A stretch of DNA of 64,000 bases from NCBI GenBank assembly GCA_000182565.2, contig KQ257450.1; one strand, written 5' to 3'. The notes under the pieces were generated by a model that saw only the letters and a list, made by a program, of their open reading frames with translations, did not search any database and had not been told where the DNA came from. Of this stretch, positions 1 to 64,000 are shown in pieces. Origin of the DNA: Spizellomyces punctatus DAOM BR117. Taxonomy: Eukaryota. The first letter of the stretch is position 1. Each line of letters begins with the position of its first letter. The position numbers were made by a program, and so were the translations under genes.

Positions 1-395
1 ATGCCATTTAATCCTAACGCAGTAATCACAAGTTTGTCAATCTTAACCCTAACTCTAACATCTCCGCCGCGCTAACAACAGCGTCACCCGTGCAGTGATC
101 GTGGATGTAAGTCTAAGCCTAATAAGCAGAGAGCAATCACAAGGTTGAAGAATGATTTGGTCATCGGTAGCTAGTGCATATTATAAATATCGGGAATTGT
201 TGCGTGCAAACGTTCGGTAGAGCTCAATCTGTGTCACAGGACATGGGCAATATGGTAGAGCGATGATTGAAGATTGGTTGACTTGGCCTGGCTGGCGGGC
301 AAACCGTAACTGCTGGTTCATTACCGCCTGTTCAAAATACCAAAAAGGGTCACAGAAATAACATGGCCAGACGGTGGCTTGGGCATTGCTTAATC

Positions 396-929
396 TCAGG
401 AATGCCACTGGAAAAGGATCTTCACTGCTTTACAATGATCCAAAACAAAGAACCTTGTATCCAGTAGGTGTGTATAACAATCAAAATATAGCTGACTCTC
501 ACATAAAATCTCCCTACAGAAATCAACACGGAATGCTCTTTCGATAGTTCTAATATCGGCTGTATTGTGCGGGATGGTACAAACCAGATAATTGGCTCGC
601 TCCATGTAAGAACGTAGATGATATATCCGAGCCCCTGGTGTAATACTGCCTACCGTGCACGGAGAGAAAAGATACGCTTTCGATGATGACTGCACCTGTT
701 CCTGCACGACCAGAGCCCAGTGGACGGCCCAGCGAATGCAGATATCTAGATCCGAACTGCTGGCTTGCGGAGCTTCCAACATCACAAATGTTTTATTTAG
801 ACTATAAATGAGGCTGCCCAAACAGAAATAAGAGACAGCAGCAGGTGCGCCTTCTACTTTACAGATGCCCATATAGCTGATTCTGGTCGAGGATATTGCA
901 TTATGCAGAGCGTGCGTACCTACGGTCAT
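396..929 (-). other. Hypothetical ORF, possibly a degenerate gene fragment
   Basis: 177-aa ORF with a non-ATG start that overlaps the P450 3' end. Contains HWALVV...YHL but no family I can name. Confidence 0.2.
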
Positions 930-3102
930 CTTTCAACGGCCGGACTCGAAAGGTGCACTCTGGCGTTTGGACGAAGAGGTCCTTTTTCTTTGTTACGGTT
1001 CCCACGATTTCAAACTCAAATCTTCGCAGAGCATGGAAAAGGAACATTTTGGCGATTTTATCGCCAAAGAACTGTCCGACACATTTGCGCGGACCTTAGC
1101 AAACAAAGAACAGTGTTATTTTGCGACATCGCTCTTGATATCCGAGGAGAATGCCAGATGCCGCTAGGATAACATACCAATGCCAAATCTCCAGAAGGCG
1201 TACCGATACTCTGTCGGTGAAATGCTTGCGAACCTTTCAGGACGGTATGAGTCGCCGTCAGGCTGCCAGATCGGGGCGGTGCGGTTGAGAGTATTAGCGT
1301 CGATAAGCACCGACGTCTTAGGAGGGATATTCAAACTTAGCTGATCAAGAAGCTTTCAGTTATTTGCGGAAGAAACGCACTGGAACTCACGTTTGCAGGA
1401 ATGCGGTATCCGCAAATGAGCTTCTCTTCTGCGGTAACCTCTGGAAGGGAGTAGACTTGGCCCGCACAGATTAGGTCGCAAGCTCATTCATTCGTGACGG
1501 TCTATAAGTGCTCACATAAAAGCGGTACTAATCTTGTGGCCTCCAAAACACAGAAGTGTAAGAATGTGTTCTGCTTCTCAATGTATTTTGCGGTTCGCTC
1601 TTTCTCGGTTGCACCATACTGTGGATTGTTGAGGGCCTCGAATAGTTCTTTACGAGCTTTTTCCTGTGCTTCAGGATTCTGCGCAAGGTGGATAAGGCCC
1701 CATGTTAAGGATGTCGAGGTAACATCGATATTTGTATATAGAATCTCGTCTGCGGTTTGAAGAAGCTTTTGCGGCGACGGCACCGACGTAAGAATAATGG
1801 CGTTGAATGCAACGGATGCGGACCTACCTCTAAGAGTTCCATATCACCGCTTTCAACTGATTTGTACATTTCGCTGATAGGACAAGGTTTATTTTGCTGC
1901 CCAAGGTACTGGTCAGCATATGCCCAATTGTTCCGAGTCCCACTCGATCTCACCTTCTGCGCGCGTGAAATGATATCTAGCACCACAGCTTTCCACAACT
2001 CTTGGTAGCGGTCCATCCGCTTGTTCGCCGCCGTAGGTAAGAACCTGTACCAATGGTAGGAAGGAATTTGGTGCAGGAAGGCAGTTTCTACAAGTTTTTC
2101 GTGGATTTCGTTCATCTTGTACATTTTTTCAAAGTCCTATGGACTGCATGTTAGACCATATGCACTTATAATAGAGATATTAAACATTTTCTATTACCTC
2201 TTCAGTCATGACAGGATCAAATAGAGCCCTGGCGACAACCTTGAATGGTGTTCGTTCCGCTACTTTCAGGCCGTCGATTTCAAACCAAATTGGCTCTTCG
2301 CTGGCGCTGCGTCTTGTGATCCCAGAGTGCTTCTCCAACTTGGCGAACCAGGTACCAAAATCATCGTCCATCCTTCCCAGCAAGTTCTTGACGACACCCA
2401 ACTGAAAGTGCGGATCGACGATGCGTCGCACGCGGAACCAGTCTGTGTTGTGCATCGTTCCTACAGCTTTTCCCAAGAGACGACCAAAGTAGTAACCCAA
2501 TCCCATTGCATGAGCTTTGCGGTGCACTCGACCGTCATTTTGATAATACCGTTTGACGGCATCCGGGGTTGTGAGAACGCTGGAGAGTTTTCGATTCGTG
2601 AGTTAGCGAGTGAATCCTCCCTTGGGAAATAGAGCGAAGCCTACAGTTCGGGAATAGTGTCGTTATAGACAATGTACACTGCGCCATACATCTCGGCATA
2701 GTCCCTTGTAATAGTCGATCTAACAAGACACAGATTCATGAGCGGATCTCTCACTGGATGCGCTAGCTCAAGAAACCAATCCGGTACTGATACTAACTGG
2801 TAGTCGAATCTAGTGAACCGAGTCTCTACCAAGGGTCCAGGACCAGGTATCTGCTTTCCCTCGTCATTGACGATTTTTGGCCTGAGCAAGAACTACCAGA
2901 AACCCAGGTATCAGCATGTTAAGCGAACCCGGTAGAAACGGTTGGTATTAAAGCATACTGTTGTGAGTTTTCGAACGTTGTTCAGCAGTTGAACGAGGCG
3001 ATATAGCTGCAGTCTGGTCGAGTACAAGAGCAAAATTGTGATCGCGGCCGCCAGTATTGGCGTGCTCATCATTGGAACTGACGATGGAATAGAGAAGCTC
3101 AT
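901..3102 (-). CDS. Cytochrome P450 monooxygenase (multi-exon; N-terminal region resembles GliC/XanG-type fungal P450s)
   Basis: N-terminal TM anchor (ILAAAITILLLY), I-helix (DEILYTNIDVT), ExxR (LEATRL), PERF (YRPERF), and heme motif FGIG/PRKCVG joined across an intron at ~1095-1177. Stop TAA at 901-903. Confidence 0.93.
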
Positions 3103-3229
3103 GTTGTAATTGACTCTGAGTCCTATGAGGCTGACCAAAGACGGCAACAGTGGCGGATAACAGTTGGAAGATGTCAGTCAAGCTCGGGTTTTAACTAACG
3201 GCCATTGAAGCTTCGCCTCTGCAGCCCAG

Positions 3230-3244
3230 GTGGACGAAGTGGAT
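3230..3244 (-). promoter_or_regulatory. Cluster motif RTCCRC-NNC-RTCCRC (ATCCAC TTC GTCCAC) in the divergent P450/laccase promoter
   Basis: Exact match on the minus strand; the same motif is present in all six cluster promoters. Confidence 0.75.
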
Positions 3245-3443
3245 GAAACGAGTGCGGTGGACTTTCCCTTTGCATTTTCGAGTCGCGTTGCCGGACTCTA
3301 CTTAGGAAAGTCCTACCAGAAGCGACGAATGATACACAGCTGGATTTTGACTTGAGCAAACACTCCTTCAGACTACTCCTGCAATATAAATTTATCTGCA
3401 ATCCTCATATCCTTATCACCAGTAACCTCTTAAACCTCACGGC

Positions 3444-5699
3444 ATGATTTCATTGTGTAGTTACATCATTGTTTTCCTAGCGATCCATGTCTCATCCCTC
3501 ATTGCTATACCTCACGGCCGTATTCGCACCTTCCGTTGGAAAATTACGAATATCACAGACGCTCCTGATGGCATTCCTGTCTTTGCAATAGGCATCAATG
3601 GCAGGACAGGCGCCTCGACTGTAATTGGTGCGTGAATGTTCATGCGAGTTATGTTGAATGTTTTTTGAACCTGCTGGGATTGCTGGGGCGACTCAGACGT
3701 CAATCTTGGGGACCTCATCAAAGTGCATGTGACAAATGCACTGGACGTGCCAACAGCTTTGCACTGGCATGGCATCTTACAAGAAGGTAGGCCACCGATG
3801 GAAAGGCGTACATTTGACCCAAAATAAGGACTGATATCGCAAAGGTACGGTGGATATGGATGGGCCCGCTATGGTCACCCAATGTCCTATTCCGCCAGCT
3901 GGCACCTATACGTATACTTGGCGAGCAACTGAAGCAGGAACATTTTGGTGGCATGGCCATTACCGAGGACAATGTACGACCCCATTGTTGGTTGCTCGTT
4001 GAGTGAACAACCTGACACTTCTGTGCGCATTTTCAAGTATCCGACGGCCTTCGTGGTCCGATCATTGTGCGAGGAGCTGAGACTTTTAGTACGTCCAATG
4101 AACTTGCACTGGAAACGTTGCGAGTTCCCAAAACTGACCTGCTGGCTGCCGCAACCCCAAGATTACGATGAGGAGTATATTGTTTTCTTGGAAGACCATT
4201 TCTATAGGACATCCGAAGAAGAAATAGCCGACTACCTCGTAAGTGAACGCAAACTGCGAGAATGCACGTCCGTTCACCATCAAAAATTCACCAGATCCCA
4301 CGAGCCGTTGTGCCTCTTCCTGAGTCTGGTCTCTTGAACCGTAAAGGCTTTCCCCACGGCGGGTTGGATGGCGTCGGTGACCCCTCTAATCTTACTGACT
4401 TCATATTTCAACGGAAGAAGCGTTACCTCCTACGTATCATCAATGCCGCTGCCGTCGTACCTTTTGAGTTCTCCATCGACAAACACAGAATGACAGTTGT
4501 GCAAGCAGATGCCACCGATGTGACGAATATGACTGTGGACAGTATTTATATTGATATTGCACAACGATATTCCGTCATTGTGCATGCCGATCAACTTGTA
4601 GATCGATACTGGATGCGAGCTGTGAGTATTCAAATGCTTCCGCTCTCTCCTAGTCATCCCGGCTAACGATTTTGTAAATTGACCATCCGCCATTTTAATG
4701 AAAAGAAAATGCGTGAGTGAACATGTTAATCGAATTACTCGCGGAAATATGGAGTGCTGATGTCGAGTTTACAGCGGTGTCAAAGCAGAAGCGTTCAATA
4801 GAAGTTCTTGCGACTATCACCTACGATGGAGCGGATGGACGTCAGCGTCCAAGTACAAGTGCTAAGGAGAATCCAGTCACTCTACCGGAAAACGGTCTGG
4901 CGCTGAGCCCAATGGTTCCCCTGATGGCCCCACCCAAAGCCGATAAGACGTACGTCTTTGCGTGGGACTTTCATGCAGATGAAAGTGGGCGAGATGATAG
5001 CGAAGTCACTCGCGGATGGATCAGCGTGAACATAACTAGGCCACTGACTCGGAGTGACGGGCTGAGTTACGTGACGCCAAAACGACCAACTTTGTTCGAC
5101 GTGGTGGACGGAAAGGACCCGGACACCCTGCCCAAAGAAAGCGTTGTTTTCACAGCAGAGCCTCAAGAAGTGGTTGATATTGTGTTTATGAATAGAGAGT
5201 TTCGTATGTACCAATTTCCGAGGTTATTCTTTAGTCAAATGCTCGGGCCTGTATTAACGAGGATATCCATTGATATTTCGGGGTAGCACCTCATCCATTT
5301 CACCTCCACGGCCACACGGTATGGGTCCTCGGCTACGGCACGGCCAAGTCCTATGCGGAAATTCCCTTTGAGAACTTCAATTTGACAAATCCTCTGCGCC
5401 GCGACACCTTTAGCGTCCCATCTGGAACTTGGGATGGGCTCACTTTCGGGTGGACAGTGGTTCGCTTTGTTGCCAATAATCCCGGTGTGTGGTTCCTCCA
5501 CTGTCACTTAGAGTTCCACATCATAGCAGGGCTTGCAATGACTCTGGTTGAAGACGTGGCCGCTCTGAGAAGAATGGGAATATCGCCACAAAGCAGGCAA
5601 CTATGCAGAAGCTTTGAGGAATGGAGAGAAAAGAATGAACTTGGTGAGAAACTGGTTGACGCTACGGAAGAGGGAGATATGTTGGTCATGCAGCCATGA
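3444..5699 (+). CDS. Secreted multicopper oxidase (laccase-like), multi-exon
   Basis: Signal peptide and all four Cu-binding motifs: LHWHG, WWHGH, HPFHLHGH, HCHLEFH (Leu at the axial position). No Fet3-type C-terminal TM helix. Confidence 0.95.
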
Positions 5700-5860
5700 A
5701 TTAACGGAAGACGATGAAAGCCATATAACTTTGGGTTTAGAGTTGGGTGCATAAGCCTGTTCCACTACGTGGAGGAAGCACAGTGTTAATACTTGATGCA
5801 CCATACATTGGTAACACTTTCAGCCTATTTGGTTCGAAGCTGTAATATATTTTACAACTA

Positions 5861-7383
5861 TCATCCAAGTATCTTGGTGAATTTTACGAGTTCCGCATCC
5901 ATCACAAGTCTTTTCATTGGGAGGGCTGTTAGTCCGACCATCACTTCGATGCCTTGACGTCCGGGGGCAGCGGGAATAATTACAATTACTCCGTCGCCGA
6001 CTGTGGAACCAGGAGATACAAGAAAGGGACAATTTCCAGTACCGAAATGAAGCTTTTCTGCTTCATAAAATGGATACTTGCTCCACTGAGTAACCGCGAC
6101 GTCGTCACCAAAAACCTCTGTGTGGCTGGTACGAAGAAGCGGAAGCTCGGTTGCCGGGTCCAAGGAAAGGAGATAATCGACACTGGAACGAATTCGCTCA
6201 GGAGAATGTGCCCGAATCGCTTGGCGCAACATGAGCGCCGTGGTACCCAGCGGCTGAGTGAGAAGGTTGTCCACAGTATGCGATACACATAGGCCACTTC
6301 CAACATAATGAGCAATAACAGTTTGCCTGTAAGCACAAGAGGACTGCACCCTAGGTTTGAGAGAGGCACTTACGTTATAAAATTTCCAAAGTAGCCTTTG
6401 CTCTCGGGGGCCAGTGCCTTGATCCTCTCCCGCCCATTCACCGCCAAACCTAGTTTGGTTATACCATTTTGCTCAAGCTCGCGGGCCCTGCTAACCGCCC
6501 TCCAGAAAAGTGCTGCAACAGCATCGTTGGTAGACACCCAAGAGCCATCGTTGAGACCAAGATGGGCGTACTCTTTTAGATTTGCGAGAGCTTCGCTATC
6601 AAGGATAAACTGCTTGCCGTAAATGGGCTCTGGCTTGCGAGTCATTCCCGTATCCTCTTCTCCAGTACTCAACCGGTATTCATGGTTCACATAAGAGGGT
6701 GCAGGCTGGATGATTTCAACGAGATTGGCAAGGTCACGGACAAGGTGCTTCTGCTGAATGCATATCAAATCTTCCTGGACTTCCACTGACGTTTTACCGT
6801 GCAGCTCACTCCACCGATATATGAAATCGAGGAATGCCGGTAAGTCGGCAACATAATGGTGACGGCGGAATCCCACAGCTACTTTGCTTCCTGGGAACTA
6901 CGGAAACCAAGTGGTTACCTATGACCCACGAGAATGGATGTGAACATAACTCAGCTGGCTTACCAATGTTATTTGAACGGCCAAAACTGTCTCTCCAGAT
7001 TTAGGGAACGGTCCTCGAGGAAACAGGTTGGGAGGGATGGTTTCTGGTGCAAACTGACCTTCCACCATTGGCTGAAAATCCTCTTCAGAACCCTGTGCAT
7101 ATACGAGCGTTGCTCCTTTGTTGTTGAAAATGAGACGAGGTACAGCATCTTTTTCTTCAACAAGCTCAGCGGCCAGAGCAGGATATTCGCTTAGAGCGCG
7201 TTCCAAAGAGGACGAAATAGCGCCGTGGTCTGAGAAGCGTCCACTCGGGTCATCAAATAAAAGTAAGAGAGCTGCGTAGACTTTTGGAACGACCAAGTCC
7301 AGAGGAGTTAAATTGACTGACAAGCCCGGAGGCTTTATTTCAACGGATGGCCGAATGGTGGCCTCGGATATGATGCTGATCAT
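5861..7383 (-). CDS. CoA-dependent acyltransferase, transferase/BAHD (Tri101-like) family, 3 exons
   Basis: LTPLD N-terminal motif, LAVQIT, catalytic HxxxD (HYVAD), VSTNDAVAALFW, AVNGRER, YFGN, and a DFGWG-equivalent LHFGTG. Confidence 0.9.
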
Positions 7384-7536
7384 GCTTGTAGTGGTTCAGA
7401 GTTACTGCTCGGCCAAGAATCCCAAAATGCGGGATTGGAATACTAATATGTTTGCTTCAAGCATAAATAGTTCGTTTAAAACCCTGAAGACTTATGTCCT
7501 CTGATTGGAGCAAGCTTGGTACAGCGGACCGGATCG

Positions 7537-7560
7537 GTCCACCGCATCCACTCCATCCAA
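7537..7560 (+). promoter_or_regulatory. Cluster motif, triple copy (GTCCAC CGC ATCCAC TCC ATCCAA), in the divergent acyltransferase/MFS promoter
   Basis: Exact 15-bp match at 7537-7551 plus a third half-site at the same 9-bp period. Confidence 0.75.
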
Positions 7561-7669
7561 AGAGTTTTACGCCTCGGCGACCTAGGGCGCAATGCTCACG
7601 AATATATATGTCAGTATTGTGAATTACAAATTCGTTTCGCTGTTCAGAAATCCTCAATCCCTCGCAAAC

Positions 7670-9466
7670 ATGACCATCTTATCGCAGCAAGGCTGGTCAG
7701 AATCGCAGCTCGCTTCGGTTTCGCTGGCTATACGTAAGTGTGATCCCCATTCCTGCGTAGCAGCTGTGCCCTGACATTTTTTTGATATGCTGTGTACTTC
7801 ACCAGTTTCTGTCACCCAGTTTTTGGACTTCCTGAACTTATCCGCCCTCAACATCGCAATCCCTACGATCGCTGAAGAACTCAAGATTCCAGCCGGGCTC
7901 GAAGGATGGATCCTCATCTCATACTCTTTGGCGCTATCCGCCTTCATGCTGCCATTCGGAAAGCTGGGAGACGCTTGGGGCCACAGGAACATATTTATTT
8001 GCGGCTTGCTGATCATGACAATAGCGAATATCTTTAGTGCAATGGCACCGACCTTGCCAGTACTGGCCACATTTAGAGGGTTGCAGGGTTTGGGTGCCGC
8101 AGCAACAGTAAGTATCCTGCGCAGCCAGTAGTTATGCTACGCAGCTTAATAGTTTGTCTTGCTGAAGATGCCGAACGCTTCCGCTATTATCGCCCGGATA
8201 TTTCCAGCAGGCGCTCCGCGTAACGCAGCATTTGCAAAGTAAGGAACGATCTTTAACTTTGAAAATATGATCTAACATGTTAGCAACATATGCTAGACTG
8301 GGCGCTGCAAGTGCCATTGGCAGCGCCGCCGGGCTCATCGTTGGAGGTCTTTTTAGCGGGATAATTGGCTGGCGTTACGTCTTCTATGTATTAGCACCGA
8401 TTTGCCTCTTGGTGATGGTCCTGTCACTCCTGTTCCTGCCCGCCGCACAGGATGACGAGACAGTGGACAAAGGTTTGAAGGACTTTGACATTAGCGGGAC
8501 ATTGACCTGGTTGGTGGGCATGTCTCTCATCGTATATGGTGAATATTCCTACATGACTTTCTCTACACTTGCGTGATTGAGGCTAATAGTTTACGTCGTG
8601 CAGTGCTCTCGACTACCAAGGGGGCAGCTTGGAAAGAAGTTCAAACGATGGTACTTTTAGGCATCGGCGTCGCTAGTTTCAGCTCCTTCTTCTTCGTTGA
8701 ACGCAAAGCAGCCCGTCCACTCATTCCACCATACTTGTGGCAAAATCATGTTATTGTGGTGAACTCGATTCTCATCGCCATGGTACGCGGCGGAGCGTCC
8801 ATGTTTGTCTACCTCATGTCCCTCAAACTTCAGAGAATCCTGTTGCTTTCTCCTTGGGAAACGGCATTGCAAAGTTTACCAATGGCAATTGTCGGATTCT
8901 TCTACTCTTTCTTTGTCGGCACCATCGTGAAAAGGCTTGGATTCAGTGTACCTGTCATCCTCGGCTTCGGTATGGCGGCTTTCGGATCCGCCTACTTTTC
9001 GTTTTCCTTGCACGGTCCAGATGAAAATGGTAATAATGCCTCATCGTTTTGGACGTCTACCTTTCCGTCTAGTGTGGTCTTTGTCCTTGGAACTCCGATG
9101 GTGTTCATTTCAGCGCAGCTCGCGATGCTCCACGTCGTGGAACCTCGTCAATATGCGGTGGTTGGAGCACTGTTCAACACTGCCGGTCAGATCGGCGGAC
9201 CTGTGGCACTTGCACTTCTCACGGCAATTATGAATGCAGTACTGGTCAATAAGGAACGAAGTGGCTGGTCCGAGAAAGAACGGCTGCTGGCCAGTTATGA
9301 TGCGGGGAATTGGACAATTGTAGGATGGGAGTTGGTGGGGTTGGTCATCGCGGGACTGTTTTGGTTGCGCCAAAAATTCATTGAGGAAAAGCGGCATCTC
9401 TCTGTAGACGTGGAAAGTGACGAAGGGGAGAGGCAGCGACTCCTAGGAGATACCTCCAACCCATGA
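7670..9466 (+). CDS. MFS drug:H+ antiporter (DHA2-type), multi-exon
   Basis: QFLDFLNLSALNIAIPTI, motif A GKLGDAWGHR, FRGLQGLGAA, GWRYVF, and many hydrophobic helices. Confidence 0.92.
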
Positions 9467-9694
9467 CTCTATGATTTTGTTCGTATATCAGATTCATTGA
9501 GAACATCATGAAGAATGCAATGCTTCACTGTTCAGTCAAAGATAATTCTATGACCATCAAACCCTTCTCATCTGTGAGTTTCGGCAAACCGCATGAAAAC
9601 TGCGGAGTGATGACTTTCGACTTTTGCAGTCACATATAGGGCAAGTACTACGCAAACAACTTGAAAAATGTGTAAACTCTCCGCAGCATCCGCC

Positions 9695-9709
9695 GTCCAC
9701 TTCGTCCGC
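9695..9709 (+). promoter_or_regulatory. Cluster motif (GTCCAC TTC GTCCGC) upstream of the MDR reductase
   Basis: Exact match about 235 bp upstream of ATG 9945, with extra ATCCGC/ATCCAC half-sites on either side. Confidence 0.75.
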
Positions 9710-9944
9710 ATGGATCCACTATATACCGACGCCATCAAGATTGCCGGAACAAATCGCCTACATGGCTCATTAAACAACTGGAGAAGGTAGAAACATGTCC
9801 TTTATCTGTACGCGAGTCCAGCAATTTTCCCCGTCAAAAGCCGGATTGACTTTAAAGGCCCGTCTTTACGCACCGCGATTACTTGGTCATCAGACTTGTC
9901 TTATAGCCCAGCGGAACAGTATTACCTCTATATTGACGTTAAGG

Positions 9945-11161
9945 ATGACAGTCTCTACAATGCGAGCGTATCGATATGACAACACTGGGGGCCTTGACCA
10001 ACTTCGATTACGAGAGGTCCCCAAGCCAGTTCTGGAACCTGGAGAAGCTTTAGTGAAAGTAAAAGCCAGCGGAGTCAATCTGGTACGATCTGCGGTGACC
10101 TTGCAGAAACCAACTGTCATTGACGTTTACTTTGTGCAGTCCGACGTGGTTGGAATTTGCGGTTGGCTTCCATTCGTCACGACGCCCAGAGTACCAGGTC
10201 GAGACTACGCCGGAATAGTGGAGGCGGTACGAGATCAGCATGACGACCACTGGATTGGCAGCGAGGTGTGGGGGACCGGGGGTAATGTAGGTTTTACCGT
10301 TGACGGATCATGGGCAGAGTAAGTGGGTTATGAAAGGAAAAACGCTATAACATCCTCGGTAATCTCTTTGGTCCCTCAACCCTCTGAAGGTATATCAAGG
10401 TACCTGTGAAGGCTTTGAGTAAAAAGCCGACCAACCTCTCATTTGCTGCAGGGGCAACGGTCGGTTTGCCTTGGCTATGCGCCGATCAGGCAGTGAACAC
10501 CCTGGCGAGTGTTCGTAAGGACGATGCCGTACTCATCATTGGCGCCCGCGGTGCAATTGGGTCCGCCGCTGTCCAACTATGTCGATCTATCGGCGTACAA
10601 GAGCTATACGGCACATTTTCCAGCAAGCCATCGGAATCCCCTGGCTTGAAGGCTATCGATCTGAGTGCTGCAGATGGGTCCAACATCGGTGCATATGCCG
10701 ATCTTTTAAAACGAACGGTAAAAAAAGTCAACGTTGTCATCGATGCATACGGGTCAGACTTCGACGCCCATCTACTCAACGCCTCCCTCGACGTCCTGAC
10801 GCCAGGTGGACGAGTGGTTGTGATGGCCGTGCACAGCAAGGTCAGTTTTTCCACGTTTCCAAATCTCAATGCTAGTCTTATTCTCTGAGTACAGTCAGGA
10901 GTATCGTGTCTCAATCTCCGCAAGTTTTATGCCAAGAGCCTCGTTTTATATGGATTAAGTTCGGGACAAGTGACTCAGGAAATGGGAGCACGGTTGCTCG
11001 ATAGACTTGCGCCTGGATTTGAGACTGGAATTTTCAGCAACGAGAGTAAGCCTATGGCTCTGGTAAGGTTTTCCGATGAACAAAAGGTACACGATGGTCT
11101 CAAGGCCGTGTATGAAAAGACGGGAAAGGAAAAATACGTAGTGACATTCGATAGTGAGTAG
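9945..11161 (+). CDS. Medium-chain dehydrogenase/reductase (quinone-oxidoreductase/enoyl-reductase type), 4 exons
   Basis: LVKVKASGVNL/SD, PRVPGRDYAG, GSWAEY, and Rossmann motif IIGARGAIGSAAVQ. No Zn-ligand GHE motif. Confidence 0.9.
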
Positions 11162-11702
11162 TACCAGATGGAGGGGAAAGGCTTGTGTTATACTCATCAA
11201 CAACCATCTCATGGACGTGGTTAATGGTCGAGAGCAAAAGATCATTCGTATGAATGCTGAACTAGTTTTTTTACCACTAAAATACTGCCCATTCACATAA
11301 GTGGGTCCTGAGAGGTTGATTTGGGGTTGAGAGCTACCAGACTCCTTTGGGTCGCTCCAGTCGACAGCAGGATACTTTTGGTACGGTTATCATGAGAAAA
11401 GTTCACACAGTTGTAATCCTCAATTTGGTTGCCAAGAATCAGTCGTCTCGCCTGGGGCAAGCAAGTCGCAGCATCCAACCGTGTGACTGGAGGTATTAGC
11501 GTAAGGCTAAGTGATAACCCGCTTTCCCATTAAGCTCAGGAAGTCGGATGATCCACCACCACCACCACGTAGTCGTACATGACGCTGCTCAACAAGCTGA
11601 GGTGTTTGCCATTTGCATGCAACTACAAATCTATGTGTCCATCATCGCCAAGCGTATATTTAAAGCAGGTCCATTTTTTTGGCCCTATACCAATAATATC
11701 AT

Positions 11703-13115
11703 CTAGATCGGGATAGCCTCCACGATACTAATCGCACTCCTGTTTTCATGCACATCCACAATCCGGAATCCCGCGTCGTAAAACAACTTCTTAAACTGCT
11801 CCTCTGTTCTTTGCAGAGAGTTCACTAGGGTCAGCATGTTGACATCTACCATGTGCTTGACACGGTTGGAGGTAGCGGTCATTACAAACTCGGCGGCGAA
11901 GAAACGACCGTCTTCAGAGATGGCTTGGCGAATGTGGCGAAGGATTCGTAGACAGTCAACATCGCTCCAATTGTGGAGGCACTGCTTAATCAAGAAATGT
12001 CGGTGTCGACCACTTTGAGGCTGGAAGAAGTCATGAGGAGTAAAAGTTACGCGAGAACACAGTTCGGCGTCTTCTTTCGCCCAAAACTGCAGGAAAAGAG
12101 GAGACGGCAGTTTAGCTTTAATGGTAAAATCACAATTAAGCTGTGAACTAACAAGCAAACCAACCTTTTTAGCGTCATCAATGACGCTTGGAAGATCCTG
12201 AAGTTCGAAAGTGAGATTTGGCCATCGTTTGCACAGGGCAAGATCAACTGCTCCAACCCCACAGCCAATATCCACTAGCGTGGCCTTCTCGCCGAGAATA
12301 GACCAATCAAAGTCTTCGACAATCCCGTCTTGCAAACCATTACTGTAATTCGACATCGCACCGTTCACGCGTGTCGATAAAGCAGCATTTTCCGGCTGAT
12401 GAATCCAGTCATAAAAGCTCTTTCCCATTTCCAGTTCCCACGGAGCTTTACTTGCATTGGCAAGCCGAATAGCTTCAGCAAGCCGGTTGGCACCACGGTA
12501 ACTATCATGGCCCCTACGGCAGTGAATTGTCAGAAAGTACGACAGCTTAAAATTGACAGATATCATTTCTCCTACCAGTGAAGCACAAAATCTCTCATGC
12601 TTTTAGGATGGTCCGTCCTTAAGGACGACGAAATGGCATTGTTGGTAAACTTTTCACCATTTTGGATAAAGACGGAGCGGTTGGCAAGCAGTGAGAGGAT
12701 TTGTCCTTAACCGACGAGTATTAGTACACAATAATCATGATATTGAGATCCGACGAACGAACTCACGCAATTTCCTCGGATCAGCATCTACCAGTTTAGC
12801 AATTTCATCAATTGACAACTCCGAATCTTTAAGCGCATCCGCAATGCCGAGGTCTGCCGCTGCTGTCAATGCTTTTGACTCTAAGCAGCTGCCCACAATC
12901 AAGGTAAGTACGTCCTGTGGCGGAGCAAGCATGCTTGTCAACTTGTCGACGCCATCCCAACAAGACTGGAGAGCCTTGCGTGAATCGATATTCACGGCAT
13001 TGTGGTTGCGCTTCAAGTCTGACACACTCGTTTTAATGTTTTGCAGAGTAGAAATCAATTTATCGATTTCTGAAAGTACGCTTGCAGGCTCCGCGGCAGG
13101 AATTTCGATGGTCAT
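11703..13115 (-). CDS. SAM-dependent O-methyltransferase (Methyltransf_2 type with dimerisation domain), multi-exon
   Basis: ADLGIADAL...SIDEIAK dimerisation region, LVDIGCGVG, LQDLPSVI, HDFFQPQ, KQCLHNWSD, RTEEQF. Confidence 0.93.
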
Positions 13116-13248
13116 AATGGAAAATAGTTTTTCTCCTTACGGGAGTTGGGATGTGATAATGGGTTTAAATATTTCAAGGCTGAGTTTATAAAGGAGCTCA
13201 AGGCTCCTTCGAGTGGACACGGTAGGTTGACCCGCGTCAATCCGAGCG

Positions 13249-13263
13249 ATCCGCCTCGTCCAC
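13249..13263 (+). promoter_or_regulatory. Cluster motif (ATCCGC CTC GTCCAC) upstream of the O-methyltransferase
   Basis: Exact match about 135 bp upstream of the minus-strand ATG at 13115. Confidence 0.75.
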
Positions 13264-13578
13264 AGGAGATCGCAGCACTCGTCACACACAAAAGTTTAGA
13301 AAGGGCGGAGCATTTCGTGCAGCTACTGCTCACTGATCACTTGTCCTTGCACAGGCCTGCGGCACCAGAAAAGGAATATCCCGGCTTCTAATGCTCCGAG
13401 ATCATGAACACAGCCATGCTGAGCATTGAGGTTTCTTACAAGGAATGCACTGTATATGCAAAAATAAGCCTGTGTTTTGTACAAATGCCTCTTTCACATA
13501 CAGTTTGCAGGTAATGCTATACTTGCATATACAGATACTTTTATGACGTCAATAGATTTGAGCTCGTAGGCATGACAG

Positions 13579-15004
13579 CTACAAGCAGAGGTGATGATGC
13601 TCTACATATCCGATACCCCACTCTGCGGAATCTGTCACCCTATCGTCTACAATGGAATGGCCATTCAGATCAACTTTAATACGGGTGGTCCCACCGGTAT
13701 GCTGACATTCTGATGAGATCCTATACTGCGCCGGGAGATGGTAGTAACCTTTCTCTCCGCAGATGTCATACTTCAACAGGTAACTCGTTAATGCTGAATC
13801 ACCCTGTCGATTTTGAATAAGGGAGACGTCTGCTGGGTTCCACAAGCTAAAGAGAGGATCGTGATGGTGGGCAAAATATGCAGCAAGGACCGAGTCTACA
13901 GACATCAAAGTCATTTTAGGATTGTAGATCGCTGTTGAGGTCGCATTGCTTGCGCACGTACCTTGACCATCAGGGGACGTGGACATTATAGCATTGAGAG
14001 TGATATTCCAGCTATGTGCGCGCAATATCGACCTGCATTTCAAGTTCCGGCAGTGTGATGAGAGACAATCCTGAGATTGCCACAATATGGAAATATTCGC
14101 ATCAAACTCACCATTTGTAGTCTTTATTTACCGGAATAATTTGACCCCACCGATGACTCTGCAAAAGCAGTACGAGGATTATTGATCAGTATATACCCAC
14201 CGGTTTCTAACTTTCAGAAACGAAACTCTAATGCGTCGGCACGTACGTGAAAGCCGACATTTTGAATTGTCCACCTTTCGCCATCCGCGAACTCTACCCA
14301 TCCGTCGACGTGAGCACGAGGGATCGGGACAATGAAATTGAAAAATGGGAAGACGCTAACCGAAGAGTCGTATTGCCGAGGAATGAATGGCATGGAAATC
14401 ATACTTTCAGATATCAAAGATGTTAGACACATCCCGCAATCGACAGTTGTTGTGCCTCCACACATTTTAAACCCAGGGCTTACTTTTCGTAAGTCAATCT
14501 AGCTCTAAAACCTTCGATAGCAATTTCCAGCTCGTAGTATTTCATATCCGGCGTCCAGGAAAATTTGTTAGATCCCATTGTGAGCGAGTGATTTCCTTGT
14601 TCGCGGTACACTGATGTCGACTTCACGCTCTTTGTCCAGTGAGTTCCATTGGGTAGAGTATACTCTACGACGAAGACAGGATCGTACCCTCCGTGCGCAG
14701 GGTCGTTCAAATACCAGTTGAAGAAGAACTCGGTGTTGTTTTGCAACAGCACCACATCGAAATGCCATGATTCGAAGGCACCTTCACCAAAATGTCGTAA
14801 GCGCGGTGCATCAAAAGATCCATTTAATGCCAACGGAGGGAATCTCTGACAACTGCGGTAGGGAAGATCGAAGGCTGTCAAATGTGGGTCATCAACGAAA
14901 ACATGTGAAGCGAGATTCGTTATGGGGGTTTGTTGGATGAGCGATGGTGTCGGTGCGCCTTGGACGCCGCACAATAAGGCACAGAAAAGGACTATGAGGA
15001 TCAT
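13579..15004 (-). CDS. Secreted Diels-Alderase/AttH (lipocalin-like double beta-barrel) family protein, multi-exon
   Basis: Signal peptide MILIVLFCALLCGVQG; FDAP...ESWHFD (cf. DAP...EWWYFD); PIPRAHV; GFH/SHRWG across an intron (cf. GYHDHNWG); C-terminal GIGYVE. Confidence 0.65.
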
Positions 15005-15097
15005 TTGGGTGATGAAAGCTTCAAATGATGATGGCAAGAGGGCAGTACGAACGCTCACTCATAAAAGAGCAAATAGAACTGGGCTTGCAACTGCCCT

Positions 15098-15145
15098 ATC
15101 CACATCGTCCACCAGGACCAAAACGCGCCTGTCCGCTACGTCCAA
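15098..15145 (+). promoter_or_regulatory. Two cluster motifs (ATCCAC ATC GTCCAC at 15098; GTCCGC TAC GTCCAA at 15131) in the divergent DAase/AsnB promoter
   Basis: One exact copy and one copy with a single mismatch. Confidence 0.75.
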
Positions 15146-15293
15146 ACTGTTGCTCTGCCATCCATTGCGAGAATGAATTTTATATTCTGCGGCATATTTG
15201 TACAGCTCCGCTTGTCGCAAAGTATTTCAGTGCCGGGTGCTTGATATCTCATTTGCTTTCTTACTCGAAACTCGCAAGACACTCTCCTTAGCG

Positions 15294-17970
15294 ATGTGTG
15301 GGATCACTGCCTTTGTTGATACGGGGGGCCGCCAGAGAGTCTCCCCTGCACAGTTAGAGTCCGCTCTCGATCTCATCCATCATCGCGGACCAGACTCGAA
15401 GGGGACATTCATTACTCCGGATAGGCGAGTCGGTAAGATAATGGACAGAATGCGGTGGATTTATGACCTTGTTGTACTCTCTAACGCAAAAGAACATAGG
15501 TCTCGGGCATAATCGTCTCGCCATCATGGGTTTGGCAACAGGACAACAGCCAATTTCAAACGAAACTGGTGATATCCATGTTGTAGTGAATGGAGAGCTG
15601 TACGGATTTGAGGCAATTCGTTCTCAATTGCACGCTGACGGCCATGTGTTCAAAACCGAAAGTGATAGCGAGATTGTAGTTCACTTGTACATATTCCTTT
15701 TCAGCTTTCAGATCACTACTGGCAAAACTAATACAATTTATATTCAGATATGAGGACCTTGGCCTGTCGTTTCTCGAGCGCCTCCGCGGCGAGTTTGCAC
15801 TCTGTCTCTGGGACAGCCGAAGGGGACTTTTCATAGCCGCCCGGGACAGGTTCGGCATCAAACCATTGTACTATAGCGTAATCAACGGAGCACTTGTCTT
15901 AGCCAGCGAAATGAAAGCATTCCTTGCTCTGGGATGGAAACCCGAATGGGATATCGAAAGCATTGTGCACGGCGGTTCCTCCTTTGATAACAGAACCGTA
16001 TTCAAAGGTGTTAGCAAGGTTTGGTCGAGTGCCTGCTCACATTGCATGGAGGTACACTCATCTTCTCGTATGCATTAGCTGCCCGCTGGAAAATATATGA
16101 CTGCGACACTCTCCGGCAGCGTCGATATCCAAACGTACTGGGATGCAGCCTACCCAGACAAGCGTGTACCAGATGTACGTAATCTAGAAGATATGATCCA
16201 AGGCGTTCGTGAACGCCTTTTCGAAGCTATCAGAGTGCGAATGCGATCGGACGTGCCTTTGGCGATCTACTTGAGCGGAGGCATAGATAGCGCTGCTATC
16301 GCAGGAATCGCGATGGCTATTCTAAGGGAGACTGACGCTAAAGCGAGTATTGATGCTTTTACCATCGCATTTCCTGGTAAAGGTATAGTTTTCCTACTCA
16401 TGTACGACTTTACTCTGGCCTGAATTTTTGCACGGGTAGGAGCTGAACAGTTCGACGAAGGACCTATTGCGGAACGCATGGCAAGACACATCGGTGCCAC
16501 ATTCCATAAGATTCCCATCACAGAGGATGACCTGGTTGCTGGATTTGAAGATGCAATATGGCATTTCGAGCACCCGATGCCAGATCTGAACGCGATCGGA
16601 AAATACCTACTGTCCAAAGAAGTCCGAGACCGCAAGTTTAAGGTGCTGTGCTAGGTTTCAATTCACTGTTGGTCGGCCTCTGTCCAATATCTGATATTGC
16701 TCAATCGCATTGTCATCATAGGTCGTGCTCACCGGTGAGGGGGCTGACGAACATTTCGCTGGATATGCTTTCTTTCTGGCGGATTACCTTCGCGAACCTG
16801 ATGTGGCGGTTGAAAATCCTTTGTCGGATGTCCAGCGAGAGGCTAAATTAAGGGAAATTGAAGGAGTGACGGGCGGATCCTATGATACAGTTCTAGTCTC
16901 AAAAATGTCATACAACGACGCTTCGGTTGGACGGCAAATGCTTAATGGAATAAGCAGCCATCGTCAACTGGCAGGGGCAGCCCAAATCCCCCAAGATATA
17001 TTTCAAAAATCGCTTATAGAGAAAACTGGTGCTCCTGATGCGTGTACCGCCCTTGCGGTAGGATTGAGTGGAATAGCTAGGGAGAATGCAAGAACGAAGG
17101 TAATGTGTATTCGTTGGTGTATTTATCTCCGAGTCATAAATTCAAGCTTGCCGTCTACTCCCCTTCTACCATCAGTGGCACCCTCTGCATACGGCTTTGG
17201 TGAGTTTCTAATGCTTGGTGCTCATTATCCCCTATAGGTATTTACTCGTTTCATCAGTATGCGGAAAGTAGGACGTTTCTGGGGAACGTATTGTGTAATG
17301 TCTTGGGAGATCGTAGCGAAATGGCTCATTCTGTTGAGGGGCGCACTCCTTTCCTCGACCATCACCTATGCGCATATGTAAACAACCTTCCACCGTGAGT
17401 ATTGTCGCCGAGGTTTTCTTATTAATTATTCTAGCAGTTAGAACAACTTAACTATGTTCGCAGCTCCGTGAAGATACGTGCGTCTCAAACAGGTGAATTG
17501 ACTGAAAAATGGATATTGCGGGAAGCAGCAAAGCCCTATATTTCGGAAGAAATTTACAATAGGCGTAAACATCCCTATTTGGCACCTGTGTCAAACCTCG
17601 CCGAATCTCCCGTCGGTGTTCTTCTCAGGCAACGTATCACAAAGGAAGCTATCGACAGGCTAGGGTGGGCTCGATGGGAGGTGGTGGAGCAATTGAAGGA
17701 ATCGTTTGAAACGACGGGGTCAACTATGGCCTTACGCACATTGCTGGTCATGTTGTCATTCGTTGTGATGAGCGAAAGGTTTAACGTGAAGATCTATGAA
17801 GACAGCTCGACAGAACTTGTCACCAACTTTAAGCAAGAGTCTAATGATAGTACCAGGGATGTGGAATCCTGCCCTGGAAGTAATCCACCGCTCTTTCAAG
17901 TAGAGACGAAGCTTCCTGACGAAGATGTATCAATGATTTCTGGATGGAGATTCTATGTTCTAATTTTCAT
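15294..17970 (+). CDS. Asparagine synthetase (glutamine-hydrolysing, AsnB)-like amidotransferase; N-terminal part of a probable AsnB-MFS fusion
   Basis: N-terminal nucleophile MCGI, HRGPD, LGHNRLAI, NGELY, SDSE, ARDRFGIKPLYY, PP-loop SGGIDS, TGEGADE, DRSEMAHSVEGRTPFLD, EKWILREA. The frame runs on into the first MFS TM helix. Confidence 0.92.
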
Positions 17971-19882
17971 GTAGTGTCTGTCCTGCGATGTGTTTTTTCA
18001 AAGGCAGGCATCTCACATAGACTTTCTCCTCATATAGGTTGGGAATGGTTGTTTTCCTTGCGGCCCTTGACCAGGTGTGTAGTGTGTTCTTGGAAATGAT
18101 TTGACTCTGATTGGTGCCATATCATAAGTAACCCTTCCACTCTCATGAAAGACCATAGTTGCCCCAGCGGTGGTCAAAATCGCCGATGAATTCAATGCTA
18201 GTTCACAGCTGTCATTGATTGGCACCGCATATCTGTTGACATCGGTTAGCGTTCAACGAGAGATTGAGTACAAGTATCAACAATTTCTGATTTACGTATC
18301 ACCCCACTTAGACATGCGTTGCCCCACTCTACGGAAAGCTGTCTGACATCTTTGGCCGGAAATACACCATTATCGCGGCAGTCTTACTGTTTTCGATTGG
18401 ATCCTTGCTATGTGGAGCATCAAACGGAATGGCGCTACTTACCGTTGGACGTGCAGTCGCCGGCTTGGGTAATTTTCGATTTGTTTCAGACAAATAGAGC
18501 AAATAGCTTACTTTCGACTGTAGGAGGCGGAGGACTAATCAGTCTCGTACTCATCATCATCGCCGATATCGTTGCAATTGGTGAACGCGCCAAATACCAA
18601 GGGCTTATGGGAGGGGTTTTTGGTCTAGCTGCTGTCGTTGGTCCGCTGGTCGGAGGTGCATTTACTGATCACTGGAGCTGGAGGTGGTGCTTCTATATCA
18701 ATCTTCCAATATGCGCTGTCGCCGCTACGGCGATATTCTTTCTTTTGCGAACTCGATCCGGAGAACCAGGGAGCGTACAGCGAAAGCTGCGGCGGCTTGA
18801 CTACATCGGCACGACCTTGATCATTGTCGGTTGTGTTTGCTTGCTGTTGCCTCTGCAGTTCGCTGGTGAACGATGGAAGTGGGACAGCCCACAAACCATT
18901 ATCCTCCTGATTCTAGGCGCGGTGTTTGCTGTCGCATTTGGATGGTCGGTCACCAAAGTCTCTGAGCCGATCCTCTCACCTCAACTTTTCAAGAACCGGA
19001 CCGCCGTTGCCCTTCTGGCTACATCCTTCTGCCTTGGTGTATCTTTCTATGCAGAAGTATTTTACACCCCGTAAGTGGCTCTTGTAGTTCCCTTCTATAT
19101 CTATCGATGCCACTCCCATTGACATTTTCGCTCTTAGAATCTACTTCCAGGTTGTTGATGGTGCCTCCTCCACTGCCGCAGGATTACAGACAATCCCTTT
19201 GATTATGGGCGTTGTTTTCATGAGCGTCTTGTCAGGTACAGTCAAAACAGCTAAAGCCTGAAACATTGATGTAGCTGACCTTGTATTGTTTTTACATGCA
19301 GGCCACCTCATTGCCAAAACAAACGTCTACCTCATTTATCCATTTATTGGTTCGGTCCTTTCTAGCATTGGGCTTGGCTTGATGTCCACTCTCAATGCAG
19401 ACTCTAAGACGTGGCAGCGAATCATTTATCTGCTCATCGCGGGATTGGGAAGTGGCAGTATTGTTCAAACAGCTGTGGTCGGCATACAGCACAGTGTGAG
19501 TCCCGACCTCATTGCAGTGGCCACCAGTGCCAACACTTTTGTCCAAATTCTTGGAGGGTAAGTTCTAAATGTCATATGCCAGATCGGTATTTCCGCGAGC
19601 GTAACTCAAGGTATTTTCCTGCTCTTCAGTGTATTTGGCATAGCCATGTCTGGTGCAGTTTACAACAACGTTCTCAATCATTGCCTCTTATCCGATGCTC
19701 CTTCCGTGGACGCTGCCAAATTGCAGTCTGCCAACGATCTTATACAGACGTTACCGGACAACGTCAGGCATGCGGTTGAAGCATGCTTCACAACGAGCCT
19801 TCAGAAGACTTTCCTATCATTAGTGCCATTTGCGGCACTTATCTTTGTCTTCATGCTGTTCACAAAGGGAAGGAAATTTTAG
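17934..19882 (+). CDS. MFS drug:H+ antiporter (DHA2, 14-TMS); C-terminal part of a probable AsnB-MFS fusion
   Basis: Spliced reading WRFYVLIFM/LGMVVFLAALDQ/TIVAPAV...AYLLTS/TCVAPLYGKLSDIFGRK...GRAVAGLGGGG...SWRWCFYINLP; stop at 19880-19882. Confidence 0.9.
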
Positions 19883-19930
19883 AGTGCTTAGGGACACTGG
19901 GTCAAACTTTGAAAGCTTGAGCATGTAGCG

Positions 19931-20117
19931 TTAGGGTTTCTAAATCTCGCCATCTGTGTATTATACGATATATCTATGCAATATGATGTCTTGCGGTAGT
20001 TGTGGCCTGGCTTCAGGGTGTTGATTAGGGTTAGCGCTCCGGATCTCGCCATCTGTGTATTATATGATATATCTATGCAATATGATGTCTTGCGGTAGTT
20101 ATAGCTGGCTTCCAGGG
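19931..20117. repeat. Tandem direct repeat (about 99-bp period, 2 copies) in the convergent 3' intergenic region
   Basis: ATCTCGCCATCTGTGTATTATAYGATATATCTATGCAATATGATGTCTTGCGGTAGTT at 19944 and 20043; each copy is preceded by TTAGGGTT. Confidence 0.9.
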
Positions 20118-20257
20118 AGATCCCATTCCTCAACACATCGCGGAATAATGCAAAGTGGATTTCAAAGCCCTAGGAAAGTTCGAGCCTAGCATATGTATTG
20201 CAAGTCATAGCGACAAATTTGTCTAAAGAATCATAGAAGTCCTGAACTGTCCTAAAT

Positions 20258-22922
20258 CTACAAGGTCTCTGTGCTCGCTGAGAGTAACAAAAGGTGGTAG
20301 CCAAAGGTTGAAAATAACAGCAGGAGAATTATCAAAGGAAGGGTGTAAGCAAGGTTGCGTGCAATTGCCCGATGATAACGACCTGCTTCTGTAATGGTGC
20401 TTTGTGATGCAGCTGATTGCACTCCTTCCCTAATGGGCATCCGACTAGTGATAGCAACGTTGCATTCGTCGAAGGTTTGAAGAATGATAGTTATTTTCGC
20501 TTTCTGGAGGGTGTCGTCCGTCGTGGAAAGCGTTAATGAGATCTTTCCATCGATATCGTTCGAGATGAAAATGTCGGTGCAAGTAGCAGAGGTTTTGGTG
20601 CTTGTAACCCCTTGCGCTAGATCCTCCGATGCAGAAGAGTCGGCGTATGATTTTCCATGTTCTGTGGACAGCTTCTTCTGCCTCCTGGTACTATCGACGG
20701 AAGAGACAGAGTTTGTGGGCTCTTTGTACCTTGTGGAGTCGTTTGGATGTGTGGTGCCGCAAGATGCTCTGTCTTTACTGGTATCGACGGAAGAGACAGA
20801 GTTTGTGGGCTCTTTGTAGTTTGTGGAATCGTTTGGATGTGTGATGTCGCAAGATGCTCTGTCTTTACGCGTAGTTGGAGAAGACTTCTTTTTACTAGCA
20901 TCGTCGGATGTTTTATGAGCTTCCGTAGTCTGCGGTTTCTTGCCTTGTCTCTCTTGCGGGGAATGACTTTCTTCTTCAAAAAAGCCTGGGAGAATTACAC
21001 GTTTGCCAGCGCGGATTCTATCCTCTGTAACTACAGCCAAGTGTCTCGGTCGTTCCAAAAACATGTGCTGCGGAACAAACAGATGCATTGCATCATAGGA
21101 GGTTCCCAACTTATGAGAGAAGGCGATAAGTTTGCGATGTTCTTCATTCATGAATCGGAGGCCGTTACTATTGAACGATTGGGTGAGAGGATCACCATCT
21201 TCAGTAATATCGGACGCATTCAACGGGAAAGGATAGTTGGAATGCTGGGCAAAAAACGTGGTGATGACATCGTTGAAATTGCAGGACAGGATTTGACTCA
21301 CGGCCTTCTTATTGTTCTGGCAATCGCAGTCGTCGTGTAGTCGGGACCACGGACCCTCTCCAGTCACGCCGGAGACTAACTCGGAATTTCCTCCGTCGAG
21401 AGAGTTTGCGATAATACAAATGTGCGGTTCATCGAGACAAGGATCAAAGTTGGTTGCCGATTGAATATCTATAGTCTCCACGTGCTTGACGGTAAAAGTG
21501 ATCTCGTTGCCGATTATGTAGCGACGCAGGACATCTTCATCTGCATCATCTCCCGGCGGTGCCAAGGCTGTCGTGGGATGAGGCTCGATGCGAAAGTAAT
21601 TTGCGTGGTATCCTGAATATTGGCAGTAGGCAATCAATTCAATGCTACTAACTAGATAACACCAAACCACTTACATACCTTGAGGACAAAAGCGATAAAC
21701 TAACAAAAATGTAGGAATATCCCTCATGACCCAGGCGTGCCTGATTGCAGGTATAGTCAAAAAGGTTGGAACGGCCGCAATTCCACGAGCTGACACACGC
21801 ACGGTCTCGCGAACCGCTCTATAAAATATAGAAGTACAAACATTACCAGCAGAACCTTGTATGCAGCAAAAGTGTTACGAAGCACTACCTTTCAACGCTT
21901 CGAGGCATTCCCATTGCCCCACATAACTTCTCCATGAAACTGCACGAAAGACGCGAGACCCATATCTGCATCATGGAGATCTCGTCGTTTATGAGGCGGG
22001 GTCCGTCCTTGCGCACCCTGTACGTACATCTGGCTGGGGTGTGCACGCAGCGGCAGATCAGCTCTTCCCCGTCGCGAAGGACGTGGGCATCGAAGGCACG
22101 CTGTTGCGAGACGCGATATATGAAGGCTTCTGCATCCGGTCGGTGCAAACATGTTTTGAAGCGGGAAAGAAAATTCGCGTAGACCAGAAAGCGAACGACA
22201 GTGCGGAAGTTCTTTACATCCCAGATGGGATGTCCTTCGCTCGAAATTGCTTTAACCCGACCGCCGTTGCCCGAATGCCTGATCTGAGGTGAGCCGGGCG
22301 GCGTAGGAAGCTGATGGTTGGGAGAAATCGGGACAGCAAGATCGAAGCTGCCACTTGCACGGGCCTTGGTCGAGTGAATAGTGTTTTCCGTGAAAAGGAG
22401 ACTGTCATAGCTCTCAGGGTCAACCCATGTGGTAAACCATTCCGATAGACCGACTTTCCGATAGAAGGCGTTGAGGGTTTCTTCCTTCCTGCTCAACCCA
22501 TTGATTTTCTCGACGGGGGTATTTTCATCACAAAGTTTTCGGTGTACTTCCATAGCTTTCGTCACCATGGCTTCCAGCTTTCTCTTGGTCAGATTGAATG
22601 CCTCCAGCGTTTGATCAGGATGTTTTCTGTACTCCCCAACTATCTCCATGAGCAGCATGGGGCGAATCTGGCATGCACAATCTCCAACGTGAGCATCAAA
22701 ATCGAGGAAGCCATCCCATGAGTACGAATTGTTCTTGATATCAGTGCTATGGCGACTCGACTCTCCGATGACTTTTGCAGGAAACAAGAGATTTTCGAAG
22801 CTCTCCAGCGCATGAAGGGCGTCTCTCGCTCCGCGGATAATCCGTCTAAGGTGGAACGGATACAGCCTCTGCAAGAGAGGTTTCTCGCGAGCAGATTCAT
22901 CGTCAAAAAGAAGAGTCGCCAT
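20258..22922 (-). CDS. Uncharacterised 842-aa cluster protein with a C-terminal hydrophobic anchor, 3 exons
   Basis: ORFs 21885-22922 and 20258-21670 join in frame through GT-AG introns 21819-21888 and 21613-21678 (2529 nt CDS). Head-to-head with the NRPS-like gene. Confidence 0.8.
20692..20868. repeat. In-frame 90-bp tandem duplication (30 aa) inside the unknown gene
   Basis: KDRASC(D/G)(I/T)THPNDST(N/R)YKEPTNSVSSVD occurs twice. Confidence 0.92.
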
Positions 22923-23095
22923 TACGAAAGTCAGTTAGAACCGCGATAACACACAGTGGAACACATATTCCCGCCGGACTCATTTATTAAGAGGACATGA
23001 TGGTAAGGCCTGCCTGCGGACTGTTCTATCCGCCTGTTGCGGGTGGCAGTGCTCTGTTTTCTGTTGTACATCGGATGATGGGAGCATTCCTCCGA

Positions 23096-23110
23096 GTCCA
23101 CCACGTCCGC
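23096..23110 (+). promoter_or_regulatory. Cluster motif (GTCCAC CAC GTCCGC) in the divergent unknown-gene/NRPS-like promoter
   Basis: Exact match, centred in the 416-bp intergenic region. Confidence 0.75.
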
Positions 23111-23338
23111 TCGCTTGGCAGCCGTGCACTGCCGGTAAACGTTGCCCCATCATAGTTTTTGTTTGCGTCATCTTTGGCGCCAGCCGCTAGGTATAGACGA
23201 ACCCGCACGACGGTCCTGCCATTCTGAAGTTTGGCCGACTCCGCCTGGAGTGAGTGGGACTCGAAACTATTAGACAAAATCCTGGCCGCCCTCGTGCAAG
23301 GAGCGTCCCCATTCTCACCGAAATCAAATATCGCAGCA

Positions 23339-26300
23339 ATGAAGGTGCCTCTTAAACTTTTGAAGTTCGTTCAACAATGCCGTTGGCTGGCAAAGCAGGC
23401 GAGCAACCGGCAGCGCAACGAGACCGACATACGACAAATCCTCGTGAGATGCGCACGCCGGTATCCTGGTCGTGGCCTTTACTACGTTGCCAGCGTATCA
23501 GGAATAGAAAACCCTACTTTCACGACCTATATGGAACTTCTCAACCGGGCGGTTCTCATCTCCAGCTTTCTGAAAGCGAAAGGTCTATCTCCCGGTCGTG
23601 TAATAGTTCTCTACTTTAACAACCACCAGGACAACATCGAATATTTTTGGGGGGCATTGTTTGCGGGCTTGTTGCCCTGCGTGCTAGGGCCTCTCAACCC
23701 CAGCGTGCCAGGAAAGAATAGCAAGATGGTCTCCTACCTCCACCGCCTGTTGAACAAGCCAATATTTCTCACACGCCAATCACAATGCGCTGACCTTACC
23801 AAAATGACCGAAGAAGATACACTCGACGTCCTTACTGCCGACGAACTCGAATCTAAGGTAGCTGTCATGACGAAGAGAACGCATTCGCATAGACAAAATG
23901 GCGGATCCGCGTACGACACGACTTTGCTTCTTCTTACCTCCGGCTCGACTGGCATGCCCAAGGCTGTGGAGCTGACACACGGCAACATTTTCGCCGCATC
24001 GCAAGCTAAAACGGCCTCTTACAACCTTAAATGTGATGATACGGTGCTCAATTGGGTTGGGTTCGACCATGTGGCATGCGCCGTTGAGAATCATATAACC
24101 CCCATGTGCGTGGGAGCAAATCAAGTGCACGTCCTGGCTCCCCTGCTTATCAACGATGTCGGCTCTTTTTTCAAAATGATTGAGCATTATGGTATTACCC
24201 TGACATTTGCCCCAAATTTCCTTCTTGCAAAGATGAACGCTTGTCTGCGAGAGAATATGGAGCAATATCGAGGAAAGCTCGATTTATCTGTTTTGCGACG
24301 GATCAACTCTGGCGGGGAGGCAAATGTGGTAGAAACAGGTCAGCAGCTACTGGAAGCGTTGGAGAAGGCCGATGCACGTTTTGCCGGGTGCATTACACCT
24401 GGATTTGGCATGACCGAAACCTGTGCTGGATGCATATACAATCTTGGCTACCCGTTTGTTGATGCTGGCAGAGAACTGGCTAGTGTTGGCCGCTGCGTGA
24501 AAGGAGTTCAGATGCGCATTGTGGACAAGGATGGGAAGGAGACATCATCAGGGAGAGTCGGAGCGCTACAGATTCGCGGCCGTATGGTTTTCAAAGGATA
24601 TTTCAACAATCCTGTCGCCACTCGCGGATCGTTTACCGATGGCTGGTTCAAAACCGGGGATTGCGGGTTTGTAGTAGATGGAGTACTTACATTGACCGGT
24701 AGAGCCAATGATAGTATTATCGTAAACGGCATCAACTACGGCACATCCGAACTTGAGAGACACCTGGAGAGTGTCCCGGGCATCACAAAGTCATTTGTGG
24801 CTGTCCTTACAACTCGCCCGCCAGGTTCAGGTCACGAACATTTGGCCATCGTTTACCTTCCCTCATTTGCCTATCCCGACGACGAAGAGACCCTAGTAAA
24901 AACCCACGCTGCTATCCGTGAGCGCACTGTACTATATTGCTCCAAAGTCCCCGAAATCATCCTTCCATTGCCACAAAAAGCTATGGAAAAAACATCACTC
25001 GGCAAGCTCCCTCGTGGCCAACTACGGAAGCAGTTGGAAGGAGGTGGCTTTGATTGCCATCTGTCAAAGGTTGAAGAAATCTTGGCAAAACGACGACAGG
25101 TTCTGAAAGCATCACCGGCAACCCCAGCTGAAAGTACTCTGGCGACATTTTGGAGCCATATTTTCGGGGTTCCTCAAGAAAGCTTGGACGCGGAGGAGAA
25201 CTTTTTTGAGCGTGGCGGTTCGTCTCTGGAAGTAATAAGGTAAATAGGTGTCACTACGAGGACATGCGACTTCCTTATTGGCGCAAGTATATTCATTGCT
25301 ACTATTTCGTCTGATCTGTGCAGATACAAGTCCATGATCGTTGAGCATTTCAGCCTTGACGACAACTGGCCTGTCATAAGGATCATGCAATATCCGACCA
25401 TCCGCAGCTTGGCTCATCATCTTACATCGGAGACGCAGTTCGCTGAGAATGTAAAACCAAATTCAAATTACGATCCCCTCATATGTTTGCAACCAACCGG
25501 CTCCAGGACACCTATCTTCTTTATCCATCCTGGAGTGGGAGAGGTTCTCATTTTTGTCAACCTGGCAAAGTATTTTATCAATGAACGCCCTTTCTATGCT
25601 CTTCGTGCCCGAGGATTCGACGAGGGTCAGACCTATTTTGAATCAATGGAGGAAATGGTTGAGACGTACACACGCGCAATTGAGCGGAAGCAACCTCATG
25701 GGCCGTATGCCCTTGCAGGATACTCTTACGGAGGTGTTGTAGCATTTGAGATAGCAAAAAAACTCGAAGCCCGAAATGCAGAGGTCAAGTTCGTTGGACT
25801 GGTGAGTTGCTTTTAAGAAACCTCAGAATTATTCTCCAGCTGATCACATGGATATACTAGGTGAACATCCCCCCTCATATCAAGTCCAGAATGTTGGAGA
25901 TCAATTGGACAGATGGCTTCCTTAATCTCTCATACTTTTTAGAATTCATTACAAAAGCGGAGGCAAAGGAGCTCGCTAGCCAGCTTCTCCCACTGTCTCG
26001 CCGCGAGCAACTAGACTACGTGTGGCATCGTGCCCCAAAGGCTCGAAGAGCGGAGCTAGGTCTCGATGTGGAACGCCTGGAAAAGTGGGTTGATCTCGCC
26101 CAATCGCTGCTTGCCTGCGGTCGCGCTTATGAACCCTCGGGAATGGTTCGCGGCTGCGACTTGACTGTATTCTATGCGGAGCCTCTTAAGGGAACAAAGA
26201 CGGATTGGTTGGTGAACCAATTACAGGACTGGGCGAACTATGCCCAACAAAACGTTCAGTATGTTGAGGTGCCAGGGTCCCATTATACGTTAATGAATCA

Positions 26301-26361
26301 ACTATACGTAGGACACTTTCAAAAAATTTTTAAAGATAGCTTGGCTAAAGCTGGTCTTTAA
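23339..26361 (+). CDS. NRPS-like A-T-TE quinone synthetase (atromentin/polyporic-acid synthetase type), 959 aa, 3 exons
   Basis: A domain LTSGSTGMPK, NWVGFDHVA, SGGEAN, GFGMTETCAG, WFKTGD, KTSLGK; T domain FFERGGSSL; TE HPGVGEVLIFVNLAKYF, GYSYGG, NIPPHI, HYTLM. Introns at 25240-25323 and 25802-25860. Confidence 0.96.
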
Positions 26362-26716
26362 ACGACATGTTTGTAATTACTTGATTAGATTTGGGTTAGG
26401 ACTATTGCAAGGTTGTCATTCTAGATATTTGTAGTCAGATCCAATATGCAAGTGTCCATCTTTGAAGGGAAATGCGCTAAATTCCTAAATGCATACTATT
26501 GGACGTTAGATAGTAGGTATGGATGCTGAGTAGTAAGTATCACGAATCAAAGGACATTTTGAACAGCGTTCTCCAAGTGAAATGCAATGACATTCTGATA
26601 TATGAATGGTATATGCAAATAATTCTATTTTGAAAAAAAAAAAAAAGAAAGAAAGAAAGTAAGCTGTTGCGTATAATGCCGCTGGAGCTGATATGATCCC
26701 ATTATAGAGCTGTAGG

Positions 26717-28152
26717 TCAGATTTTGTGTGACGGGAAAAAGGCAAGAATAGGATCACCGTCACGCAACCCACAACCTCCAACAAGAGCTGCTCCCCCCAA
26801 AAGCCTAGGACGGAGGCCTTCCCAATACCAGAGCTGCATGTCATCCGGTGAATATGACGGAGAAAGCGGTATGTCTTCGTCCATTCTCGTCCGTTTTCGA
26901 GGCGGGCCTTGTTCTGACGGACCGTCCACAAATTTCATGTAGCGCAGAACGAGTTGCTTGAGGGACGAAATCGACATATGAGAAAGGACCGGGATAGGAA
27001 TACTCCATAATCGCGGTGGTGGAGACGGAGGCCGTGGCGCGGAGATATGCGGAATCGAAGGCTTGCTGTCGTGCATGATAACGGATATCCACACAACTGC
27101 CACATCGTCTTCCGGATTGGAGTTTGGATTTGAAAGTAGAGTAGGTGCAGGTTCAGCTTGTGCACTTTCCTGCCACGCCAGCGCGGCAGACAAGTCCGCA
27201 TCCTCCGGTGAGGAAAAGTCTGAAGATGGTGTCGGTGGCAAGAACGAAACAGGCATTGAAGTTCTGTTGTGACTTTCAAGTGTCGCCGGCGAACACGTAT
27301 TGAACTCGGGCACCACCAAACGCTCCCCTAGTGGCTGACAGATCAGTGGAGATGCCGTATCAGGAGCTGCCGACCAAACGACATCTTCATGCGTTTGAGA
27401 AACGGTTTCGCCCGAATTTGGGCCTAAGAGTAGAGAATTAAGCCAATCGTCCTGGGATACACACGAGCCGTCTAGATCCGAAGATACACTGGCAAGCGGT
27501 GAATCTGTTATGCTCTTGCCGTCCCCGTCACTTGTCGAGAACGAAGAGCCATTGAGACCCGAAGGTGGGCTCGCGCAAGCCAGCATTTCTTGAAGGGTGG
27601 TACAGCTTTCAAGCGGAGCATCCTGAGCAATCTTGCAGTTGGGTATATGGGACGCCGCCTGTCGAAATCGCGCCAAGTTTCTGAGAATGACATAGCAGCA
27701 AATTAAAGAGATGATAGAGCGGACCTAAACAATAGGAAAAAAAAAGTTTGCGCAGCTCCTACCTTCCGCAAAGGCAATGCCAATGTCTGGACCGCTTGGT
27801 TTCCCGATACACACAAGGGTACCACTTGCAGGCGAGACAAACCTTGTCCCCTATAAGCGAACCCAAGGAAAACCATTTAGATACTCAGCGTAATGATGAG
27901 AACACGCGGGAGGTAAGGCTCACCGACTATCAGTAGCTCGGAATCCCTTTTGGCATGGTCTTCATGTAGATGAGGGCCTAGATATTTGGCGGCCATGGGG
28001 TCTCCACAAAGTGGACATTGGATCTGAGTATCATCTGCAAAAGGGGAATATGAACCGGGCAATACTGAGATTAATGACAGAAAAAAAAAAAAGAAAACTA
28101 TTGGGCTCAGGCAGCCAACTGTTCGCTTCATCACTGAAGTTGCAAGAACCAT
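26717..28152 (-). CDS. Putative zinc-finger protein with a Ser/Pro-rich middle and a C-terminal ubiquitin-like domain (start and exon junctions uncertain)
   Basis: CPLC...HLHEDH, then CLACKWYPC...HWHCLCGK...HIPNC; C-terminal SISSLKQLV...MQLWY...CGLRDGDPI resembles a ubiquitin beta-grasp fold. Confidence 0.5.
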
Positions 28153-29031
28153 TCACAATGCTGTGTACCTTGGATCAAGAAGACTGCTGTTGTTGCAGTT
28201 ACAAAATCTGAGAGTGGGATCCACGAGGTGTAGCGTCGTCTGGCGACAAGGGGATTGTGTGGATGAAGTTGAAGCATTTTGGCCAGGACAATTTCAGTAA
28301 CGGAGGACAAGCGGGACGTTGAGGAATTTTATAAAGCAAACCCCATATGTTCGCGCCCTGTGGCAGCGAAATAGGTATGCGCAGCAACGGCCTTTGCCAT
28401 TAAAAGCTCTTCCCGACATCCTTTAGCCCACGTTTGCTGCTTGTTGTTCTTTACTATAGTACTCTCCATCCAGTTATAGAAAATCAGAGGTGAAATGGAT
28501 GCGACGACCTAGGGACCAAAGCGCGGGTATGCTGCGGCATGCATTTTTCAGCCTGGTCATTGCCATCATCTATACCATATCCGTCTTGTTTGACGAGTAG
28601 GCGTTAGGGCTAAAAAATGGAGGGAAGACGGTGGGCGGAGGCGCAATGGGGGAATCCAAGTAGAATCGCAAAAACCTTTGGAAGTTCATCGACAGCTTTT
28701 TGCTTATCTAACTGGATTGGAAGGAAAGCCACGTTGTCGGGTCAAAATTTCGGATATTGATCGGAGGCAAAACGTAAGCAAAGCAAGTGTTATTATCCAA
28801 GAAAGTAACTTTGGGCCAAAATCCACACTTGTAAGGCTTTGAAACCGCTTTGCACCCAGAGTTTCACGCAAAAGAAGTGTTCCAAAAACGCGTGGGCAGT
28901 TGCCGTCAAGATACGAAAAACAGCCGAGAATGACACTTGACAGGTATTTGGCGCAGCAGAATCTGGTAAAATGAATGTGGCCGCCATTAGAAAAAACAAC
29001 TCGTGGCAAGTCACGGCTGGCTGGGGGGGCA

Positions 29032-29046
29032 GTGGACGGAGTGGAC
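29032..29046 (-). promoter_or_regulatory. Cluster motif (GTCCAC TCC GTCCAC) in the divergent Zn-finger/phosphate-carrier promoter
   Basis: Exact match about 130 bp upstream of ATG 29178. Confidence 0.6.
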
Positions 29047-29177
29047 CGGAACAGATTAGCGCCATCCGCTTCTGCTTTTTAATCGACGGCCCCATTCCTC
29101 CTCGAGTGACAATTCCCTTTTGTTGACTTTTTTATTTTATTCCAAAACCTCTTACAAACCGGTTACCTATTTTAGAC

Positions 29178-30465
29178 ATGTCTGCTGCAGTCAAGTGGGA
29201 TGCCCGTTATGCAACCGCTGTTCCGCATGACAACGTATACTATGCAAAGTGCTTCATGTCAGGCATCCTCGCCTGTGGGTTGACACATAGCGCTATTACG
29301 CCACTCGATGTGACAAAGTGTAGTATGCAGGAAAGTGTTCTTTCACCCGTCACTGGCTGTTACGCTTGTGCAAGGAAACTTAACCTTTTGTCGATGTTAT
29401 AACAGGTCAACCCTGCCAAATACCGCGGTCTCATCCCTGGTCTTCGTACCATCGTGGCCGAGGAAGGTGCCCGGGCTGTTTGGAAAGGACTGGTTCCAAC
29501 AGGTGCGTCCCTCCTTTGCGTCCCTTTGCATGTCTGCGTATGAGCCAGTCAGCGGCGCGGTCCAACCGTCTTGCAATATACAGCTATCGGATACTCTGCT
29601 CAAGGAGCTTTCAAGTTTGGTCTCTACGAGTATTTTAAGGACTTTTACTCCAATTTGGTTGGAGAAGAGAATGCGAAAAAGTACAAGCAACTCATCTGTA
29701 AGTGTCCCTCTCCTCATTTGTTCATCCGTTCTGCTCCGGTAACAGTTCTTTACAAAACAGGGTGTGCGGGTTCGGCTTCATCAGAGTTCTTTGCCGACAT
29801 TGCATTGTGTCCTATGGAGATGACAAAAGTCAAAGTGCAGACATCTCCTGCAGGAACCTTCCCGACGGCGTTCGCCCCCGCACTGAGGGAAATGGTCGCC
29901 AGACGGGCGGAAACGCGCTTCCCCTTTGGCTCTCTGGTGCCGCTGTGGGGTCGACAGTAAGTAGAGCATTCTGGTTTGATTGGGCATGCTGGTCACATCT
30001 AATAGTTAAATATTCAGAATCCCCTACAATGTCTCCAAGTTCTTCTTCTTTGAGCAGATCGTGTCGTCCTTCTATACATACGTCCTGACAGAGCCGAAGG
30101 ACTCTTACTCCAAAACCACACAGCTGGGAGTGACCTTCACCTCTGGATACCTTGCCGGTGTGATCTGTGCCTTAGTCTCGCATCCCGCGGACTCGATCGT
30201 GTCCCTCATGGCCAAGCCCGACAACAAAGGGAAGAGCGTTGGGCAAATCGCCCGCGAGACGGGAATGAAGAGACTGTTGACTGGGGGCCTTGGTACCCGT
30301 GTGCTCATGATTGGAACCTTGACGGGTGAGTTCACATGCATAATATATAGTTGCTACCACTTTACTGAAATTTGACTCTTTGCAGGTCTCCAATGGTGGA
30401 TTTATGATACCTTGAAGACGGCAATGGGCATGGGCACAACAGGTGGTGCGGAACCCAAGAAATAG
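29178..30465 (+). CDS. MIR1: Mitochondrial phosphate carrier
   Basis: [72 protein letters not shown]. Confidence 0.95.
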
Positions 30466-30928
30466 AGGATTAGCCCCCTCTAAGTAACCTTGTGGTAGAG
30501 GATAGAAGCCTGTTTAGAAAGGGACGTTGGATTGTGAAAAGTGATATATATTCCCCATATTGATTTATTCGCCAACTATACAGCCCAGGTTTGAGGCTCT
30601 GTCTGAATGTTTTTATAAGAAAACAGTAGCTGGGTTGCAAATTGCACAGGTAGGTACAGAAGCGAGATCAAAGTTTCTTTAGGGTTATGTATTATACTCT
30701 CCATATTCAACGCCGAATGCACTGGCGTCTATTCTGAAGAGCATCACGGCAACTGGTCAGGCTGCATTGATTTAACAGTTTCTGGCTGACGGACCTTGGT
30801 TTGGTGGAGATCATAAACTTCAGAGTTTTTCATCTGTCAGCTAGGATGTCTAGCGTAATGGAGCTTTCCGTCAACAAATTGTTTGGATCAGTCACGGTGC
30901 TTCAACGTTTTCATTACTATATACAAGA

Positions 30929-33089
30929 TCATGCAATGTCATCTCCGTACAGCAGTCGACGGCTCATACTCAGCTTAACGTCATCTTCAGCCATTTCTGT
31001 CATCGGCGTGGCAGGTCCAGCATCCTGCATCGGTTCAGATTTAAGGATACCTGATCCAAAGGGCCCCAGTCGCGCCTCTGATCCCTGCAAGCACTTTAGC
31101 GTCCTTTTCTCCGTTGGACTCAGTTCCTGAACAGTGGTTGTCCCCACCGTCGATATTTGATCTGGGACCCCCCTTTTCTTCTTTTTTCCTTTGCGTTTTT
31201 CTTCCGATGGTTGCTGTAGCCGCAGTTTGACGGTTTGAAAATACTTTCGCTGCGTCCTTTCGGTCCATGGTGAAAGAACGCCGCCGACCACGAGTCCCGC
31301 GCAGCCGTAAACAAAGATCAGTGTATATGCCTTTTCGGTCTTTGCCATCATGGGTATCAGAACCGCAGCAGACAGATCGATTCCAGCGCATGCAACGGCA
31401 TAAGGGCCGCGGACACACTCTGAAGAACTGCGTGCAATCATGAAATTAATGTGCAAAAAGAGCGCCGATATGCATCCGGCTAGCGCCGCGCCATGATGAC
31501 CCCCGTCCGTCGACTCTTGCAGCACTAGTGAGCCATGTCGGATCAGTCCCAGATTTGCTGCTTGTATGAGAAGGTAACAGAGTGTAACGCAGATTTGTTG
31601 CCGTCTCGGACGGACTTTGCCTAAGCCGGGGATCCATGTCAACCCTAATGCAACCAAACATGCGCCAGGGATGATAGCACCAAAGCCCATGAGCATCCAA
31701 AAATCTAAAGGCTCGTTGCTGTGGTACCTGAGATCAACAGATGTGAACTGGTTGATGATAATGGCCGCCGAAGCTCACCACTTTGCAAATACTTACTTTA
31801 CAAATAATCCGAGAAATGATAACCAAGCGGATGCTATAGTCGAAAGGTAAGTGATTCTCGCATCGACTAGTGAACTCCCAGAGTACTCGATGCAGAATCT
31901 TCTTTCTAGATCCGCATCATCAAACTTTTGTGCCATGGCTAACCGGTACTGCCGAAGAACATGCAACTTGGCGGCCGTCATCCATGTGGGTATAAGCCAG
32001 CATCGAGATCGACCGTCCCGCGAAATTTCAGGCAGAGAGTTATTGGCGCTTGAGCTGCCGTCAGGTGCAAAGAGGTAACTGATTTTTGTTCGCCACTCCC
32101 GTACATAGGCTGACCGCAAAGTGAGGACAACACCGAGGGCTAGCTGGAGAGCAGGTTCCCAGTCACCGCCAAACAAAAATGCTGGAGCAAAGATCCAGCG
32201 GGCTGCAATCCGCCCACAAATTAGATATACAATCGACGTGAAAGCCTTGTATCGGAACTCGACTTGTAAGCCGACGATCGAAAGCCACGTAATGCCCAGT
32301 TCTGTAGGTGCAAGCATCCTGGCATTCGCCAGAGGAACATCCTATCACAGTTATGATGAGTGCACATATCCAGTATGAGAAGCTCATAGTTAACGCTTTC
32401 CTTACAGGAGTAGCAAAATACTTTAGTCCTCCTACAGGAATCGCAACATAGGCAATGCAGAGGAAAATGAAGAAAAGCAGACATAGGAGTGCAGATGAGA
32501 AGGTCGGTGATGGCCATTGAAGCCGCATTTGGAACAGCAGTAGAATAATGGCAAGCAGTGGGCAGGCCAGCATGACCTGCATCTGGCATATCAAAAACAT
32601 CGTTCCGCCGGCGAAAGCGGACAGAGTTTACCCACCCAGATTACGTGAAACATATATCTTCCATCAAGTTGACCATGATTCTCAGCGGCCCTGGCCATGG
32701 CGACATTTCCAGCGCATGCGCAACTGGCGATAACTGTGAACGAGATCTTATTGAGTGTTCACGCGTTTGCCCCGTCTGCAGTGGGTGCGGGACGCAGTTC
32801 TTACACATGACCATGATAGTATTGCGTCTCCATCTCGGCCAATACAGATGGGTGAACCTTTGGAAAATGGCAGTAGGTTCGCATCAGTGAACCTCTACGT
32901 GTTCTTGCTAAAAGAGCAAACACACCTGTCAGCAGTATCAGAGTTCTGAAATCTCAAGGAAACTGTGGAAATCTTCTCTCGATCATTTCCGTCATGTTCC
33001 ACAGTACCCAAGTCTTCAGTCCCGAGGATCAGGCCACTCAGGGCCTGTGGGAGACCTTTAAACGACATTGATGGCGGCCGGGTTTTCAT
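30929..33089 (-). CDS. Multi-pass membrane protein of unknown function (multi-exon; boundaries approximate)
   Basis: Consecutive hydrophobic ORFs (32163-32600, 31793-32317, 30929-31696) forming two TM bundles, with a FDDADLERRF linker and a basic C-tail. Confidence 0.6.
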
Positions 33090-33904
33090 GATGACAGATC
33101 AGGCAGAGTAGGACATGATGGGGTTTTCACAGGTATTCACTTCCGATCGGACTTTTGAGCGCGGACGCTTACGTAAGCTGCATTGATCTGTCAATCTGGT
33201 CCCCTGGACTTTTCCCTGGTGGAAGCTTCCATTTCGCTACCCTAACCTTCCTGGTTGGCGTCCCACAGATCCTGATTCAGCGCATATCTACTTTTAGCAT
33301 TGCGCTTCATCGAACTTGATGAGGTTTTCTGCATTGAACACCTCCTCATATTCTATTAATAGTTTTTCAAAGGGACCGTTCATTCGGGTCTCCGTTTCGT
33401 TGGTAATTATCGTTTCTATTGCGAGGCACGTGTGCAAGATACAGCGACCGCATATCCAAGGAACCCAGGATGCCATGAACAATAGATGCATCAGCCTTGA
33501 TACATTATTACATCTATTCATTCAACTCGCGGCGTTCTTCCAGAAGGGATACGGAAGTAGATTGGATAATTAGCGATTTACTATTCGGGCAACGTTCCGT
33601 CAGCCGGTGGCATTTACCATTCCGTTGAACTTTCTTAAAAATAACCATCACAGCCTCATTTTTTTGTGATGACAATATTTGCGGCTATCTAGAAGGGCAA
33701 GATGCAATTATGAAAGCCGCAAATAGCGGAACTCTGGATGGGTATCCAAGGTGGCGAATGAACACTTGACAGATGTCACAATGAGGCGGTTTTTCTTAGC
33801 AATCGAGAAGCGATTAGACGGATATAAAGGAGAAAGAGATGTCCTCTTTTTCCTTTCTTCAGCAAATTCAAGTTCCCTATCCCTAGCGACGTGTACAGTG
33901 CAAG

Positions 33905-34966
33905 ATGAGCTCAGTGTCGCTTCCTCCGTTCCTCTCGGCAACGTTGCTCATCACGATCCCGGCACTCGGCTTTCTAAGTCGAGGTCTAAACCGATGGATT
34001 CCCAATAACGGCGCTGATCAGAAAAAGAGGCTACGAGGAGTCACGTTCATCGCGTTCGGTATACTTCGCTCTGTGATCCTGGGATTGGGGTTGTGGAAGG
34101 CTCCCGAGTTCTTTGCGAACTGGTTCACGCCCACGAACGCGTCAGAAGAGCTCCAGAGCATCATTCTGTATACGACCGGGCTGTATTGCTCTATGCTGAG
34201 TAGGCATCCTTTCATTGCGCGGTATTGCTTCATGTGGCCTTGCAACTTACATGTGATCTTGTAGTTTACGAGTTAACCGTGAATGATCTCTCCTGGGTTT
34301 CCATTTTGCACCACACCGCAGCGTTGATCGGCAACGGCATCCTTCTCGTTGGCGTCGAGTTGCACCCTCTGTACCCTTTCTTCGTTCACCTCTACAGGAT
34401 GGGAACTTTAATGGCGACACCAATCTTCTTTTCCATTGCATATTTCTATCTTGGGCAGGATAAGAAGCCAGCCCTTCGATTGAAACTGAGCTCTCTTCGC
34501 CTCACCTGCGTTGAGTTGAACATCGCTTGCATCATGTCAAACTCGATTGGATTGGCATTCTACTTTACTCACTTCAAGTCGTTACCGAACATTTTGCGCG
34601 TCCTCCTTCTGGTTTGCAACGCTGCCTTCATTCCCGAACAGATTCAAACCAGCAAAGTTATGGGACAGGTAGATATTGATGAAGGTTTCATGTTGACGCT
34701 TAGGATATATTCTAATCATAGTTTTGCAGTGGCAACGAAAACTCTCCATCGAAATCAAGAGACGCCTATCAAGTCCAGTGCTGACGACTTTCCCCGCCCT
34801 CTCTGCCTTGTCCATGTCCTCTGCAATCCAGAGGCCCTCTTCCCCAATCAAGCGTGTCCGAATGACCCACACAAAGTCTCTGTCTCTGGATATGTCAGTG
34901 ATCAGCCGTCGTCCGTCCTTGGCCCACTCTGCTCTACCTCTCGCCTCTCCTGCAAGCGCTGCATAG
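33905..34966 (+). CDS. TLC (TRAM/LAG1/CLN8)-like membrane protein, 3 exons
   Basis: Spliced YCSMLIYEL...WVSILHH motif and several TM helices. Confidence 0.65.
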
Positions 34967-35609
34967 AATTCTTTCTGTTCATATCTGCTTTATTTAGATC
35001 GTCCGAACCTATTACCTACTTGCAGCCTATTAAGCTTAGATTTTACTTATTGTTCTAGTAGATTCAGGCTGGTGGCCCTACTTTTTGTCGGATGTATCAG
35101 CTTACCTATTAGGCTCTTAACACTCGTTTCTTTCGGGATCAATAGATTTTAGATTTTAAATTTGAATGAAAAACTTATAAATGTTCTCTATACTGCTTGT
35201 GATTTCTTAAAGTGGCCGTGTCTGATGCAGTTGACTTGAAGATCATTCCTACTATAGTGACCCAACAGAATGTGCTGGTTCTTCAAACAAAAAAGGCATT
35301 AGAATATTCAAGGCCCCCGTCACGCTGAGCACTGCGAACACTCTAAAAGTTCAACAAACTCAAAGTTAAGCGTCAATTCTAGCAACCGTCTCAAGTATAG
35401 GCTCAAAGTTACTGCTCGGAGCTTCCCGCTGACATAATCATTAATCGATTCTGAATAAGGCTATATGAGTACACATGCCGTGAGTGACTGTGCCTGGGCC
35501 TGTCGGTGAGTCAGCATGATGTGTCGCGCATCATCGCCTAAAGTTGGAGTTTGTCTTCCTTTTCCCTAATTCACAGTTCAGGACCTCGCACTACATTCAA
35601 AGACCTAGA

Positions 35610-36851
35610 ATGCCTCATCACGCACATCCACCAGCGTTGTTAGACAGATACACTCTTGAAGATGTTTTGAAGGACAAACCAGCCGAAAAGCTGGTGCAAG
35701 TACACGCCGACGCCAGTGCACTGGACGCTTTGACCTTGATGAAAAATCATCATATTTTGGGTATGCTGAACCATGAAATACTGTCTGGATCATTGACTGA
35801 GCAACATCCCACAGCTGTACCTGTTTATGGAGAAAAGGGTCGGTGGTTAGGGGCCGGAGGAACGGAGGCTTTCGCTGGCTCGCGGCAATACATTGGTGTC
35901 GTCAGCGTACGTATTTCACGTCATCATGTCCACCAACCATTGTCTGCTGTCAAGAAAGCTCATGCAATCTAGCAGATTCTGGATATTGTAGATTTCATTA
36001 CAACCCTTCTTCCCGATGACTTGGGGGCTCCACTTCCGTCTCATGCGACAACGGGTCCGCATCCAGACCTCTCTCACATTCGCGTGATGGATCTCATTGG
36101 TGAAACCCTCGAGAGTCGTTCTCTTTGGGTCGCACGTCCGGATGTCCCTTTGCGGCGGTCGGTGGAACCTATGGGACGAGGCGTGCACCGGTTACTTGTG
36201 CCGACGCGACCCGATAGTGCCGATGCCGCACTAGGAGCACATGGTCCAGCTTCCATTGCACTTGAAGCTGGTCCAGATACAATGTCGAATGAGTTTAGAA
36301 TCGTCACACAGACGGACGTAATTCGATTCCTGCTGCATCGGTTGAATGAAGACCCAGAGTTAGCAAAGATCTGCTCAGCAAGCTTGGAGCGTCTTGGGCT
36401 GGCGGACCAGTCAAACTCTGTCATTATAACAGCCGACATATCTGCCCCTCTTTCTACCATTATCAAGCAAATGACGCTGCACAACTTGAATGCTATTCCC
36501 GTCACCAACTCTCATCTCAACGGCACAGTGGTCGCGACACTTTCCGTATCTGATCTCCGTCCATTTCTCATATCCGAAACAGATCTTGTCGATATTGTTA
36601 GAGATTTAAGACGACTGACTGTAGGAGAATTTTTAAGAAGGGTCAAGGGAGACTGGTCTGGGGAAGTTGGTGGTGAGAAGACTGGTGTGAAATGCAGAGC
36701 GGAAGCATCGCTACGAAGCGTGATGGAATTAGGCGTTGAAAAGGCTGTGCACAGAGTGTGGGTTGTGGACAGGGAGGGGGTTCCTATCGGTGTTGTGACA
36801 TTTACGGATGTGATCAGATTGGTAGAAGCTGAGGTTTTGGCGAGAAGTTGA
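35610..36851 (+). CDS. CBS-domain protein (SNF4/AMPK-gamma-like repeats)
   Basis: Repeated CBS signatures: HHILAVPV, GVHRLLV, IVTQTDVIRFL, LNAIPV...TLSVSDLR, VHRVWVVD...GVVTFTDVI. Confidence 0.88.
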
Positions 36852-36983
36852 AGAGCGGGGATCCATTTTGCTTATGTAACAACCTTTCAAGTGAATAAAT
36901 GCATTTAACCCGATTGCAATGTAAATCTGGTCATTTACGAACTTGCAGCACGCAGCTGATTCTGGACGTTGACGAGTAACAAA

Positions 36984-38873
36984 ATGGGCAAGAATACGGA
37001 CAAGCTATATGTAACCCACTCGGAGCACGCCGCGGGGCCGGGGTATGTAGAGAACTATTTTGTTGTCAACTCGGAAAAGCTGATTAAACTCTGGGTTTTA
37101 GAGGTGCCAAGCGAAGAACGGGATCTGAGTTCAAAAGGTTGCCCTTTTACTGCTGTTCTCTTTCCTTGCAGCCCTTCGAACATCCGGTATGCACAAAGGA
37201 CGGGATGGTGTTTGATCTCATGTAGGTATGAGTGTCTGTGCGGCTGAAAAACAGCCAACTGGTCTGCGTGAAACCAAATACTTAAAATTCCTACCCTTCA
37301 GGAATATCATTCCTTTCCTGAAAAAGTTCAACAATAAGAACCCAGTAAACGGAGAGACCCTCATGCCAAAAGACCTTCTCAAACTACACTTTCACAAAAA
37401 CGGCGATGGAGAATATTACTGTCCGATAACCTTTAAAGTCTTCAACGAGAACACTCACATTGTTGCCGTTGCTACGTCCGGCAATGTCTACTCGTATGAA
37501 GCCATCGAACGTCTCAACATTCAAACGAAGCACTGGGCTGATCTGCTGACGGATGAGCCTTTCAAGCGTAAAGATATAATCACGATACAAGATCCCCACG
37601 AAATTTCCAAACGAAATATATCAGAATTCTTTTATATTAAGAACGATATGAAAGTGGAAGATGAGGAGGCCAAAAAGCTTGAAAAGGAAATTGGTTTCAA
37701 GATAAATGCTATGGGGGCGACCGATCGGGTGCTGAAAGCCATGCGTAAAAAGGACTCCGAAGCGGCTGGAACCCTGACGTCGTCAGCAACGTCAAGCGCG
37801 ACTGAATCAGTCACCCCGTCATTTGTCTCCAAGGAAAAGAAGGCATACAATGCAGCGCATTACTCTACCGGTGTTGCAGCTGCATCGTTCACATCAACTG
37901 CTGTACCGGTCGAGACGAAAAATGCAGCTGCGATCATTGATGAAGAGGAGTATATGTTTCAAAGGATCAAAGAGAAGGGGTACGCGCAAGTCCGCACGAA
38001 TCTGGGCAACGTCAACTTGGAACTTTATTGCGGGGACACTCCGCGCACAGCGTATAATTTCATTCAATTGGCGAAGAAGGGTGCGTTCATGACTTGTTAA
38101 ATGTGTCAGCAACCTGTCAGGTGTTGAGCCGCATTTGTTTAGGATATTACAAAAATACTAGTTTTCATCGGTCCGTTAAGAACTTTATGATTCAAGGTGG
38201 AGACCCAACTGGGACCGGACGAGGAGGCGAATCCTTCTGGGGTAAACCCTTCAACGATGAATTCAAAGCCAACTTGACGCACACTGGGAGAGGCGTTTTG
38301 TCCATGGCAAACAAGGGCAAGAACACGAACACTTCACAGTTGTAAGTGCTGGTTGTTGCATTACATGCATGTTTAATGACTAATGAATGAACCTATATTG
38401 GTTGAAGCTTTATCACTTATCGATCGTGCCAACATCTCGATTACAAGCACACCGTTTTTGGGAAAGTGGTCGGAGGAATGGATGTTTTGACGAAAATGGA
38501 ATCTATCGAAACCGACGATGGGGACAAACCAAAGGTAATATGGTCATACCCACGTCGTAAAATATGCGCGTATGTTTAACCTTCCTTGCAGCAAGATATT
38601 CGCATAATCGACATTGAAGTGTTTGTTGACCCATTCGAGACGTTCCGAGAGAGCCTAGCAAAGCAATTGGAAACAGGAGAATCTGGGCCCACGAAAAAGG
38701 GCAAACAAAAGAAAAAGGAAGACGAAAAGAATAGTGGTGGTGGGGGAGGAGTAGGAAAATACTTGAAGAGAGACGTGAATGCGGGCACAATTGACTGGGG
38801 TACGCATGTCGGGGAAGTCAAAAAGAAACAAAAGGTCACAAGTGGAGGTTTTGGTGATTTCAGTTCTTGGTGA
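36984..38873 (+). CDS. PPIL2: U-box/cyclophilin peptidyl-prolyl isomerase (PPIL2/Cyp60 family)
   Basis: [74 protein letters not shown]-terminal GFGDFSSW. Confidence 0.95.
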
Positions 38874-39163
38874 ACCGTCATGAATTGGGTTAGAAATTTA
38901 TACATTATCTGTACATACTATGTCTTGTAATTTTATTTATGGGCTTTGCAGAACTCGATATAAACCTGCTAAAAAGGATTGCATCCAGGCAGTGTGGCTT
39001 TGCAGTGCTGACGTAACACGTTTCGTCATGATGATCGGTCGAACTGGCTTTGGGTGAAAAGCTCAACTAGCTGCATGTCTTGAGACTATCAAACCTTTCT
39101 ACGCTTCACTTGCCATTACTTGAACTTTACTCTCCCAGAATCCGTCAGTTTACCACCATCACT

Positions 39164-39708
39164 ATGCCCTCGTCTGACTTGATGGAAGCGCTCAAGGTAA
39201 CCAATGTGTGACATCTGTATAGGTCAAGGGAAACCTTTATCTCACCTTTAATCCACACACACACACACACAAGGCATTTGGCCCTATCGACGGCCCCAAT
39301 GCAAGCGACACAGGGCCATGGGACCTGGATGCCACCCGCACCTCCAAACCGGAGGCCGCAGCCCGCCTGCAGCAAACTCTAGCTCAAAACCGGCCCTCGC
39401 CCTATACACATAACCCACAAACACACCCGCCGCGGGACAGTCGTATACAGTATTATGATGCAACGCGCACCACTGATCCCGAAGAGCATCGGAAGATCAT
39501 CTCAGTCGTGGATCCTGGGCGGGATGTGGACACTGGAGTCGGGGCAAGAACTAAGGCAGTCGTAGAGGGTGCGAAGGACGCTGCTAGGGACGGAGTTGAG
39601 AAGGTTAAGAACATTGCTGAGGAAGGGGTAGAGAAGGCTAAGAATATCGCTGGAGGAGTTGTTGACAAGGCCAAGGAAGTTTGGAATGAAGGAAGGAGCA
39701 AGTTGTAG
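39164..39708 (+). CDS. Small hydrophilic LEA-like protein with 11-mer repeats, 2 exons
   Basis: Intron 39197-39273 (contains a CA microsatellite); C-terminal VEGAKDAARDG/VEKVKNIAEEG/VEKAKNIAGGV/VDKAKEVWNEG. Confidence 0.7.
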
Positions 39709-39911
39709 GTTCGGTACTAAATTGTTGTGTGATGTATTGTCTTTTGCAAGATAAAATACATTGCCTATGAGACCGGACTTCCTGTTGAATAGGGCCTTGT
39801 ATTGTGCGTCATTAGAAAGCAAGTATCCGGAAGGTTTTGTGCCACGAACATGTGCGGAAACACATTGCTAATATGTATTCCATCGCGCACAACCTTGCAC
39901 CAAATAATAAC

Positions 39912-42723
39912 CTAAACAAACGGCCGTCGGATCAACCTTCCCTCTGCTAAAATGTCCCTCGTTTCCTTTCTTATCTTCAATGAATACTGTCCAGTTCTTC
40001 CGACCTTCCACGAGGGGAAAGTATTATTTATGCTCGGATTCTGCGCGTCGGTTTCCAAATTAACCTGTTGGATCTTCACGCTTTCCTGTAAGGGTGCACA
40101 CGACTTGGGGCGGGGCGGTGCTGGTTGTCCTGCTCGGAATTTGGTATGAGAGGATCCGAAAGGCGCTAGTGAGGAAGGCGAAGGCTGCGAAGATGTTTGC
40201 CTAAGACAAGAAAGGGAGGATGATACTACTTTCGCAGTCTTTGATGGCTTTGCGAGACATGATAAGGAGGAGGATGCACGAGGTTTCATTGTGTGCGGCT
40301 CTTTAGTCAGATTGGGTAGTACTCTCACTGTTGCGCCTGGTGTCAGCGATCGCAGCATGTCTACTCGCTTCTGGTCGACTGGCTCTAGATGAGTCCAATC
40401 GTGTAATAGCCGTGTTGCATAAGTGGTTGAGTTGAGATAAGGAAGCTGTTGCGCTCGGCAAGCGGGTGGAACGAGACGAATAAAATTTCCTCGACGAGAG
40501 TACTTGAGGGTGCATGCTGCAAGTTAGCTCCGTGTATTGTCTTACATGATAACCTTGTAGTGCATACCTCGTCCTCAGATTCTTGGAGGAGGAGAATATC
40601 TTGCACACTTAGCGGCCCTAATTTCACATGGCGATCCTTTTCCAGTATACTGGACTTGCACCGGGCCTTTTCAAGAGGGAAGCTTGATGGTGACGAGCAG
40701 GAGGAAGCCGACGGACTCCTTCGTCGCTCCCAACTTGATCCACTAAAAGAGTAACATTTTGTTCATCTCAACATCTTAATAAGAAGTTTTACCAACACTT
40801 ACGACTTGTCTGTCATCCCAAACGCACATTTCTCGATATCACACACCCTCACTCCAACCAAGTTCAATATATCCGTCACTACGCTGCTCTTTATCTTCCA
40901 ATCCAAATCACATGAGGCTTTTAGCGATGGAGAAATGTTGACTTCCATTAACCAGGGTTTAAGTGCAGAATCCAGTAGAATGTCAAAACCGAAAAGTTCG
41001 TAGCAGCTGGTCCTACCCCATATGTGTATGTTGAATTCTCTCATTTGTTGCCGAGAAGTGTCCAATCAAGTTTGTGAACTTACCGGCTCTGAGTATACAG
41101 TCTCATGCCACTAGCGTTTGAAGCATGGCCGCAAATAATGGTGTTCACCACAATACGTTGGATTTCTTTGTAGACGGGCACAAAGTCGATGCCAATTAGT
41201 GAGAAATATTCTTGCAGAGCCGAAAAGGACCTTTCGGTACAAGTTTGCCAGTTCGAGCCCTCTTTAGTTCATCGCCTTGTATTCTGGCGTTTTATAAAGC
41301 GGCAACATACCTACCACTTATTTGCGGTAGTACTGAACCTGGGATCGCCCAGAAGATAACTTTGCTCCTCATTTTCCCTTGGGTGGGAAGAGTCTTTTGA
41401 GCGCTTATTGATGCTATAGTTGGTCAGATGTATGAAGCGATTGCTGGCTGATTTTGGTGAGTTGGTATATCTACGAATCAGTGAAGGCATTTGTCAACAC
41501 AATCTCGTAACAAGCAGCATGGTAAAAATGATCGAGAACTGATTCTTTACTTGCCTTTGACCAGCGAACCTTACGATTCCTTCACTAGCAAGATAAACCC
41601 TTAAAGGCTCCCAGGAAGTAACAAGGACATAAAGCCGTATGTCAAATTTCCTCCCGCCAATGAGAAATGGTTTGGTGATGTACTTTGAAATGACCGCTTT
41701 TTTCTTTTTGGGCAGCCTTTTCGGAGTATTGATGACTTTGATGCCGTGACCGCGAGCTGATGCAGGAGGTTTGATGATCCAGAGAGGGTGGATTGAGAAA
41801 GTGCGTAGAAGGGATGGGAGATGCGCCGGAAGGAGATAAGTGTCTGGGATAAAATTGAAGTGCTATTGCGGATTAGCTCAGAAAGGTCTCGTTCGGGAGG
41901 TAAAAAACGGTGTTCATGAAACATAACCAACCTCATGTCCCCACACACCTCGACATTTCACGTAGTTTCCCCATAATTTGTCCTTCCGACCGATCTGGAA
42001 GCTCATCGGGAAGTGGTTTATTTTCTGCCACGACTGAACGCGCTTGAAGCGACATGGAGAGCAGGGATGTTTTCCCCAATATCCAATCCAGTTTTTTCCT
42101 TTCCTAACTAGCGAGAAGTTGGCGCGTAGTAGGGCCGCTAGACAATAGTACGAGATGTGAGCGTCGGTGTTTGATGGACTCTGGCATGCAATACATGACA
42201 AAAACTAACCTCGAACTACTTTGGGCGTGAAGCCGCTGATTTTCCATCGCAGTGCTTCTTGTAACCTGTCCGGCAAAAAGGAGACTGATCACAACCTTTC
42301 GCAAATTCATTCTTTATCCTTGACCGTCGAGTGAAAGCATTTAGCATGGACATTACCTTTCTCCCCAACTGGTGGAAACACCAGTACATCTTCTCCTTGC
42401 GAAAAGAGACTTTTCCGAATGGGATCTCTCGAGATTTCTTTGCGCAGATCAGAACCTAGGAAGTCGAACGCTTGCATGTCCTCATAATCGGCCACGACAG
42501 TGGGAGTGGAGGAAACAGTCAGATCTTCCTCTTCGTCCTCTTCTTCTTCTCCATCTTGGTCAAAGTCATCGTCTTCTTCTAGCTCATTATCATGTTCCAC
42601 GATAGATTCCGAGTCAGAGTCTGTTCCATTGCCAGATAAGTCATCAGCATCATCGTAGTCACAATGAATTTGCTGAACACTCCATTTGGCATCACGCTCG
42701 GATATCCTGACGGGCACGATCAT
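39912..42723 (-). CDS. TTLL4: Tubulin-tyrosine-ligase-like polyglutamylase (TTLL4-like), multi-exon; start uncertain
   Basis: QKINHFPMSFQIGRKD, WIIKPPASARGHGI, KFDIRLYVLVTSWEPLRVY, CYELFGFDILLD...PWLMEVNISPSL. Confidence 0.88.
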
Positions 42724-43270
42724 TTGTACACACACAAATCTTGAACTTCAGATTCAAGAAAATTGCACAGTATAAAGATGTGGTTGGTTTTCGCGATTGC
42801 ATATACGTGGATACTTAGGGCGAAATGGGCGAAAATTGCCCGATCTAAAGAATTGCTTGGGATAGTCCCTTGTCGCTTACGATAGGCGCGAACCTTCCAT
42901 ATACACTCTTTGAAAAGGCAGATGTCGTCTACTCACAGCCCTCATAAAAAGTCATATTGCATATCTCGCTTACAGCGTACCGCATGATGACGATGTTATG
43001 CAAGATAAACGATGGACTTTGTCGATAAGTGATGGGATGGAGGTCGTCGAACCGCCATCTGAATTTATCGAGAAGCACATTCTGGCTATCAGTAATTTCA
43101 GCGCTCTGAAGGCCTTTTCCTAGAAGGAATGACTGCGTAGAGTGCTATCCGCGAAGTAGCTGGGAGCCCTAGGTCGTCGGAGGAGCTTACTTGATCGCTC
43201 GGCACGTGCGCTGCTGCCTTCGTCAGAAGCGCATTTGCAGATTGGAATTTCACTTGGAAAGCTAGTGCCG

Positions 43271-44020
43271 ATGCATCTTCTTTCCCTTCCAGTGGAATTA
43301 CTCCTTCATGTGAGTCTGCAAGAGATTGGCCCTACATTGAGAGCGAATGTTAACCATATTAGATGCGCTTAGATTGCAGAGTATGCGATAGCCAGCGACC
43401 CCACTGCGTTCTTGCATTTAGTTCACGCTAGCCCAAAGACGTTCAAGCTATTTACAGCGGAGCCCTTCATTAGTTTATGGCGCTTTCACGCTGCACATGC
43501 CCTGGGGTGGTCGTCCGCTCAGGATCTCGAGGTCTATCTCAGACAAAGTTTTGACGATAGGTTGGCAATAAATTCCTTCCCGGCGAATGCAAAATCATTG
43601 TGTTGGTGGCGAGTATTTGCCCTTCGCGATCAGCTGTGTCAGTTTTGCTGCTCAAATCTTGAGCTGGTCGCTTGTAAAGCATCTAGAGACGGTGATGTAC
43701 GAAGACACGCGTTGACACGGCTTCTGGGTGATTGGTGGGGGACCGATGGACCTTGTCCTTGCTGCGTTACATCATCTCCAGGCCTCCTAGATATCAATAC
43801 TTGCGGTAGCTGTGGTAGCCAGTACTGCTGGACCTGCGCGGTAGACAGCGCTAAAGTAAAGCACTGCTGCTCCTGTTCGGATAGTTGGGAAAAGTTCTGT
43901 CCTCGATGTTGGTGGTATGTCTTTCCACGGTGTAATCAGTGTGGAGTTCGAGCGTGTAGCTTTTGTGAGACGGACGTTGAGGCCGGGAAGGAATACATTT
44001 GCGCGGACTGCCGAGATTGA
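43271..44020 (+). CDS. F-box protein with a Cys-rich C-terminus, 2 exons
   Basis: Spliced MHLLSLPVELLLH/IAEY F-box start, followed by multiple CxxC pairs. Confidence 0.75.
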
Positions 44021-45419
44021 GACGTGATTGCGAGTTCATGGAACGATGGGTCATGCCGCTCATTAAAGTGTTGGACTTTAACAATCGGCTGTGAGAAATG
44101 TGCATATGCCCTGTAATAATCGTAACAAGAGGACGCACTGAGGGCAATTTGTAGGCACCGGTCGGGTGCTGGGAAAATCAATACTGTACTTATTGTGAGC
44201 TCCCAAGTGACAATCAGCATATGTGCAACAGCCGCGCGCATTGCTGTCTGCAACCATCAAGTTGGTTCTTCCACCTGTCCAGTTGACCATAATGCATCGA
44301 GAACCTTTACAGTAGACTATGCCTATCCTTGGGCAGAGACAAGTAGTGAACTTTGCTGTCTGTGCGTACGATATTTGTTCTTCATCTCGTTGGGGGAGGA
44401 CCGTGGGAAAATCAAGATAAACAAATGACTCGCTTCACGCGTTTACATAATCCGAACTTACGCGCCGTGTGCAAGGGGAACGAACGCACGCCAGGAGGTC
44501 TGCCAGGAGGTGGAAACGACGACGATGATTGGGCGTTCATGGCGTGCTCAGAAGAATGACGTACGCAGGATACGGAATCTTCTGCCGAGAATTCTGAATT
44601 GCAAAAAAAAAGTGCAGTCCCCCAGGGTTATAAAAAGGCACCCTTTCTCGCATCCCCCCACTCGCTCTTCAGTACTCTCGCCTTGGGATGTTGGCGTTAA
44701 ACTCAACTCGGTCGAAAAGTCTTAACCGGAAACTTTAATGGCCGTTGTAGTAATGCAACGTACTACCTCTTTGAGGTGGGCGCCTGGGACTGATCGTTTG
44801 CGCGCGCCAGAAATAGAAGGAGCAACGACTCGCCGGAGCCTTCGGGTGATGATGGCATCCTCTTCGGAGGAAGGGCCTGTGATAAAGGATGAAATAGGAT
44901 GAAAAATGATATGTTGACAAACTACAAAAACCGGCGCGAAACCATATTTGCGGAAACACATCAGGCTAAATGTGGGCATTAGCTTGTGAGCTAGAGGTTT
45001 CTTCCCGATGTCGCAAGGTATAAAGTTCAATCTCCACAGTTACAGCCAGGCCCCAGCCTATCACATCCCATGTCATACCTACCGCGCTGTCCGTGGAGTG
45101 TTGTTTTACATTCATGCAGAAACTCTCTTCCTCTTTCGTTTTCCTGAAATGAGCAACATATATTTGCATGGATATACCCAAAATGTCGTATTGACGGCAA
45201 GCTATTATCGTAAAATACCAGTACTTTTCGTAGATCTGGTCAAGATGTCCAGCGAAGTGTCATGTGACTTGGCATCTCCGAAATGAATTGCACTGCCACC
45301 GGGGAGCGCGCTAGTTGCTTCCAAACGCTTTTACTGCGATTTGCCGATGCACATTCGTGGTGGGCGTATTTCCTGGTGGTCTCTTGGATAATATCGGCAA
45401 TTAGACGTCTGGCTCCATA

Positions 45420-48400
45420 ATGTCTCTGGCGCTGGAGCCAGAACTGCTGGACCAATGGGCAGAGCAGGTTCTCGCCTTTTTCCCTCACGTTGCGAAAAAC
45501 AAGATTCTGGTAGATTTAAGGAAGACTCATAGCCTGGAGTTAACTGTCAACAGAATTGTGGATGGACAGGTACGCTATAATTAGGCCGCAAGGAGGAGGC
45601 CAGATCTTAATTGTATCAGCGTCCCTAGTTTTTGGAAGGAACGTACTTGGACCCCAGCTACGATGTCATCCTTTCCAACGAGCTCTCACCACCACGCTCG
45701 AAGCAACCTGAGATCCGACAAGAACCAGGACTAGAACTAGGCCCACCTATCTTTTCCCGATCTAATACCTTTCCGATCGATTCCCATGCACCGCCTGCTT
45801 TTTCCCGTTCGAGTAGCTTTTCATCCTTGGGCAACGCGTCACGGGCTATCGAGCTAGATTCGCCAGAAAAGACGTCCGATTTTCGAGCTCGTGTTGCAGG
45901 ACGACAACTTCCAGCGTAAACTAGTTCCTTCCATATCTTTTGGATCGGGAATCACCGTGACTCACGACATCTTCTATCAGTCATACCGCCACAGATTTAC
46001 CGCCAGGGAACATTGATGATATCGAAACCGACACTCATGAATTGACGGTGAGTCCGATCAACTATTGCTATGTGAAGTGTAGTTAAACTCCTGCGTTATT
46101 ATGATTAGGATAGCGACTGCGAAGTTATTGACTTGAGTCAAGATACGCTTTCGACGGGCTCGGCATTGGAACAGCTGGATGCCGGTGGCAGTGTTGTCGA
46201 ATCAATTCATCCCCAACCAGTTATCCCGCCAAGTCTTCCTGACCGTAGAATAAAAGTACGTGTTTACCTACTTCCGAACCCATGTAGAGACTGGGCTAAT
46301 ACTACTGATGCAGCTCGACGATCCCGATGACCAAACTGATGATATTGAGGAACTGATAGACCTCAGTCAGAACAGCTTTTCTTCATATCTGGAAACGGAC
46401 CAACTTCATATCGATCGTAGCGACGAGCTAATGAGTAGCCTACGTAAAGGCCGTTCATCCGCGCGACGGCAAATTCCAAGCGCACAGACCCGTCACCATC
46501 TGATAGTATCCAACTCAACGGATTGCTCCGACGAAAAGCGGAAAACATCGAGCATTGGCGTAAAGTCAGCAAGCCATTCAGCTGCTATTATCAATGGGGG
46601 CTCTCAAACTTCTCAGCAAGTCATCGTCACCATTCTATCAGACACAGAGGATGAACTTGAAACATATAGGCCGCCATTCAGGAACCTGGTAAACACCTTC
46701 AAACAATCTAAACCGATACTTTCTGCCGAACGGAAGGCCAGTCATGGTAGGAAGTCAGGGCAGATCTCATGTTTTCTTTCACGATCTGACAACGTTTTCA
46801 AACTCGTAATATCAAGGTCAGCCCAAAAAACATGGATCTCTCAGCTCAAGTAGCTCCCATAACGGGATCACAAATTTCCGCTCAAATCAGGCGGAAAACC
46901 AGAATCAATCTACCGTGAAAACATCGTCGCTGCCCTCATTACGCAACACGGAACCACCCACCCACTCAAAAAGCATGGAAGACACACACTCATCTGAAAG
47001 CCCTACCGTTGGAAGTCAGTCAACATCGAAACGAAAGAAGCCATCTGATAAAAACACTCGGTGCCCCAGGACGGAAGAACGGAACCATGAGGACCATGAC
47101 AAGACAACAGATCAGGTATGAGGAAGGCCAAGTTCACTGTAGAGGAATTGGAAATACAGAACAGTTTATCCTATGCTCTAGAATGAGAAGCCAAATGCAG
47201 CACCAGCAAAAAGGGCAGAGAGGCAACGCGAAAAGGTAAATACCGTGTTCCGCGCCTTAGACATTGGTACTGACATGGATGGTGGTCCAGGAAGAAAGAA
47301 TGAAGCGAAAGAAGGAAGAGGGCGAAGCTCGCAAGGCCATGCGAAATGTCAACACAATCCGATCAAAATCAGATTGCGTAACGGAGATGATTGTGGAAAT
47401 TTCCTGCGATTTTCTTTCTGACGAAGAAAATGCACTATTGCTCGCCACTTTGAGGGAAGCCGGCGCACAGGCGAGCTTGATGTCTCTTCCTATTTCTCGC
47501 TGTTTAAGATGGTCAAGGAAGGTAACCCGAGAGTGGAACGCTGCCGACGAATGCTGGGAGCCCTGCTCGGAGAAGATCGAAAGTGAGCCATTTGTTCTCG
47601 TTAGACTCACCGGGGATCACTTTGCGGAAGTTCTCGCGCGCGCAAATGGATGCATTCTGCCCTATAACCAAACTATTCGTACGGCCCTTCCTGATACTAA
47701 AGTCATATACCTCATGGAAGGCCTGGAGACGTACTACAAACGCAAGAATCGGACCAAGGCTGCCGCGAAGCGTGCAAACGATGAAGAAAATGACGAGCAG
47801 GACAGCGGAAGGAAGAGAAAGCGGAAGCCGGCTTCAGATTCCACACTGCCAACTCCATTGCAAATGGAAGAACAGCTCTTGAAGCTGCAACTTGAGGAAG
47901 AACGCAACGTGTATGTACATTTGTCAAAAAGTCCTAAAGAGACTATCGAGTGGATTGGCAGCTTCACAGATCAGATATCTATGATTCCAGAATTGAGGTA
48001 AAGAGATGCGGTGGCGGTCGCGTGAATATTGTGGGTGGGGCTTATCCAGCTGTGCATTCGACAGACATCGCAGTGAACAAGCATGGCAGCTAAACTTTGG
48101 AGATAAGATCCGATCAGGGGCTGATGACGCCAATACATGGGTAAAGATGCTAGAACAAATCCAAATGTGTACAGAAGCCCGGGCGAAAGCGATCGTCCAA
48201 GTGTACCCGTCATTACAGTCTTTGTATTGCGCGTACGAACGGTGCACATCAGCAACCGAAGCACGGAATCTCCTGGCAAAAATTCAGGTGCTTATTCATC
48301 GTCAATTGATATGGGCCAACCTCGCTACGGAGAGCTTAAGTATAATCTTATCTGTAGGTCAACTCTGGGACTGCTGCGAACCCGAATTTGAGGAATATTG

Positions 48401-48471
48401 GTCCCCAGTTATCTAAACGGGTCTACGCAGCACTCATGGAGGAGGATGCGTCCAAAGTCTTGATGGAGTAG
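45420..48471 (+). CDS. EME1: Crossover-junction endonuclease subunit EME1/MMS4 with an N-terminal CUE-like domain, multi-exon
   Basis: NTIRSKSDCVTEMIVEI, LRWSRKVTREWN, VIYLMEGLETY, MEEQLLKLQL, WVKMLEQI...AKAIVQVYPS, RNIGPQLSKRVY; exon 1 reads VLAFFPHV...DLRKTHSLELTVNRIVDG. Confidence 0.88.
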
Positions 48472-48636
48472 CTAGCTACTCTGGGAGAAATAAGATGTGT
48501 AAAGGAACAAGAATCGTCATGTACATGTATATATTAATCAGTACGCCGCGCCTATTTACAAATAAAAGAGAGGATTGTCTTATCTAAATCACCCATGCCT
48601 TTGCATATTTCCGATTGAAAATAGGCCTGCTTCATA

Positions 48637-49901
48637 TTAATTGGCGACAGCTGCCTTGTCGCTTTTCATCAGGATGGCAGTAACTAATGGATCAGCCTCA
48701 GCCGCTAAAGCACTAACAGCTAAAGTACTAACAGTCTCGAGATTGGTTACCTCTTCGACTACCTGGACCTTGTCAGTTACAACTGCTATTCTGTGTACCT
48801 CAAGCATTGACGATGAGCTGTTATCTGTGAGCGGATCCTCTTCGGTCTCGGCTCCGTTCGACTGTTCCAACGCCTCCACAAGTTCATCCCGACTGTGGGT
48901 ACTACCGTTTGACGGGCTTTGTCGCGCTTCAGATGTCCCATTTGTCCTCCGTCTGCTGCGAGATGCAGAGTCATCCTCCTTTTCGTTCGTTTGCATCTTT
49001 TTGCGCTTATTCCGCTTGCATGTTTCGCATGTACATGGCTCGCTATTTTGTTCGCACCGAAGATGAAGTGCCAACATCTTGGCAGAGCGGAAAATCCCGT
49101 GAAATCCCTGATGCCCCAAATGAACAGCACATTGTTATCATCCAACGTAGCGATTAGAGCGAAACGCCGGAGAGCTACCTTTCTCAGTACATAGTAATCA
49201 AAGACGCTGTGTCTGGACTGCTTCTGGAATCGCTCCACTTTCACCATTCTGAACTCCTCAGGAATGTCTTGCCATCCAAGAGTGTTAAGCCATCGTCGTT
49301 TCACAGCCTCGTCTGCCTTTTCCAAAACTTGAAATCGGTTCGGGGCATCTTCGAAGCCGTTCCGCTCGAATAGATGGCCTCGCCAATACCAATCGCCGTA
49401 CGAAACCAAGAGCTCTTCATCTTGGAGGATGTCTCTCAACGCTGTTACCACTACTATTCCATTTTTTTCTTTGAATTCCACATTGCAAGGCTCGTTCCGG
49501 ATAATGGGCGCTTGGTCATCTGAGGATAGTATGACGCTGTCATTAATGTATCTCCCCGGAATGTACGAATGCGGAACTATGACATTGCTATCCTTCAGCC
49601 AGAAGGAGTCGTCATTGGATGTGTGTCTATTATTCGCCAGCAAGTGGGACATTGTTTCTCCATGATAGTGATCGATACAAGCACCCGCTGGAATAAGCTC
49701 TTGGTCGCAAAAAAGACCTTTCCCATGATACTTTGACTTTTGGGCCTTTAGGTGGACGACATTGCCGGTATCAATCCAAGTAACTTTAAACCTCTTGTCA
49801 TCATCCGGTAGGTCCACTATCTCGTATGTTACGAGTGGTATGTCCTTTGTGCACGGTTGAGCGACATTGTATGTGCCGCGTGCTGGTCGTGGCCTCGTCA
49901 T
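48637..49901 (-). CDS. SET-domain methyltransferase with a downstream MBD/Clr2-N-like domain, 2 exons
   Basis: HGKGLF, RYIND, CNVEF, ALRDILQDEELLVSYGDWYW. Intron 49108-49178 joins FDYYVLRK/GFHGIFRSAKMLALHL...CTCETC. Confidence 0.8.
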
Positions 49902-50673
49902 GAAAGTTCCACCAGTCGCACACAACGATGACTACAGCTCCACAGCGTCAATCACTTGCTGCTCTTCTTGGTCCTATTCAGCCCTCGGCTCCCCAATGTC
50001 CTCGACGATGGCAATCTCCACAGCTTTTTGAAATGGGGTGAAGGAACTCAACCAGCTGGAGGAAGGCGAACATCCTCGCAGATGGCACAGCCATGTAGCT
50101 TACTCCTGGCACAGTCACCTTTCGCCAACGTCATCGACAAATCTGTGGGGCGCATGTGGCTTAGATGTCTTCGAATATCCGCGCTGCTTGCCTTTGGGCG
50201 AAGGGAAACCCTTCCCGTTCTCGACGGCTCTAAAGGTCCATCTCACCTTGTTACGTGGTAGACGTTGGCTTGTCCTGCGCTTAAATCCGACGTATATCAC
50301 CCTTGCAAACGCAACATTGTGTCTACCAGCTTGGAAACCCTGCAACGCTGGACGTGCGACACTTTTGTGCGTGGTGGAAGCTCATTTTCAACAGGAGACC
50401 GAGTGCTTCTGTGAGGCTGTGAATGACCTGCAAAGCTCTGCTAATACCTAGGCCAAGTCACGCATAGCTGCACTTGAGGAAGAGGTGAGCATGCGCTTTC
50501 GCTGGAACGAGAAATTAGTACGGATTGCTGATGCAAGTTGCCTTGCTGCCCCCCAGTTGCTCTACCTGGTGACTGCCGTCCTGGTCTTGACCAGTTCATT
50601 CTTGCTCCGACTCGGGAAAGCATTTTGATAGGTGGCATATCCCTCTGGATTGATTTTTTCTCGTTCAGCCGTC

Positions 50674-53600
50674 ATGGAGACTCCCCCATCTGTCCCTGTG
50701 TCGGTTCCCGCCAACGGGTCTTCGGGAGGTGGGCCAACCATCTATTCGGCCATCTACAGTGGTGTGCCGGTTTATGAAATGATGTGTCGGGACACTCCTG
50801 TTATGCGTCGTATGGCGGATGCTTATATGAACGCAACTCAAATCTTAAAGGTGGCTGGGTTCACAAAGCCAAAGAGGACAAAGATCTTGGAGAGAGAGGT
50901 CCTCCAAGGCGAACACGAAAAAATACAAGGTGGATACGGAAAATATCAAGGAACATGGTATGCATGGGCTGGTGACTGTGTTATAATGATAGGGAATGAA
51001 AAGAAATGAGTGACACACTTTGTTGTAGGATACCCCTATCAGAGAGCCGCATGCTCGCAAGCCGATACAATGTGGATACTGAATTGCGTCCCCTATTTGA
51101 TTTCGATCCACAAACTGGATCTGTTGCTCCGAAACCACCGACATTGAGAACCCCTCACGTAGACCTCGCTGGAGATGGCCTTGCATCACCGAGTTCACCC
51201 TCACCACCGCCGCATCATTCGTTAGATTACTTCTCCCCAGTCGACGGGCCGTCTCACCTATTGTCGGAGTTCAACAGCCCCGATGGTAGCATTACGCCGC
51301 AGGGCACTGTAAGCCCTCCGCCGGGAATAAACGAGGAAGCACCGCAGCCGACGTGGAGGGATAACCTGAATCTATCTTCCATGACACGCGAAGCGTCTTC
51401 ACAACCTCTTGATCAACCGCACTTAAACTCTCAAGTACAGTCTATACTAAATTCTTTCGGCATGCAGCATTTACTACAACATCCGTCTACCGATGGCGCT
51501 ATCAGCAACACAGAATCATCTTCCAATGCAAACACGGTGAATGAGATGGAGACGCCCACTACGACAAATTCACAGGAAACGAACAGGCAGACAAGCTCAA
51601 GTCAACAAAGCGGTCCTACACCATCTAGTCGACCTACGCAATCACAAGCGACATCGATTGAGGCGGAATACTATCAAAAGCTTCAACAAGGGCTGCTATT
51701 GGACGAAAGTACAGCACAGAATTATGTCGCACATATTCAACAAATTCTCCGCACACAAGACATGCAACAATTTCAGCAAGCACAGCAATATTCTAGTTAC
51801 CTGCAAGCTGGGTCTTACCCAGCTGTGCAAAGTGCTTATCAGCAATTGGCCATGTTGAACTTGCTAAGTCTCGCCGCCCAGCATGCATACACATATCCGA
51901 ATGGATATCCTTCCTTGGATAGTTGGTTTAAGCAGACCGACGGCACTGCGTCAAAGTCTCTCAGTGGGCTAGGGCAGCCGATAACTGGCCAGCGTTCTCA
52001 GGTGTCAAGTTCTCCCGAGCAGTCCAAAGTGCCATCAAACGATCGACGACAATCAGGAGTCGAGGAGGATCATGATGCTCCTGAGCTCGATTCACGGCAT
52101 ACATCTGCGCATCAGCTCCGACAACGAGAAGTTCTGACAAACCTTTACCTATATAGTGATTCCCAACTTCATAAGATCATCGACAGCCTCAGGAATCCAA
52201 CTAACCCGCGAAAGCTCGACGTAAACTTGGTACTTGAAGGGAAGCGCGGAAGTACGCTGTTACATTTCGCGGCGGCTCTTGGCCGGGAGAAGCTTGTCAA
52301 GGCTCTAATAAGCAATGGAGCCAATCCGGCCATTGCAGCCAACGGCGGAGAAACTCCACTTATGCGTGCCGTATATCATGTCGGCTGCTACGACCTACAA
52401 ACGTTTTCTCAGATTGCCGACTGGCTGCGTGATTCGGTCTACTTGACGGATACGAGTCGGCGGACGGTTCTCCATCACATCGCAAAGGCCAGCAAAAAGC
52501 GGGATCTTTGGGCGGCAGCAGGATATTATGTGCGCTGCATTGCTCAGGTTATTCAGGAAGAATACTCTGAAGCAAAGAACCTCATTCCTCAGGTTGTCAA
52601 TGCTCAGGATGCATATGGCAACACCGCACTTCATTATGCATGCAAGTATGCCAGCAGAAGTGTCGCGGAGGTGCTTCTTAAGCTTGGTGCGACGCATGAG
52701 ATTGCAAATCATGCTGGCGAGACGCCTGTGGATCTTGCCCGGTATGAGCCTAAATTGCTCGCTTTGCTATTTAGAGAGATCGAAAGGGTGAGTATTTCTT
52801 AGCATCGTTAAGGAGATCTGCCCATATGTGCTGACATCTATCTCAGGATGACGTGGCGGCTTGGGATGATTTTGATGAAGACGGCGATATTCTGATGCGT
52901 GATTTTGATGAAGCAACGGACACGGACGACGACGAATTTGAGAGATCTCCGAGTCCTAATCCAGTAGAGCGAAGCATGCACGAGCAGACGATGAACACAT
53001 TGGACAAGTTCTACGGAGAAAAAGTGGAAAACAGTAAGTCGTGCTGCTACCGCGAGGATGTGTCACCATAAATACTTAATGCTATGTGACCAGTTTTATC
53101 AAATCTCACTCCCTCCGTTACCAACGCGGTAAAGGCGGGCGTCGACCAATTGCGCAATAATCTGATGAGCCGGTATCGTGAGCAGGAAGCTCGGGTGGAG
53201 ATAACTCAACTTGAGCTCGAGCAGGCCAAAGAACAGCTGGCCAATGCTAAAAAAGAGCTTTCAGAGTTGCAGGAAAAGAGGAAGCGGATGGATGAGTTGG
53301 TTGAACTTGCCAATGAACTTGAAGACAAGCTCGAGCAGCACGCGACGCGGTTGATAAGGAAGACCAAGGGAAAACGCGCTGTGGAACCCTCAATCAGTTC
53401 CGATGAGGATAAGGAAGACGACGACACGCATGATCCTGACATGGTGGGGGAAGAAGCTACCCAATCGGGTCCGTCAGCCGAGGCCGAATCGGCCGCAAGA
53501 CCGTTGGAAGACGATCCGTCCAAACCTTCCCGCGACCCATCAGACAGCGCACGAATGAACAACGAAGCGATCCCCTCCCAATCAACTGACCCAGAATCAT

Positions 53601-53980
53601 CAATATCCCAAACATCAACCACCAAACGTAAACGATCTGCGTCGCTCACGGATGACGAAGATACCGTCTCAGACGCCGCCGCACACTCCTCTGACACATC
53701 CCACACCAGCAAACTTCGCAAACTGATGCCCAGCGATCGAACACGAACGCGATCTGGCCGACAAGCGGAGGTACGTCTTAAAGCCGAACTGGCGGACCTT
53801 CAGCAAGAAGTCGAACGAAGCGAGCAAAATCGGCTGAAAATGTTCCATGAGATTGAGAATATTCGGGCACATCGGGAGGAAAAAGATCGTAAATTTAAGC
53901 GGATTATTGCCGCATGTGTGCGCATGCCAATGGATAAAATCGATGAGCTGATTGAACCGCTCGTTCATGAATTGGAGTAA
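50674..53980 (+). CDS. MBP1: SBF/MBF cell-cycle transcription factor (Mbp1/Swi4/Res family; APSES/KilA-N + ankyrin repeats + coiled coil)
   Basis: [14 protein letters not shown]...VMRR...[10 protein letters not shown]...[15 protein letters not shown]; ankyrins [36 protein letters not shown]-terminal FKRIIAAC. Confidence 0.93.
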
Positions 53981-54254
53981 AGGGCGGTGGTGAAGCGACG
54001 GTGAAATTGGAGACCACGATTTTTGATGGGATAATTTAGTGTCAGATTACTGCAATTACCAGTTCCCCCTTTTTTTTTCTTTGTATAAATGATTTCCCAA
54101 CAATCTTGAATTTCGTATTAATAATATGGTGTATCTCGTATACTCTCTGGAGCATTATAGAACACATTACTTTGTGTTTATTGCAATCTTCCATGCACAC
54201 ACAAATTATCCCAAAACAACTTTGCTATCATGACGCACAATCTGTCGTGTTTGT

Positions 54255-57200
54255 TCAGTCACTGTCAACTTCAACGTTGAATAATGTCATCAAATCGCCC
54301 AAAGTCAACCGTCCGCCCTTTCCAAATGCACTAGTGCCTTCGCCCAAGGCCGCTTCAAAAAGTTGTTGCTTCTTGTCTTGCAGGGCCAGAATCCGGTTTT
54401 CAATGGTCTTTTTAATGGTAATGCGGTGAACATGGACAGCTCTGCCGGGACAGCGTATTTAGTACATGATTCATGTGAGAGTAGGAGGTGAACTCACTTT
54501 AGTTGTCCAAAGCGATGAACGCGGTCAATTGCCTGATTTTCTACAGCTGGATTCCACCTGGAAGTTAACAATAGAAGCGGTGAGTGCCATCCCATGCATG
54601 TTAGGACGAGAAACGTCGCAAAAGCGTCCTACCAGGCATCCAATAAGATAACCCGATTTGCACATGTCAGGTTCAGGCCCAAACTACCACATTTCAGACT
54701 GACCAGAAGAATTGTAGTCTGAGCGCCGTTCTTTAGTTTGTTGAGGGATGCATCACGTTGGTCAGCGCTCATTGTGCCGTCATACTGTGATGGATCGGCG
54801 GTGAGGTAAGATTAAGAGCTTGGGGAACGACGTCGTCTACTTACTCGAGTGAACTTGTATCCCTTCCTGCGTAATGCATCCTCGCAAAGATCTAACAACA
54901 CAACCGACATGTGTAAGTATGACCATTGTACAATAAAGAAGTATACGGCATTACCAAGCATTGTCGTGAACTGCGAGAACACTACATACACAAGTCATGT
55001 TAGACAAATGCGGTTACCCCATTTGCAACAAATCCGCCAATATACCGATTGTCTTATCTTCAGGTGCCTCTTTTTTAGCTTGGTCCAAAATACGTAGCAT
55101 CTCCTCAATCTTGCTGCTGGTGAGCCCCTTTTCCTCCGGATCAGGCGCAAAAAAGTCGTTGTCAAAATCCTCGTCGAACAGCCCGTTCTTGGCGGGTTCC
55201 TTGCCTTTGCCATTGGTTCCTTCTTCTCTCCGGAAGGTCTTTCGGTAGAATGAAACTGGCACAAGAGCATCCAAGTCTATCGCTGCTCTTGTGAAGCAAA
55301 TAGTGTTAGGCTCACTATCGCATGGGACGGTATGGTGGGTGCCACTAAGAGCAGGTGACCTTACCGGCAGGTAGGACAGCGTCTATCGCCGGCCAATCGA
55401 GCTTGACTCGTTACTGCCTCCGTCAAACACTCCCTGAACGTAGAACGGCATGAATAAAAGTCTCTAAACTGGCTGTTGTCGGTATATTGCTCACCTGCAA
55501 AAAGCATGGCCACAGCTGCTGAAAACAGCATCTGTCATACTAAAGTACAAGGTCAATACCACTAGTCCAGTCCATGGTGCAAGTACGAGTACGTACGCAT
55601 CAAGGCAAATTATGCATTCTTGATCAAAATCAGCCGCCAGAAGCCGATTCTTGACTTCCGGATCAAATCGTGCAAATATTTGATGATAGTGATCTTCTTG
55701 CGTCGTAGCCGCCATTGCGTCGGCCGGGTCAGCTGCTTCAAAATCCTTAGCGACGAGTGAAGGATGGCAGCTAGAGAAGGCATGATATATATATAAGACT
55801 CGATCGACGCCATTTACTGACATTGCCATACCATGCTTGTCTTAGTCTTAGCAGCAAAACCAGGATGTTGGTATAATTCTTCATCACGGTTCCTGCACGC
55901 AACTGTGGATTCAGCATCCAGATGAGACTAGTGGCCAAAGAGGAACAAAAAATTGTCGAGGGCTTACATATGCATTAAACCGCAGCTGTACGCGGTCCTC
56001 AAGAGATCTGTAGAAATCGCGTTCAGCTGCTGTAAAGTCAATTTCAATGTGGTTCGTGTTTCGTTCCGGAAGTTGAATAATCGGTCGACCGTCTATCATG
56101 CACTTCTTGGTGCGGCGCAAACAGATTGCTAAAATAAGAGTATCGCGCTCGTAAATATGGTACGCAGCAAGTTTATAGAATACAAATTATACCTTGCAAA
56201 AGGCCTTGCACGCGGGCTATGGCACGCTTATGTCGACCCCGTTTAAATGGTTGTTCTATTTTTTTCTTGAACTCAGTCCATTCGCAAAAAGGCTATCATA
56301 GAGACGCTGTAAGGTAAACGCTGGAATGTTGAAAAGTAAGACATCAATCTCATACTGACCTTGATTTTAAGGAAAAACACAAGACTGTACAATTCACCAA
56401 TATTATTCTGAATTGGAGTTCCGGTGAGACACCAGCGATATTGAGCATCCAGTTGTTGGCAAGCTTTTGCACCACGGGTCCTTTTGTTTTTAATCACATG
56501 CGCTTCATCAAGTATCACCCTATAGGGATGTTATGAATGTCTCAATGCAAAGCATAACCAAAATATTTGGGGCTCCATCCTACGTACCTCCACCATTTAA
56601 TTTTAAAGAGTGGCCCGGCAGATTTCCGCAGCGTGATTTCTTCCGATTCGTCATCCTGGCGCTCTTTCTCGTATTCTGCATCGTCCATCGCCTGCCTTGC
56701 ATTGCGGTCCATGAGCATCTCCAACTGTTCTTTCTCTTTTTTTTGGGACTTTGGCCATTCGAGAGCGACAACTGACAAGAATCGAGGTCAGCACTTGGTA
56801 GACCAGCTTCAGTTTTAAGGCTCAGTAGAACTCACGCGAATAACTTGTGATTACCACATCGTACGTCCTGATTCTGTTGTGACTTCTCTCACGTTTTGAA
56901 CCATAGTAGATGAGCACACGTAGCGTGTTGGGTTTTGTTTTCTCTTCAATTTCCTTCTCCCACTAGTATAGCAAAAGTATGATTGAGATCATTATCTACT
57001 ACTGCGAGCTGAGTCAGGAATCCCACCTGGAGTATCAGCGACACAGGTGCTATTATGAGAGTGGGTTGCGACCTGCCGCCCCTATTGGAAACAATGACGG
57101 AAAGGCTCTGCGTAGAACATGACTGTCAGTGGGATCGGACGCAATTATAGAGTACTGAACGACTACATACCTGGATTGTTTTGCCCAAGCCCATATCATC

Positions 57201-58742
57201 GGCCAAGACTATGGATAATCAATTCGGTTCATCAGAAATCCCACTGCGCACAGAAAAAATAACAGTTGCACATACTTCCTCCTTTATTAGTTCCTTGCTC
57301 CATCTTCAGCATCCACTCCAGTCCTTCAATGGAACGTGTCAGTTAAAAAGACAAGTCATTGTCGATGTAAGTGAGATACTTACCGAGTTTTTGGTGCTCC
57401 AAAAGCTCAATCCTCAAATCCGGTGGTGTTTGCAACCGCCGTTCAGGCGGTGAAACCTCTGCAGTGTGCTGCACATTCTCCAGCAATGCCTTCAATTGCT
57501 CCTCTGTTTCTTTCTGCATTCAAAACAAATCACATTAATGGAAGCCGTTTCAGGAACCGCCTGCTGCTGATATACTGACCTGGTTGAGCGGTGCTTCCCA
57601 TTCTCCCTCCATATCTTCCTGATTCGGAAACGACGTGAGAGGCAGAGAGTATGGAGGGTATGGCACATTACCGTCCATGTTAGGAACTGGCAAAGAAGGA
57701 TAGTCGTGTGGGGAAACTCGTGCCGGAGGTCCTCCAGTCGGGTAAATAGGAATAAATAGGATCAGGTGCGTCAAGTCGTCTGAAAGGACCAACGCAGAAG
57801 AAGGGCCCGCTTGGCAAGGTCCGCCACACTGGGTTGTGCGTGAAACGGAGATGGTTTGAAAGGTGATGAAAGGGGACTTTCCCCAAAATGTTGATAGTGG
57901 CTTGGCGTTGCTGGGAAGACTGGTGGCAGTTGAGGGGGTAGCGCACTGCTTGAGGAAGTTGCCGGTGTGGGATTGTTATTAGGTGATGTCGCAGGTAGCT
58001 GCGGAGGATAGGGCGCTGGCGGGACATGTGTACCACCGAAAGCCGCATTGAACATATCCTCGATATCCCTTGCATCCAAGGAGGTCAGATTCATTGGTTC
58101 GTCTTCAATGTCATCGTCCCAATAGTCAGGCTCTACCGCGGTTACTGGCTGGGGTTCGCCAGCAAGCTCACGATCCATACGCTGTTCCTCCTCAGCCAAC
58201 TCTCGAGCAAATGCAGCATCTGCCTCTTCCTGTCGCCTGCGGTTTTCTTCCTCTTCCTCATGTCGTCGCCTAGTTTCTTCATCTTCAGGTTCCAGGTTCC
58301 ATTCTTCTTGAAGCCTCCGTGCTAATTCTTCGTCATTGCTAATATCCAGTGCGTCCTAAATGTGATTTGTCAGTAAAGATGGATGAGCGATCATTTCAAA
58401 TATACGTACCCCCTGGATTGAGGCTTCATCCTGAGATGTCAAGTCGATTAGGGATGCGTCATTGTGAGCTTGCTCAGTTTCCATATCGAATTGCGCCTGC
58501 AGCCATCGCGCATACTCCTCGTCGGACGAAAAGGTGGGCTCCTGGTCTTCACTCCCCGCACTGTTCTCGGCAGCGGTCAAATCAATGTGATCGTGGTCAT
58601 GCTTGGGCCTTTTGTAAGACTCTGATGTATCTTGCAAAGACCTCGATGAGAAGAAAGGGGCGATAATCCTCGTAATAAAAGATCCAGAGGACCCGCTGCC
58701 CGCGTCGTCGGACTCTTCACTGTCACGGTTTGGCCTTTTCAT
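54255..58742 (-). CDS. SNF2-family helicase with a RING finger (Uls1/Ris1/Rad5-16 subfamily), multi-exon
   Basis: [34 protein letters not shown]...CGHAFCRECL...[33 protein letters not shown]-terminal IDLT SIM-like motifs. Confidence 0.92.
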
Positions 58743-59206
58743 CCTGCTGGCGGAATAGATCCACGACGGATTCTCAACGTCATGAAGCTTATCGACAACA
58801 AGACCCGCAATCTGGTTGCAATCCGAGATATGATGCAAGTGCCCGGCACTAGATGGCTCGTTCCTTCCGTACTCCTTTTGTTCGGGATCCCAGGAAGCTT
58901 TGGAAGAGAGCTTAAAATGAAACAGCCAGCCACTCGGCTGCGCAATAGTGAATGGCTGGAATGCGGATTTGAACCTCCTTGGCGTGGATGCAACCAGCAC
59001 AGCCACAAAAAGCGCCTCGTGTGTCGCTTCTTTTGCCTCTCGTGTAAAGTTTAAGAGTTTCCATTTGGAAAACGTCATTTTCGGAGCAAGCGGTCTTTTT
59101 ATTTTTATTCAAAGCGCATCGTCCATCTCGCTAGATTTCCGCATCCCCATAGCCAACGTCTTTTCGCCTTTTGCCCGTCGGCCTACGAGTGCCCTCCAAC
59201 CGTCCA

Positions 59207-61432
59207 ATGACTTACGCAAAGGTTAATGACGCGTACGGCAGCAGTGAGTGGGCTCCGCCACAAGGTGTTCCGCCTTACCAGCAAGCGGCTGGTGGACAGC
59301 CGTATGCCCAGTACGGAGCCCCCAGCTACCCTCCACAAGGCTACCCAACTTCATACAGTCAACAACCTCAACCTGCATACGGTCAACCCCCACAGGCGCC
59401 GTACGGTCAGGCCCCGTACGCACAACCAGCTCCGTATACAACGCCTTACAATGCACCTTCCTACCCACCGCCAGCAAATCCGCCACCACCGCAGTCGGTT
59501 GGAAACAGCGGGGAAAAGTTTAATAAGGAACCAAAGTACAAGGTGGGTTTTGCAAAAGGATTCACATGTATTGATCTACAGATTTCGCACGTCAACAAGC
59601 TGAACATGGACCTGCTTTCCGATTTTAGGATTTGTGGGCTACAGTCCTGTTTCTTCTCACGCTCCTTGGATTCGCTGCTACCGCTGTCATTGGTATCAAG
59701 AATATCCACCTAAGCTCGGGCAATAGCCCTGAAAACCAGCCAAACAATGGCAGTAACAATAATTTCGTGGTTCCTCCTCCAAAGGATATTGCTGGTATTC
59801 TAATTTCTGTTGTTGGAGGTGGATTTCTTATTAGCGCAGTGGTGAGTACTACGTCTGAAGATTCATGCGACTAGTGACACTATTCTCATCTGTTTGCATT
59901 CGTCAGTACTTTCTCCTCATGCAAAAGTATATATTGTCGTTGGTAAAGTTTCGCACTACAGGCACCTGATATCCATTCTTTCTTTAGATTTGCCGGAAAG
60001 CTGATCAAAGTATCCATGGTTTTAACCATTCTCGTCATGGTCGCTCTTGGGGCATATTATATTGTTGCGGGTTCAACCGCGGGAGGCATCATTGTTTTCC
60101 TCATTGCAGGCTTGTATGGTATGTTGTTGTCCTGTCTTCTGTTTGCCGTACTGCACGCATATTGACAAATGTTATTCTTAGCCTTCTTCTTGTGGTCATG
60201 GAGGTCTCGAATTCCATTTGCAAAAGTTCTCTTGAAAACCGTTACATCGATCACTGGCCAATACCCAGCAACTCTGTTTGTGGGTTTCGTTGGATTGATC
60301 CTGGAAACTGCTTTTACGGCACTGTGGATTGCCAGCTTTGCGGGCATGATGCAGTATTTCGATAGCGACAAGGCTAGCAATGGACTCCGATATGTTACAG
60401 TTGTGTTTATGGTGAGTGGATTGGATTACTGGCCTTGTTAGGTGGAGCTATTCCAACGGTTGTATCTGTTATAGCTGTTTGCGCTATACTATGTGACCCA
60501 AGTCATTTCAAACACAATTCATGTTACTATCTCGGGATTGTTTGCCACCTATTACTTCATGGGTACTCGCCAGCCGGATGGAAAAGTTACTGTACCCGTA
60601 CGGAACCCGACCGCTTCCTCAGCAAAGCGTGCCGTTACCACGAGTTTTGGGCCTGTCTGTTTCGGAAGTTTGATCATTGCACTTATCCAAACGATCCGGG
60701 CGTTGCTCCGCATGGCATCACAATCTGCGGCTGAGGACGGCAACATTGCTGGTGCTTTGTGTGCTGCCTGTGCCGGATGTTTCTTGAGCTGCATTGAAGG
60801 GTTGGTGGAGTACTTTAACAAGTACGCGTTTGTGCAAGTTGCAGTTTACGGCAAGGTAAAATGATGCATGCTGCATGCAATAAAATCTTTATGGCTGACA
60901 TATTCATTTTACTAGGATTACATTCGTGCTGCAAAAGACACTTGGGAGCTTTGCAAGTCTCGTGGTATTGATGCAATCATCAACGACAGCCTTGTTGGGT
61001 CCGTGCTCACCATTGGCGGTCTGCTGGTCGGATTCATCTGCGGTTTCGTGGCTTACCTCTACGTCCGTAAGTATCCATATCACTGCCTCAAGTTTTTGAA
61101 AAAAGAGTTGTGACCATGACACTATTTGCAAACCAGGATTCTCTCCCAATATCCCATCGGATGGGCTGCACTATGGCGTCTTTATCGCCGTGGCCATTCT
61201 GATTGGCATGTCAGAGTTTTTCGTGCTTTCAACGGTGATTGACAGCGGTGTCACTACAACGTTTGTTTGTTTGGCGGAAGATCCCGCTGCTCTTTATCGC
61301 ACCAAGCCGGAATTGTATGAACGAATCCGGCAGGCAAGTACACCCGCGCGGCTGTGCAATTGCGTAGTTTTGATCGTATTGTTGACAAGTGTATTATATT
61401 AGGTGTATCCTCAAATTGCGTTCCCAGTGTGA
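59207..61432 (+). CDS. PNS1: Plasma-membrane choline-transporter-like protein (PNS1/CTL family), multi-exon; last intron GC-AG (61334-61402)
   Basis: Pro/Tyr/Gln-rich N-tail, KYKDLWA, RIPFAK, TTSFGPVCFGSLI, YFNKYAFVQVAVYGK, SGVTTTFVCLAEDP. Confidence 0.92.
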
Positions 61433-62372
61433 TCGGAGGAGAAAGGAGGAGGTTATTTAGATTGTGTGAAATGCTCAATGTTGTTTTTTTGGATCCAATT
61501 CTATCCGTAGTGTTGTTGCTGCTGCTACTTTAATTCAATATCTTCAAAGTTGGTCGCCAGCATTTTAAAGGGTCCACGTGGTCAAATGTCCCTTGATCCC
61601 CATAATGTGGGCCTAGACTTTGTTATATCCCCAACTTTAAGGAATGGGTCCGCCGGTTTCTCTCCCGTTACCAGGTCCGCGGACTTGGACCCGTGTGCCA
61701 CACGATCGCACCGCTGAATAACAAGAGCCGATTTGCATTTCACGCTTTCCCCCACCTTTTTATTTTTTATTTTTTCTTTTAGACGTCGTTTCGGACGGGC
61801 GGAGCAAACGGCACGGTATTTAAAAAGGCTTTGTCTTGCTGCCATTCCCCCTCCATTGACCTTTAGAACGTCCATCTGCGTGTTGATGGTCCCTCGCAAC
61901 ACGCATCAAAAGGGGGACGATGATGGTTTTTCCGATATTCTTTTTTTTTCATTCCGCTTCTCCAGAAACAGCACTACCCGCTGTTCACTGCCAAATTAGC
62001 ACTCAACGCTCATGAAACCTGAATGGAAAGACTATTAGTGTGGGTCGTCGCGCTTGTTTTGTCCGTGTGCACACTTGATTGGGAACACCGATACATGGCA
62101 AGAGTGTTTGCTTGTTGCTGGTATCTCACTTGGTTTTTTGTGTGCACGGACAAAATGAATTGCAGGCACTGCTGATCAATTCGAGAGCTTGACTGGTAAT
62201 TTGGCTGCTGAATAGCACGTGTTGCTGTTTTTTGGGTTCATCCAAAAAGTATGGCAAGTTTCCCAAATAGCCGCCAGGTGTTAAGTAAGTAGTGCGGGGT
62301 ATTAGTATTGCTTCTTCTTACACACATACACAGACATCTAGTAAAACACACGGCCCTCGTAAGTGAGCCCTA

Positions 62373-63846
62373 CTACTCTACTTGGACACCCTGTTGACAG
62401 CGCACAGCAAACTCTTCACACACATCCGCCATGGCCGTCTCTAGAACTCGTTGCTTTTGATGCTTGGCCCATTTCCCCACAAGCCCATCCTCGCCCGCTA
62501 CGACAGCAACCGATTGCGATACGCTCGTTGCAACGTGCATCGTATCTCCCGACACAAGGACAGTGTAGTATTGCAAGTGTGGCTGCGAGTCGGAGAGGAG
62601 GGACGTGAGCGTTGTTGTAAAAGGCTGGATGACGAGGAACACGGCTTGGGAGGCTGTTGGAATGGGCTCGCTCGAGTCTGATAGCTTATGTAGGCGTTCA
62701 ATGGTAGACTGGGAATCGCAGACCAATGACATTGGTATTAACATTGAGTATTAGAAACACAAGGACTTGACATACCTCGACGATTTTGGTTGCCTCTTCC
62801 AAACTATCAGCGATCTTGGGCTCAGGATGCTTGACGCTGTTCACCGAGACTTTATCACAAAGGCGCGGTCGCGAGTTGAGCCACATTTCATTCACAGTGG
62901 ACTGTACAAAGTCGTGGAGGTTGTCCAAATCTGCCGCGCCTGAAGCCTCGCCGCAGAACCAGACTGTGACATTTGACGCAAACATAGCTGTGCTGGGGTG
63001 ATCTCCTCTGCCTATTGGAGGCGCAATCGTGTCAACAACACTTTGCGTAAGTCGCGTAATGTCTGTGCCTGTAGTTGGTGTGTGAGATCCCGTTTGCCAC
63101 GGTTTTTTCAATATAACTCGTTCCACCTACCCAACTTTTCAAACTGCTCCTTATTCACATTAGATATAATCCCCTTGACTTTTTCGTTCGTAGATACCGC
63201 TTTGGCAGTCTCTTCCGCCATCGCTTTGGCCGTTTCCAATCCCTTTGTCAAGGACGTTGCAGCTGCACCGCTCACCTTGGCAGCTTGTGACCATATATTT
63301 CCCCACCCCCATGCATCTCCCCTGACAGTAGGTGAGGTATCTGTTGATTGATAAGAAGGCTGTATGAGTGGGACGTTTGTCTGTTGGGGAACTGTTTGCT
63401 GCGATGTAACTGGTGACGGAGCTGGAATTGAAAATCCTTGCGGGGGTCGCTGGGATGTAACTACAGGAGGGCGGTGTGGTGCGGAAGAGGTAGCGGCATA
63501 CGGATTGGTCTGCCCAGGCTTTGATGCGGGTACACCGACAGGAGGAGCCTGGCTTGGTATTGTGGATGCACTAGGGCTTGCGCTTGAGACAGGTGGTGCA
63601 TCCAGTTCGTTGAGAAAGCTCAAAACATCCTGTGATGACGCCGCATGGGTGGTAGGAGTTGCATTCTGAGCGACGCTTGTTGTTGGTCCGCCGGCAGCTT
63701 CTCCTGGGACAATAGAGTCCAAGTCTTGCAGAAATCTGAACGATGGTAGGACTGTGTTATACTGCGGCGAGTTGATGACCACGAGTAATCGATGCCATTC
63801 CAAACACTCACTGTAAAACCTCTTGATGTGCATTTGGTTCCGTCAT
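62373..63846 (-). CDS. MTC1: Maintenance of telomere capping protein 1 (Mtc1)-like, multi-exon
   Basis: EVLQFLQDLD, DVLSFLNELD, WGWGNIWSQA, VVDTIAPPI, VFLVIQP, SVSQSV. Confidence 0.7.
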
Positions 63847-64000
63847 CTTGTGTGTGTAGATGGCTTTAACAAAAAGCTGGATTCCGTCAAGGAAATGGTC
63901 AAGGAAGAAGCAGCGGTCAACGCGGCGCGAAAGGCCAACGTCACATTGAAATGTCATTTGACCAATGTGGAAAGATTGAATGTAGTGCGATTTAGTGTGG

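What the first reader, a model, noticed from the sequence alone, without database searches (positions are those of the whole stretch)
3230..23110. Shared 15-bp direct-repeat motif RTCCRC-NNC-RTCCRC in all six cluster promoters
Seen: ATCCACTTCGTCCAC (3230-3244, minus), GTCCACCGCATCCAC plus a third unit (7537-7560), GTCCACTTCGTCCGC (9695), ATCCGCCTCGTCCAC (13249), ATCCACATCGTCCAC (15098, plus a near copy at 15131) and GTCCACCACGTCCGC (23096). These six sites serve all ten genes. With 9 fixed and 4 two-fold positions, about 0.03 hits are expected by chance in 64 kb on both strands under uniform composition (the motif was derived post hoc). Inference: binding site of an unidentified pathway regulator with a 9-bp tandem period, unlike classic CGG-triplet Zn2Cys6 sites. 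It independently defines cluster membership, including the unknown and Diels-Alderase-like genes.
Basis: seen in the sequence. Interest (0 to 1): 0.8.

Follow-up and report, generated by a model that had tools for sequence, protein, structure and literature searches.

The report
Shared switch in chytrid metabolite cluster
A short tandem DNA signal sits in front of every gene of a natural-product gene cluster in a chytrid fungus, most likely the landing site of one shared regulator, and a neighbouring zinc-finger gene of no known family is the best candidate for that regulator.

Summary
Confirmed and extended. All six sites are at the stated coordinates, and a seventh exact site (29032-29046, minus) was missed. 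A blind motif finder recovers the motif from the six 5' regions at 24.3 bits; 0 of 1,400 control sets reach it (maximum 22.5). Genome-wide there are 52 matches in 24.1 Mb: 7 here, never more than 2 per 30 kb elsewhere, and many of the rest look coding. The sites lie 92-250 bp from ten predicted start codons, in either orientation, in a chytrid cluster built around an A-T-TE NRPS-like synthetase. On the other strand the motif is YGG-N6-YGG, which is Hap1 geometry, but 11 of 14 half-sites are TGG and no Zn2Cys6 gene lies in the window. The seventh site lies between a single-copy Cys/His zinc-finger gene without a Pfam match (754 bp) and a phosphate-carrier paralogue (131 bp). The zinc-finger orthologue is three locus tags from a cluster gene in Geranomyces. 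Shared regulator site: about 0.9. Binder is this zinc finger: about 0.45. Binding, co-expression and motif conservation were not testable. No earlier scan note on other DNA was found.

The parts
3230..3244 (-). Site 1, between divergent P450 and laccase; an extra in-register half-site lies 18 bp away (3257-3262)
7537..7560 (+). Site 2 plus third unit (7555-7560), between divergent acyltransferase and MFS1
9679..9719 (+). Site 3 (9695-9709) with a near dyad at 9679-9693 and a half-site at 9714-9719, directly before a TATATA; upstream of the Zn-type oxidoreductase
13240..13263 (+). Site 4 (13249-13263) with an in-register near unit at 13240-13245; serves only the O-methyltransferase and points away from it
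15098..15145 (+). Site 5 (15098-15112) and one-mismatch copy (15131-15145), between divergent Diels-Alderase-like and amidotransferase genes
23096..23110 (+). Site 6, between divergent unknown gene and NRPS-like synthetase
29032..29046 (-).
1502..3102 (-). Cytochrome P450 (3' end approximate)
   Evidence: Pfam p450 E 7e-9; start predicted
3487..5699 (+). Multicopper oxidase (laccase-like)
   Evidence: Pfam Cu-oxidase, Cu-oxidase_2
5861..7383 (-). Transferase-family acyltransferase
   Evidence: Pfam PF02458 in three ORFs
7670..9466 (+). MFS transporter 1
   Evidence: Pfam MFS_1
9960..11160 (+). Zn-ADH-superfamily oxidoreductase (3' end approximate)
   Evidence: Pfam ADH_N, ADH_zinc_N
11703..13115 (-). 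O-methyltransferase
   Evidence: Pfam Methyltransf_2, Dimerisation
13579..15004 (-). Protein with a hydrophobic N-terminus and a weak Diels-Alderase N-domain match
   Evidence: Pfam DA_N E 0.0097, below cut-off
15294..19882 (+). Asparagine-synthetase-like amidotransferase running in frame into a second MFS (probable fusion); no motif in front of the MFS part
20258..22922 (-). Single-copy unknown gene; Geranomyces orthologues 51-53% identical in the first exon
23339..26361 (+). Non-reducing NRPS-like synthetase (A-T-TE); the only match to its TE exon in the genome search
26717..28277 (-). Candidate regulator: single-copy, four-exon gene with a conserved N-terminal Cys/His domain (up to three zinc sites), a variable Ser/Pro-rich middle and a conserved C-terminal domain; homology at 28191-28286, 27922-28050, 27753-27857, 27542-27700 and 26741-27142
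29178..30375 (+). Mitochondrial phosphate-carrier-like gene, one of two copies found (3' end approximate); possible target of site 7

Best explanation
The motif is the recognition site of one pathway-specific transcription factor that co-ordinates a chytrid natural-product cluster. Two protein units bind head-to-tail to RTCCRC half-sites 9 bp apart (other strand GYGGAYG-NN-GYGGAY). One dyad lies 92-250 bp upstream of each predicted start codon and works in either orientation, so one dyad serves both genes of a divergent pair; extra half-sites may raise occupancy. The likeliest binder is the product of the adjacent orphan Cys/His zinc-finger gene (26717-28277), possibly autoregulated through site 7. 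SHOWN: the sites, their enrichment, spacing and position; gene identities by Pfam; single copy and neighbouring locus tag of the zinc-finger orthologue in Geranomyces. INFERRED: protein binding, activation rather than repression, dimer binding, the binder's identity, autoregulation, and a terphenylquinone- or furanone-type product. Odds: shared regulator site about 0.9; the full statement with this zinc finger as binder about 0.45.
For: 7 of 7 window hits lie in 5' intergenic regions, which make up 3,229 of 27,677 bases (P about 3e-7). Blind recovery beats 1,400 of 1,400 control sets, and no second motif remains after masking (18.6 bits). At most 2 matches per 30 kb elsewhere; a relaxed pattern is not enriched genome-wide (184 vs 181 control). 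Site 7 was not used to derive the motif; chance of one within 6 kb is about 0.011. 0 of 18 Zn2Cys6 and 0 of 81 C2H2 Pfam matches fall in the window. The zinc-finger orthologue HDU87_006669 and the unknown gene's orthologue HDU87_006666 of Geranomyces variabilis have accessions three apart, each on one contig of 145,563 bp. The N-terminal Cys/His region is the best-conserved part and its last finger has the 12-residue C-to-H spacing of a classical finger (seen in alignment A1).
Against: Site 7 is 754 bp from the zinc-finger ATG but 131 bp from the carrier ATG, and only the latter fits the 92-250 bp range. The protein matches no Pfam family. Its best solved-structure sequence match is a ubiquitin-binding finger (WRNIP1 UBZ, E 0.24-0.56, not significant). 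The Geranomyces gene model P0009 lacks 16 residues that include three putative ligands, either a mis-spliced model or real loss. Synteny rests on one species and on tag numbers, and the neighbour could be conserved independently of the cluster. 45 matches lie outside the cluster, against 17 for the reversed control genome-wide; at least one (L014) looks intergenic. Start codons are my predictions except where homology supports them.
Confidence: 0.45

Rival explanations
1. Same cis-element, but the binder is a Zn2Cys6 factor encoded elsewhere that dimerises head-to-tail like Hap1 and tolerates TGG.
For: YGG-N6-YGG equals the Hap1 spacing CGG-N6-CGG (PMC10954478 passage); at least 18 Zn2Cys6 domains in the genome; an ascomycete A-T-TE cluster carries a C6 factor (PMC12105029 passage).
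Against: TGG in 11 of 14 half-sites and no CGG-CGG site; Zn2Cys6 proteins hydrogen-bond to the first cytosine of CGG (PMC6265462 passage); none lies in the window.
Confidence: 0.17
2. Same cis-element, read by a classical multi-finger C2H2 protein encoded elsewhere as five G-led triplets, GYG-GAY-GNN-GYG-GAY.
For: The reverse strand parses into five triplets that each start with G, which would explain the invariant ninth base (the Arg-G recognition code is recalled). 81 C2H2 matches in the genome, several in arrays.
Against: Third units and off-register half-sites at sites 1-5 fit a repeated small unit better than one 15-bp reader. No C2H2 match in the window. I did not compute recognition codes for the arrays.
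Confidence: 0.15
3. A site for another factor or in another sense: a repressor, a broad nutrient or stress regulator, or the unknown gene at 20.3-22.9 kb; or a factor related to the unknown binder of the basidiomycete atromentin-cluster motif.
For: Site 7 sits at typical distance from a phosphate-carrier paralogue. The half-site shares GGACG/CGTCC with the atromentin-cluster palindrome GGACGTCC (bioRxiv 10.1101/2020.03.25.008516); only 6 of 256 8-bp palindromes share a 5-mer with the consensus. A Geranomyces orthologue of the unknown gene has a sub-threshold HTH_50 hit (E 0.0096).
Against: No genome-wide enrichment expected of a broad regulon. GGACGTCC occurs 0 times in the window and there are no inverted dyads. 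The 6-of-256 figure is post hoc.
Confidence: 0.16
4. Not regulatory: chance, a coding by-product, or remnants of a small repeat.
For: The pattern arises readily in coding DNA (peptides such as V-D-x-V-D or S-T-x-S-T); 28 of 45 outside hits score as coding in a rough model. The motif was first derived post hoc.
Against: None of the 7 sites lies in a Pfam-supported exon; flanks are not conserved between sites; no long repeat links them; blind recovery exceeds all 1,400 controls.
Confidence: 0.07

Closest known systems
Cluster-specific promoter motifs of fungal biosynthetic clusters (CASSIS 'islands of sites'; PMC4824125, abstract seen)
   Same: One motif concentrated in the promoters of contiguous genes around an anchor synthetase and usable to draw the cluster borders.
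   Different: Here in a chytrid, a lineage described as poor in secondary metabolites (PMC7466969 passage); sequence not found in print by my searches; no Zn2Cys6 or classical C2H2 gene in the cluster.
Hap1-type Zn2Cys6 direct-repeat site CGG-N6-CGG (PMC10954478 passage)
   Same: Direct repeat, 9-bp period, GG core, implying an asymmetric head-to-tail dimer.
   Different: TGG dominates (11 of 14); the half-site is a longer hexamer GYGGAY with an invariant G after the first copy.
Tandem palindromic motif (GGACGTCC) of basidiomycete atromentin clusters (bioRxiv 10.1101/2020.03.25.008516)
   Same: Conserved motif about 90-130 bp upstream of an A-T-TE synthetase clustered with an ADH-type gene, near a TATA box, binder unknown; shares the GGACG/CGTCC pentamer.
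   Different: Palindromic and 22 bp wide, not a direct repeat; absent from this window; described for synthetase and aminotransferase promoters only; no candidate pathway regulator in those clusters apart from one Brf1-like gene in Serpula.
Non-reducing NRPS-like (A-T-TE) terphenylquinone/furanone clusters, e.g. alf, tdi, atromentin (PMC12105029, PMC10316625 passages)
   Same: A-T-TE core with a reductase/dehydrogenase and an O-methyltransferase.
   Different: Adds P450, laccase, acyltransferase, amidotransferase-MFS fusion, Diels-Alderase-like and unknown genes; no aminotransferase or C6 factor seen; product unknown.
Castor/CASZ1-like and CxC4-transposon-associated interleaved zinc fingers (H-aromatic-H-C motif; resemblance recalled)
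   Same: The candidate has an HWHC core; one Atlas structure row pointed to a CxC4-containing cluster (TM 0.49, under the bar).
   Different: No Pfam, PDB or profile support; a lead only.

Membership tests
Cluster-specific cis-motif (CASSIS-type island) | Enriched in promoters of contiguous genes around an anchor enzyme | tested here: met
   7 of 7 window hits in 5' regions from 3.2 to 29.0 kb
Cluster-specific cis-motif (CASSIS-type island) | Not common in front of unrelated genes | tested here: met
   45 outside matches in 24.07 Mb, at most 2 per 30 kb, 28 of 45 coding-like. No gene annotation was available, so a promoter-only count was not made.
Cluster-specific cis-motif (CASSIS-type island) | Conserved in orthologous promoters | not testable with these tools
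   Orthologues exist but no DNA was retrievable; two metagenome scans found none
Cluster-specific cis-motif (CASSIS-type island) | Co-expression of the genes; protein binding; effect of mutation | not testable with these tools
   No RNA holder listed; bench work needed
Hap1-type Zn2Cys6 site | Direct repeat with 6-bp spacer between triplets | tested here: met
   YGG-N6-YGG in 7 of 7
Hap1-type Zn2Cys6 site | Two CGG triplets | tested here: not met
   CGG in 3 of 14 half-sites, 0 of 7 sites with two
Hap1-type Zn2Cys6 site | Zn2Cys6 gene in the cluster | tested here: not met
   0 of 18 genome matches in the window (lower-bound search)
Atromentin-cluster tandem palindromic motif | GGACGTCC palindrome in tandem | tested here: not met
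   0 copies in 64 kb
Atromentin-cluster tandem palindromic motif | GGACG/CGTCC core | tested here: inconclusive
   Present in 6 of 7 sites; 6 of 256 palindromes would share a 5-mer, post hoc
Non-reducing NRPS-like synthetase (A-T-TE) | A, T and TE domains without C or R domain | tested here: met
   AMP-binding E 4e-45, PP-binding E 0.008 (ORF ends inside it), Thioesterase E 5e-26
Non-reducing NRPS-like synthetase (A-T-TE) | Val at position 1 of the specificity code (alpha-keto acid activation; PMC10316625) | tested here: inconclusive
   A4 region reads DHVA and aligns with DHVG of McyG; not aligned to GrsA numbering, so the code was not read
Non-reducing NRPS-like synthetase (A-T-TE) | Quinone versus furanone product | not testable with these tools
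   Needs expression and chemistry
Known DNA-binding zinc-finger families (candidate regulator) | Match to a described family or fold | tested here: not met
   0 Pfam families at E<=10; PDB sequence hits E>=0.24; models at pLDDT 36 and 42 are uninformative
Known DNA-binding zinc-finger families (candidate regulator) | Conserved Cys/His ligands across orthologues | tested here: met
   Conserved in P0008 and the window's exons; partly in P0009
UBZ ubiquitin-binding finger (candidate regulator, finger 1) | Significant match; Asp after the His-Leu (role recalled) | tested here: not met
   E 0.24-0.56; His in place of Asp

The most novel reading that the evidence does not exclude
The adjacent orphan protein is a pathway-specific transcription factor with a new, Spizellomycetales-restricted three-site Cys/His zinc-finger DNA-binding domain that binds GYGGAY direct repeats head-to-tail. 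Chytrids would then have built cluster-plus-regulator architecture with a factor outside the known Dikarya families, and the shared GGACG core would give a first lead to the unknown binder of mushroom atromentin-cluster promoters (that last link alone about 0.07).
Probability: 0.4. Interest if true: 0.78.

Novelty: new variant of a known kind. Interest (0 to 1): 0.58.

Why it matters
Chytrids are regarded as poor in secondary metabolism, and my searches listed no paper on a regulated chytrid cluster. A clean 7-site motif gives a ready test substrate: it fixes cluster borders, assigns two uncharacterised genes to the pathway, and names one gene whose overexpression might switch the cluster on and reveal its product. 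If that gene is the binder, it is a DNA-binding domain of no described family with its target site already in hand. Without that, this is a well-supported new example of a familiar principle.

Tried and rejected
Expression: no RNA holder listed. Laying X1, X2, X5 and X7 on 9600-29550 gave low-depth contigs without joints and, for X7, mostly partial matches (322 of 371), so no evidence either way. Orthologous DNA: two metagenome scans found no relative (292 and 51 candidate stretches, none confirmed). The prokaryote-genome scan with the A domain returned only generic adenylating enzymes at 24-39% identity in the 80 loci kept of 138; no statement on gene origin follows. Folding the zinc-finger region failed (pLDDT 36 and 42); Foldseek on the second model had no match at E<=0.001. 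Atlas searches gave leads only (first feature scores 0.88 and 0.90, unnamed clusters). A region search found no relatives beyond P0006 and P0008 among 26 candidates. The coding classifier is rough: 10% false positives and 83% sensitivity on its own training data, and it scores 2 of the 7 cluster sites just over the threshold. I looked at ORFs around 18 of the 45 outside loci, with the output cut; no pathway-related target was recognised, and the rest were judged only by local peptide. Rejected: inverted or everted dyads and other spacers; a dispersed repeat; identity with the atromentin palindrome; a one-mismatch copy at 28250-28264 inside zinc-finger exon 1 (coding, taken as chance). No complex prediction was run, since it cannot score DNA.


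Full report
OBSERVATION. The six sites are present exactly as described, and a seventh exact site, GTCCACTCCGTCCAC, lies at 29032-29046 on the minus strand. One search left position 9 free and all seven hits still carry C there. Shuffles give 0.05 matches per window. The genome (G000, 24.13 Mb, 38 contigs; the window is the start of contig C1) has 52 matches against 17 for the reversed control. The 45 outside matches give 0.12 per 64 kb, so P(>=7) is about 6e-11, and no 30-kb stretch outside holds more than 2. Many outside hits read as coding (V-D-x-V-D, S-T-x-S-T); a rough model scores 28 of 45 as coding, but also 2 of the 7 cluster sites marginally. A related one-mismatch pattern is not enriched genome-wide (184 vs 181).

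POST-HOC CONTROL. A blind 15-bp motif finder run on the six 5' regions returned exactly the six sites at 24.3 bits. Controls reached at most 22.1 (400 random genomic sets), 20.9 (500 Markov resamples) and 22.5 (500 ORF-poor window sets). After masking half-sites the best motif fell to 18.6 bits. Only spacer 3 in direct orientation is enriched, and flanks are not conserved. Site 7 is an out-of-sample hit, with a chance of about 0.011 within 6 kb.

SETTING. A protein identical to one window exon is labelled Spizellomyces punctatus SPPG_00012 by its source, and close relatives are from Spizellomyces, Geranomyces and Phlyctochytrium, so this is a chytrid. Pfam gives, in order: P450, multicopper oxidase, Transferase-family acyltransferase, MFS, Zn-type oxidoreductase, O-methyltransferase, a weak Diels-Alderase-like gene, an asparagine-synthetase-like amidotransferase running in frame into a second MFS (GT at 17971, AG ending at 18037), an unknown gene, and an A-T-TE NRPS-like synthetase. 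Its A domain is closest in the PDB to McyG and has DHVA in the A4 region. Val there marks alpha-keto-acid activation according to PMC10316625 (passages), but I did not read the full code. A terphenylquinone- or furanone-type core, then reduced, methylated, acylated, oxidised, amidated and exported, is inference. All seven sites lie in 5' intergenic regions (3,229 of 27,677 bases; P about 3e-7), 92-250 bp from ten predicted ATGs, in both orientations; site 4 points away from the only gene it can serve. No exact or one-mismatch site precedes the second MFS, which fits the fusion. Sites 1-5 have extra half-sites, in register at sites 1, 2 and 4.

CANDIDATE BINDER. No Zn2Cys6 (0 of 18) or classical C2H2 (0 of 81) match lies in the window (both lower-bound searches). 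Directly after the synthetase is a single-copy four-exon gene (26717-28277, minus). The database model P0006 starts inside the first finger; the P. arcticum orthologue P0008 matches all four exons, including an upstream one. The conserved N-terminal region has C-x2-C-x11-H-x4-H, then C-x2-C-x4-C-x9-H, then C-x-C-x12-H-x3-C, followed by a variable Ser/Pro-rich middle and a conserved C-terminal domain. A search of 1.84 billion representatives found 4 relatives, all from these chytrids. In G. variabilis its orthologue HDU87_006669 is three tags from HDU87_006666, the orthologue of the cluster's unknown gene; both are recorded on one contig of 145,563 bp, so I infer the same contig. Against this reading: no Pfam or fold support; the only PDB echo is a ubiquitin-binding finger at E 0.24-0.56; P0009 lacks 16 residues of the domain; and site 7 is 754 bp from this gene's ATG but 131 bp from a phosphate-carrier gene, which has a 73% identical paralogue on C21. 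Site 7 may therefore mark the carrier, the zinc finger, or both.

MECHANISM AND RIVALS. Most likely one pathway factor binds as a head-to-tail pair on hexamer half-sites 9 bp apart and activates nearby promoters in either direction (site about 0.9; this zinc finger as binder about 0.45). Rivals: a distant Hap1-like Zn2Cys6 factor (0.17), since the other strand is YGG-N6-YGG and Hap1 binds CGG-N6-CGG (PMC10954478, passage), although 11 of 14 half-sites are TGG and these proteins contact the first cytosine (PMC6265462, passage); a multi-finger C2H2 protein reading GYG-GAY-GNN-GYG-GAY (0.15; recognition code recalled); another factor or a repressor (0.16); no function (0.07).

COMPARISON. It works like the cluster-specific motif islands used by CASSIS (PMC4824125, abstract only) and meets the two features I could test. 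It is not a classical CGG Zn2Cys6 site. The nearest thematic parallel is the tandem palindrome GGACGTCC upstream of basidiomycete atromentin synthetases, whose binder is unknown (bioRxiv 10.1101/2020.03.25.008516; parts 1 and 3 of 6 and passages read; logo figure and supplements not available, and the 2018 paper that defined the motif was not seen, so degenerate forms closer to this motif cannot be excluded). The two share GGACG/CGTCC, which 6 of 256 palindromes would (post hoc), but the palindrome is absent here: a lead, not membership. The alf cluster has a C6 factor (PMC12105029, passages). Chytrids are described as poor in secondary metabolites (PMC7466969, passages).

NOVELTY. Searches for the cluster, for direct-repeat cluster motifs and for the motif strings listed nothing on it; I saw listings only, and the library lacks most subscription papers. 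The scan's notes held nothing by words or sequence; one note on this stretch concerns the amidotransferase-MFS fusion. Expression and motif conservation could not be tested.

VERDICT. A real, strongly non-random, cluster-defining cis-element in a chytrid, with a seventh site and a specific but unproven candidate regulator of no known family. New variant of a known kind; interest 0.58, about 0.78 if the orphan zinc finger is the binder.

Noticed in passing
window 15294-19882 (+): The amidotransferase's last exon stays open into the first MFS exon with a GT/AG intron at 17971-18037, suggesting an enzyme-transporter fusion; an in-frame ATG near 17933 leaves a separate MFS start possible.
   Followed up: partly
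window 26717-28277 (-): The database model P0006 starts inside the first zinc finger; homology with P0008 supports an additional upstream exon and a start at 28277, with a TATA-like element about 58 bp before it. The C-terminal domain looks ubiquitin-like by eye (recalled, not tested).
   Followed up: partly
window 20258-22922 (-): The unknown gene has about 240 extra C-terminal residues relative to Geranomyces orthologues, with a 90-nt tandem duplication (20692-20871) and a hydrophobic tail. A His/Asp/Cys motif (HVGD-x-AC) is shared with a distant Collybiopsis protein and may be catalytic or metal-binding.
   Followed up: partly
window 19944-20117: Two 75-nt copies, 89% identical, 99 bp apart, in the convergent 3' region between the second MFS and the unknown gene.
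   Followed up: no
window 29178-30375 (+) and G000:C21:28684-29007: The mitochondrial phosphate-carrier-like gene next to the cluster has a second copy on C21 (73% identity); which copy is the housekeeping one is open.
   Followed up: partly
window 1-60: The cluster begins about 1.5 kb from the start of contig C1, whose first bases hold CCCTAA-like hexamers; possibly a subtelomeric position.
   Followed up: no
window 51000-53980 (+): Ankyrin-repeat gene with a C-terminal coiled coil, resembling fungal Swi4/Mbp1/Swi6 cell-cycle factors (family name recalled; Pfam shows ankyrin repeats only); no motif upstream.
   Followed up: no
L014 (G000:C3:130533): One outside match lies in an apparently intergenic, pyrimidine-rich stretch between an acetyl-CoA-carboxylase-like gene and another gene (recognised by eye).
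   Followed up: no
L018 and L019 (G000:C3:1227723, 1265235): Identical match and context 37.5 kb apart, with identical C2H2 hits nearby: a segmental duplication or an assembly repeat.
   Followed up: no

Follow-up and report, generated by a model that had tools for sequence, protein, structure and literature searches.

Does a single gene of the soil chytrid Spizellomyces punctatus DAOM BR117 encode both an asparagine-synthetase-like (AsnB) amidotransferase and an MFS transporter, or do two genes lie so close together here that they resemble one? The locus occupies part of contig KQ257450.1, within the 64,000-nucleotide stretch of DNA that was analyzed (the window). A first-pass annotation, made from the letters of the window, had proposed an enzyme-exporter fusion of roughly 1,200 residues that couples a last amidation step to export. 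We followed up this proposal with spliced translation, family and structure searches, comparison with related species, and public RNA and DNA reads.

Two protein families in one reading frame

The fused frame opens at the ATG at 15294 and closes at a stop codon at 19880–19882, and its spliced translation is 1194 amino acids long. It comprises an Ntn glutamine amidotransferase domain, an Asn_synthase domain, a 48-residue acidic linker, and a DHA2-type MFS domain, in that order, and is distributed over 16 exons separated by 15 GT..AG introns of 55–79 nt each (Table 1). Pfam identifies GATase_7/GATase_6, Asn_synthase, and MFS_1/TRI12 in the exons as well as in the deposited protein. The proposed in-frame architecture is thus real, in our translation as in the deposited model.

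That model (KND04271.1/XP_016612310.1/UniRef100_A0A0L0HSD9; P0154, 1193 aa) agrees with ours in 1193 of 1194 residues, junction included, so the fused gene is already annotated. The one-residue difference (G299) corresponds, in our reading, to use of the tandem acceptor 16442 instead of 16439. The record is named “asparagine synthase (glutamine-hydrolyzing),” which describes the enzyme half only. Some details of the first-pass annotation needed correction. The second intron of the MFS portion lies at 18075–18151. The GTAGTG donor reported at 21888 in the neighboring gene reads CACTAC on the plus strand; GTAGTG lies on the minus strand at 21884–21889, directly following a minus-strand open reading frame (21885–22934), and this position fits a candidate donor.

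Table 1. Features of the fused gene, in window coordinates
Feature	Position	Strand	Basis
Fused gene, full coding sequence	15294..19882	+	Spliced translation; 1193/1194 residues identical to deposited P0154
Exons 1–3: MCGI and class-II glutamine amidotransferase	15294-15432, 15500-15686, 15748-16018	+	GATase_7/GATase_6 matches
Exons 4–8 and start of exon 9: Asn_synthase (PP-loop ATP pyrophosphatase), SGGIDS, end ...MSERFNVK	16079..17791	+	Pfam, TIGR01536
Junction exon: AsnB C terminus, linker, and first half of MFS helix 1 in a single frame	17464..17970	+	Translation; Asn_synthase at its residues 12–83
Acidic linker, 48 codons (IYEDSS...DEDVSM)	17792..17935	+	Stop-free frame 0, coding score, palustris comparison
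Junction intron, 67 nt (GTAGTG...ATAG), splitting MFS helix 1	17971..18037	+	Helix 1 homology across the splice
MFS exons 10–16	18038-18074, 18152-18244, 18312-18468, 18524-19070, 19138-19235, 19302-19557, 19630-19882	+	MFS_1; homology
Poly(A) addition site 3′ of the MFS stop	19990..20000	+	Reads of RNA run X8

The enzyme half begins MCGITAF, with a cysteine directly after the initiator methionine, as expected of class-II/Ntn amidotransferases, in which Cys2 is the nucleophile. In the deposited protein, GATase_7 matches residues 50–169 (1.4e-39) and Asn_synthase residues 242–628 (2.5e-74), and the TIGR01536 score, 427.4 bits, exceeds the cut-off of 267.1. The SGGxDS motif, the PP-loop that binds ATP, is present as YLSGGIDSAAI and aligns with LSGGLDSS of E. 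coli AsnB (PDB 1ct9). AsnB and a hydroxyamidotransferase (PDB 7ylz) are of the same two-domain enzyme type and align over residues 1–383 (6.6e-46 and 6.2e-52, respectively), with a second stretch near 516–590. In contrast to both, the S. punctatus enzyme carries a transporter; it also exceeds AsnB in length by ∼100 residues and contains an insert at ∼385–515 that the PDB alignments skip. Its best PDB match is the hydroxyamidotransferase, rather than an asparagine synthetase, and the matches include further family members that do not make asparagine, such as beta-lactam synthetase (1jgt) and lasso-peptide cyclases.

The transporter half matches MFS_1 at residues 717–1113 of the deposited protein (1.2e-51) and TRI12 (2.1e-12). 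A hydropathy scan finds 13 separate segments scoring at least 1.5 within residues 710–1188; a 14th helix, helix 2 at ∼745–765, is predicted by full-length alignment with 14-helix relatives rather than by the scan. The closest solved structures are DHA2 exporters throughout, with the 14-spanners EfpA, EmrB, and QacA aligning with residues 702–1169 (1.4e-29, 1.4e-28, and 4.5e-22, respectively). The fusion differs from these three in belonging to a eukaryotic branch and in bearing a 700-residue cytosolic enzyme at its N terminus. TIGR00711 (efflux_EmrB), a model built for bacterial and archaeal annotation, scores 196.6 bits, below its cut-off of 230.2. An S. punctatus paralog of the transporter is named DHA2 by its source. 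Family membership suggests that this half exports its substrate by proton antiport. Such a fusion has a fitting topology, as the N terminus of an MFS protein faces the cytoplasm and enzymes of the AsnB type are cytosolic.

The junction and its conservation

After the conserved C terminus of AsnB (...LSFVVMSERFNVK), the frame continues without a stop through the 48 linker codons to ISGWRFYVLIFM, and splicing of the junction intron gives ...LIFM/LGMVVFLAALDQ/TIVAPAVV. The first-pass annotation had described an AsnB frame that lacks a stop after its conserved end, an acidic linker of ∼50 residues that leads into MFS helix 1, and an intron from GTAGTG to AG that removes the in-frame TAG at 17972–17974. 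Each was borne out: no stop interrupts the raw sequence between the AsnB end and helix 1, the linker measures 48 codons in the same frame, and the intron has the predicted ends and length. The internal methionine that it had placed at 17934 exists, but the codon is 17933–17935; no other in-frame ATG occurs from the end of the AsnB domain to helix 1. Ahead of the intron, RFYVLIFM corresponds to helix 1 of MFS relatives that stand alone, with homology from residue 707, so that the MFS coding sequence starts within the exon in which AsnB ends.

Counted by eye, acidic residues outnumber basic ones in the linker by 11 to 3. Its coding score per codon is +0.144 in frame 0 (other frames: −0.159 and −0.759); this equals the lowest value among 23 coding-sequence windows and exceeds all 29 intron windows (maximum −0.067). 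With the base composition of the linker, of introns, or of intergenic DNA, 5.5–7% of random 48-codon draws are free of stops. An open linker frame in one genome is therefore only mildly unusual, and the weight falls on comparative evidence.

Such evidence comes from Spizellomyces sp. 'palustris', whose protein TPX69658.1 (P0002, 1141 aa) has the same AsnB-linker-MFS order and a linker of equal length, free of stops and indels. The comparison with orthologs that the first-pass annotation had suggested thus shows that a second species shares the fusion. The two proteins are identical at 575/600 positions in AsnB, 32/47 (68%) in the linker, and 462/492 in the MFS half, with 0 gaps in each, so that the reading frame has been kept through its fastest-evolving part. 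Both outer halves are 94–96% identical between the species, and MCGI, SGGIDS, and LDQTIV are intact, which argues for purifying selection on both. Near helix 1, palustris has valine in place of the methionine at 17933–17935, and GLRF in place of GWRF. The palustris model begins at the equivalent of residue 56 of the window protein, the first 55 residues being missing. Its annotation may have been guided by S. punctatus proteins; the two deposited models are therefore not independent of each other, and it is the conserved frame alone that counts as independent.

The closest relatives found outside Spizellomyces are two proteins of Geranomyces variabilis, annotated as separate proteins in two different assemblies. 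The AsnB-like protein (P0274, 672 aa) is 62% identical to the fusion over residues 1–657, and the DHA2 MFS protein (P0006, 529 aa) is 59% identical over residues 707–1187. What is left unaligned is a 9-residue tail of the former and a 40-residue head of the latter, together 49 residues, and the unaligned stretch of the fusion (residues 658–706) is also 49 residues long. This match may reflect an end-to-start join of two genes, or it may be coincidence. An 83-row alignment placed the MFS relatives badly, with 11–16% identity to its first row where BLASTP gave 59%, and was left unused.

No other AsnB-MFS fusion was found outside Spizellomyces among 50%-cluster representatives, the best 120 word-matched matches, and Atlas clusters of at least 50 members. 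The ESM Atlas returned clusters of MFS alone, at 0.77, which falls short of the relevant threshold; none was fused. A search for short, near-identical protein fragments, whether spliced or unspliced, across residues 630–780 gave a best match of 44% identity among the 120 listed, which is uninformative either way. Many MFS models in fungal annotations are joined to unrelated domains. Matches of the architecture search included P0273 (1831 aa), which combines tRNA-ligase and dehydrogenase families with MFS, and P0285, which combines MFS with an acetyltransferase. Because joined MFS models are so frequent, a deposited fusion is by itself weak evidence. We found no paper that cites the accessions and no study of the fusion in the literature, though the gene may be listed in supplements to genomic or transcriptomic work on chytrids; in the Spizellomyces secondary-metabolism and NRPS-like literature, no title concerned this gene.

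One product or two

The joined frame would be misleading if two neighbors had been merged by an error of sequencing, assembly, or prediction, or if a stop codon had been lost recently and the read-through product were non-functional. Fungal annotations do often contain merged MFS models, and the truncated palustris protein is an imperfect model. However, the raw DNA itself carries an open frame, with nothing to skip, and the assembly of a second species agrees. A DNA contig of run X2, which may be the source sample, spans 17226–18644 with 0 differences, so that the junction is no assembly slip, and decay is at odds with the purifying selection to which the two halves point. We regard an artifact or a decaying gene as very improbable, and the two-species comparison has largely refuted it.

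It is also possible, though in our view unlikely, that the locus yields mainly separate products and that the fused frame is minor or silent. A stand-alone MFS mRNA could arise from an internal start in the last AsnB exon, at ATG 17933 or at the methionine of ...VVMSERF, whereas intron retention, which the first-pass annotation had raised as a possible two-isoform switch, or early polyadenylation could give an AsnB protein ending ...VLIFM at the TAG at 17972. S. punctatus does have an in-frame ATG 4 codons upstream of helix 1, and with the TAG directly at the donor, retention of the intron would terminate the frame at once. Transcript data leave room for this reading. The only raw-read RNA run, X8, is a 3′-biased library of 60-nt reads, and run X1 contributes one 195-nt contig that shows the 18245–18311 splice alone, whereas nothing from run X9 matched here; no RNA read or contig spans the 17971–18037 splice or joins AsnB to MFS exons. 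In X8, reads are abundant at the MFS 3′ end (about 150 sense reads, estimated from bin depths) and very few in the AsnB exons (about 3–4), but a single long mRNA would look alike in a 3′-biased library. The same run has neither sense reads nor a sense-strand 3′ end in 17104–19107, which, for the sample in question, does not favor an AsnB mRNA of its own. Its only sense-strand 3′ peak in 15100–20100 follows the MFS stop. Sense depth reaches up to 35.5 in 19776–19942, and 3 reads have an unmatched tail of 19 A past the poly(A) position at 19998. An intron-retaining AsnB would end in half a membrane helix. The ATG at 17933–17935 is replaced by valine in palustris, and a transporter started there would place the helix 1 aspartate at position 23, whereas in 124 stand-alone relatives its median position is 79, and an N-terminal tail this short (aspartate at position 24 or less) occurs in just 3 of the 124. 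These, whose aspartate is at position 4, 9, or 10, seem to be truncated at the N terminus. Finally, separate products would have no need of an indel-free linker frame, unless the linker serves as the N-terminal tail of a transporter started inside the AsnB coding sequence.

What the data show is an unbroken frame that two species share, the identities of the domains, and a single 3′ end, and on these we base our preferred reading. We consider it likely that this is a genuine fusion gene, specific to the genus Spizellomyces, in which one mRNA gives one polypeptide of ∼131 kDa. What the first-pass annotation had observed is confirmed, and its interpretation is supported in part.

A possible coupling of amidation to export

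In such a fusion, the N-terminal part would act as a cytosolic, glutamine- and ATP-dependent AsnB-type amidotransferase, with Cys2 as nucleophile and SGGIDS as PP-loop. It would activate a carboxylate as an acyl-adenylate and then amidate it with glutamine-derived ammonia. The flexible acidic linker, of ∼48 residues, would tether this enzyme to the cytoplasmic N terminus of a 14-helix DHA2-type MFS proton antiporter. The tether would fix enzyme and transporter at 1:1 on the membrane, such that product or substrate could be handled beside the transporter. Going by the gene neighborhood, our guess is that the substrate is probably not aspartate but a small metabolite from the neighboring NRPS-like cluster.

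On a bolder reading, the fusion would be a working “amidate-and-export” machine. At the inner membrane face, the AsnB-type domain would amidate an intermediate from the adjacent NRPS-like (A-T-TE) cluster and pass it straight to its own DHA2 pump, giving vectorial catalysis in a single polypeptide. The fusion would have arisen in Spizellomyces when two genes, still annotated as separate in Geranomyces, became joined end to start. We offer this scheme tentatively and consider it rather unlikely.

As a lineage-restricted domain fusion whose model is public but which has not been studied, the gene is modestly interesting; the gain is modest because both halves come from well-known families and the model already stands in GenBank under an enzyme-only name. 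The gene sits in a putative secondary-metabolite cluster of a soil chytrid, and few such clusters have been described in chytrids. S. punctatus can be grown and transformed, so the fusion is open to direct test. Fusions that covalently join an enzyme to a transporter offer natural experiments in metabolite channeling: they reveal a biosynthetic step that is wanted near the membrane, and they link a chemistry to an orphan transporter.

Reading frame across the AsnB-MFS junction

Removal of 15 introns from the ATG at 15294 onward, all GT..AG and 55–79 nt long, yields a single 1194-codon frame that terminates at TAG 19880–19882 and has no stop at the end of its AsnB part, in keeping with the in-frame fusion proposed in the first-pass annotation. 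Introns were placed by frame continuity and homology, reading 15000–20200 together with stop-to-stop frames. In exon 9, ...LRTLLVMLSFVVMSERFNVK is followed by 48 linker codons (17792–17935) and then by ISGWRFYVLIFM; the exons after the junction intron encode LGMVVFLAALDQ / TIVAPAVV.... The coordinates first assigned to this intron and its TAG are correct, while the internal Met codon lies at 17933–17935 rather than at 17934.

Features of the junction and of the gene neighborhood (+, strand as given)
Feature	Position	Strand	Remarks
Exon 9	17464–17970	+	Translated as P0001
Junction intron	17971–18037	+	GTAGTG from 17971, acceptor AG ending 18037; in-frame TAG 17972–17974
NRPS-like gene	23228–25243	+	AMP-binding domain; same strand as fusion gene
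Carrier-type motif, then GYSYGG thioesterase-like region	up to ~26361	+	Our reading of translations
O-methyltransferase	11703–13136	minus	Upstream of fusion gene
BAHD-type transferase	5861–7395	minus	Upstream of fusion gene
Multicopper oxidase	~4247–5699	+	Upstream of fusion gene
Zinc-type dehydrogenase	9774–10888	+	Upstream of fusion gene
Second MFS	8543–9466	+	Upstream of fusion gene

The residues RFYVLIFM, 5′ of the junction intron, match the opening half of helix 1 in the closest stand-alone MFS protein, and this alignment continues past the splice into VVFLAALDQTIVA. MFS coding therefore begins 5′ of the intron, within the exon in which the AsnB part finishes. Between the two halves there is no non-coding DNA, as had been claimed from the sequence. 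Pfam finds GATase_7/6, Asn_synthase and MFS_1/TRI12 in single exons and, all together, in the whole deposited protein, which is the architecture anticipated.

Searched against longer proteins, the junction exon translation (P0001) matched 2 of 416 candidates. The first of the two comes from Spizellomyces sp. “palustris”: P0002, named “asparagine synthase”, is 1141 aa long and contains both Pfam domain sets. Its 90% cluster includes P0154 (KND04271.1 / XP_016612310.1) from S. punctatus DAOM BR117, identical to our spliced model at 1193/1194 residues; the sole mismatch (G299) arises from a tandem acceptor, TAG/GAG, at 16439/16442. The window is thus S. punctatus DNA, and the fused model is already public, under a name that covers the enzyme alone, and our literature search found no paper that discusses the AsnB-MFS fusion itself.

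The intron at 16377–16442 (+) offers tandem splice choices (donors 16377 or 16384, acceptors 16439 or 16442), and its variants read FPGAEQ in the present model, FPAEQ in the S. punctatus record and FPGKGAEQ in the palustris record. On the minus strand, AG/GTAGTG at 21884–21889 closes an ORF (21885–22934, ...PRSVER) with the donor-with-TAG layout also present at 17971; the S. punctatus genome may use GTAGTG regularly as a donor.

Conservation and distribution of the fusion

The palustris orthologue carries the same fusion, with identities of 575/600 for AsnB, 32/47 for the linker and 462/492 for the MFS, and 0 gaps throughout. The linker is the fastest-evolving part between the two species, but its length and frame are nevertheless kept. 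Within S. punctatus, it scores +0.144 per codon in frame 0 (−0.159 and −0.759 in the other frames), compared with 0.144 to 0.532 for 23 CDS windows and −0.699 to −0.067 for 29 intron windows; 48 stop-free codons would occur by chance with a probability of 5.5–7%. If neutral divergence between the two species is at the level implied by 94–96% protein identity, an unconstrained stretch would not be expected to hold 68% amino acid identity free of indels. The Met preceding helix 1 is Val in palustris, leaving that species with no ATG anywhere from the AsnB domain to helix 1. An MFS begun at 17933 would place the conserved helix-1 Asp at position 23; among 124 stand-alone relatives of 450–660 aa, its median position is 79, and it lies at or before 24 in 3/124.

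A HMMER scan with P0002 over 1.84 billion cluster representatives gave 140,165 matches at E up to 0.001. AsnB and MFS were joined in none of the best 150 of these or two word-search relatives (AsnB half alone, 106; MFS half alone, 46), a count that concerns representatives of 50% clusters, in which further fusions may be hidden, the fused cluster's own representative being absent from the best 150. In a word-based search with residues 540–830, both domain sets occurred in 1/120 proteins listed, the P0002 cluster, and the ESM Atlas matches comprised MFS clusters alone, at low score, with no fused cluster among them. Many deposited fungal and actinobacterial MFS proteins, among them P0273, P0285, P0299 and P0340 from the word-based search, carry unrelated domains such as tRNA ligase, acetyltransferase, SOD/HMA and tRNA-guanine transglycosylase. 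A share of these may represent genuine fusions, and a merged gene model is the probable origin of many.

The nearest relatives found are separate proteins of Geranomyces variabilis, which we take to belong to the same order as Spizellomyces. The stand-alone AsnB-like P0274 (672 aa) is 62% identical to fusion residues 1–657, and the stand-alone MFS P0006 (529 aa) is 59% identical to residues 707–1187. The unaligned P0274 tail (9 aa) and P0006 head (40 aa) sum to 49, the unaligned residue count of the fusion. This would fit an end-to-start join of two genes after the split from Geranomyces, although the agreement might be fortuitous. Like P0274, other stand-alone relatives of the AsnB half end shortly past the aligned part, several just 2–15 residues beyond.

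Read evidence at the locus

Four sequencing runs were aligned to 15100–20100. X8 is a 3′-biased set of raw 60-nt RNA reads under the same species label (∼6% of the run sampled). Its final three bins have sense depths of 7.7, 35.5 and 9.7, and three of its reads carry a 19-A loose end behind 19998. In this 3′-biased run, few sense reads fall in AsnB exons and none in 17104–19107; the single detectable 3′ end lies past the MFS stop, with none at the expected end of a stand-alone AsnB mRNA. No RNA read or contig in the aligned runs, including the short X8 reads, links the two halves. One X1 contig confirms the splice 18245–18311. Contigs of X2, a DNA-like set that may come from the source sample itself, span 17226–18644 with 0 differences, so the junction is no assembly slip. 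Considered together, the comparative evidence and the single 3′ end make the predicted AsnB-MFS architecture well supported.

X8 reads opposite to the gene reach depths of 2.8–5.3 at 15601–16101 (AsnB exon 3 and intron 2), and five such molecules terminate at 17980, within the junction intron; they may reflect antisense transcription or internal priming. A 75-nt direct repeat lies 3′ of the stop (19944–20018 and 20043–20117, 89% identical, spacing 99). The poly(A) site at 19998 falls within its first copy, and the loose end of one X2 contig at 20001 resembles what lies beyond the second copy, as though this contig carried the repeat once.

Enzyme, transporter and putative cluster

The enzyme half has an N-terminal MCGI and an SGGIDS motif and passes the TIGR01536 cut-off (427.4 versus 267.1). 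Among solved structures, its best relatives are 7ylz (6.2e-52), a hydroxyamidotransferase, and 1ct9 (6.6e-46), the AsnB of E. coli. The asparagine synthase family also holds enzymes that amidate or cyclize other carboxylates, so “asparagine synthase” is here a family name and the activity putative. For the transporter half, the closest relatives are EfpA, EmrB and QacA, all DHA2 exporters. This half scores below the bacterial subfamily cut-off (196.6 versus 230.2) and has 13 clear hydropathy segments, with a 14th inferred. The MFS N terminus is cytoplasmic; a cytosolic enzyme could therefore be attached there with no obstacle from topology.

The genes at 23228–26361, with those at 4247–13136, resemble a chytrid secondary-metabolite cluster. 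Our guess, made solely from this putative context, is that the enzyme half would amidate one of the cluster's intermediates. Two ideas from the first-pass annotation are retained as such: the locus might act as an isoform switch, and the AsnB-MFS fusion might couple amidation to export.
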